From Octopus sinensis (taxonomy: Eukaryota): a stretch of DNA of 51,341 nucleotides. The notes below the pieces were generated by a model, which saw nothing but the letters and a program-made list of their open reading frames with translations, made no database searches and was not told where the DNA came from. Below, piece by piece: positions 1-51,341 of this stretch. The DNA is taken from assembly GCF_006345805.1 (NCBI RefSeq), contig NW_021834347.1, positions 1-51,341 of the forward strand, read 5' to 3'. Positions within the stretch are counted from its first letter, which is position 1. The number at the start of each line of letters is the position of its first letter. The translations under genes were made by a program, and so were the position numbers.

Positions 1-3000
1 CTGCTCCATTTTTCATCACATTGGCCTGGTAGTTCCGGGTTAATAGGCTTTGATTTTGAGCATCCAGGATGAAACCTTCGCTCTCTGCTTTTAGCCCTGA
101 GCTCCGTAGCCACTGATGGGTTTGCTTCTGGTCAACATCAGCTTGTTTACTGCGGGCCACATATTTGCCGTGCAGAGGTTTCTCCTCCCACCTCTCAGCC
201 AATTGCTCGTGCGCTTTTTTCGTTGCCATTATTTTTACCTTCTTTGCAACAATAGTTGCCGTACTTCCCTAGGATTGTTCAGTTTGGGTATCCTGCATGA
301 GATCAATAGCAAACGTTTTGCTTTCCTTTATGATAGAATGAAGCTTCTTTCGTCTCTCGTGATTTTCCACGAGCTTTAGCATCCAGTCATTCGTTATTTC
401 GAGATATTTGGCCAGTCCAATTGTGGTTGTTTTGTAAGCTAGTTCAAATTGGATCAGGCCTCGACCTCCTTGGGCTCTGGGAAGGTAAAGGCGATCTACG
501 TCTGCCTTTGGGTGGTGCATCCTATTACAACTCAGCAGCTTGCGTATTTTCCTATCTATATTCTTTACTTCACTCATATTCCAGTTCAACACATTGTAGC
601 TATAAGTAACAACTGGAACTGCTAAGGAATTTATAGCTAACACCTTGTTACGTGCATTTAGTTCAGATTTCAGGACTGCACGAACTCTCCTATAACATTC
701 CTTCCTGATCTTCTCTTTCATGCTTGCATGCTGAATACCAGAGCCTTCATTTATCCCTAAATATTTGTATGTTTGTTCTTGCTCAAGCTCTCTTATGACT
801 GTGTCAACATCTAACACGACTGAATTTGTGGTCTTCACTTTCCCTTTCTGGAAAGTGGCCTTGGCACACTTCTCAAGTCCAAACTCCATCCCGATGTCAT
901 CGCTGAATGCTTTCACAGTGCGCAATAGGTCTTCAAGTCCATTATTGTCTTTACCATAGAGTTTTAAGTCATCCATATAAAATAGATGGCTTATTTTTTT
1001 ATTGGCAATTTTATACCCATACCCTGTTCTGTTTAATTCACTTGTAAGGGGTATTAGGGCTATGCAGAATATTAAAGGTGAAAGTGAGTCACCTTGAAAA
1101 ATTCCACAGTTCATGTTTATATTTTCTGAGGCAAGTATTCCATTAGAGTGGTATAATTGGAGATTCGTATTCCACAACGACATATTGTGCTTCAGGAAGT
1201 TTGAAATCACAGGGGAAATTTTGAAGATGTCCAGCGATCTCAAGATCCATGGATGCTGTATACTGTCGAAGGCCTTTTTATAGTCAATCCATGCGGAGCT
1301 GAGATTTCTACGCTTGTTGTGACAGTTCTCAAGGATCATGCGATTAATTAGCAGTTGATATTTTGCATCCGTAAGAGCCTCGGCGGCACCCTTTTTGTTC
1401 AATGGGGAAAATATCGTTCTTCTCCATGAATGCATATGTTTTCTCCGCCAGGATAGATGTTAGGATTTTATACGTGGTGGATAGACAGGTTATAGGCCGA
1501 TAGTTTTTTGGAAGGTTCGTTTCGTTATTCTTTGGGAGTAGGTAAGTAATACCACTTGCTAACCATTCGGGTGTTTTCTTTGGGTCTCTCATAATTCCAT
1601 TGAGCAGCTGAACTAGCTTACCGTGTGCGCATGGGAGCGATGCGAGCCAGAAATTCGGCACCCTATCTTTACCGGGGGATTTCCAATTATGGGCCTTCGT
1701 GAGTGCCTTTCTTAGGTCTGCTATTGTGATGTCTTCCCATACTTGTTGTAAATTTTGGTAGGATCCTTCTGTTTGTATAATCCAGTCTGCATTTATGTTG
1801 TACGTCTTCTTGTCACTCCAAATCCTTTTCCAAAAGTTTTGAACTTCTTCCATGGGAGGGGGGTCTTTAAAGGTTACTTTCTCCTTCCCTATTTCTCTGT
1901 AGAATTTTTTGGCATTGGATGTGAACAGCTTATTTTGCTTGTAAAACTTGTTTCTCTTCTCAAATCTTCGTATTCTTTGGGCTTTTGCTTGGACTTTTTG
2001 TTTCAGCGTTTCTTTTATTGATATCAGTTCTTCTCTTGGTGAGGATCCAAATTTTCTTTTCATCTTTCTTCCTGTTCTGGATCTTACATCATTTCCACAT
2101 ATTAGTTCATTTAATATTGATATTTCCCCTCTCATAAATTCAATCTCTTTTTCAATTTTACTTCTCCAGGTTTGATTTCTTCCCAGGTTTGGTTTTCTTT
2201 GTTTTTTCGGGGGCATACAGCTGGTTTCAATTGCCCTAGCAGAAGCGTAAATAATTTCATTTAACCCAGTAAAATCAGGTTTTAATTCTTGTATTATTTC
2301 ATTTGTTACATAGTTGCCAATTTGGATTTGTTTTTTATTTTGGTTTGTATTTGAGAGTCTATGAAGTGGTTCTCTATCATTCATACTTGTATGTCTTACA
2401 ACTTCAAGCGTATTCAGGATTTTCTGCCTCATTTCTGCCATAGACTCTCTGTGTTTTTCAGCAAATGCGAGATCTTCAATTACTGTTGTTTTATCATTTT
2501 CCTGGCTATCTTTAACAGGTTCAATAGAATTTCTTGTATCTTCAGGCCTTTGCGTACTTAGGTCAGATGGCAGTCTTTCAATTAAGCCTCGTGGCGGGCT
2601 ATTCTGTTCATCTGATTCTTCATTTCCTTTGTGTCTTATATTTATGTCATTTTCCGTTGCGTGCTTGATCGCGTTTATTTCACTGTCTGTGAGTCTGTTA
2701 TTTCTAAGGATATCCCTCCTCACATTTGCCAATTTGTTCTCGTCCAAATAGGCCCTACTGTCTTGATTCCGTGTTCTCCATATACTGTAAGAGTTTGCGG
2801 CGTGTCTCTCTTGAGATGGCCTACCTAATGCATAGTAATAAGCGTATATTACTTCTTTATACTCTTCTCGGGTCCATTTGTTCCGCTTACATTTTTCTTT
2901 CTGTGGTGGTTGTGGTGGTGAACTTGGAGGACTCGAGTTGGGGGATTTCCCGTTCAAGTGACCATCCATGTCCATATTCGGAGAAGAGTTTGTGCCAGTT

Positions 3001-3222
3001 GATGACTTTTCGATCCCAGGCTGGCTCTTCCCTGGGAGATGCGCTTCCAGATTAACCATAGGACAAGCGATTTGGTATACTGATTTACTTTTCCTTTTAG
3101 TTTCCAAAAACATTTTGGTGCTACGATAATGTTATCATTTTTGAGCTTTGATTGGCTCGTGGGGAGACGGCTATCATTGCCGTTACAATTATAATCGTAC
3201 CATTATAGCAGCCGTAGTCGGC
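1..3222 (-). mobile_element. R4/Dong-type (RLE) non-LTR retrotransposon, 3' part runs off the left edge
   Basis: RT motifs NYRPITCL, EQKGCRRGSYGCK, WIDYKKAFDS, GIFQGDSLSP and YMDDLKLY. N-terminal KWTREEY...KLANVRR block is shared with the 27104-31036 element. QWLRSSGLKAE motif lies near position 100. The 5' end abuts degenerate (TAT/CAT)n. Confidence 0.85.
269..3113 (-). pseudogene. Frameshifted RT ORF of the Dong-like element
   Basis: ORFs 1344..3113 and 269..1435 join by a 1-nt frameshift near 1370 (GCK|xQLLINR). A second disruption occurs near 270. Confidence 0.85.
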
Positions 3223-3400
3223 TTATTATTGTTATTATCATCACCATTATTATCACTATCATCATTATCACCACCATTACCATCATCATTATCATCATCA
3301 CCATCATCATCATCAATGATATTGTTTTATGTGTAGTCACAGCAGTATCTTATTATTGTTATTTTTGTTTTTTATCATTATCACCATCACAGTAGTGTCT
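3223..3400. repeat. Degenerate (TAT/CAT)n simple repeat
   Basis: Direct reading. Confidence 0.85.
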
Positions 3401-3696
3401 GTCTGTCTCGTTGGCTGGCTTGGTGGTTGGCTGGCTGACTGTCTTCAACGCCAGAGTTCTTGCCTGTCAAATAATACTTTCATATTTAGTTAACAATAGA
3501 GTCGAGGTGAGGTTTGTGTTGGTTGAACTCTTTGAGTGTGTGTGTGTGTGTGTGTGTAGATAGATAAATAGATTATCAGCACTATTACTATCATTATTAT
3601 CATCATCACCATCAGTGATATTTTTTTTTTAGGTGGGGTCCTATCGGTCAAAAAAAGTTCAAATGTTTACTACTATTAGCCTTAAGAAAAATTAAG

Positions 3697-4607
3697 GAAG
3701 GGCTGTTCTGTATTGTTTGTGAATAGAGAAGTTGTGTTCCACCAGAGAGAATCTTAGCATCATTATTTTTTTTTCCATGTGCGTTTGTGTTATTGCAATA
3801 AAAAGTGTTTGTATATTTCGTGTAAGGTAATATTGTGGAGGTTGAAGTTGACTTTTCTAGAGTTGTTTGTATGTCCAGTTATAAGAACAGGTGTGTTTTT
3901 GCAATAAAAAGTATATGTTTACATTTATATTTGAATATTCAGGGAGGAAGGAAAGAAAAGTCAGATTTTCATAGAAAGTTTTAGGGTTTTGTAAGTCCAC
4001 AAAAAGAAAAGCGTGATGTTTCTAGAGAGAAGAAAAAAATAAAAGGGTGTTTACAGAGGCAGTTGTGGGTATTAAAGTTTTTAAAGCTGGTCGAATGTAT
4101 GATTGAAAACTGTAGGTATGTAAATTTGTAAATTTCTTAACTTATTTTGAAGGGCTGTTCTGTATTATTTGTGAATAGAGAAGTTGTGTTCGACCAGAGA
4201 GAATCTTAGCATCATTATTTTTTCCATGTGCGTTTGTGTTATTGCAATAAAAAGTGTTTGTATATTTCGTGTAAGGTAATATTGTGGAGGTTGAAGTTGA
4301 CTTTTCTAGAGATGTTTGTATGTCCAGTTAGAAGAACAGGTGTGTTTTTGCAATAAAAGGTATATGTTTACATTTATATTTGAATATTCAGGGAGGAAGC
4401 AAAGAAAAGTCAGATTTTCATAGAAAGTTTTAGGGTTTTGTAAGTCCACAAAAAGAAAAGCGTGATGTTTTTAGAGAGAAGAAAAAAATAAAAGGGTGTT
4501 TACAGAGGCAGTTGTGGGTATTAAAGTTTTTAAAGCTGATCGGATGTATGTTTGAAAGCTGTAGATATGTAAATTTAAATTTGTAAATTTCTTAACTTAT
4601 TTTGAAG
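3697..4607. repeat. Two tandem copies of a ~452-bp unit
   Basis: GAAGGGCTGTTCTGTATT starts at 3697 and 4149, and the copies stay colinear to CTTAACTTATTTTGAAG at about 4607. Confidence 0.9.
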
Positions 4608-4768
4608 AGAATTTTAAATACTCACGAGGTATTGTAGATGTTCCAGTCTTTGAGAGTTATTATTCCCCGTTGCTAAACTGGGTCATATTAGTGTTTCTAT
4701 GGCTTTCGGCTATTGAATTGTCAGAGCAGTGAGGAATACGTCCAGCTGCTGTCAAGGCTGGTGCTCCT

Positions 4769-4771
4769 CTC

Positions 4772-4824
<53 letters not shown>

Positions 4825-4840
4825 GTTATTATTATTATTA

Positions 4841-4889
<49 letters not shown>
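4769..4889. repeat. (TAT)n microsatellite
   Basis: Direct reading; it explains the poly-N/Y/I/L ORFs. Confidence 0.98.
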
Positions 4890-4891
<2 letters not shown>

Positions 4892-4950
4892 GGGTCACTG
4901 CCTGGATTCGAACTTCGAATCTTGGGGATAGTAGCCCGCGCTCTTAACCT
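4890..4950 (-). mobile_element. tRNA-derived SINE head
   Basis: Minus strand GGTTAAGAGCGCGGGCTACTATCCCCAAGATTCGAAGTTCGAATCC has a B-box-like GTTCGAATCC and resembles the head at about 5245-5300 on +. Confidence 0.6.
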
Positions 4951-5242
4951 AAAGGAACATCGCAAAGCTGTGACACGAGGAGATATTGACAAATCGGGTA
5001 TAGCTGATCATGTATAGAAAAATACGGAGACCATCTCCGCTTGTGGGACGAAGTTAACATAATAGGCATAAAACAGCACTGGAAAATACGAAAACTAAAA
5101 GAAACAGCACATATGCTAGGACATAATAACTTCTTATGCAGACTGAGTGCAGATATGACCAGCATATGGGAACCGGTATTAAGGAAGGATAGGAAAATAT
5201 TAGATTTATAAGCCCTAATATTCAGTTCATAATTGTCCACGG

Positions 5243-5460
5243 TCATATGGCGTTGTGGTAAAGGGCGCAGGTTACTAACCCCAAGATTCCGAGCTCGATT
5301 ATAATAATAAAATAACATCAGGAAAATACCTTAGGAATGAGAACTCAGGTTCGAAATTTCCCCAGGACACCTGATGAAGGCTGGAGAATATATCAGCCGA
5401 AACGTTGCGTTAACAATAAACAAGACGAGGTCAAATATCCGTCAAATGTAAATAATATTA
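5243..5460 (+). mobile_element. tRNA-headed SINE-like element carrying a hammerhead motif
   Basis: A-box-like TGGCGTTGTGG, tRNA-like head, short (AAT)n, then the HHR at 5365-5412. Confidence 0.6.
5365..5412 (+). ncRNA. Minimal type I hammerhead ribozyme
   Basis: GGACAC-CTGATGA-A-GGCTG(GAGAATATAT)CAGCC-GAAAC-GTT-GCGTTA: intact core, 5-bp stem II, palindromic ACGT stem III, stem I with one mismatch. Confidence 0.7.
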
Positions 5461-5689
5461 AAATTCCTTTCCATCTATAGCACTTTTAATTGCCAGTGCA
5501 TTGCGTGAATTTAGATCATAGTGGATTTTAATGAATGGCGTTTGTGTTTTTATGACGGAATCGTTATTTAATGATGAATTGATTTCTTTCTATTAAAATT
5601 ACGTTGTCTTTAATACAGTGTTATAGCAGAAACGGTTGAATCTAATGCATAGATATATAAAAGCATACATCAACACGCGTATCACATCT

Positions 5690-6655
5690 TCCCTAACCGA
5701 CCCCTCCCCTCCTTCAAACGCGCCCACAACCTACGTGACCTCTTGGTCCACAGCTTCTTCCCTAACGCAGCCTCCCAACCCGGCTCATTCCCCAGCTCCC
5801 GCCAACGCTGCCATACTTGCCCTCACTTCTCCAACACCACCCTCCTCACAGGCACCCATCACCGACCCTATCATATCGCCGACTCCTTCACCTGCACTTC
5901 TAGCAATGTCATCTACTGCATCTCCTGCTCTTTCTGTCCTTCTCTATATATCGGTCAAACAAGACGCCACTTGGCTGACCGGTTCGCGGAACACCTCCGA
6001 GAAATCTTACTCGGAAATGACACCGCGGTCTCGTGCCATTTCCGTTCTACCGGTCATTCTTTGCAACACCTCTTTGTGTTCGGATTGTCCTTGCACAGGG
6101 GCCATCCGGACTCCCGTCTTCGACTTGAACAGCAATTAATCTTCTCTCTTTGCTCATTGCGCTTCATGGACTCAACTCTCCTCCCCTCTTCATCTAACCC
6201 TCCTCCCCTCTCCTCTCTTCCTCTCACTCTTACTTCTTCGCAACCACCTCTTCTTTCTTGCTCTAACACCTACTTCTCTTCACTTCCACCTCCCTCTCAC
6301 TTCATCGCACCCCTCCCTCGTAACCCCACCCCTACACAATCCAACTTCATCTTCCCTATACAACCCATCCCACTACCACTCCATCCTTTTCACCTCACTA
6401 CCACATACCCCACCCCTATCCCCACACTCAGTCTAACCCACACCCCACTCTTGTCCCCCTCTGTCCGGAATTCGCCATGATAGATTGCTTGCCACCAAAC
6501 ATTCTTTATTTTCTCTCCCTGTTTATTTCTGTGTTCCTTTCTGCCGAAGAGCGTAGGCTCGAAACGTTTAAGATATTCTCACTTCCCGAGCGTTAAACTA
6601 ATACATCTGTTTGTTTTTTACACAACTGTCTTCGTCTTGTTTTTTTTTGTAAATT
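5690..6655 (+). mobile_element. Penelope-like element 3' fragment (GIY-YIG endonuclease plus tail)
   Basis: KRAHNLRDLLVHS, RCHTCPH, NVIYCISCSFCPSLYIGQT..LADRFAEH..EQQLIF. Pyrimidine-rich spacer, then a tail with an HHR-like motif. Confidence 0.85.
6536..6572 (+). ncRNA. Degenerate minimal hammerhead in PLE tail
   Basis: CCTTT-CTGCCGA-A-GAGC(GTAG)GCTC-GAAAC-GTT-TAAG; core deviates from CTGANGA. Confidence 0.45.
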
Positions 6656-6667
6656 TTCACTATATAT

Positions 6668-6700
<33 letters not shown>

Positions 6701-6708
6701 TATATATA

Positions 6709-7560
6709 CTAGCATTAAAGATCCGTCGCTGCCGGGTCATAGTGCTAGTGCATGTATATATGTGTATATATATGTGTACATATTACATGTACATCTATAT
6801 ATATACATCTACACATAAAATGCAAAATACAAAGTTATATCTTGATATCGCTAGTGATAACAATACTCAAAATATATAACAGACTGGAATTGTTAGCTCT
6901 TCTTTCTTCTCTACATTGTATACTTTATAGACAATTGTCTTTTCTTTCATTTAATGTTTTTATTATCCATCAGGACTATTCCATTTCAGCACGCTAATTA
7001 TATTTTTAACTTATTCCCATTCAAGTTCAAATCATTAATGCAATTTTATACCAATTACTATTTTTACTTTTGTATGTTACGATTATATTATACTTTAGTT
7101 TGATTTTAATTATTAATTACTACGTATAATTCAATTGTTATTATTATTTTTATTGTTAAAGTGAAAGCATCTGACATAAAATAGAGAAATATTTTTGTTT
7201 CACTTTTAACTCGTAATACTGAAATAGTGGAGAAGATATGATATTGCTATGGGCTCGCTCTAGGCAAGAGTTGAACGTTTTGTTTGGACCCATGAAACTA
7301 CATGGACAGTAAGTAAGGCATGTGTAAAATTTGAATGAAATTGGTTATGTAGTTCTCAAGTTTTAGGGAATCGTAGTAGAGAAGATATGATATTGCTGTG
7401 GGCTCGCCCTAGGAAAAAAGTTAGATGACACTCCCCGGGCCCTAAGTAAGGCATGTGTAAAATTTGAATGAAATTGCTCGTGTAGTTCTTAAGTTTTAGG
7501 GAAACACACAGACAGACACACAGACAGACACACATTCTCAGTTTTATATATATATAAAGA
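6709..7560 (-). mobile_element. Non-autonomous Helitron
   Basis: On minus, starts TC-TTTATATATATAAAACTG at 7560 and ends with a GC hairpin (CCGGCAGCGACGG) then CTAG|T at 6709. TA-rich flanks and an internal ~115-bp duplication. Confidence 0.6.
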
Positions 7561-7874
7561 TATATATATATATATATATATATCAGTAACAATAAAGGGT
7601 GAAATTAATTAATTTGGAATAATTATCAATTACACCAAGTAGATTTCGGCATGTAAAAGCCTCATTCGAGGAAAATTTAAGTAATACTAAGCAATTAAGG
7701 GTTTAGCAACGAATTGCCTCACCAACACACCGAATTTAGAAATAGCAGTCAAAGAGATATAGCTATTCCTTCTACTAAAAGGGAGATCTCAGTAAAAACA
7801 CAGTACTTGAAAGGCAAACACAGACAGGTAAGAAAGAATGAAATGACGGCAATCTATCATACAATTTTAAGTTA

Positions 7875-7966
7875 CCTACGGACGTACGTTTCGAAATCAA
7901 GTTTTAGGAAAGCATTAGAATTAGAAAATTCTACCTTACCCAAACTTCTTTTCTCATCGGCGTAGG
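7875..7966 (-). ncRNA. Type I hammerhead (core CCGATGA variant)
   Basis: CCTACG-CCGATGA-GAAAAGAAGTTT...AAACTTGATTTC-GAAAC-GTAC-GTC-CGTAGG; perfect 6-bp stem I. Confidence 0.75.
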
Positions 7967-8320
7967 ATACTACAATTATGAATAATTGTATATTAAATTT
8001 TGAGATACTAGAAGGCATTATCTCAACTCAGTGTCAGAGCGAGCCAAAGCATGACCAGTACCACGAAATTCAAAGTGTGAATGAAAGTTTGTGTCACCAG
8101 TCCCCCTCCACCCGCGTGTAGCCAAGACAAGATGCTGTGGTCATTTACTGGGATAAAATATGGTTATCAGTAACAATAAAGGGTGAAATTAATTAATTTG
8201 GAATAATTATCAATTACACTTCGTGGTACTGGTCATGCTTTGGCTCGCTCTGACACTGAGTTGAGATAATGCCTTCTAGTATCTCAAAATTTAATATACA
8301 ATTATTCATAATTGTAGTAT

Positions 8321-8412
8321 CCTACGCCAATGAGTAAAGAAGTTTGGGTAAGGTAGAATTTTCTAATTCTTATGCTTTCCTAAAACTTGATTTCGAAACG
8401 TACGTCCGTAGG
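8321..8412 (+). ncRNA. Type I hammerhead, core mutated (CCAATGA)
   Basis: Inverted copy of 7875-7966 with a change at the conserved core G; predicted inactive. Confidence 0.6.
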
Positions 8413-8600
8413 TAACTTAAAATTGTATGATAGATTGCCGTCATTTCATTCTTTCTTACCTGTCTGTGCTTGCCTTTCAAGTGCTGTGTTTTTACTGAGA
8501 TCTCCCTTTTAGTAGAAGGAATAGCTATATCTCTTTGACTGCTATTTCTAAATTCGGTGTGTTGGTGAGGCAATTCGTTGCTAAACCCTTAATTGCTTAG

Positions 8601-8652
<52 letters not shown>

Positions 8653-8662
8653 GTACATATAT

Positions 8663-8830
8663 ATATACACACATTCGCCATGACTGATCGCTAGCCAATA
8701 AATCTTTATGATTTTATTTTCTCTCTCTGCTTATTTCTGTGTTCCTTTCTGTTGTGCAGCGTAGGCTGGAAACGTAAAAGACTTTCTCACCTCCCGAGTG
8801 CATATCTTTTGCTTAAAAACACATTTGCTT
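8663..8830 (+). mobile_element. PLE tail fragment (same family as 6470-6655) with HHR-like motif at 8744-8780
   Basis: TTCGCCATGA...TTATTTCTGTGTTCCTTTCTG shared with 6473-6545. CCTTT-CTGTTGTG-CAGC(GTAG)GCTG-GAAAC-GTA-AAAG. Confidence 0.65.
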
Positions 8831-9084
8831 TCGGATAGCATCCAGGTAAAACTCCCTACATGACATCGTGCTGAGAGTTTTCTACGGACGCTACCCTGCT
8901 GCGAATGAGCACTTTTATACATAACACATAAAATATGTACGTGCGAACTATAATATTTAGATTATTAGAGTTGCATTTAATTCGCAATTTTATACACACA
9001 TATACACATAAATACAAAAGCAAGTCAAAAATTGCGACCACACTGCCTTCTACGCTCGTGTGCTAAAAGGGAAAACACGTGTTG

Positions 9085-9960
9085 TTACATATCCGAGCTT
9101 TGACCTGGTTCGCTCAAGTTTTCTTTTTTGTGTTACAGAGTAAACACGGCCGCTCCATTGGCAGTGTGTGTCAAGGAAGACCAGAGATCAGTGATCCGAT
9201 TTCTCTGGTTTCAAAGTGTGCCCGGAGCTGTAATTTATCGCTGGTGCTCTGTACGATACGGGAATGGCGTTCTACCATATAGAAGTGTGTATGAGTGGAT
9301 CGAGAAGTTTGAATATACCATAGAAGCACGAAGTTGGAGCAGGGTGTTGATCAACCTCCAGGACGGATGTGAGGATTCAAGAAACTCAAGTTTGGTTCTG
9401 ATGAACCGACGCGTGACCGACAATCAGGTGGTATGTTCTCTGCAAATTAGACGTGGTTCTGCATACGAAATAATCCACCACTATCTTTCCTTCTGTAAAG
9501 TTTGTGCAAGATGGATGCATAGGTGCAATCGTATGGAGATCTGCCAACGCTTATTCAACCGCTATAACGACGAAGACGAAGCTTTTATGAAGAGAATAAT
9601 CACAAGAAATGAAACCTCGGTCTGTCACTTTAAACCAGTATCCAGGAGGCATAATATGGAGCGAAAATGAAATTTAGGATTCAACCTTCTGCAAAATAAC
9701 AGATGCTGACCGGTTCTTGGGACGCAAGAATACTTGTATTGGGACATTACTTGGAAAAGAAAGATGTACAGTCACCTGTGTAGGCGACAGAGAAATGCTA
9801 CCCAGTAATGTGAGACCGAAACCATCTATTTGCAACAAATACCGAGGTCTATGAACACCGTCGAATCCATTGAAACATTGGGCTTCGAGTTACTGCAACA
9901 CACTGCATACAGTCCAGATCACGCCCCTTCCAACATTAATTCTTTGGACCACTCAAACAT
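9085..9960 (+). mobile_element. Decayed mariner transposase relic
   Basis: EDQRSVIRFLW, YRSVYEWIEKF, KVCARWM, RIITRNET (degenerate TGDET), HTAYSPDHAPS (degenerate YSPDLAP). Frameshifts present and no TIRs recognised. Confidence 0.85.
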
Positions 9961-10113
9961 ACTTTATGTGGTCGTCGAGTTGCTATGGAGGAAGAAGTAC
10001 CCTCTTTTACGCACACACGCATGCGCACGTTCACAGGCACATATATGTATATATATGAATGGACGTATGCATACATATACATGTATGTACACACACACAC
10101 GCACATATACATA

Positions 10114-10363
10114 TATATTAGAAGAAATAAAGTACTCAGACATATGGATGGTTTTATATTTACAGATTTTTATTAATGTCACATGATTTTATATATCATA
10201 TATAGCGCTTGAATCCACTGTACTGGATTGTTCAGATTCTGAAGAATCCAGTAGAATGGATGCAAGCGCTAATATATGATTTATAAAAACATGTGACATA
10301 TTAATAAAAATCTGTAAATATAAAACCATCCAGATTTCTGAGTATTTTATTTCTTCTAATATA
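10114..10363. repeat. Fold-back palindrome, ~120-bp arms, 1-nt loop at 10237
   Basis: TATATTAGAAGAAATAA...TTCAGA-T-TCTGAA...TTATTTCTTCTAATATA; arms match with scattered mismatches. Confidence 0.9.
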
Positions 10364-10814
10364 CAATACCTGTACATCACCACCAAACCTTCAAACATAC
10401 ATATATATATATATATATATAAATTAGATAAAAACACCCTTTATCAATTCAAAATGAAAAATTAAATTACACCTTCGAGGAAATTACATATAATAGAAAT
10501 ATTAAATATTAGATAAAAAATAAAATAATATACCGATGATTAAGTAATGTGCAAAATAATAAATTAAACGTACATATTTGGTAGAATAACATGTTTTTCA
10601 TGGCTATATTTAAGAAATGATTATAGTAAGAATATTAGTAGTAGTAGTAGTAGTAAAACCCTTCAATATAAATATAGCCACCCATCAGGTTAAAACAACT
10701 ACAATAATAAAATAATTAATTAATAAATATACGTAAATAATCTTTGAAAATCAATGTATTATTTAACACACAAACACATGTATAAACTTAAACTTAGATA
10801 AACTTAGATATGTT

Positions 10815-12588
10815 TCGACCAAAGATTGGTCAAGTTTTGTTCAAGTAGTGAGTTCTTGTTGGGTGAGTTGTATCCAATTATGGGTGGCTTATCTGGTATT
10901 CTTTGAAGGAATCTATCCAGACTGTTTGAAGTTGATGGGATCCTTTTCCTCTTTGATCTCCCTCGGGACAATGTTAAATAGGGCAGGGCCTGTTGAGGAA
11001 AAGAAATTATGTTGCAGTGTACATGTATGTTGTGATCTTGAATTAGGCAGGGGTCGTATGGCCCGTGGTCCCAGTCTTGGATGAACCTTGAAGCTAATGT
11101 TAAGGTCGTTTGGGCAAAGTCGGCGGTATATTCTCCACATCGTACAAATGATGTACCGCTCACGGCGACACTGGAGGGAGTAAAGTTTCAAGGCTTTAAG
11201 GCGATCCCAATAATCGAGAGCAGCCATGCCTTCAATTCGTTCCGTGAGTGCCCTCTGGGGTGACTCAATTCTGGAGATGTTTTGTCTTGTATGGGGAGAC
11301 CACAGTGGGCAGCAGTATTCAAGGTGTGGCCGTACAAAGGAGGAAAAAAGTGGTATGATGACACCTTGTTCTCTGGACCGGAAGGTTCTTAAGATCCAGG
11401 AACTCATCCTACGACCTATATCGACCTTCTTGTTGATGTGTGCACTCCAACTGAGATCGTCATCAACAATTACACCCAGGTCTCTGATATTGTTAGAGGC
11501 TGTGAGCGGTTCCCCTGAAGGAAGAGGGTATGGTTGTTTTAGTGAGGAATTTCTTCTAAAATGCATCAGCTCAAATTTTCCCTCATTCAGTTGCATTTTA
11601 TTTCTGTCTGCCCATTGACTCACAGCATATAGATCAGACTGGAGTTGAGTTCGGTCTGGTTCTTCATTGACGATTTGCTGGAGCTTAGTGTCATCAGCAA
11701 ATATTTTCACTTTGCAGTAATGTACAGCACTGGAAAGGTCGTTTATGTAAATTATGAAGAGTAGCGGACCCAAAACAGTCCCCTGGGGAACACCGCTGGT
11801 AACTTTTGCTGGGCTTGAGTGGACTCCATCAACTACAACAATGTGATGTAAGAGCTGTGTTAGACAGTCCCTGCCACAGCGAAAGCCATGCTGATTTGCA
11901 TTTAGGAGTTTGTGGGTTTCCAGGAAGTCAGCTATCCTTGATCTTAACACTCTTTCAAACACTTTAATGATGTGGGAGGTGAGTGAGATTGGGCGATAGT
12001 TGACTGCGAGGGATCTGTTTCCCTGTTTGAAAACCGGGATGACCGACTGGGATAGAAACTGTTTCGGTATATAACCTGCGTCTAACGAATTTCTCCAGAG
12101 GTTGGTCAGAGGGACTGCAAGCAGGTGTCTACATTCCTTCAGGAGACTAGCGGGGAATCTATCAGGGCCTACAGCGGAGTAATATTTGACCTCATTTATT
12201 GCTGCTACGATGTCAGTGGCAGTGAAGGTTATGTCTGTGATTTTGTGTTGGGAGTCAACTTCGTTCGTTTCTCTTACGTCAATATCAGTGGGAACACTAA
12301 AGACAGAGCAGTATTGTTTCTGCAATATATCTGCCATTTCTTTAGCATCGTGTTGGGGAATGCCGTTGTCATCAATCAATTGCCCAATGGGTGAGACAGT
12401 GGCTCTATGCTTATTTGCATAAGAATAGAACACTTTTGGGTTCTGTTTGATGTTTTTGATTACCCACTGTTCCTCCACAGCTCTTTGATTTTCAATGGAG
12501 GTTTTCATGTTGGTCTGCAGATGAAGTTTTTCCAGCTCTAGTCTTTTCATTGTTGTTGAATGTGGATGTTGTGTGGGGGAATATTTTA
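10815..12588 (-). mobile_element. 5'-truncated CR1-type LINE with internal in-frame deletion
   Basis: AVGPD, NYRPISLTS, QHGFR, SGVPQGTVLGPLLF, FADDTKL, VRPHLEYC. No APE domain; motif A (DFxKAFD) is absent. Confidence 0.9.
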
Positions 12589-12792
12589 ATATATATATAT
12601 ATATACTAAGCAATAAGGGTTTAGCAACGAGTTGCCTTACCACATACCGAATTTAGAAATAGCAGTCAAAGGGTTATAGCTATTTCTTCTACTAAAAAGG
12701 GAGATCTCAGTAAAAACAGCATTTGGAAGGCAGACACAAACAGGTAAGAGAGAATGAATTGACTGCAATCTATCATACATTTTTTTTTTAGT

Positions 12793-12904
12793 TATCCACG
12801 GACGTACGTTTCGAAATCAAGTTTTTAGGAAAGCATAAGAATTAAATATTAAATATTAAATAATTCTATCTTACCGAAACTTCTTTTCTCTTCAGCGTAG
12901 AATA
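12793..12904 (-). ncRNA. Type I hammerhead ribozyme, canonical core
   Basis: TATTCTACG-CTGAAGA-[long stem II]-GAAAC-GTAC-GTC-CGTGGATA. Confidence 0.85.
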
Positions 12905-13392
12905 CTATAATCATAAATGATTATATATTGAATTTTGAGATACCAGAAGGCACCAACTCAACTCAGTATCAGAGCGAGCTAGAATCCGCAACTGGTATCA
13001 CCGAATTCAATTTGTGAATGAAACGATTGTGTCAACAGCCCCTTCCCACCCGCGTGTAGCCAAAACAAGATGCTGTGGTCATCTACTGAGATAAAATATG
13101 GTTATCCGTAATAATGAAGGGTGAAATTAATTAATTTGGAAAAATTATCAATTACACCAAGTAGTCTTCGGCATGTAAAAGCCTCATTCGAGGAAAATTT
13201 AAGTAATACTAAGCAATAAGGGTTTAGCAACGAGTTGCCTTACCACATACCGAATTTAGAAATAGCAGTCAAAGGGTTATAGCTATTTCTTCTACTAAAA
13301 AGGGAGATCTCAGTAAAAACAGCATTTGGAAGGCAGACACAAACAGGTAAGAGAGAATGAATTGACTGCAATCTATCATACATTTTTTTAGT

Positions 13393-13504
13393 TATCCACG
13401 GACGTACGTTTCGAAATCAAGTTTTTAGGAAAGCATAAGAATTAAATATTAAATATTAAATAATTCTATCTTACCGAAACTTCTTTTCTCTTCAGCGTAG
13501 AATA
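13393..13504 (-). ncRNA. Type I hammerhead ribozyme, canonical core (tandem copy)
   Basis: Same motif as 12793-12904, 600 nt downstream. Confidence 0.85.
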
Positions 13505-14099
13505 CTATAATCATAAATGATTATATATTGAATTTTGAGATACCAGAAGGCACCAACTCAACTCAGTATCAGAGCGAGCTAGAATCCGCAACTGGTATCA
13601 CCGAATTCAATTTGTGAATGAAACGATTGTGTCAACAGCCCCTTCCCACTCTCTTACCTGTTTGTGTCTGCCTTCCAAATGCTGTTTTTACTGAGATCTC
13701 CCTTTTTAGTAGAAGAAATAGCTATAACCCTTTGACTGCTATTTCTAAATTCGGTATGTGGTAAGGCAACTCGTTGCTAAACCCTTATTGCTTAGTATTA
13801 CTTAAATTTTCCTCGAATGAGGCTTTTACATGCCGAAGACTACTTGGTGTAATTGATAATTTTTCCAAATTAATTAATTTCACCCTTCATTATTACGGAT
13901 AACCATATTTTATCTCAGTAGATGACCACAGCATCTTGTTTTGGCTACACGCGGGTGGGAAGGGGCTGTTGACACAATCGTTTCATTCACAAATGAATTC
14001 GGTGATACCAGTTGCGGATTCTAGCTCGCTCTGATACTGAGTTGAGTTGGTGTTCTTCTGGTATCTCAAAATTCAATATATAATCATTTATGATTATAG

Positions 14100-14215
14100 T
14101 ATTCTACGCTGAAGAGAAAAGAAGTTTCGGTAAGAAGATAGAATTATTTAATATTTAATATTTAATTCTTATGCTTTCCTAAAAAACTTGATTTCGAAAC
14201 GTACGTCCGTGGATA
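14100..14215 (+). ncRNA. Type I hammerhead ribozyme, canonical core (inverted copy)
   Basis: CTGAAGA 14109-14115, GAAAC 14196-14200, GTC 14205-14207; predicted cleavage after 14207. Confidence 0.85.
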
Positions 14216-14497
14216 ACTAAAAAATGTATGATAGATTGCAGTCAATTCATTCTCTCTTACCTGTTTGTGTCTGCCTTCCAAATGCTGTTTTTACTGAGAT
14301 CTCCCTTTTTAGTAGAAGAAATAGCTATAACCCTTTGACTGCTATTTCTAAATTCGGTATGTGGTAAGGCAACTCGTTGCTAAACCCTTATTGCTTAGTA
14401 TTACTTAAATTTTCCTCGAATGAGGCTTTTACATGCCGAAGACTACTTGGTGTAATTGATAATTTTTCCAAATTAATTAATTTCACCCTTCATTATT

Positions 14498-14538
<41 letters not shown>

Positions 14539-15727
14539 AAATATACATTAATTGAAAACTAAAAACAGCTCATTAAACTATATACATTAATTAAATCAGA
14601 TTATTAATTAATATATTTATTTAATAAACATCCAAATACAGTCTAATACCCATTAAGCAATTAATTCTATAAACTTTAAATTTAATTAATTTACACAATG
14701 CTGTACAAGCCATAAATACTGGAATTAAAATAAGAAATGGTTCAAATATAGACACACCCATTATATAAACTAACTATATAATTAATATATATGCAGAATC
14801 TGTAGATTTAATATATCACACAATAATATAGTTGACCAAAATATTAATTAATATAAAAACTAATTTACTTAAATGTAATACTACTTGATAAATATACCAC
14901 CTAATTATTAAATTTTTGCACATTACTTAATCATCGGTATATTATATTATTTTTTATCTTATATTTAATATTTCTATTATATGTAATTTTCTAGATGGTG
15001 TAATTTAATTTTTCATTTTGAATTGGCAAAGGGTGTTATTTTCTAATTTATATATATATATATATTATATTTTGTGAAATTTGATTTAGTATTTCTATAT
15101 TAAATTTTTCCCTGGACGTTTGGAATAATATTCCCTCAAATTATTATATATATACGTAAATTACTGTTTGTAGGTAAAACCGCATTGTGAATTTAACAGC
15201 GCCACATCTTGTCGAACTGTGATTGTGCTGATGATGAAAAATAAGCTAGAAAAGGCGATACATAGATATTGTTTTGTCGTGAGTGGGAATGCGAAACCCT
15301 CTTGTTCGAAAATATAAGGAGACGGATGGTGTGTCGTATAGCCAGCTGGAGACGATCAGCAATAATATTCCTCCTGGCCACACTGCCACGTCGTGTTGGG
15401 AAATAAGGAAATAATCTTTAAGATATATATATATGTGTGTGTGTATGTATATCTATTTATATATATGTATGTACGTTTGCTTGTATGTATGCGTAAAAGA
15501 CTTTCTCACCTTCCCGAGCGTTAAACTAATACACCTGTTTGTTGTTTATACACATATATATATATATATAAATACATATATATGGAAGGTATTGGTATCT
15601 AGAAGACCCAAAGAGTGGCAGTTAACGCTAAGTACGTGTTATACAAAGACCATAGTTAAACCCTTGTTTCGTTAGTGATATGAATGAGAAGTTTAACATG
15701 GTTCTTGTATAAGCATGTATATATATA

Positions 15728-16201
15728 TCTATATATATAAAACTGTAGTTGTGTGAGAGTATGTCCCCTTCGATACCCCAAATTCGGGTATCTTATAGTC
15801 GTGATACATATCGAGCCCGTCTGAGTATTAGCGCGCGTCTACGATGAGTCTACGATTTTAAAAATAATTTAACATCACTTTTTATTCCATTTTAATGCAT
15901 AATTTTTCGTGTGTCGATGGCGGTGGAGTTGGCGTCCATGGTCACACCTGCACCTGTTTGCTTCTCCCCCTTCTTCCCTCCCTCGTGAAGCTGTGGGGAA
16001 GGGAGTGTAAGGAAATCAACGTCGTAAAGCGTTGTCAAGGAGACCAGCGTTCTTTTAGAACAACGACTTCATGGCTTGAAGACACCAAAACAGAAATAGC
16101 TAAGAAAGCCCGAATTGGCATCTATAAGGGAAGTAACTCTCTAAAAATGCTTATATAGTTATTTCCCTTACAAACCCGAGCAACGCCGGGCGATACTGCT
16201 A

Positions 16202-16202
<1 letters not shown>
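15728..16202 (+). mobile_element. Complete non-autonomous Helitron (~475 bp)
   Basis: A|TCTATATATATAAAACTG start; CCCGAGCAACGCCGGG hairpin 8 nt before CTAG|T; no TSD; (TA)n context. Confidence 0.8.
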
Positions 16203-16256
<54 letters not shown>

Positions 16257-16261
<5 letters not shown>

Positions 16262-17110
16262 AAATGATATAACAAAGCCAAGGCTTTGAAAAGTTTTCAT
16301 GACATTTATAAGGAACGAGATATATAGTCCAACTGCTGTTTCTGGTATATTATGGATATCCCTTCATCAGAGACGATGAAATGGTTAAATAAAGGTGAAT
16401 GTTTGAGTTCGAAGTAAGGAATTATTATGGAAAATGATGAGATAGGGAATATAGAGGAATAAAAGAGAATGAAAGTAGAAATATGATATAAAACATTGTA
16501 GTTGCACTTCCATTATTTGGGTAAAGGGGTGTATAGAAGGAGTAAAAAAATTACCTGTACAGAGTATGTAAGTCCCAATAGTAGTTTATGATTAGTCATT
16601 TCTAAATATATAGAGCCGTGGATTCTGTGTTGCCCATTCGAACGGTTTTTGTGGTGTGAAGGAAAGTTTGGGAATGTAGTGGTAGTATTTGCGGATAGAT
16701 GGAGGTGGAAGAGATGTGTGTAATAAGAATGTGGAGATAGGTCAAAATGAAGACAGGAAAATAAGAGGAAGCGAGAAAAAGAAAAAGGATAAAAATTTAT
16801 AATAAAAGAGACAAGAATAAAGTGAAAAGAGTGAAACAAGAAAAGAAAATAAAGAGAAGAAAGGGTGAAAGAAGTGAGAAAATGAGTATCAGTTGGTGGT
16901 CAAGATAATGTGAGGGGGTGGGAGAGGAGAAGGAAGGGGTGGATAGGAAGAGATGAGAAGGTAAGGAGTGAATAAGTGTGAGATATGTGCGTAGGGGTGA
17001 TATCATAGAGCTTTATTTAGGTATGGGTAGAGAAAAGGTATAGGTAGGGTGATACCAAAGTGAGTAGGAAAATTTTAAATAGAGGGAAAAATACAAGGAT
17101 GTCAAATTTT
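16257..17110 (-). mobile_element. Decayed PLE 3' remnant with tail
   Basis: Pyrimidine-rich spacer on minus like 6170-6470; residual HHKNRSNGQHR resembling a GIY-YIG C-terminus; HHR in tail. Confidence 0.5.
16327..16374 (-). ncRNA. Type I hammerhead motif
   Basis: GTCT-CTGATGA-A-GGGATAT(CCATA)ATATACC-A-GAAAC-AGCA-GTT-GGAC. Confidence 0.65.
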
Positions 17111-17226
17111 TATAAATAGAAGTATGTAATAGGTAGGAATCAGAGAGGAGGAAGGGTACAATGATATACGTACGCGATTACACACGTATATATACATGTG
17201 CGCATATGCATAAATACACACACACA

Positions 17227-17288
<62 letters not shown>

Positions 17289-17503
17289 CATATGTACATA
17301 CACGTGCATGATATCGCGCATCCATAAAACTATTCATACACGCACATGCGTGCGCATTCATATACATATACATGCATACGCACATACATATGCGCAGGGG
17401 CAGACTCAATATATTGCTCGGCGATCCTCAGTAGAAGATACCATTAATATACAAGCGAAAAATATACGCACTCACTGGTAAGTTCACTCGTAGATACTGT
17501 TAA

Positions 17504-17735
17504 GGTGGTGAGCTGGCAGAAACGTTAGCACGCCGGTCGAAATGCGTAGGCGTATTTCGTCTGCCGCTACGTTTCGAGTTCACATCCGCCGAAGTCGACT
17601 TTGCCTTTCATCCTTTCGGGGTCGATAAATTAAGCACCAGTTACGCACTGGGGTCGATATAATCGACTTAATCCGTTTGTCTGTCCTTGCTTGTCCTCTC
17701 TCTGTTTGTCCCTTGTGGGTAGTAAAGAAATAGAT
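17504..17735 (+). mobile_element. tRNA-derived SINE
   Basis: GGTGGTGAGCTGGCAGAA head, GAGTTCACATCC B-box-like, TTGCCTTTCATCCTTTCGGGGTCGATAAA body; reverse-strand relative at about 39625-39745. Confidence 0.75.
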
Positions 17736-18234
17736 AACAATGCACACATATTTGCTGCGTATACTTTTCATCCTCCAGCCCAACTCGATAAAGATATAAT
17801 CGTACCTGTGACTGAATATAGAGAACACGTTTTACAGTGGAGTGTAGGTATTTGACATCTACTTCTAGCATAGGCGCTGGTCATGTCCAGCAGCCCTTAT
17901 TTATAACTATATCTTTATAATCATATATGTAAATAAGTAATGTTACCTATACGGTAATTTTTATGTGTTAGGACACTGATGTAATAATATATATATATAT
18001 ATATTATATATATATATATATATTATGTGAAATAGAAAGATGAATAATCTTGTAGTAGATTAATCAAAAGTTTAACCGATACCTTAGTAGCAAAAATCAC
18101 AGCAGTGAACAGCACGGTTGGAGGTACAACCATCTGGCGTTGCAACCGTGCGTTGGTGCGGATAATTGAAATTAAAACATTATTGGTGAATTGAAGAAAT
18201 GGAGCTGAACGCAGATTGAACAGAAATCGTTTTA

Positions 18235-18323
18235 TTTCATTCTACACGTGTTTCGAAAGGCACAAATTACCAAAATCCGATTGAATAATGGGACCATATT
18301 GTGTCTTTCTCTTCAGGAAGAAA
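18235..18323 (-). ncRNA. Type I hammerhead in inverted PLE terminus
   Basis: Reverse complement of 20864-20952. Confidence 0.8.
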
Positions 18324-18372
18324 AAAGGAAATCCGTTGGAAAAACAAAAACAGAACAGAGGCAGAGCAAAAA

Positions 18373-20252
18373 TAGTGTGCTAAATAAGGCCCTCTGGCAT
18401 GCTCACAACAAGGCAGGCCTCACCAGAGAAGAGATAGATATCATTTTAGTTGCCAGGAAATCGTTTATTAAGTTTGATAATAAGCTGTGGATCCGTAAGG
18501 ATACTCCCAATGAATTTGATGTGCCTATGGGTAGTTCGGATAGTGCGCAGATAGCCGATTTGGTCGGAATATATATTCTCTACGAATTGTCCGATCAATT
18601 CCCGGAAATCGCGGGCGGCCTGTATCGTGACGATTGTCTGTTTTACCTGCAAAACACCACGAACAGAATAGTGCAGAAAACTAAGAGCAGGTTAGCTAGG
18701 TTTTTTAATAGAATGGGCATGAGTATAGTTTTTGATAACGAACTCACCAAGGCTAATTTCCTAGACGTTACACTTAACCTAATAGCGACTCATACTGCCC
18801 TTACCATAAGCCTTCCACTAATTTGAAGTATGTCAGTGTCTTCTCAAATCATGCCAAAACCGTAACAGACAATTTGGTTAAAAACATCTCTCTAAGATTG
18901 TCTGGCCTGTCCGCCAGTGCCGATATTTTTATGCAGAAAGCGGATTTTTATAACGCCGCACTATCCAAGGCCGGTTATAGGCAGAAGGTAATTTATATTG
19001 ATCCGGCCCTTCCGATGCCATCATTCGGTCATCAGGATAGGGCCGTATATAATAACATTAACATTTTAAGTAAGGACGGGAGCGCGGCGGATACCGGGGT
19101 AGTCGCTCCCGCATTTAATTTAGCGAACAAGGATAATTATCGGTCCGGGAGGTCTTACACTAACCCAAGACCCGTTATTCATCCGAGAATCACCCACCCA
19201 AATGCGAGAGCTGGCGTCCCGACCCATCACACTGATAGGAATAAGCATATATGGTTTGTAATCCCCTTTGGTAAGCAGATTAGAACTAACCTCCCCCTCA
19301 TGTTTAGACAAGCCATCGCCAATAACTTCCCCAGAAATTCCAAATATTACTCCACGGTTAACTCACATAAAGTTAGGATAGCTTTCTCCAACACTAAAAA
19401 CCTCGCCCAGATAATCGCCTCCCATAATAATAGGCTACTTACTAAGACCCTATCACCTTTTTCCGGAGGCACAGCCTCTTCCGCTCCCGGTTTAATGCTC
19501 AGTAGGAATAATTATAGTAGTAATAATGATATGAGAGCCAGTACAGTGACACATAATCTCAGCTCCAGCCAGGGAGTACCCACTAGGGGTATAGTTATAA
19601 ATAGGGGTGTTGTGGTTGATGGTAACAATGGGAGTAGGGTAGAGAGCCCCTTTAGCATCCCCAGCATCATTTCCCGCAATAGCAGTACCACGGGCAGTAG
19701 CAATGACAGCACTCTGATAGATAGTGGAGAATCAGGGGTTATTCCTATAGTTAATAGTGACGTAGTGGAAAATAGAGTAGTAAGCGGCTGCAGGTCTCGG
19801 AACGAATATAGTGACAGGAACGCAGTTCTAATTTCAGAAACCAATCCTAGCAGAGTAAGATTCACGTCGGCGAACTCCAAGATCAAAAACGCCGTCTACC
19901 AATGCAAGGTTTACACGGACTCAGATGCCTTCACTTATATAGGGGCATCATCCTCAAGATTGTCTTTGCGTGTCTCCAACCATTACGCAACTTTTCGGGA
20001 CGTGAACAAGCGCCAGACCACGGGACTCAGTAAGCTAATATGGCGACTGAAGGATGCGAACTTAAGCTATAGGCTGGAATGGTCAATTTTGTCGGTGGCC
20101 CTCCCATTTGATAGGGGCAGAAGACAGTGCAACCTTGTGTCTCCGAACTCTTCCATATTTTGTTTGCCAGAGGCCGGATGGTAAACGGGCTCTTACAGTC
20201 GGCTTTTCGATGCCCCCATTGGCGGCGTTACACTTATCTGGCCTTTAAATAG
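18373..20252 (+). pseudogene. 5'-truncated upstream copy of the PLE ORF
   Basis: Near-identical to 22017-23898, with 1-nt deletions in T runs near 18787 and 20135. Confidence 0.9.
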
Positions 20253-20863
20253 CGTTTATAAATAAGACCGGCACCCATAGCCCTTGGTAGCAAATTCTGA
20301 AATAGATTTTAAGATATCTACAATTAACCACTGCAAGGGAAATTACTCCTGTAAGACAAACGGGGCTTGTTTTTTCACAGCGGGGGGTTTCCTTGTCAAG
20401 GTAGGCTTAGATGAACACACACACACACACATAAAACATAAAATATATATATATAATTTCTTTATTTTTTTTCTTTCTGCCACCCAACGGTTATCACGGC
20501 AGTAGCCACTGACAGCCGAACGATCAAACGCACACACGTACACAAAAAATGTTTTCTACCCCTACGCCAACACACACATATATAGAACAGTATACACACA
20601 CACACGTCTCTAAGTAGATTTTTTCTCGCCCCTTATAAAACATCCAATATTCTTTAAATAGTCAGAACTTTATTCTCGGTCACAAAGAACATCTATACAC
20701 CCTCACCCACATGTTTGACCGATGCCTGACCTGTTGAATTCTTCAGCCACCGGTTCTCAACATACACTGATAAACAGTTTCGCCATGGGCTCTTAGGAGC
20801 ACAGTTCGATTTGTTTTTTGCTCTGCCTCCGTTCTGTTTTTGTTTTTCCAACGGATTTCCTTT

Positions 20864-20952
20864 TTTCTTCCTGAAGAGAAAGACACAATATGGTCCCATT
20901 ATTCAATCGGATTTTGGTAATTTGTGCCTTTCGAAACACGTGTAGAATGAAA
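20864..20952 (+). ncRNA. Type I hammerhead ribozyme in PLE pseudo-LTR
   Basis: TTTCTTC-CTGAAGA-GAAAGACAC...GTGCCTTTC-GAAAC-ACGT-GTA-GAATGAAA; predicted cleavage after 20944. Confidence 0.82.
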
Positions 20953-21210
20953 TAAAACGATTTCTGTTCAATCTGCGTTCAGCTCCATTTCTTCAATTCA
21001 CCAATAATGTTTTAATTTCAATTATCCGCACCAACGCACGGTTGCAACGCCAGATGGTTGTACCTCCAACCGTGCTGTTCACTGCTGTGATTTTTGCTAC
21101 TAAGGTATCGGTTAAACTTTTGATTAATCTACTACAAGATTATTCATCTTTCTATTTCACATAATACATACCGCTTCGTCAAGAAACTGCTACTTTAACC
21201 GACGCCAATA

Positions 21211-23898
21211 ATGGAGTTGTTCGAGATTGATGCGTCCCTTAAGGATATTCCTATACCACCAAAGGATGCCTTCCTTAAGGAGTTGGTTTGTAAAACCAAC
21301 GCATTCATAAACCGGATAAGATGGCTCATTTTCTTCCACGAGAACGAAGATCTAAAATCGAACCGGACAACTGCATCGTCCGAATACGGCCGGCTTTTTA
21401 AAACATTGGATACGCCGCCACCGAACCCAAGACTGAAGAAGTTTGAGGACGACTTGTGGGACATAGTTAGAAAGATTAAGTTCAGGAAGTCACCCAGGAG
21501 AAATGCCCACCTCAGATACCTAGATAAAATTACCAAGGACATTAATAGAACGGACGGAGTCCTGGTCCAGTCCGACAAGACCAGGAACACATACAAGATG
21601 CCCATTAAGCAGTACCTAGATTTACTCGGTAAAGAGATCAAGAAAAATTATAGAAAAACCAATTGGAGTACCCTGAGGAAGGTAAACTTGGAAATTAAGG
21701 ATATAATATTTAAACACCGAATTCAAATGAGAACTCAGCCGCTTAGCCCCAAGCAACCCAGATTTATAGTGAAGGACCATAAACCTAACTTCCACACCAA
21801 CCCAGCGCTAAGACTCATATGCCCTGCTAGATCTGATATCGGGATAATCAGTAAGTACATTTTAGATAAATATATCCCTAGTTTAGTAAACAAGCTGAAG
21901 CTCAGCCTCTGGGCCAACTCCTCGCAGGTAGTGAAGTGGTTCTCTTCCATCCCCAATAAGAACCGTACTAGGTTCATTCAGTTTGATATCGCCAGCTTCT
22001 ACCCCTCGATTAACCCTAGTGTGCTAAATAAGGCCCTCTGGCATGCTCACAACAAGGCAGGCCTCACCAGAGAAGAGATAGATATCATTTTAGTTGCCAG
22101 GAAATCGTTTATTAAGTTTGATAATAAGCTGTGGATCCGTAAGGATACTCCCAATGAATTTGATGTGCCTATGGGTAGTTCGGATAGTGCGCAGATAGCC
22201 GATTTGGTCGGAATATATATTCTCTACGAATTGTCCGATCAATTCCCGGAAATCGCGGGCGGCCTGTATCGTGACGATTGTCTGTTTTACCTGCAAAACA
22301 CCACGAACAGAATAGTGCAGAAAACTAAGAGCAGGTTAGCTAGGTTTTTTAATAGAATGGGCATGAGTATAGTTTTTGATAACGAACTCACCAAGGCTAA
22401 TTTCCTAGACGTTACACTTAACCTTAATAGCGACTCATACTGCCCTTACCATAAGCCTTCCACTAATTTGAAGTATGTCAGTGTCTTCTCAAATCATGCC
22501 AAAACCGTAACAGACAATTTGGTTAAAAACATCTCTCTAAGATTGTCTGGCCTGTCCGCCAGTGCCGATATTTTTATGCAGAAAGCGGATTTTTATAACG
22601 CCGCACTATCCAAGGCCGGTTATAGGCAGAAGGTAATTTATATTGATCCGGCCCTTCCGATGCCATCATTCGGTCATCAGGATAGGGCCGTATATAATAA
22701 CATTAACATTTTAAGTAAGGACGGGAGCGCGGCGGATACCGGGGTAGTCGCTCCCGCATTTAATTTAGCGAACAAGGATAATTATCGGTCCGGGAGGTCT
22801 TACACTAACCCAAGACCCGTTATTCATCCGAGAATCACCCACCCAAATGCGAGAGCTGGCGTCCCGACCCATCACACTGATAGGAATAAGCATATATGGT
22901 TTGTAATCCCCTTTGGTAAGCAGATTAGAACTAACCTCCCCCTCATGTTTAGACAAGCCATCGCCAATAACTTCCCCAGAAATTCCAAATATTACTCCAC
23001 GGTTAACTCACATAAAGTTAGGATAGCTTTCTCCAACACTAAAAACCTCGCCCAGATAATCGCCTCCCATAATAATAGGCTACTTACTAAGACCCTATCA
23101 CCTTTTTCCGGAGGCACAGCCTCTTCCGCTCCCGGTTTAATGCTCAGTAGGAATAATTATAGTAGTAATAATGATATGAGAGCCAGTACAGTGACACATA
23201 ATCTCAGCTCCAGCCAGGGAGTACCCACTAGGGGTATAGTTATAAATAGGGGTGTTGTGGTTGATGGTAACAATGGGAGTAGGGTAGAGAGCCCCTTTAG
23301 CATCCCCAGCATCATTTCCCGCAATAGCAGTACCACGGGCAGTAGCAATGACAGCACTCTGATAGATAGTGGAGAATCAGGGGTTATTCCTATAGTTAAT
23401 AGTGACGTAGTGGAAAATAGAGTAGTAAGCGGCTGCAGGTCTCGGAACGAATATAGTGACAGGAACGCAGTTCTAATTTCAGAAACCAATCCTAGCAGAG
23501 TAAGATTCACGTCGGCGAACTCCAAGATCAAAAACGCCGTCTACCAATGCAAGGTTTACACGGACTCAGATGCCTTCACTTATATAGGGGCATCATCCTC
23601 AAGATTGTCTTTGCGTGTCTCCAACCATTACGCAACTTTTCGGGACGTGAACAAGCGCCAGACCACGGGACTCAGTAAGCTAATATGGCGACTGAAGGAT
23701 GCGAACTTAAGCTATAGGCTGGAATGGTCAATTTTGTCGGTGGCCCTCCCATTTGATAGGGGCAGAAGACAGTGCAACCTTTGTGTCTCCGAACTCTTCC
23801 ATATTTTGTTTGCCAGAGGCCGGATGGTAAACGGGCTCTTACAGTCGGCTTTTCGATGCCCCCATTGGCGGCGTTACACTTATCTGGCCTTTAAATAG
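21211..23898 (+). CDS. PLE polyprotein: reverse transcriptase plus C-terminal GIY-YIG endonuclease (895 aa, uninterrupted)
   Basis: DKT motif, QFDIASFYPS (motif A), VPMGS, LYRDD (motif C), FLDVTL; AVYQC...YIGAS...RVSNH...CNLCVSE...CPH. Confidence 0.92.
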   Translation: MELFEIDASLKDIPIPPKDAFLKELVCKTNAFINRIRWLIFFHENEDLKSNRTTASSEYGRLFKTLDTPPPNPRLKKFEDDLWDIVRKIKFRKSPRRNAHLRYLDKITKDINRTDGVLVQSDKTRNTYKMPIKQYLDLLGKEIKKNYRKTNWSTLRKVNLEIKDIIFKHRIQMRTQPLSPKQPRFIVKDHKPNFHTNPALRLICPARSDIGIISKYILDKYIPSLVNKLKLSLWANSSQVVKWFSSIPNKNRTRFIQFDIASFYPSINPSVLNKALWHAHNKAGLTREEIDIILVARKSFIKFDNKLWIRKDTPNEFDVPMGSSDSAQIADLVGIYILYELSDQFPEIAGGLYRDDCLFYLQNTTNRIVQKTKSRLARFFNRMGMSIVFDNELTKANFLDVTLNLNSDSYCPYHKPSTNLKYVSVFSNHAKTVTDNLVKNISLRLSGLSASADIFMQKADFYNAALSKAGYRQKVIYIDPALPMPSFGHQDRAVYNNINILSKDGSAADTGVVAPAFNLANKDNYRSGRSYTNPRPVIHPRITHPNARAGVPTHHTDRNKHIWFVIPFGKQIRTNLPLMFRQAIANNFPRNSKYYSTVNSHKVRIAFSNTKNLAQIIASHNNRLLTKTLSPFSGGTASSAPGLMLSRNNYSSNNDMRASTVTHNLSSSQGVPTRGIVINRGVVVDGNNGSRVESPFSIPSIISRNSSTTGSSNDSTLIDSGESGVIPIVNSDVVENRVVSGCRSRNEYSDRNAVLISETNPSRVRFTSANSKIKNAVYQCKVYTDSDAFTYIGASSSRLSLRVSNHYATFRDVNKRQTTGLSKLIWRLKDANLSYRLEWSILSVALPFDRGRRQCNLCVSELFHILFARGRMVNGLLQSAFRCPHWRRYTYLAFK

Positions 23899-24509
23899 CG
23901 TTTATAAATAAGACCGGCACCCATAGCCCTTGGTAGCAAATTCTGAAATAGATTTTAAGATATCTACAATTAACCACTGCAAGGGAAATTACTCCTGTAA
24001 GACAAACGGGGCTTGTTTTTTCACAGCGGGGGGTTTCCTTGTCAAGGTAGGCTTAGATGAACACACACACACACACACATAAAACATAAAATATATATAT
24101 AATTTCTTTATTTTTTTTTTCTTTCCCACCCAACGGTTATCACGGCAGTAGCCACTGACAGCCGAACGATCAAACGCACACACGTACACAAAAAATGTTT
24201 TCTACCCCTACGCCAACACACACATATATAGAACAGTATACACACACACACGTCTCTAAGTAGATTTTTTCTCGCCCCTTATAAAACATCCAATATTCTT
24301 TAAATAGTCAGAACTTTATTCTCGGTCACAAAGAACATCTATACACCCTCACCCACATGTTTGACCGATGCCTGACCTGTTGAATTCTTCAGCCACCGGT
24401 TCTCAACATACACTGATAAACAGTTTCGCCATGGGCTCTTAGGAGCACAGTTCGATTTGTTTTTTGCTCTGCCTCTGTTCTGTTTTTGTTTTTCCAACGG
24501 ATTTCCTTT

Positions 24510-24598
24510 TTTCTTCCTGAAGAGAAAGACACAATATGGTCCCATTATTCAATCGGATTTTGGTAATTTGTGCCTTTCGAAACACGTGTAGAATGAAA
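24510..24598 (+). ncRNA. Type I hammerhead ribozyme (second unit)
   Basis: Same motif as 20864-20952 at +3646; predicted cleavage after 24590. Confidence 0.82.
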
Positions 24599-24651
24599 TA
24601 AAACGATTTCTGTTCAATCTGCGTTCAGCTCCATTTCTTCAATTCACCAAT

Positions 24652-24658
<7 letters not shown>

Positions 24659-24728
<70 letters not shown>
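24659..24728. repeat. (TA)n microsatellite, right flank of the PLE
   Basis: Direct reading. Confidence 0.97.
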
Positions 24729-24731
<3 letters not shown>

Positions 24732-25639
24732 TGTTGTATCTGGGAAGAATCATTCTCTTTTAGTTCCTTATAATTTATCACCGGTAAAATTTCTACCCAT
24801 TTACTAATTTATTTTTCTAACATTTTCGTTGCGTTTTGCAACCCTTTCGATAGTTGTTGACTCTGTCCGTTATCCAAATTGCGTTGCGTAAGGCAGACAC
24901 AACAGAAAATGCTTCAACACACGATAGAATGAATTTAAAATACACTTTATGTACGAACCATAAAAATTACAACAACTTAGTCTCTTCCTCTTATTTTGGC
25001 ATTAATCCTATTTTATGTCTCATCTCAATCAACATTCGCTAGAGAAGTGTTCAATATTTATAAGTTGAAATGATTATACGAGTCAGAAGAAACAGTTAAT
25101 ACTCGTCACACATATTTCATAGTAAAAGAAGGCGTTGTCTGGGTTAAAGAAAATAATGAAATTTTATTATGACTTTTAAATCTCAAAGTAAAATGAAACA
25201 TGGATTATGCAATTCTCAACAGTTATTAGCTGAGCTACCAACTGTATATCTAAATAGCATGTTTCGTCCGATGTTCTCACTGTTAAAATTCTTTGAAACC
25301 AGCTAGTTCTTTGTCTTTGCAATCACCTTCAATTGTCAGTACATATTTGAACACGTTAGACCTGAAAATGCATAAATTTGAGAACCGGTCTGTGGGCGCT
25401 CCTATCCTGTTAATAAGTACATTTAGCCAGAATTCTATCAGATGACTTGAGTATAAACAAATGTATTGAAAACATTTAGAAATCAATCACAGTTTAATTA
25501 TCTAGAGCTTCTAAATATACGATATTTTGAGTGTGTCCATTAATTGGAGTATAAATGGAAAGATTTTGGGTACTTCCAACTCGCGAACATCCTACATATA
25601 ATTTCCCATTAGAGAAGCAATGAGAAGCAAGATAAAATC

Positions 25640-27050
25640 CAACAGCCTTGAGAGATTGTCCTCAAGGCTTGTTTATTGACATAGCGAAACTTAGTTTCAC
25701 TGGGAACTGGAACCGTTTAAATTCAAAGGGGAGGTCATATGGGATTAACAGAATCCGTGGAGTGAAGACATTCTCACCCTTATACTTCTCTGTCATAATT
25801 GGTGACTCTAGGACATGGGGTCGTATCGCTTTCACTACTAGGGTGGTACCATTGCAAAGACTAAGTAGCTCCATATTCCTGAGAAGCATGATTGGAGCCT
25901 CCTTTTAAGTGTTAAGTGGTGAAGTGGCATTCCAGATGGCTGTAGAGAGTTCAAGAACTCAGTTGGATAAACTACAGCCTGTTCTTGATCAATGCTGTGT
26001 CGAGGGATTTGAAAGATTGCTCTTGTCTTAACGACAGCTGCAAGACATCCCAGTTGATTTTGTCGACATCATTACGTGGATGGCTCGCTCACAGATCCAT
26101 TGACTGTTGCTAAAATGTTTGCAATGCTTGGGAGCACATGCATTATGGGATCATTGATTGTTGGTACCATCTCACCACAGGGTAGCCGGTGTTGTTGCAT
26201 TTGGTTGGCATATGGTAGTTGCCCATTCCCTATCTTCAGAAGCTGGTGTGAAAACAACCCGGCAGTTTGATCACCAAATAATTGGGCCTTCATCTTAACT
26301 GTCAGGTGCAGTTTAGTCATCTGGCTCCACAGTTAAGAGACAGGCCTGCTTTTGTACCTTTTGGGATCACAGGGAAAGTTTGTCTGAAATCTCCAACCAA
26401 AACTACAGTGCCTCCACTTATGACAATGTCCTCTCCTCTCAAATCTCTTAGGCTCCGGTCAACAGCCTCAAGTGCCCCACGGTGAGATATGGTGCATTCA
26501 TCCCAGACAACCAAGCACGTCTGCTGCAAGACACCTTGGCCTTTGCGGATGTCTTAGAAATGTTGCAAATTGGAGTCTCTATCCTAACTAAATTTAAGGG
26601 CACCTTGAAAGTAGAATGAGCTGTTCGTCTCTCTGACAAGAGAGTGGCTGCTGTTCATGAAGATGCTACCGCCAATGCAATGCACCCATCTAGACTGACA
26701 TTTGCTAGCAAAAGGTTTATCAAAAACGTCTTGCCAGTAACCTCAGGAGCATCCTAAAAGAACAGGCCACCGCTTTCCTCCCTGAGTCATTGGAATGATG
26801 CAATTGTAAGCTGTCCATTGTTCAGTCAAAAGCTTTGACTCATTCTCTGTTACATACTGAGTGTAATGTTGAGGGACTTCTTGGTACAAAAGAGTCGAAA
26901 CAAATACTCAAAGAAAGCACAAAGAAAAACAGTCAATGTAGTTGGACCTGGAGCTCCGTGAAATATCAAAAAGGCAATTTGTTTCAAAAATATCCAAAAT
27001 ATGTATTGCAAAATCAATGTACAATATATAGCACCACAAATTTTGAAACC
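25640..27050 (-). mobile_element. Helitron PIF1-like helicase relic
   Basis: VVWDECTISH..ALEAVDRSLRDL, VLVGDFRQ, LLKIGNG, LCNGT.L.V, FQFPVKLSFAMSINK; many frameshifts. Confidence 0.9.
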
Positions 27051-27103
27051 ATTATTATTATCATCACCGTAACTATAACTATTATTATTATTATTATTAT
27101 TAT

Positions 27104-30100
27104 TCAGTAGTTTTATTTTTATAGCGTGCTTTCACTTCACTACCGAGCGCAGCTCTGTGTGCCTTGGGTATGTGCTGTGATTTGTTGTGATGCTCTGATG
27201 GTTATTGTATGGAAAGTGTTCTGCGTAGGATGTGTGCAGTGCCTAGTAGTGCAATTTTCTGTATGTTATATGTGTTTGTAAGTCCTGGTGTTTTTGTTAT
27301 GTATTTATCTGAATATTTTTTTATCATGCCTAATGCACCTACTATGATAGGAATTGTTTCTGTTTTCAGATTCCACATTCTAGTTACCTCTATTTCCAGG
27401 TCTTTGTATTTTGAGAGTTTCTCCATTTCTTTTAGAGACACGTTGTCATCTGCCGGTATTGATACATCAATTAGAAAGCATTTTTTTTTCTTCATGATCT
27501 CTGACAACTATATCTGGTCTGTTGGCCTTAATTTCTCTATCTGTGTGTATCGGCATATCCCAGAGTATGGTTGCTTTCTCGTTTATTGTGACCTTTTCTG
27601 GTGTGTGCCTATACCATCTTTTTTCTGTTGTTATTCCATAATGTTGGCATAGCTTCCAATGTATGTAGGTTCCAACTCTGTCGTGTCTGTGAATATATTC
27701 CTTCTTAGCCAGGACTGGGCAGCTAGAGATAATATGATTTATTGTTTCTTGTCCATCTCCACATATTCTGCAGTTACTTGTAATATTTCTTTTCATTACT
27801 TGTTTTTGGTAATTTCTGGTGGGGAGGCTTTGGTCTTGTGCTGCAATTAAAAATCCCTCTGTTTCTGCTTTGAGTCCTGAGCTTCTCAACCATCGCTGGG
27901 ATTTTTCTTTGTCTATTTCTTTTGCCTTTAGTTTAGTGCAGTATTTACCATGAAGGGGCTTTTCTTGCCATCGTTTTATCATGGTTCGTTGCTGTTCTAT
28001 TTTTAGTTTGGATTTCATTTGTTTTATAGCTTTTGTTGTTTCTTCATCATCTTCTTCTTCTTCTTCGTGTTTATTAGGTGGTATGATTTCTTGTTTGTAT
28101 TTGTCGGCTTCCTTAAATACTGAGAACAGTTTTTTGTTTTGCTCGTGTTTTGCTGCTATCTGGATAAATTTTCCTTCTTCTGAAGTAGATATTTTTGCAG
28201 TCCTATGGTGGTTATTTTATAGTAGTTTTCCAGCTGTATAAGGCCTCTACCACCTTCTATACGTTGTATATATAGTCTTTCTATGTCAGATTTTGGGTGA
28301 TGCATCCTAGATCCTGTCAGTATTTTTCTTGTTTTCCTATCTATTTTGGACAGTTCATTTCGTGTCCAGTTAAGGATATTGTAGCTGTAACTTATAACTG
28401 GGACAGCTAAAGTGTTGATACCTATTATCTTGTTTTTAGCATTGAGCTCTGTTTTTAGTATTGATCTAACTCGTCTATAATATTCTTTTTTTATTTTCTC
28501 TTTCATTTGTGTGTGTTGTGTCTTATCTAGTTCATAGATTCCTGAGTATTTGTAAGTTTGGCTTTGGTCTAATTCTTTTATTTCATTGGTTTTATCTAGT
28601 GTGATGTCGCTACTCTTAACTAGTTTTCCTCTTTTCATGGTTACTTTGGCGCATTTTTCTAATCCAAATTTCATATCTATTTCTTTGGTAAATCCATGAA
28701 CTGTCTTTAATAGTGTTTCCAGCTGTTTGTCATTTGCAGCGTATAGTTTTAGGTCATCCATATATAAAAGGTGGCTGATCGTTTTGCCGTAACATTTATA
28801 TCCGCATCCAGTTCTATTTAGCATATCAGATAGAGGTGACAGTGCCAAGCAGAAAAGGAGTGGAGAGATCGTGTCTCCCTGGAATATTCCTCTTCTAATG
28901 GGGATGTCTTTGGTTTTCATGAGTCCCTCTTTTGTTTGGAGGTGTTGGACTGTTTGCCATTTATTCATAGAGTGCTCTATGAATTTTATGATTGTTGGTG
29001 CTACTTTGTTAATGGCTAGTGTTTCGAGGATCCATGTGTGGGGGATGCTATCAAACGCCTTTTTGTAGTCAATCCAGGCCATACTGAGGCCTTTCTTCTT
29101 TCTGTGGCTGTCTTCAGTTACGGCTTTATTAATCATTAGTTGATCTTTACAGCCATATGAGCCTTTGCGGCATCCTTTCTGCTCTTCTGGGAACAGTTTG
29201 TTTTCGTCCAAGTGCTTGTTCAGCCTTTGCGATATCACTGCAGTAAATGCCTTGAACATAGTAGGGAGGCAGGTTATTGGTCTGTAGTTTTCTGGTTTTG
29301 CTGTTTCATTTGATTTGGGAATTAAGATGGTTTTCCCCTTCGTGAGCCATTCAGGCATTGTCTCTGGCTCTGCTAGTATGCTGTTAAAGTTTTCAGCCAG
29401 CTTTTTGTGCATTCCTCTTAGATATTTCAACCAGAAGTTGGGGATCTTGTCATGCCCAGGTGCCTTCCAGTTGCTTAGTTTTTGCAGTGCCTGGGTGACC
29501 TCTTCAGTTGTTATGGGGGTTCAAAGTTGTTCAGATGCCGAGTTTGTTATTTTGATACTCCTTTTTTTTGGCTGTTCGTTCGCCGACCATATTTCTCTCC
29601 AGAATTCTTCCAATTCTTCTGCCGTTGGTGCTGCAGTGACTTCTATTTTATTTTTTCCCAGTTCTTGGTAGAACTTTTTGGGGTTGGAGTTGAACTTTTT
29701 GTTCTGTTCAAAGAAGCGTTGGCGTTTCTCGTACCGACGGATCCTTTGAGCTTTGGCAAGGATATCTTGCTTCAACTTTTCTTTTATCTCCGGCAAATCT
29801 TTTTCTGTGATGTTATATTTGCGGAGCATTTTTGTTCTCTTTTTGTTGCTCAGTAGCGTTGATTGTTTGCTGATTTCATTAAGAATCGACAGGTCTTTTC
29901 TATTTTTTTTAATTTTGTTTTTGATGTTATTTATCCACAGGGTTTGTTTGGGTGGTGGTACTCCTGTTTTGGCGGGTTTGGGTGAGTATCCAGCTTCTTT
30001 TGTGGCTGCAGTGGCTGCTGCGTATATCAAGTCATTTAGTTCAGTGATATCACTTTTTTTTGTTTCAGTGGCTAGTTCAGTGACAGCTAGGTTTATGCTG

Positions 30101-31036
30101 TTTATAATTGGTGTTGTTATTTCGTTTATTTTTATTCTTGGGAGGTATGGTCGGTGGTCCATTTTGGGCTCTGTGGTTTTCAGTTCTTTGATTATTTTAT
30201 TTTTTATATTATCATAATCATTAGGCTCCCCTTCGTTGTTTACATCGTGTTTGTTGGGAATGTTGCGTTTGTCTTCGTGTTTTACAGTTTCAGTGTTTAT
30301 ATTATTGGGCATTGTTGTGTGGCTTCTATCTACATTTTCCTGGTGTATTTTTTCTTTTAAATGTTCTATTTCTATTTCTGATATTTTTTTGGCTTTGAGA
30401 ATGTATCTTCGTACGTTAGCTAATTTATTAGGGTTCATTGCTGTATCCAAGTCTATATCTCTATTATTTTCCTTCCATATTTTATATGTATGTGTGTTGT
30501 ATTTTCATTTTTTGGGTAGAGCATTGCTGTGAATATGCGTGTAAGATAGAAATGTATTCCTCACGTGTCCATTTACGTCTTTTGGGTTTTATTTGCGGGA
30601 CATGAGGTACAACGTCCGGCCCATTATTTTGACGGTTGTCATTTTCGTAGGGTACCGGTCCGTTTATTTCTGTTGTCACATTATTTCGCACGTGTAGTTT
30701 TTCGTACATTTTTTGTTGTAAGTTTAATGTACGTACCGCTCGATTGTTATTCTTGGGTTGAATAGTATCGGTGGCATTTAATTTCTTCGTAGTTCTTTGT
30801 ACATGGTGTTTGAGGTCGGGGATGATCGTGATGTTCCACGCATGTTTACATGTGTTGTGTTAGAGGTGGAGATAATATCGAGTCAAAATACATCATTTCG
30901 TTTCGAAAATAGTAATAAATTTCAATTAGTATTACTTACTCGGATACAGTCCAATTCTTTGTTAGTAAATCTTTGGCTCCATAGGATGTCCTTGTTTTCG
31001 ATGTTTGTGGATAGATTTCGGAGCTCTGTATTTTCC
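27104..31036 (-). mobile_element. Near full-length R4/Dong-type RLE non-LTR retrotransposon (multiply frameshifted)
   Basis: RT (WIDYKKAFDS, YMDDLKLY), CRICG..ETINHIISSC zinc knuckle, RHD, RPDIV...LIDVSIP..EK..KY.DL RLE domain; (TAT)n at 27079-27103 and 31037-31092. Confidence 0.92.
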
Positions 31037-31092
<56 letters not shown>

Positions 31093-31199
31093 GTCCATTT
31101 AAATCGGGTTTGAATTTGTCAATAAAATTCTTTTCTCCGCGTTTTCTCTCGATTTCGCTTGAGTTGTGTAGTTTGTAGAATGGGAATATTATAAATATT

Positions 31200-31400
31200 T
31201 TCTGACCACATGCATTCAGATGGTCGCTTATAGGGTCTGGTGGATATCAGGGCCCTTTATTTGTTGTCGTTGTACACGTGAACGTTCCGATAATGCATTC
31301 CCAGTCTGACCGACGTTTATTTGTTCCCAATTCGGGCATTTGAGGCAGTATACTAGCAAACTTACACAAAGGAACGAATTAAAGGATATAATCACGGATC
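31200..31400 (-). mobile_element. PLE GIY-YIG relic
   Basis: LLVYCLKCPNWEQINVGQTGNALSERSRVQRQQIKGP. Confidence 0.65.
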
Positions 31401-31462
31401 TATTTCGTTTTGGATTTGGTTTGCAAGATTCTTTATATGAGTTCGTGTGTTGAAGCATATTC

Positions 31463-31657
31463 TGTTGTGTCTGAGGAGAGTCATTTTCTTTTTGTGCCTT
31501 ATAATGTAACACACTCACCGGTAAAATTTCCAATTATTTCTTATTTTTATTTTCCTAAAATTTAAGAAAATAAAAATAAGAAATAAGTGGAAATTTTACC
31601 GGTGCGTGTGTTACATTATGAGGCACAAAAAGAAAATGACTCTCCCCAGACACAACA
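31463..31657. repeat. Fold-back palindrome, 97-bp arms, centre 31560
   Basis: Arms are reverse complements with about 5 mismatches. Confidence 0.92.
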
Positions 31658-31699
31658 TAATCACAGACCTAACTTTGATTCTAAATAAAAGACAGGCGA

Positions 31700-32010
31700 A
31701 AACTTGACACACTTGTTAACAAAGGCAAAGTTTGAGCTCAACAACAATGATGATTCATTCGTTGTATCCAAATGCAATGGTAATCGAAGTCTATTTGCCA
31801 ATGGAAATAGGAACTGCAAAAGCAGATATTTAATTTATTGCATCAGATGACCGAATTGTGGAGAGAAATAGGTTGGTCAGACTGGAATGAATTATCAGAA
31901 CGTCAACATAAGTACCAACAACAAATCAGAGACCCCGATGCCCATCAGACCCCTTTAAGCAACATTCTAGCAACATGTGGTCAGAAAATGTGTATAATGT
32001 TCCATTCTAC
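31700..32010 (+). mobile_element. PLE GIY-YIG relic, opposite strand
   Basis: ELSERQHKYQQQIRDPDAHQTPLSNILATCG resembles the 31200-31400 relic. Confidence 0.55.
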
Positions 32011-32692
32011 AAACTACACGACTCAAGTGATGTCAAGAGTAAATCATTTTATTGATAAATTCAAACCCGTTTTAAATGGACAATAGATGGTAATGGTGTT
32101 GGTAGTGTTACGCATATTAACATTGATTTGATTGAAATCTAAAATTTCTGGAAAATTGTAGGAATAGTAGCAATGGAATTCAATGAAAAGAGGAAGGTTA
32201 TTGACAACATTCTTCAATATAGCCAAACAATTATTTCTTTAGTTGCGGTCAAAATAAGGAACCCTTGACGTGCCCACCAAACCGAGACGACTAAGGTGCT
32301 CACCAATTGCCTAAAATATTTTGATGAATAAAGTGTGATAACTGCTAACCAAGTTGGCACAACTACTAACCCATGACATCTAAGCCACATACTGATTGAT
32401 CTAAATACAGCTAATACTTAGTTGGTGCACTCACTAAACAATGATATCTTAGCTAGTTACTGATTGGTCAAAACACTGTTCGTGAGATTCAGTCTGCTGG
32501 AGCCAATCGGAAGGTATTTAAAGTCACAACTACTGCATAAACTGATGATTGCGTAACAACAAATATATATTCTGTTATTATAATATTGTGAAATTCTAAA
32601 TATTTTATATGGTAAAACATTAAAATCAGACTAGGTCAGAATTTGATTTATATATTCCTCTTTACACAATCATACAAACCCGTATACACACA

Positions 32693-32754
<62 letters not shown>

Positions 32755-32837
32755 TTATATATATATAAATACTAGCTGAAGGTGACCCGCTCTACGCGCG
32801 GGTAAGAGTGTGGTTGTTACTTTCTATTGCTTCCTTT

Positions 32838-33150
32838 CAGCACGTAAAAAGTACCATCCGAACGTGGCGGATTGCAGCGCCGCCTTGACTGGCTTCTGTG
32901 CCAGTGACACGTAAAAAGCACCAACCGATCGTGGCCATTGACAGCCCCCCTGGCACCTGTGCCGGCGGCACGAAAAATGCACCCACTACGCTCACAGAGT
33001 GGTTGGCGTTAGGAAGGGCATCCACCTGTAGAAACACTGCCAGATCAGACTGGAGCCTGGTGCAGCCTCCTGGCTTCCCAGACATTGGTCAAACTGTCCA
33101 ACCCGTGCTAGCACGGAAAACGGACGTTAAACGTTGATGATGATGATGAT
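32838..33150 (+). mobile_element. SINE 3' portion with (GAT)n tail
   Basis: Internal GCACGTAAAAAGCACC repeats, GGCGTTAGGAAGGGCATCCA motif, (GAT)n tail. Confidence 0.7.
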
Positions 33151-33914
33151 TCTCCCTCTTTGTTTCTCTCTCCTTTCTCTCTCACTTTCCCCACTCTCTT
33201 ACTCTTCCTTTCTCTCGGACTCTCCCTCGCTTTCTCTTACTCTTTATCTTTATCTATCTCTCTCCCATTTATAAACAACAAAATATCTTGAGTAAGTTGA
33301 GAAATAAAATATTTAGAAAGATCAATCATAAATATCAGGCAGTAACAACGGAAAGGTCTGCTTCAAGGCAGACAGCAAAACACTAACATTTAAAAGGGAC
33401 AGACGAACTTGCGAGCTGAATAAAAATAATAAATTATTGGAAACCAAAGTTTGAAGAGATAGAATCTGAGGTTAGTAGAGTCAGCATGGCTGGCATTTCT
33501 TAACGACGGACAGCAACGTTTTGATAGTTTAACGGCTGGCGTAAAATTTTGAACTTGATGTAAAAGAAAATCCCTAAACACCAAGTTTTGAAGTGATTCT
33601 TTTTCACAACAGTAGACTCACCAAGGCAAGCATTGAAAACTTCTTCATCATGGACGGCAACACATTGACGATTAAAAGGCTGGCGCAAATTTTTTAGCTT
33701 GATGTAACAGAGAATTCCTAAACACCCGCTCCTTTAAATTTTAATCCCCTTCCAGCCCCATTTATACCCCTTTTCACATTTTGGTTAATATAACGTGATT
33801 TCATTCGGGTGTACTGGGACCACATTTTATAAGATGAGGAATTTTGTCCTAGAGGTCACGCCTTTCATTTGAGGAAAAAAAATAGTTGTCATGCAAACTT
33901 GCCAGCACTTTTAA

Positions 33915-34205
33915 CATAGATCTGCATCTATGTATGTGTGTGTGTGTATGTATGTGTATGTATGTGTGTATGTGTGTGTGTATGTATGTGTGTGTGTATG
34001 TATGCATTTCCATTGAGTCAACCTCATTTCTACATAGCAGACCGTTACATAAACAGACAAAGGTACATACATACATGCACACTCACACATACATACACAC
34101 ACATACACACATACACATACATACACACACACACACATACATAGATACATACACACACACACACATACATGCATACATACATATACACATACATGCATAC
34201 ACACG
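33915..34205. repeat. Compound (GT/AT)/(CA/TA) microsatellite
   Basis: Direct reading; source of spurious ORFs. Confidence 0.9.
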
Positions 34206-35988
34206 CACGCACTACAAAAACCGAGTAAAAAATTTCAGTTATCTCTCTCTTTCACACAGACAGATACATAAAAGAAGGCCGTTTGTATGAAATAGAGTGA
34301 GTATTGTGTGTTGGTGGTGGTTGCGATGATAATTATCATTAGGAAAAAGAGTGAGTGAGTGAGGAAGACATATACATAAATTGTGGCGATGATAATTCTC
34401 CCTATGAATGCAAACAGATACATCAAAGAAAGCCGCCTGACGACCTTATAAAGGCAAAGTGAAAGGGAGTTGAGGGGAATACATTAAATAACGGGAGTGG
34501 ACATTGTCAACGTTATAAATGAAGGGGAGTAAGAGAGGGAAAGAAGGAAATAGTGTGAGTGAAGAAGATGGCCCCTAGCAACCACACCTTTTAAGATAGG
34601 GATTTCTAACGTAGCCCACGCGCATCGTCACCTCATTCTACATGTCCCTGTAAATTTTGGAGCGAATCGGACGGGTCGTAGTGGCATTGAAAGCGATCCA
34701 AGCGGTAAAAACGCATTTCAGTTTTATATATAGAGATTTATATACATATACGAGGGCAAGAAATAGACTAGAAGTCAGTCAGGTTGTTGGCGGTTAGTAA
34801 GAAGTGGCGGCATGTGCAAGTATATAGTTCTATAAGTGGGTGTGTAGAAGCGTTCATATAGTTTTGTGTACATGTGTATATTGATGCGTGAGAGCACATT
34901 TGTACGTAGGCGCACATTTGCACACACACACACACATACACGCGCGTGCTTAAACGAACTCGTATGCACATACACACGCATACGTACACTCACATCTAAC
35001 CGCACGCATCATCAGACGTAAAAATGCACCATCACATCCCCCATCCCCAACCTGCTACTTCCGAAACCCTACCACGTGCCCTCCAGAAGGATCTTCTGTC
35101 TCAAGGGTCGTAGTATAGAGATCCACTCTTATTCCATCCGACGGCCTTACTAGTCACTATACGGGTATGACAGCTACTGACTCATGGGAACATACTCCCC
35201 GTATATGCACTCGTTCAGATCCAGGGACAGTGGGAACTCTAATTCTCTGTCTCTTTTTCTCTGGAGACTCTGTGATCTCCGAGATGAAATACCCAGCATT
35301 AATGCGACTAGCCCCACCATATTCACCTGGCGCCCCCATTAGCCAGCTCTGCCTCTGTAAAAACCTGCATATCCTCCAACAACCCTCAGTATCTATAAAG
35401 AAAGAAATACGATTCATCGTATTGTTGTCAGGAGAGATATTCATTTCTGGTAAATTTCAGCCCTCTGACAGCCGACAACCTGGATATACCACTTTACCAA
35501 CAACTGCTACCTTGTACCGCCTGTATCAAGGTCACCATTACCAATCAACCTTATGAGCAGGGCCGCCGTTTACAAATTCCCAACGTTTGCCAACTCTCAC
35601 ATCATATCAACCCCAATAATTACCAATTCTCAATGCTTTCCAATCTCCAACGCTTGTTTTACGCTTGTATATGAGTGCATCTACACACCCACATGGAGAA
35701 CTATAGACTTGCGCATGCCCCTGCTTCCTACTCCCGGTCAACAACGTGTCCGACTTCTAGTCTATTTCCTACCCTCCGCATGGTCAATTTCCTGTTTGCC
35801 AGGTGGTATTTTCCAGCTAACTGTTACACATTAACCAATATCAAATCACGACACCAATTGCAGCCCACCTCACGGTAATAACGATCGACTTGTCATTCAA
35901 ATTCAAAATGGCTGACTAGTAACCTGCTTAGAATTCAAGGGTACCAACGAATTTGAATCAAACTCTTTTGGTCCATATATATGTGTTT

Positions 35989-36033
<45 letters not shown>

Positions 36034-36085
36034 CTTGCAGAGGCACCCAGCGTTGCCTGGGAATAAAATTGTTCCTAATATATCG

Positions 36086-36125
<40 letters not shown>

Positions 36126-36975
36126 CGAAAGTACAAAATGTCCCCCTTTTATGCAAGGAGATAAATTCTACCACATTAGTCGAAGGAAATTATGTAAGAG
36201 CTTCTAGGTTAACAACATTCTTTGTTTTCTGTTTGGAGAATAGACAAATAGGTCTTGCAAACTAACCTTGAACTGTATTAACAGACATTGCAAAGGGAAG
36301 TCGCACTGGGAATTGTGTTCGTTTGAACTCAAAGGGCATATCTGTTGGTTTGATTGAAATTCTTGGAACGAAAACCTCTTCTTCAGAGGCACATCCTGTG
36401 ATGATGGTAGCTTCTGTCACATTAGGTGATAATGTCTTCACAATCAACGCTGTCCCATTGCATAATTTAGGAGGGTCTAAATTTCCTAGAAGCATTATTC
36501 CTCCAAATGTTTATGTGGAGGAATACCAGGTGGCTCAAGAGAATTAAGGAACCTTGTTGGGTAATGGAAAGCTTGATTTTTATCAAGGACTGAAGTAACT
36601 GATTTGTACTTCTCCGATAAATTTATTGTTGCCTCTGATGTCCTGTAAGGTGTTACCAAGGGCTTCCATTTCACCTCTATGTGACATGGTACGTTCACCC
36701 TAAATGATATGGTGGCATCGGCACAACACTTCTGAACCTGAATCTTTGCTTATGTTACAAATTAGACTGTCAGTTGTCACGAGGTTTAGTGGTAATTTAA
36801 AAGCCGAATGAGCTGTTCGTCCACCTGTGAGAATGGTGGCAGCCAAGCCAGACAATGGTACAGTAACTGCAAATTTTTTTGCCTTACTTTGGGGAGAAGT
36901 AATGTTTCAAAACTTTTTATGTGTGTCACCAGGAGCATCAAGAAAGAAAATTCCTCTGCTTTTTTTCTGACGGTT
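36034..36975 (-). mobile_element. Internally deleted Helitron helicase relic with 3' end
   Basis: FFLDAPG (Walker A relic), NLDPPKLCNGT, QFPVRLPFAMSVN; CCCAGGCAACGCTGGG hairpin then CAAG|T (degenerate CTAG). Confidence 0.8.
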
Positions 36976-37153
36976 GTAGAACCCTGCCCGCACACACAAA
37001 CACACACACACAAAGATACATATACATACAGTATCAAACCACAAAGAAAATAGATGTGTGTGTGTGAGAAAGAGAGAGAGTGAGGGATATATTGTCATAT
37101 ATACATACATACGTAAATAATAGGCGTACATCTTTCTTGTATCTATGTATGCA

Positions 37154-37185
<32 letters not shown>

Positions 37186-38216
37186 TGCCACTTAGATATC
37201 ACTCTTCCTCACACACCCATGCTCACACACGTACATACAGAAAGATGTGTCCGCTTGACGATTGTCCTGATGAAACAAAATAACTTTCCTCAGATTTCTT
37301 TAGCGCTTAGTCTTCATACATTTTCGTGACTGCCTCAGCAACTTGGCATAGTACCCGCCATTTATGTGTCAGCCCCTTCAAAAATAGTCAATAAATACAA
37401 TACCTTTGCATCCTGAAAACCTGAAACCATCACCTTGCTGCATGTGCAACGACCTAGGCCACCTTTGAAGCAGAGGAGGTGGGGTGTTTCTCCTCCATCT
37501 ATTGTCTTTTTGACTCTATCTCAAAGTGATAAACCCAAAACTCATCTCAGCTTAGGAAATATTTAAGGAAACTAGCTAAATCTGCCTCAAACAATGTCAG
37601 ATTTTCCCGTGATGTTATACGACTGGTGCACTTTTCCTCAGGTGTCAATAGAAGTGCCACCCACCGCGCAGAAACATTCGTCATGACAAGTTCATCATGT
37701 TTATTGTACAAAGTATTTTCCTTTCTCTCTCTCAAGGTATTTGATAACAGCACAGTGTCAAATATTGTCCATTTTCAAGATAAGTCGCTATTAGTAATAT
37801 TTGAAGTCGTCTTTGAACAGACAGATGTCAGTTTACCTGGAAGGAAACAATACAGATATTAAGAAGTAGAGTTGATATTTAATACATGCAAGATTACACA
37901 GCTCTAGCATCACTCCTTCATAGTCGTCCTATGAATCTTTCAGCCCACCCTCGTATATCTAGAATATCTCCACTGTAAAATTTTCATCTCAAAGCTAGTT
38001 GGAATTAAATTAAACAACATAAAACAGTCTGAAATTTTTATCAATGTCAGTTTGCTGTACCACGTAGAGAGGAGTGGATGTTCCTGAGTATTCATTCACG
38101 CACATTCATACGTTACTACACACATTTATGAAGCGCAAGGCAAACAACCACAGATACGGACAGAGAAATATACACCACCATGTTAAAGATAATTTCCTTG
38201 TTTTCAATTAAATTTA

Positions 38217-38254
<38 letters not shown>

Positions 38255-38317
38255 CTTATGTACATATACGTATATATATTTTTGATATTTTTCGACTCAT
38301 TGTGTTATCGATGTAAA

Positions 38318-38610
38318 GGCGTGTGGCTTAGTGGTTAGGGTAATCGGCTAACGATCGTAAAGTCGTGAGTTCAATTCCCGGCGACTTTATTTCACATTGC
38401 CCAAGTCCTCTCAGCTGAAAGAATGAGTTGTATCTGTATTTCAATGGGCCAGCCTCCTTATGCCCTGCATCACGCTGAATCTCCCTAATAACTACGTTAA
38501 GCGTACAGATGTTTGTGGAGTACTCAGCCACTTGAACGGTAAATTCACGAGCAGGCTCTTCCGTTGATCAAATCAACTGGAACCCTCGTAGCCGTAACCG
38601 GCGGAGTGCC
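38318..38610 (+). mobile_element. tRNA-derived SINE
   Basis: TGGCTTAGTGG A box and GAGTTCAATTCC B box. Confidence 0.75.
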
Positions 38611-38749
38611 AGTACATATTGTGTTGCCTATTATTTAATTAGACAAATTATTAAAATGGTAAATTCCTCGCTTGATGATCTTTCTTTTCAAATTATTCTC
38701 AATATAAATAATATCTGATTCCAATTTTACTCTTATATTTTGGTTCTAG

Positions 38750-38932
38750 GTGAGAGGCTGAGAGGATTTAAAGTTTCTGTTGGATCATCACTTTGTTTTC
38801 AAAGTCAAAGTTATGAATACAATGAAGATGTAATTTATATTAAATGTGGAAAACCACTCAATTCAAGTTATGTCAGGATATCGTTAAATGGAGATTGGAG
38901 AATGCTTGCTCTTTGTGAAGTGGAAGTATTAC
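38750..38932 (+). CDS. Host exon: C-terminal half of an F-type lectin/discoidin-like domain
   Basis: AG/GT bounded, 183 nt, phase 1-1; RLRGFKVSVG..C..IKC..YVRISL..LALCEVEVL. Confidence 0.75.
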
Positions 38933-39870
38933 GTAAGTTATGTTTATTCGTTATTTCACTTGGTAAATATTGATTTATGAAAATGTTACAGAGCTATCGA
39001 TTTTGAGATAAAGTACAACCGTTTATCTTGACTTTCATACTGAACTGATAACTATGTTATCGATCCTGAATGTTTAAAAAGGTAAAATGTATTGAGCGGG
39101 GTTTGAACTCCGAACATAAATGAACATACTAATTACCATTAGACGGTTGGTTCGGTTTTGAAATCTTTCTGCTTCCCCACCTCTTTGTCCCTCCCCCGCC
39201 ACAGTTTTCCTAAATAGTAACACTTTAGTGATACAATTTCAATTCACTATTACAGGCTGAGCAAACACTTGTCAAATATACTGGCATACTGCTTACCTAC
39301 AGTCAAGAACTCTATATCCAATGAACAAAGTCATTCTTTTGACCATAAAACTTTCCACTGGTGTTGACTGGAGTGTTGATAAAGCTAATTAAGATTGATA
39401 TAACAAATATTTCAATGGTGTACTTTATAAACTAAAGATATATATATAAGTTTATATACCATTACACTCTCGCCAACTTCCATTCTCTCATCTTATTTCC
39501 TTTTACACGATTCGATAAGATTATTTTCAAACATTCGACTTGTGCACGGTTATGTCCATTTTTGAGGTCACTAAAATATTACTCCTTATTTCTTCTTCTA
39601 AGGCCTAAAAATTTTCTGGGAGGAGTCAAGTCGATTACATCGACCCAAGTGCTTGACTGGTACTTATCTTATCAACCCTGAAATGTAAAAATCGACTCCA
39701 CCGGAAATTGAACCCAGAGCGTAAAGACGGATGATATGCCACTAATAATAAAATTTAAACCATATTCATTCTATAAAATATCATTACAACTGAATATTTA
39801 TGTGCTAACGCTCGTGAAATACATACAGCAACCGTGATATTTTCTTTTTCAATCATTTTTGTTATTGCAG

Positions 39871-40014
39871 AATGTGTTCCTGGATTCTATGGAGATATGT
39901 GTATGGAACGTTGCGAACACTGTGAAGGCGCTAAATGTGACCAAGTCACGGGACGCTGCGAGGAAGGTTGCATCATAGGATATTACGTGCCCTATGGTTC
40001 CCAGAATTGCACAG
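39871..40014 (+). CDS. Host exon: EGF-like repeat
   Basis: AG/GT bounded, 144 nt, phase 1-1; CVPGFYGDMCMERCEHCEGAKCDQVTGRCEEGC. Confidence 0.88.
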
Positions 40015-43000
40015 GTTAGATAAACTTTTAATCTCCTGCTCAATAATATTACTGAGGTATTATTAGATTTCATTGCAAATCTTTCTTATATCAGTTTCTA
40101 GAAATATCCATATCCGCAATAACCTTTGAATCTTAACATTATCAACCTTATATGATCTGGTATGATCATTATTTAATATTCTGTTTGGAAAATCTATGGG
40201 ACTTACTCTGTCTCATTAACTCGATTACTTTCTACTATTACCGCCGAGATATTAATTTTTATGCGGAAATATATTAGAAATCTTACAACTGTTTATGGCA
40301 CAGATTGCTTTCCCTGTAATGTCTTTCTTCTCTTCTTCTGTGTCTTTCCCTATTTTAAGATTTCGGTCTCAATTGGTGTTTTTCAGTTTTTCTGTTCAGT
40401 TTACAGATATACAATTTACTCTTAGTTTCAAATATATATTGTTCTTAACATTCCCAGCAAAGGCAGACTCTCTAGAATCTTTGTTATGCCGAAATTAAAG
40501 ATGACCAAAGTAAATCAGAACTCTGCACTATGTAAAACAGCCATTTTCTACTTGCATTGTCGCAATAAACACGCTATAGGCTCTACTTTTAATGAATGTT
40601 TACCGCTGGAATATATTGACCAATGTCTTGTTTCCTCTAATCATCATCACATCTGTGCTCCAAGCACCAAACTGAACGTGAGCCAAAATGGGTGGTGTCC
40701 CTACGTGGTCCCTCGACATGATGGAAATACCAGCAAAATATTCAGAGAAGTATACCGCACCTCCTTAAAAGGAGACTGGAATAATGCGTGTTGTACATAG
40801 ACTACAACAGTACATAGAGTATTTCTGGAAAACAAAAAACCGGGATGTTCATCTTACGATCAACTTTAATTATCTGGATACATACATATTTCTAATTAAT
40901 AAAATGGGAGCAGAAGCCGTCTTTTCACCAAGAAACCCAAAACTTAGTCGTCACCGATCAAACCAAATGATCACTACCTAATCATAGCAATTCAGGATGC
41001 GAGATAGCTGAACAAATGCTAGTGTACTTGGTGCAGTTCCGAAAGCAGTGGCGCCACAGGTACAGAAAAATTAACTTCGAGGAAGGAATAAGTGCCAGCT
41101 CTGGCTGAAAAATAAACAGTTCCAGCGGAAAACATTTAAATGTTTGTATAATCCGCTAGAAATAGCAGTGAATCATCCCTTACACTCCACACTATTGTCT
41201 GAAATAACAAATGGATAGATTAGATAATATAAAACTAGGTACACAATATATAAAGACAAACTGGATGGCCACATGAGTAATACCTCTGATGATATATCCG
41301 TTCCAACAGGGCCACTCTGAGAGATAAACTACAACTGGGATGAACATTTTGTTTTGTTTTTCTTACTCAAACCTGCTGATTACTGAATATCATTATCTGC
41401 CTATTTTCTAGTTGTTCTAGAGCAGGTCACTCACCACAACTACTCTTTTCAAAGAAAATCTCCAGGCTTTAAGAGACCGCTACTCACCCATTCATAATCA
41501 AGGCAGCCTAGTTATAAGCACTGTTACACAGAGGCTCAACATACTTTATTCATTCAATTTTAATTTCTGCTCTCCACCCACTCAACAAAACTCCACCAAA
41601 GTCTCATTACCTATGTCATCAGTTTTACCATCTCAGTGCGCAATTGTCAAATATGAAAACTTTCTGACACTCAACCCCAACAAAATCTATCTATTCCGAC
41701 GACAATGTTTTCCCATTACCCTGAAACAGAGCGCCGCATAGTTACATATTTCCCAATCAAACTTTTTTCCCCCTGATTTTATTCCAGTTTTTTATAAATG
41801 TGTAACAGAGTCCCATCCACATAAATCAACTTATCATTTTCGGCATCTCAACTGTATTCGAGTAACAATCATATTTTCCTCACTTTACTCACAAACACTC
41901 ACAAACATTTTCTCACTTTACTCACAAACACACAAACACATACCAATCAATATCTTACAGACACGTTGTTTCTTCTACAATTTTTTTTTATTATTGCTTA
42001 ATATGTCTCCTACTGTTCCTCTGTAGTTTTCTGAATAATACTTCTATAACTACATCCATTCACCATATCCTAACCATCTCTCAACCCCCTTAAACATTCA
42101 CTAAATTCTCTTCCTCCCGTTCTTCCCTCTCAGAACTATAACTATCCGGTGACTATGAGGATCACGATTCTATAAATTTTCAAACTATCAATCATCTCAA
42201 CTAATTTCACCTGTATGGGGAGGCTTGAAGATTCATGGATGCCGTCCCACTTATTTATGTAAATCCTAAAGTAAAATTAAGATATTCTCTCATACAGTAC
42301 ATTTTCTATCTGTAACCGCTGGATAGCAGTGGCATTAAGCAAAGGAAGTTATAATCGAAGCAGCACTAAAGATTTTCTGTTAACTTTAGAATAGGAATCT
42401 GATCCTAAACCTTGCACACAGGTAAACTTACTCAATAATAACTTGCTAAATAGGGGATCCGATTATTGCAGATCCGAAAATATATAAAATATATAAAGGG
42501 CTATATAGTATTGTCAATGGAACTGGTGTTATGGTATTCGCTAGTTATAGACATATTTCACTGCAGATTTCTCTTGGGCCCTAAGAATCTCTGATACCTT
42601 AAAAAAAAGAAAAGATATATCTAGCCGTGCAAGAGAAAGGAAGGGAGAAATAAATAAGGAAAGAAGAAAGAAAGAAATGAAGGAGGAAAGAAAGAAAAAC
42701 AGACAGACAGAAAGAAAGAGAGCGAGACAGGCAGAATGAAGAGAAAGTGAAGGAGAGTGGCTGAAACAAATTCGAAGTAAGGAAAATACGAAAACAGCTA
42801 GTCTCTCTTAATAACATGTCCTAAGCTAGACATTAAACTGTATCTCATGATGAGGTTCCAACTTTAGGGAGTATAAAGTTACTTTTTATTCACCACAAAT
42901 AGTATCTCTGGCCTAAAGATGGTAATACCAGTGAGGGATGAAATTAGCAGAAGCGATTATTGAGGCTAAGACACCCAGGATTCGGAGTAGAGTCTGCTCT

Positions 43001-43516
43001 ATGACATGGGCCAAGAATGCCTACCGCAGTGTGGACATGTCCTTATATCACGTGAACTTCTTCCACTGTTTAGAGATTAAATAAGCCTTCTGGCTCAAGG
43101 ATAAAATTAGGAGAGTAGGAGACCAAAAGATTAAACTGTAAATAAATCGCAGTCGGTAACGAGAATCTAATGCTGTATCTTGCACAAGGAAAATCAAGAA
43201 TCTTCAGACTATGGTAGAGAAGTCCAAGTCTGCCGACGATTGTAGGCATGAGAAGGAGAAGGAGTGAGAGAGAGAGAGAGTGAGAGAGAGTGTGTGTAAG
43301 ACAAACAGAGTGAGCGTTTAGCCCCGAAACATGAAATACTATATATTTTGCAATGTTTTCTCCCTTTCTTAAAATAGTAAACTCAAACATGAAAGGGACA
43401 CTAATTTTCAGAGGGTGAAAAGACTATATGTAGTCTTACACTTTTTCGAAATCAGTGATCGTCACTGAAAGAAGGATATATGTATTTGCATTGGGACCCC
43501 TCTACATCGAAGACCG

Positions 43517-43575
43517 GTGATTGTCGCGCGCTGACGACGGGTAAATAACCAGAAACCCGGGCCCGTGCGTGTCAC
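43517..43575 (+). ncRNA. Intronic type I hammerhead with GCC in place of the GUC triplet
   Basis: GTGA-TTGT-CGCGCG-CTGACGA-CGGGTAAATAACCA-GAAAC-CCGG-GCC-CGTGCG-TG-TCAC. Confidence 0.65.
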
Positions 43576-43779
43576 GTCAGGTCGACGATTGGAAGGATGG
43601 CTTTCCTTTTCAAATACTGATAGGGCACAGAATAGTCAGCTGGAGAAGATGTTCTCCTGGGGCTACAAGCTACAGTAACATTCACACTTAGTGGTTAGCC
43701 ACATTTAAGTGGCAAATATTCTTAACATTGTCGTGTAGCTACTGTTTATACCTCGTTTAGATATTTATTATATATACAC

Positions 43780-43815
<36 letters not shown>

Positions 43816-43854
43816 AGATCTGTACATAAATATATACATAGTTAATTATTCTTG

Positions 43855-44097
43855 TTCTTTGTCCATTCTCGAGCCGCGCCTGTGTCATAGGGCCAGATTC
43901 TCGGTTTTCTTCACGTATAGGTTCCCCACCTGGACGAGACGCCGGTCCGTCGCAGGATTACTCACTTTTACTAGCTGGATCAACGTGAAATGAAGTGTTT
44001 TGCTCAAGAACACAACGCAACGCCCGGTCCAGGAATGGAAACCACAGAAATACGATCATGAGTTCAACACCCTAACCACTAAGTCACGCGCCTCCAC
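43855..44097 (-). mobile_element. tRNA-derived SINE
   Basis: GCGCGTGACTTAGTGGTTAGGGTG head and TGTGTTCTTGAGCAAAACAC core on minus. Confidence 0.75.
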
Positions 44098-44140
44098 ATA
44101 GTTATATATAAATATGTGTACATATATATATATATATAAA

Positions 44141-44190
<50 letters not shown>

Positions 44191-44254
44191 CATTTTTTTC
44201 TGTAGTTTCAACTCAGAGCTGCGTCCATGCTGATGCACCGCTGTTTTGCTACAC

Positions 44255-45445
44255 TGTTATTACTGAGAGTCTCCTCCAAAATGTGACACTTGGGGAAGAA
44301 TGGTGGTTGATGTAGCTACCTTCATTTGCCTCTTTTGCTGTGAGGTAGGTTCATCTAGGAATCTCGACTGGAAGAAGACCAGCTTTGAATTAAAAACGCC
44401 TACATCTACTTTGTGCATGTTCCTCAGGCTCTTTGGGAGAATATTAAAATGCTGTGGGCCCCTGAACCCCAGGCTGTTGCAGTAACTCGTTCTGAAGCTC
44501 GATGGCGTTGCTGGGATCTTTGGCACTATGCAGTGTCGTTGGCATTGGTGTAGCTTTCAATGCCAAAATTTGGCCAATTATTTCCAAGATCTTCCAGATG
44601 TATATTGCAGCATTATTCTCCCGCCTTCTCTCCGAGGAGTAGAATCTTAGCTGTTTCAGCCTTTCCCAGTAGCTGAGCAGTTGCAAAAAGACGATCTTCT
44701 TTGTGAATCTTCTCTGGATTGCTTCAAGGTCCGATGATAATTTCATACTGGTAATTTCATACTGCTGGGAGCAGTAATCCACGTGGCTGAGGACAAATGT
44801 CCTCCAGAGAACCAACATCATCACTCATGTCGATACCCAGGTCCCTAACTGATTTAGGCTCTAGGACTGAAATTTCTTGTGGACCAGTGTAACCTATAAG
44901 TTTTATATTCTGTTTTGGACGCGGGTAGCGCAGGGTTTGGAATTTTTCAACATTAAACTGCATATTATTATCGTCAGTCCATCTGTATATTGAGTCCAAC
45001 ATCTGCTGCAGATGTGCAACATTGCTGTGGTTCTGTATTTTCTGCGAGACTTGTGTATCGTCTGCGTATCTTGCAAGGGTGACTATCCGGACACATGAGG
45101 GCATATCTGAGAAGGCCACTATAGAAAGCAGTGGTCCCAAGACAGTGCCCTTTGGAACACCACTCAGTGTTTGTGTTTTCATAGAGGTGGCTCCATGAGC
45201 CACAACGTTCTGACTTCTATATTTCAGAAAGTCATGTAACTATTCTCCAAGTTTTGCAGCTATGCCGAGATCACGCAGTCTGTTGCATATCATACCATGA
45301 TCCACTTTGTCAAAAGCTTTTGCAAAATCAGGGTATATTACATCCACATTTGATTTGTTGAGTAAATGCTTCAACACCCAGTCATAAGGATGTAAGAGCT
45401 GGGTCAGGCAGCTCCTACCTGGTCGAAAGCTAGGACAGAGTGAAG
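44255..45445 (-). mobile_element. Decayed CR1-type LINE RT fragment
   Basis: GRSCLTQLL, DFAKAFDKVDH, SGVPKGTVLGPLL, YADDT; stops and frameshifts. Confidence 0.88.
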
Positions 45446-45603
45446 CGAAAAGTGGAGGGAACTGAGCAACGAGAGAAGGCAAAGAAATGTGAGAGAGGGG
45501 GAACGTCCGAACGAAGAGTGGAATGAACAAATAAGCGTGAAAGGGCTGAAAGACAGAAATAGAGTCGTGCAACATTTAGAAAACTGTATACTTACGTACG
45601 GCG

Positions 45604-45637
<34 letters not shown>

Positions 45638-46016
45638 CAAAATGGGACAAGAACGCAAAACATCCAGACAGTCAGGTGATACAAAAAAGGGAGAACAAAA
45701 AATTCATATAGACGATACAAAGAAAACAAGGATGGGTCATTCGGAGTTTTCTTTCGTCAGTCGAGTTCCAGATGCTTCAACACCCAGTCATAAGGATGTA
45801 AGAGCTGGGTCAGGCAGCTCCTACCTGGTCGAAAGCTAGGACAAAGTGAAGCGAAAAGTGGAGGGAACTGAGCAACGAGAGAAGGCAAAGAAATGTGAGA
45901 GAGGGGGAACGAACGAACGAAGAGTGGAATGAACAAATAAGCGTGAAAGGGCTGAAAGACAGAAATAGAGTCGTGCAACATTTAGAAAACTGTATACTTA
46001 CATATAGCGTACGGCG

Positions 46017-46074
<58 letters not shown>

Positions 46075-46210
46075 CAAAATGGGACAAGAACGCAAAACAT
46101 CCAGACAGTCAGGTGATACAAAAAAGGGAGAACAAAAAATTCATATAGACGATACAAAGAAAACAAGGATGGGTCATTCGGAGTTTTCTTTCGTCAGTCG
46201 AGTTCCAGAT
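45366..46210. repeat. Tandem duplication (406 bp plus ~439 bp)
   Basis: ATGCTTCAACACCCAG at 45366 and 45772; copies differ mainly in (TA)n length. Confidence 0.92.
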
Positions 46211-46339
46211 AATCTTTGCAATTTCGGCTGGTTATACTCGATATTGCTCCAATCTGGCGAGCCCCAAGGAAAAATACTTATTTTCATATATCTATATGTA
46301 TAAATAAATATATATATGTATAAATATATATATATATGA

Positions 46340-46372
<33 letters not shown>

Positions 46373-46859
46373 TGTTTGTGTGTATGTACCAAATCCACTA
46401 ACAAGGCTTTGGTCAGCCCGACGCTATAATAGAAGACATATGCACAACGTGACATGCAGTGGGATTGAAACCGGATCCATATAGTTGGAAAGCAAGCTTC
46501 TTACCAAACTTTCATTCATTAATATCTCTATCACCACTGTACGCCATTTGTGATATAGGGACGCGACGTATGCAAAAGATGTTGAAGGAAGTCCTTTGTC
46601 TGCTCGTGATTCTCTATAATTATCTATATTTGATATTTCATCGAATTTTATTTTACGCGAATACTTTCATCTTATTATCTGTAGTGACATTTCATTGATC
46701 CACGTTGAAATACAATGAGGAATCAAGTATATACTCATCTCTATCTAGTGTCTGTAATGCTAAGAAATAACAATATCTGGAATACTGAGTCATCTGTAAG
46801 ATACCATAAAACTCTTATAATAGCAATTCATATCCAACGTTTTTATTTTATTATTTCAG

Positions 46860-46988
46860 AATGTCTCAGCGGTAAATTTGGTTACAATTGCACAAAGTCC
46901 TGTCATTGTTCCAAAACATGTAACCACACCAATGGATTATGTCCAGGAGAGTGTGAAGCAGGATACACCGGGTACAACTGCCAAGAAG
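46860..46988 (+). CDS. Host exon: EGF-like repeat
   Basis: AG/GT bounded, 129 nt, phase 1-1; CLSGKFGYNCTKSCHCSKTCNHTNGLCPGECEAGYTGYNC. Confidence 0.88.
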
Positions 46989-47249
46989 GTTATTTCCAAT
47001 ACTTTTTAATCCAGCATTTTAAAATCCTCTACTTTTGATTTAGTGTTTCTTAGCGTAAATCACCTTTATTATTTGTTATCAAAGATTAGTTCAATGTTAA
47101 CTCATGAGTTATGCTATAAGGTAAGATAATAAAAAAGCGTGTCATTGATATCTCACATATATTTGTAGAAGAGAACTCTTACAGCTATAACTTGTATTGT
47201 GTGGAGCTAATAATATCTAACCTATTGTGTTTTGTATTAATATTTTCAG

Positions 47250-47384
47250 AATGTGAAGCTGGTAGATTTGGTAGAAATTGTAGCAGGACATGTCATTGTA
47301 TCAACAACGAAAACTGCAACAGAATAACTGGAAAATGCTCAGATGGATGTTCTGCTGGATATAGAGGCGCCTTTTGTCAACAAA
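47250..47384 (+). CDS. Host exon: EGF-like repeat
   Basis: AG/GT bounded, 135 nt, phase 1-1; CEAGRFGRNCSRTCHC..CNRITGKCSDGCSAGYRG. Confidence 0.88.
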
Positions 47385-47647
47385 GTGTGATATGAAACTA
47401 TAACATATTTCATAAAATTATGTTTAAATCTCTGCATCAGATTCTTACTTTATCTTTCCTTTCATTTCATTAACGTGGTAATGGAGACGTAGACTAACCA
47501 ATATATTTTTCAAACTTACATTCATTAAATACTTCGTGAATTCATTTTGAGATATATTGAGATATATGGGTTCTATGCGCTTGTATGTATGCTGTACATA
47601 TGTATGGATATGTATTTGTACATATACATGTATATGTATTTATGCAT

Positions 47648-47722
<75 letters not shown>

Positions 47723-48677
47723 TATACTTTATTTTAAGCATATAGGATACCTCTGGGTATTTAAATGAATTTTTATGAGAATAAAATCTTGTTTTAAATG
47801 AATTATATATAGGATGTTATATTTTATTTTATATGTCTTTCGTATATATTTTTTATTAATGCACCCATTTTTTTTTTTTTTTTTTAAAAGCAATGTTTTT
47901 TTTTTAAAAAAAGCAATGTTGTCAAAATTAGAATGTTGATATAAGTATGTGTATAGCAAAGCATATGTATTTGTAAGCATGCGTATCTGTGTATGTGTAA
48001 GTGAGAGTATGTTTGTGCTTAAGCACACATATACACGACTGTATGTATATGTATCCATTCGAACTTGTGTATGTATACTTGTCTCCATATATGCCAATAA
48101 TGCCGTTACACAGCTTGTATACATAATTTTTTCTTATTTCGTTTTTTTCCCCACCCCCCCTTCGTTCCTTTTTCTCTCTCTCCCTTTCTTTCGCCCCCCC
48201 CTTACTCAGTATATGAGAATCGCTACATAGATGATTTTTAGCTTGCGTGCGAGATGGTTTGCGTGAATATATGTACGCATGCATTTAAGTGTATATTTAG
48301 ATTTATATTCATACGTCTGTATATGTATGGCGTTTGCGCGCATCCTTTTGAGTATGTTGATATATATATGTACATTTTAATATAAATATGTATTGCAGTG
48401 TAATATTTATAACAGGTTTAATTTCTATGCATTAATTTGCACTTTCTTCATTAACGTCAATATGTATTTTATTCAATGTAAGGATTTTTTCCTCGGATTT
48501 TATAATTTTTATAAGTTTTTTTATATATATATACATATATTTTTGACCTTTTTGTTTATCGCCCGAAGATTGACCGTTTTTTCTAAAGGGCCAATCAAAC
48601 AAGTCCATTTCTTTTTAAAGGTGTAGCGTTTGTAAGAGTATAGATTGAATCGATATATCGGTTCCATTCTAGGAAAA

Positions 48678-48711
48678 ACTGTCTGATGAACGGCAACGAG
48701 AAACTCAGAGT
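48678..48711 (+). ncRNA. Possible ultra-minimal hammerhead relic
   Basis: ACTGT-CTGATGA-A-CG(GCAA)CG-A-GAAAC-TC-AGAGT; only 2-bp stem II and no stem III. Confidence 0.35.
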
Positions 48712-49019
48712 AACAGATTTTGTTGAATTTTCTGCTGCTTAAAATAAAGCATATTACTCTACCACTGGTATTTGAGTACTCTTTTTTCCACCTTGTTTCA
48801 CATTTATGTGTTTACTCCGGTATACATATATATATATATGTGTGTGTGTGTGTATAAATATATATATATATATATGTATTTATGCTTATATATATATGTC
48901 TCTCTATATATATACATATAAATATATATATATGTGTGTGTGCGTATATGTATATAATATGTACATACATACGTATCTGTGTAATACACACATATATATA
49001 TATAGCTCACACACACATG

Positions 49020-50192
49020 TAACTTTTAAACAAATTATCTTAATATGGGGTAGGACCGCCTTTGGCACCTTCAATTGATTCCAATGGAATTTCTGTCCAT
49101 TTGTCAACAAAAACAATCTCCATTTCTTGTAGTTTTGATATCGATATGGTCGAGGGTATCGGCTCCTTACTTGTTTTCATAAATGCACAATAAATGCTCA
49201 ATAATATTGAGATCTGGTGACACTGGTGACCCGATGAACTTCACTTCACTAGAATGTTATTCCTGCCATTCAGTAACAACTTTAGCTGTGTGAATTGGTG
49301 CATCATCATCCTGAAAGATTGCGTTTCCCTCAGGAAACAGTTCTGCAACCACAGGATGAATTTGATGAGATAAAATGCTTAAATAGCCTTCACTATTAAT
49401 TCTGCCATGAAGGGAAACAATTGGGCCGGGGAATTTCCAAGATACATCCCTAACCCAGATCATCACAGATCCTCCTCCATATTTAACAGTTGGAAGAAGG
49501 CGGTCTGGGTTAAATGGTTCTTGCTTCTTCTTGTGGATCTCTCCACACGTAAACTCGACCGGTGGTCGGAAAAAGAGTGAAGAATGCTCTAGAACCAATT
49601 CTGAAGTTTTTTACTCCACCCTAAAAATATTGCGACGTTTGATTTTGAAAGGAGTCGTTTTCTGAATAAGTATTCCCGTAAAATCCGGATTTGTACAGCT
49701 CTCGGGAAACAGTTTTTGTGGAAACAGGATTCTCAAGGTGGTTCTTCAGCTCTGCAAGAATTTTGGGAACTGTACTTTTGTGATCCATTCTAACAATTTG
49801 CGTAGGAGTCCCTATTTGAAAGTTTTGGTTCTCTTCCGGAGTTTTGTTTCGAAGAGGAGGTTTTTCCCACTTTCTCAAAGGGTGCATTACTTTCAGGACA
49901 GTAGTTCTTGATAAACCAAACATTTCGGCTGTTTTTGTTATGCTAGCACCTGTCATATGAGTACTAACAATTTGACCTCTTTGAAAGTCCAATAGATGTG
50001 TTATTTTAATGGCTTTTAATTACCTTTTTCTAATGGTAACTGAAAAGAAACAGCAATTTTAGCAAAACATATTATGCGACAATAATAATAAATCAGAAAA
50101 TATATAAAAATTAATTTTTGATGGTTTTTATAGATATTTCAAAATTTTGATGCTATAATAGTTGGCGTTTGCATTATTTTGTCCAACCTCTG
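49020..50192 (-). mobile_element. Tc1-like transposon relic
   Basis: FQRGQIV..GASITKTAE, TVKYGGGSVMIW, IFQDDDAPIHTAK; probable TIR CAGAGGTTGGACAAAATAATG at 50192 next to TA; other TIR not found. Confidence 0.88.
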
Positions 50193-50455
50193 TATATATA
50201 CATCATAGATATAAGGTAGATGAGAAGACTTGAAGAAGACATACAGAAATCGATTGAACTAACGGGTAGGCTATAACATCCATGTAAAAAACGTAATTTC
50301 CATGAGATTAGGTATCATTAACAATCATCATCGCCATTTGACATCCGTTCTGTATGTTGTTAGCCATTGTGCGATTCTAGGTGTCCCAACCAGGATCCAT
50401 ATGGTTGGGAAGCAAGCTTCTTACTAAACTTTCATTCATTAATATCTCTATCACC

Positions 50456-50486
<31 letters not shown>

Positions 50487-50928
50487 CTAGTTTCAGCTTA
50501 TGAGCTGTGGCCATGCTGGGGCACCGCCATTTGGTGTTGCTACTTGGTTTCACTTCATGGAGGCTTTCTAGCAACTGCTATTTGGTGCATGAGAGAGTTC
50601 GATACAGCTGCCCTCATTTCTGATATAGGGAGGGGACGTATGCAAAGTTGGTGAAGGAAGTCGTTTGGCTGCTTGTGATTCTTTATAATTATCTATATTT
50701 GATATTTCATCGGATTTTATTTTACCCGAATACTTTCATCTTATTATCTGTAGTGACATTTCATTGATCCACTTTGAAATACAATGAGGAATCAAGTATA
50801 TACTCATCTCTATATAGTGTCAGTAATGCTAAAAGTAATAACAATATCTAGCATATTAAGTCATCCATACTATGTCATAAAACTCTTATAATAGCAATTC
50901 ATGGCTAATGTTTTTTTTATTATCTCAG

Positions 50929-51057
50929 AATGTCACAATGGTAAATTTGGTTCCGAATGCTCAAAGTCCTGTCAATGTTCCCAAACATGTAACCACATAA
51001 ATGGATCGTGTCCAGGTGTGTGTGATGCAGGATACACCGGAGACAACTGCCAAGCAG
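50929..51057 (+). CDS. Host exon: EGF-like repeat (paralogue of 46860-46988)
   Basis: AG/GT bounded, 129 nt, phase 1-1. Confidence 0.88.
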
Positions 51058-51318
51058 GTTATTTCCAATACTTTTTATTCCAGCATTTTAAAATTCTCTA
51101 CATTTGATTTTGTGTTTCTTAGCGTAAATCAACTTTCTTATTTATCATCCAAGACTACTTCAATGTTAACTCATAAGTTATGCTTTAAGGTAAGAAAATA
51201 AAAAAGCATGTCATTGATATCTCTCATATATTTGTAGATGAGAGCTCCTACAGCCATAACTTTTATTGTATGGAGCTAATAATATCTAATCTATTGTGTT
51301 TTGTTTTAATATTTTCAG

Positions 51319-51341
51319 AATGTGTAGGTGGTAGTTTTGGT
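51319..51341 (+). CDS. Host exon start (paralogue of 47250), runs off the right edge
   Basis: ATTTTCAG|AATGTGTAGGTGGTAGTTTTGGT (CVGGSFG); upstream intron homologous to 47000-47250. Confidence 0.7.

Follow-up and report, generated by a model that had tools for sequence, protein, structure and literature searches.

Within the window analysed here, a 51,341-nucleotide stretch of Octopus sinensis contig NW_021834347.1 (assembly GCF_006345805.1), positions 12606-14504 are occupied by 1.74 direct and 1.42 inverted copies of a 603 bp repeat unit (12606-13208; GC content 0.347), with (TA)n tracts flanking both sides. This agrees with the approximately 1.7 direct plus 1.4 inverted units of about 600 bp reported in a preliminary description of the same DNA, as does the lack of a credible reading frame, the unit being non-coding with no ORF longer than 48 amino acids inside the repeat. 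The left arm of this insertion (locus 1) starts at a (TA)n target microsatellite (12590-12605, unstranded) and consists of an outer full unit (unit positions u1-603; 12606-13208) followed by an inner 5'-truncated one (u1-444; 13209-13649), both on the minus strand, which is the ribozyme sense strand here; their sole difference is a homopolymer run 3 nt shorter in the inner copy. The RNA-sense 3' end of the outer unit adjoins the (TA)n at what we call terminus A (ending in CCCUUAUUGCUUAG and followed by UAUUA). The right arm, with its sense on the plus strand, begins with an inner 5'-truncated piece (reverse complement of u147-1; 13650-13795), continues with a full unit (reverse complement of u603-1; 13796-14398) that is 98.2% identical to the left-arm units, and ends in a 106-nt 'tail' found on this arm only (reverse complement of u603-498; 14399-14504), which leads from terminus A to terminus B (ending in UUCACCCUUCAUUAUUACGGA and followed by UA) at the right-hand (TA)n microsatellite (14503-14536, unstranded). 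The arms meet head-to-head, the orientation switching at 13649/13650 with a microhomology of at most 1 nt. Tandem copies within an arm are identical save for homopolymer length, and the arms differ from each other by 1.3-1.8%. Tracts of (TA)n with at least six repeats number 28 in the window and cover less than 2% of it.

Each unit carries one type-I hammerhead ribozyme motif with the elements previously listed for it (CTGAAGA, a long stem II, GAAAC, a palindromic stem III and GUC), its strand being minus in the left arm and plus in the right. Copies 1 (12795-12901) and 2 (13395-13501), on the minus strand, have a 76-nt helix II and predicted cuts after the C at 12801 and the C at 13401, respectively; copy 3 (14103-14213, plus strand) reads UCUACG CUGAAGA, an 80-nt helix II, GAAAC GUAC GUC and, past the predicted cut after C14207, CGUGGA. 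Common to all three are stem I (UCUACG/CGUGGA), CUGAAGA, an imperfect helix II of 76-80 nt, GAAAC, GUAC and a GUC cut before C, and their helix III is the palindromic ACGUACGU. The predicted cleavage site lies at u195/196, away from the ends of the element, and the DNA reads through it.

A bare hammerhead motif is weak evidence on its own, because a plain descriptor is expected to give 0.17 to 0.40 matches per dinucleotide-shuffled window. A descriptor requiring an 8-nt palindromic helix III, composed post hoc with the sequence already known, gave no match in 1000 shuffles versus six in the real window, these belonging to two unrelated elements. Folding, one of the checks suggested in the preliminary description, recovered the hammerhead three-way junction, both as the minimum free energy structure and with RNAalifold, with a stem I of 6+4 bp and a long stem II. 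The covariance-model check that it also suggested succeeded in part: Rfam scans of the whole window at the gathering score and of 2.3 kb at E ≤ 10 returned no hammerhead match, and on a 156-nt stretch Hammerhead_1 (RF00163) was the top family among 4227 (17.3 bits, E = 0.09), with an alignment that spans the full-length model and places a 76-nt insert in helix II, at a score below the gathering score of 34 bits. The great length of helix II may account for this low score and makes the usual contact between loops 1 and 2 unlikely. RNAalifold further shows one compensatory pair in stem I, from U-A to C-G, the covariation coming from two lineages only, and the hammerhead region folds no better than its shuffles (z = -0.30). 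With RNAcofold we obtained a predicted homodimer with an 8-bp intermolecular helix III (-54.6 versus 2 x -21.1 kcal/mol), and it is only in this predicted dimer that helix III forms, which agrees with the dimeric type-I hammerheads known for metazoan repeats and Penelope-like elements, or PLEs (PMC4209133). These models support the assignment of the hammerhead to the type-I, dimer-dependent kind.

The preliminary description knew of a single locus, but a second insertion of the family, 84% identical to the first, is present at 7584-8603 (locus 2). Its left arm (7584-8219, minus strand; u498-603 and then u1-552, about 1.09 units) has terminus B against (TA)n, its inverted and 5'-truncated right arm (8220-8603, plus strand; about 0.63 unit) has terminus A against (TA)n, and the two meet head-to-head at 8219/8220. 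Termini A and B are therefore common to both loci, in mirrored arrangement, with different centre junctions and with flanks that are unrelated apart from (TA)n, which indicates a mobile family with defined 3' ends. Since these features go together with a period of 603 bp at one locus and 584 bp at the other, the short unit must predate both insertions. Each locus carries the 106-nt extension on one arm only, and it is this tail, with about 150 nt around the termini, that is best conserved between them (92-100% identity versus 84% overall). The 3' 205 nt of the unit also fold better than shuffles (z = -3.43), and such a conserved, well-folding 3' region is consistent with a module recognised by a reverse transcriptase (RT). 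Hammerhead remnants occur in both arms of locus 2, at 7875-7966 on the minus strand (core CCGAUGA) and at 8321-8412 on the plus strand (core CCAAUGA); a U4-to-C change in the catalytic core is common to the two, and a 14-nt deletion is restricted to the tip of helix II. The core change suggests that the ribozyme is either dispensable or under no selection. The family is known from these two loci, both within one 51-kb window.

About 4 kb from locus 1 lies a coding element, PLE-1, with the same layout, namely (TA)n, inverted arm with tail, 1.72 tandem units and (TA)n. Its inverted 5'-truncated arm (18034-18372, minus strand; reverse complement of 20815-21165) forms the end with a 152-nt tail, set against (TA)n at 17988-18023, and its direct arm (18373-24658, plus strand) consists of a partial tandem (1.72 units, unit length 3645 bp) amounting to pseudo-LTRs, and ends against (TA)n at 24659-24729. 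It contains an intact ORF of 895 amino acids (21211-23898) with RT and GIY-YIG-like parts, and hammerheads at 18237-18322 in the inverted arm and at 20865-20950 and 24511-24596 in the direct arm. The pseudo-LTR hammerhead consists of CUGAAGA, a 55-nt helix II closed by GAAAG/CUUUC, GAAAC and the palindromic ACACGUGU, and has Hammerhead_1 as its best Rfam family (14.8 bits). The order hammerhead, terminus A, terminus B is common to the unit and PLE-1, and the invariant core positions are unbroken in all three young copies of locus 1 and all three of the active-looking PLE-1. Judged by the motifs given in PMC8557442, where the Hydra clade is defined by DKT, an endonuclease without CCHH, a CxCX5C linker, CxxC and CxH around conserved E and N residues, (TA)n targets and a hammerhead, PLE-1 appears to be a Hydra-clade-like autonomous PLE: it has DKT, CNLC..E and CPH, no CCHH, a (TA)n target and a hammerhead, and the CxCX5C linker is found in its homologues and is degenerate in the PLE-1 copy itself. 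The ORF gave no match in Pfam or PDB, either as a single sequence or as a profile, and is not on record by exact-sequence look-up in public assemblies. The contigs that bear homologues of PLE-1 (Argonauta hians, Logan, ENA) contained no hammerhead by descriptor and no similarity to the unit. PLE fragments are common in the window, and two of its transposon proteins have their best named relatives in Argonauta hians (34-46% identity).

We consider it very probable that locus 1 is one retrotransposition product of a non-coding, non-autonomous PLE derivative of about 600 nt, of the 'non-LTR retrozyme' class. The element thus adds one more case to a kind already described and does not found a class of its own. 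PLE insertions in their textbook form sit in (TA)n and combine a partial tandem, a neighbouring 5'-truncated copy in inverted orientation and a one-ended tail (PMC8557442), and locus 1 matches this form in its partial tandem, inverted arm, (TA)n and one-sided extension; the same marks recur at locus 2, and (TA)n tracts adjoin all four termini of the two loci, or six of six when PLE-1 is counted. Ribozyme antisense falls on the plus strand for the left arm and on the minus strand for the right one, as one would predict if both 3'-OH ends left by cutting the target were extended. A purified PLE protein is known to cut and extend both strands and to initiate cDNA synthesis at two neighbouring sites inside the RNA, which define the tail (PMC11167929), and non-LTR retrozymes were previously tied to PLE pseudo-LTRs (bioRxiv 10.64898/2026.07.22.740005; PMC7229834). 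The unit has no ORF with a telomerase-like RT and GIY-YIG and is thus not an autonomous PLE itself. Several observations weigh against the overall reading: the low Rfam score, the unremarkable fold of the hammerhead region, the covariation from two lineages only, the core change at locus 2 and the small number of loci, all given above, as well as the following. Local alignment of the unit with the UTRs of PLE-1 and PLE-2 in the window scored no better than shuffles, and non-autonomous elements usually share the 3' ends of their partner; we expect the genome to hold such a related autonomous partner outside the window. The 106-nt tail is also longer than the 30-40 bp of the literature (that of PLE-1 measures 152 nt).

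The preliminary description had placed the element with retrozyme-type elements, which is right for a unit that measures about 600 bp, codes for no protein and bears a type-I hammerhead, and had further proposed that monomer size, long stem II and inverted architecture suggest a distinct family. None of these characters proved distinctive: 603 bp falls within the 51-972 bp of published non-LTR retrozyme consensus lengths (bioRxiv 10.64898/2026.07.22.740005), published circRNAs measuring between 150 nt and upwards of 1000 nt (PMC7229834); the inverted architecture is a standard signature of PLE insertion, seen also in the ORF-bearing PLE-1; and the hammerhead of PLE-1 has a long stem II of its own. 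That the unit might be only the pLTR of a coding element, as it had also envisaged, does not describe what we found, namely a 603 bp period without an ORF and without similarity to either PLE in the window.

Metazoan non-LTR retrozymes resemble the unit in being non-coding AT-rich tandem units with one type-I hammerhead each and apparently without LTR, PBS or PPT (PMC7229834; bioRxiv 10.64898/2026.07.22.740005), as well as in a short helix III with a palindromic loop cap, favouring dimeric cleavage, and in a proposed dependence on PLEs. They form long arrays, whereas locus 1 has 1.4-1.7 units per arm, one of its arms is plainly inverted, and it shows a tail and sits in (TA)n as its target; their helix II has about 4 bp plus a loop, compared with 76-80 nt here; and circRNA has been published for them and is a possibility for our element. 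PLE insertions, especially those of the Hydra clade, have the same pseudo-LTR partial tandem, adjacent inverted 5'-truncated copy, one-end tail and (TA)n, and also carry a type-I hammerhead, placed upstream of the points where the RT starts; in Schistosoma pairs of hammerheads on opposite strands, 100-700 bp apart, have already been noted (PMC8557442; PMC11167929; PMC4209133); the 603 bp unit without an RT/GIY-YIG ORF differs from the about 3-4 kb of these elements. The non-autonomous Chlamys PLE derivatives, such as MRC1 of Chlamydomonas (PMC8557442), are likewise short and non-coding, with pseudo-LTRs, head-to-tail multicopy arrangement and a PLE enzyme in trans, but they are green-algal, lack canonical hammerheads, target (CA)n or (C)n (PMC8557442) and have 3' ends in common with known autonomous families, a comparison that for our unit covers the PLEs of the window only. 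Newt satellite 2 and Schistosoma SM-alpha share a type-I hammerhead in a non-coding repeat, a weak helix III and a double hammerhead in multimers, and differ in that their units measure about 330 bp and come as long arrays or as SINE-like copies, and further in a short canonical helix II and in tertiary loop contacts; the published descriptions found for them contain no PLE-style inverted arm. Plant LTR retrozymes (PMC4918200) are also non-autonomous and non-coding, with a hammerhead-bounded RNA of 600-1000 nt able to circularise, but theirs are type-III hammerheads in true LTRs, with PBS, PPT, 4-bp target duplications and mobilisation by Gypsy elements (PMC4918200). Our element appears to lack all of these and does not belong with them, its hammerhead being of type I and its repeats partial tandems instead of LTRs.

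No relatives of the 603 bp unit beyond loci 1 and 2 were found in the collections searched. A spurious 47-amino-acid ORF of the unit is not on record by exact-sequence look-up in public assemblies, and searching metagenomes for the conserved 21-mer GATTTCGAAACGTACGTCCGT turned up nothing. A generic long-helix-II descriptor did produce 28 metagenome matches, nearly all of them a single conserved bacterial gene start from soil without stem I, and these we regard as spurious.

Integration probably takes the form of target-primed reverse transcription that begins at both ends of the cut target and copies an uncleaved multimeric or circular RNA. Transcription of a tandem source copy would yield a multimeric RNA, in which the hammerhead helix III would be too short to fold alone; the palindromic ACGUACGU would pair two ribozymes into a double hammerhead, able to cut after GUC and to release monomers that are possibly ligated into circles. 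We infer that a PLE reverse transcriptase/GIY-YIG endonuclease acts in trans, that both strands serve in priming and that the ribozyme is active. This enzyme would cut both strands of a (TA)n microsatellite, and each free 3'-OH would prime cDNA at terminus A or B, two initiation points inside the structured 3' part of the RNA; because these lie 106 nt apart, one arm would be tailed and the other not. Both cDNAs would then pass at least one uncut or religated hammerhead site and extend beyond unit length. Joining of the two cDNA ends would follow, head-to-head and over 0-1 nt of microhomology, along with fill-in of the second strands. Starting from the observed sites on a linear, hammerhead-processed monomer, cDNA could reach at most about 301 nt, and the four arms measure about 1047, 856, 640 and 383 nt, so that such a monomer was not the template. 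The earlier argument that read-through for more than one unit points to a circular or multimeric template therefore stands for uncleaved multimeric or circular RNA, though not for the circle as a requirement, because the 3.6-kb coding PLE shows read-through of more than one unit as well. A multimeric linear RNA is in our view the somewhat more probable template, and a circular one has a little less than an even chance. Ribozyme cleavage is probably not needed for integration.

In a further explanation, the element is a self-standing retrozyme that propagates strictly through a circular RNA of about 600 nt by excision, ligation and rolling-circle reverse transcription, the inverted half being a later rearrangement. 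The cDNA of more than one unit running through intact cleavage sites, the identity of tandem copies within an arm save for homopolymer slippage, and the circRNAs of type-I hammerhead repeats documented in corals, mussels and axolotl (PMC7229834) would all fit such a circle. However, a 3.6-kb ORF-bearing PLE with the same tandem of more than one unit and inverted arm makes a small circle unnecessary, and the recurrence of the inverted arm with both termini at locus 2 argues for an insertion mechanism and not a later accident. The template of locus 2 was moreover apparently core-dead in both arms (U4 to C) and hence not self-excisable, and PLE insertion in vitro uses unprocessed RNA (PMC11167929), so that we regard propagation by circles alone as unlikely.

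We likewise doubt that the hammerhead-like motif is catalytically inert, whether as a relic or as a structural element, an explanation that is compatible with a PLE origin. Both locus 2 cores are mutated and their copies evidently transposed, the long helix II removes the contact that loops 1 and 2 usually make, the Rfam score is under the gathering score, PLE hammerheads cut poorly in vitro (PMC4209133) and the PAc ribozyme requires protein (PMC11167929). Against inertness stand the whole invariant core in three young copies of locus 1 and three of PLE-1, the compensated base pair of stem I, and the retention of a palindromic helix III by two unrelated elements.

It seems very unlikely that the loci are dead remnants of an autonomous PLE whose ORF was deleted after insertion and whose 603 bp period arose when its pseudo-LTRs recombined unequally. 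Truncation and rearrangement are common among PLE copies (PMC8557442), PLE fragments are frequent in this window and only two loci are at hand, but these are independent, with the 603/584 bp period and the termini in common and with different junctions and flanks, and no residual likeness to the PLE ORFs or UTRs of the window is left in the unit. Mobilisation by a LINE or another reverse transcriptase instead of a PLE is highly improbable. A LINE non-LTR RT ORF (10913-12550; Pfam RVT_1, E = 3.8e-18) does lie directly left of the (TA)n of locus 1, and LINEs are left as possible mobilisers in PMC7229834; the element nevertheless has no poly(A) or LINE-like 3' tail, no such LINE lies alongside locus 2, and the inverted arm, tail and (TA)n target are PLE hallmarks, reproduced by PLE-1. 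Finally, replication errors or fold-back assembly errors can yield inverted and tandem near-identical copies, and (TA)n tracts are fragile and common (the 28 mentioned above), but a satellite, a palindromic duplication at the DNA level or an assembly artefact is scarcely credible where six of six termini of three structures adjoin a (TA)n that covers under 2% of the window, where precise termini are common to loci just 84% identical, where the arms are 1.3-1.8% apart, unlike those of a fold-back artefact, and where a coding PLE has the identical layout. A Helitron or foldback DNA transposon was also considered and set aside, the outer ends both being 3' ends of the same sense, at two unit positions, with a variable centre; so was a tRNA-derived SINE, ARAGORN having found no tRNA.

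The case for a link between animal retrozymes and PLEs has so far been built mainly on their co-occurrence and on the resemblance in sequence of retrozymes to pseudo-LTRs. A retrozyme-type unit with the full signature of PLE insertion, a few kilobases from a coding PLE of the same layout and with a ribozyme of the same unusual style, gives this link direct structural support. It also provides a concrete system in which to study what the hammerhead is for, since a core-dead copy apparently transposed, and by what route the one-sided tail and the pair of RT start sites come about. Hammerheads with a very long helix II are missed at Rfam thresholds, and inverted partial tandems such as locus 1 are easily mis-annotated as satellites or palindromes. 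More tentatively, and with somewhat less than even confidence, we suggest that the two loci belong to an undescribed lineage of hammerhead-bearing, non-autonomous PLE parasites, whose copies record priming on both strands, two fixed RT starts and an integration independent of ribozyme catalysis, the last because a core-dead template transposed, and whose hammerheads form a subclass with a helix II of 55-80 nt. If this is true, the genomic copies would be a natural record of a mechanism seen only in vitro, with one lizard PLE, and the 55-80-nt helix II subclass would be common to Hydra-clade PLEs and their parasites and missed by current covariance models.

The stretch at 12606-14504 (locus 1) consists entirely of one 603-bp unit, whose copy at 12606-13208 has a GC content of 0.347. 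Unit positions (u) follow the plus strand, the ribozyme sense running opposite. Along the plus strand, u1-603 is followed by u1-444 and then by a flip in orientation at 13649/13650, where microhomology is no more than 1 nt and beyond which come the reverse complements of u147-1, u603-1 and u603-498. (TA)n tracts adjoin the left (12590-12605) and right (14503-14536) ends, and the repeat holds no ORF longer than 48 aa. Because this layout, the (TA)n ends and the absence of ORFs match it, the preliminary description of this locus was accurate. Directly at the left (TA)n lies the 5' end of a LINE (non-LTR) reverse transcriptase ORF, 10913-12550 on the minus strand, whose RT domain is interrupted by a gap.

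Three complete type-I hammerhead motifs occur at 14103-14213 (+), 13395-13501 (-) and 12795-12901 (-), all with UCUACG, CUGAAGA, a 76-80-nt imperfect hairpin, GAAAC, GUAC and GUC/CGUGGA (the slash marks the predicted cleavage site). Folding, one of the checks proposed earlier, recovered an MFE structure in which stems I and II enclose an unpaired core, and RNAalifold on five family copies gave the same three-way junction, but the MFE energy was no better than that of shuffles (z = -0.30). Among these copies one stem I pair changes in a compensatory manner from U-A to C-G, and another from G-U to A-U. The covariance check with Rfam reported no hammerhead at the gathering score (34 for Hammerhead_1) and nothing at E<=10 over 2.3 kb; only on a 156-nt stretch did Hammerhead_1 rank first among 4227 families, at a sub-threshold 17.3 bits (E = 0.09), the alignment spanning the whole model, with 76 nt inserted in helix II. 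It is this very long helix II, which sets the unit apart from published non-LTR retrozymes but is shared with the coding Penelope-like element (PLE) PLE-1 (18034-24658), that leaves the motif below the Rfam threshold.

A plain hammerhead descriptor is expected to match 0.17-0.40 times per shuffled window, while one that also requires an 8-nt palindrome across helix III, composed post hoc once the data were seen, gave no match in 1000 shuffles against six real matches. Core-only descriptors yield false positives, as shown by metagenome matches (loci L005-L031) to CTGANGAGAAA N45-75 TTTCGAAACNNNNGT, which we rejected as a conserved bacterial gene start found in many soil metagenomes. In the RNAcofold prediction, ACGUACGU joins two hammerhead copies by an 8-bp intermolecular helix III (dimer -54.6 versus 2 x -21.1 kcal/mol), which is the double-hammerhead arrangement known from metazoan type-I and PLE ribozymes (PMC4209133).

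A second insertion of the family at 7584-8603 (locus 2) is 84% identical to locus 1 and likewise (TA)n-bounded and head-to-head. Its centre junction (8219/8220) differs, its arms (about 1.09 and 0.63 units) are unlike those of locus 1 in length, the flanks of the two loci are unrelated, and its hammerhead has a 14-nt deletion limited to the tip of helix II. The outer ends occupy the two unit positions seen in locus 1, mirrored: in each locus one arm stops at terminus A (..CCCUUAUUGCUUAG/UA) and the other at terminus B (..UUCACCCUUCAUUAUUACGGA/UA), 106 nt downstream of A in the ribozyme sense. Since the predicted cleavage site (u195/196) lies 195 nt upstream of terminus A, it does not coincide with an element end. 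The stretch between the termini (the tail) and the termini surroundings are best conserved between the loci (92-100%), and the 3' 205 nt of the unit are more structured than shuffles (z = -3.43), which fits a 3' recognition module. Just left of locus 2, 7225-7503 holds two direct duplications, one of 43 nt (91% identity, 149 bp spacing) and one of 79 nt (86%, 133 bp).

PLE-1 has the same architecture and bears an ORF. Between (TA)n tracts at 17988-18023 and 24659-24729 lie an inverted 5'-truncated arm (18034-18372) and a direct arm of 1.72 tandem units of 3645 bp (18373-24658); the direct arm terminates at ..CACCAAUAAUGUUU/UA and the inverted arm, 152 nt longer, at ..CUAUUUCACAUAAUA/UA. The intact 895-aa ORF (21211-23898), about 200 aa of which form a Ser/Asn-rich insertion, had no match in Pfam or PDB; its homologues number more than a hundred and reach 43% identity. 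Measured against the published feature set of the Hydra clade (PMC8557442), the ORF and its homologues have an RW motif and DKT instead of DKG, lack the CCHH cysteines in their C-terminal GIY-YIG-like block, and finish with CxxC..E and CxH; the CxCX5C linker is present in homologues and degenerate in this copy, and (TA)n targets and a hammerhead complete the likeness. With tandem copies 99-100% identical, PLE-1 is apparently a young autonomous Penelope-like element. Its pseudo-LTR hammerhead comprises UUCUUC CUGAAGA, a 55-nt helix II closed by GAAAG/CUUUC, GAAAC, the palindromic ACACGUGU and GUA as its predicted cleavage site; Hammerhead_1 came first by E-value (14.8 bits, E = 0.48), another family exceeding it in bits. 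The order hammerhead, terminus A, terminus B is common to PLE-1 and the 603-bp unit.

A fragment of a second PLE (5743-6660) contains an ORF end with a weak, below-cutoff GIY-YIG match (Pfam E = 0.0076) and, after it, a 3' region that includes the hammerhead-like string CCGAAGAGCGUAGGCUCGAAAC and ends at a TA/CA microsatellite; its core, coinciding with that of locus 2, has CCGA where CUGA is expected. A 125-bp copy (85% identity) of this 3' region, at 8675-8800, stands immediately beyond the (TA)n on the right of locus 2. Further transposon fragments lie at 269-3113 (-), 27467-30450 (-), 44444-45575 (-), 9128-9670 (+) and 49257-49992 (-), among them LINE RT pieces (Pfam RVT_1), a remnant of mariner type with a weak, below-cutoff Pfam match to HTH_48, and what looks by eye like the remains of a Tc1-like transposase. 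For two transposon proteins the closest named relatives come from the octopod Argonauta hians, at 34-46% identity (46% for the LINE RT at 10913-12550); no host gene was recognised among the ORFs examined in the window. A 449-bp unit repeated 2.0 times (3697-4607, 95% matches), with (TTA)n at 4772-4890, contains no core found by the hammerhead descriptor. The (TA)n tracts at 45605-45634 and 46018-46071, about 413 bp apart, have identical flanks (..CUUACGUACGGCGC before, AUACAAAAUGGGACAAGAACGCAAA after) and are a repeat containing or targeting (TA)n.

PLE insertions are known as partial tandems (pseudo-LTRs) with hammerheads, often with an adjoining inverted 5'-truncated copy and a short tail at one end only, and several clades target (TA)n (PMC8557442); hammerhead pairs on opposite strands, 100-700 bp apart, were noted earlier in Schistosoma (PMC4209133). 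Purified PLE protein nicks and extends on both DNA strands, its reverse transcription beginning at two neighbouring sites within the RNA, the distance between which is the tail; its insertion is unimpaired in hammerhead mutants (PMC11167929). In locus 1 the plus strand of the left arm and the minus strand of the right arm are antisense to the ribozyme RNA, a geometry consistent with both 3'-OH ends of a cut (TA)n having been extended. From this geometry and the published pattern we take locus 1 to be a single insertion, probably made by a PLE enzyme acting in trans, of a non-autonomous PLE derivative that corresponds to the non-LTR retrozymes of animals. We found no autonomous partner: similarity of the unit to the UTRs of PLE-1 and of the 5743-6660 fragment was not significant, and neither exact-protein look-up, metagenome scans nor contigs carrying PLE-1 homologues yielded relatives.

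The 603-bp element belongs to an already known kind. Non-LTR retrozymes with type-I hammerheads are known from cnidarians, molluscs and amphibians (PMC7229834), and a 2026 preprint (bioRxiv 10.64898/2026.07.22.740005), in which their consensus sequences measure 51-972 bp, argues for interpreting them as non-autonomous PLE sequences. Neither the monomer size, inside that range, nor the inverted architecture, familiar from PLE insertions, therefore distinguishes the element, contrary to the earlier suggestion of a distinct family. A limited literature search found no description of such elements in cephalopods, which is not proof of novelty. What does differ, besides helix II, is the tail, 106-152 nt in the unit and PLE-1 against a published 30-40 bp, and the clarity of the end pattern: in all three insertions (12606-14504, 7584-8603 and 18034-24658) one end is tailed (B) and the other stops at A. 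The pattern may point to an obligatory asymmetry of the two priming events, although three out of three may also arise by chance (random choice would give p = 0.125).

As to the RNA template, reverse transcription from the observed start sites would yield no more than 195 or 301 nt on a linear hammerhead-processed monomer, and all four arms of loci 1 and 2 exceed this, crossing at least one intact predicted cleavage site. The arms being too long for it, the template is either an uncleaved multimeric RNA or a religated circle, and the preliminary view that read-through means a circular or multimeric template is thus borne out. Tandem copies within an arm are identical except in homopolymer length, and the arms diverge by 1.8% in locus 1 and 1.3% in locus 2, which agrees with separate templates, one per arm, and fits circle and multimer alike. 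Both locus 2 arms carry a U4-to-C core change (CCGAUGA), one with a further G5-to-A, so that, judging from its sequence, the template of locus 2 is likely to have lacked catalytic activity; alternatively, the shared change may reflect gene conversion between the arms. Read-through of more than one unit occurs also in PLE-1 (3.6 kb, coding). On the strength of this read-through and the core mutation in both arms, we lean modestly towards a multimeric linear RNA rather than a circle as template, and infer that hammerhead cleavage is unnecessary for integration.
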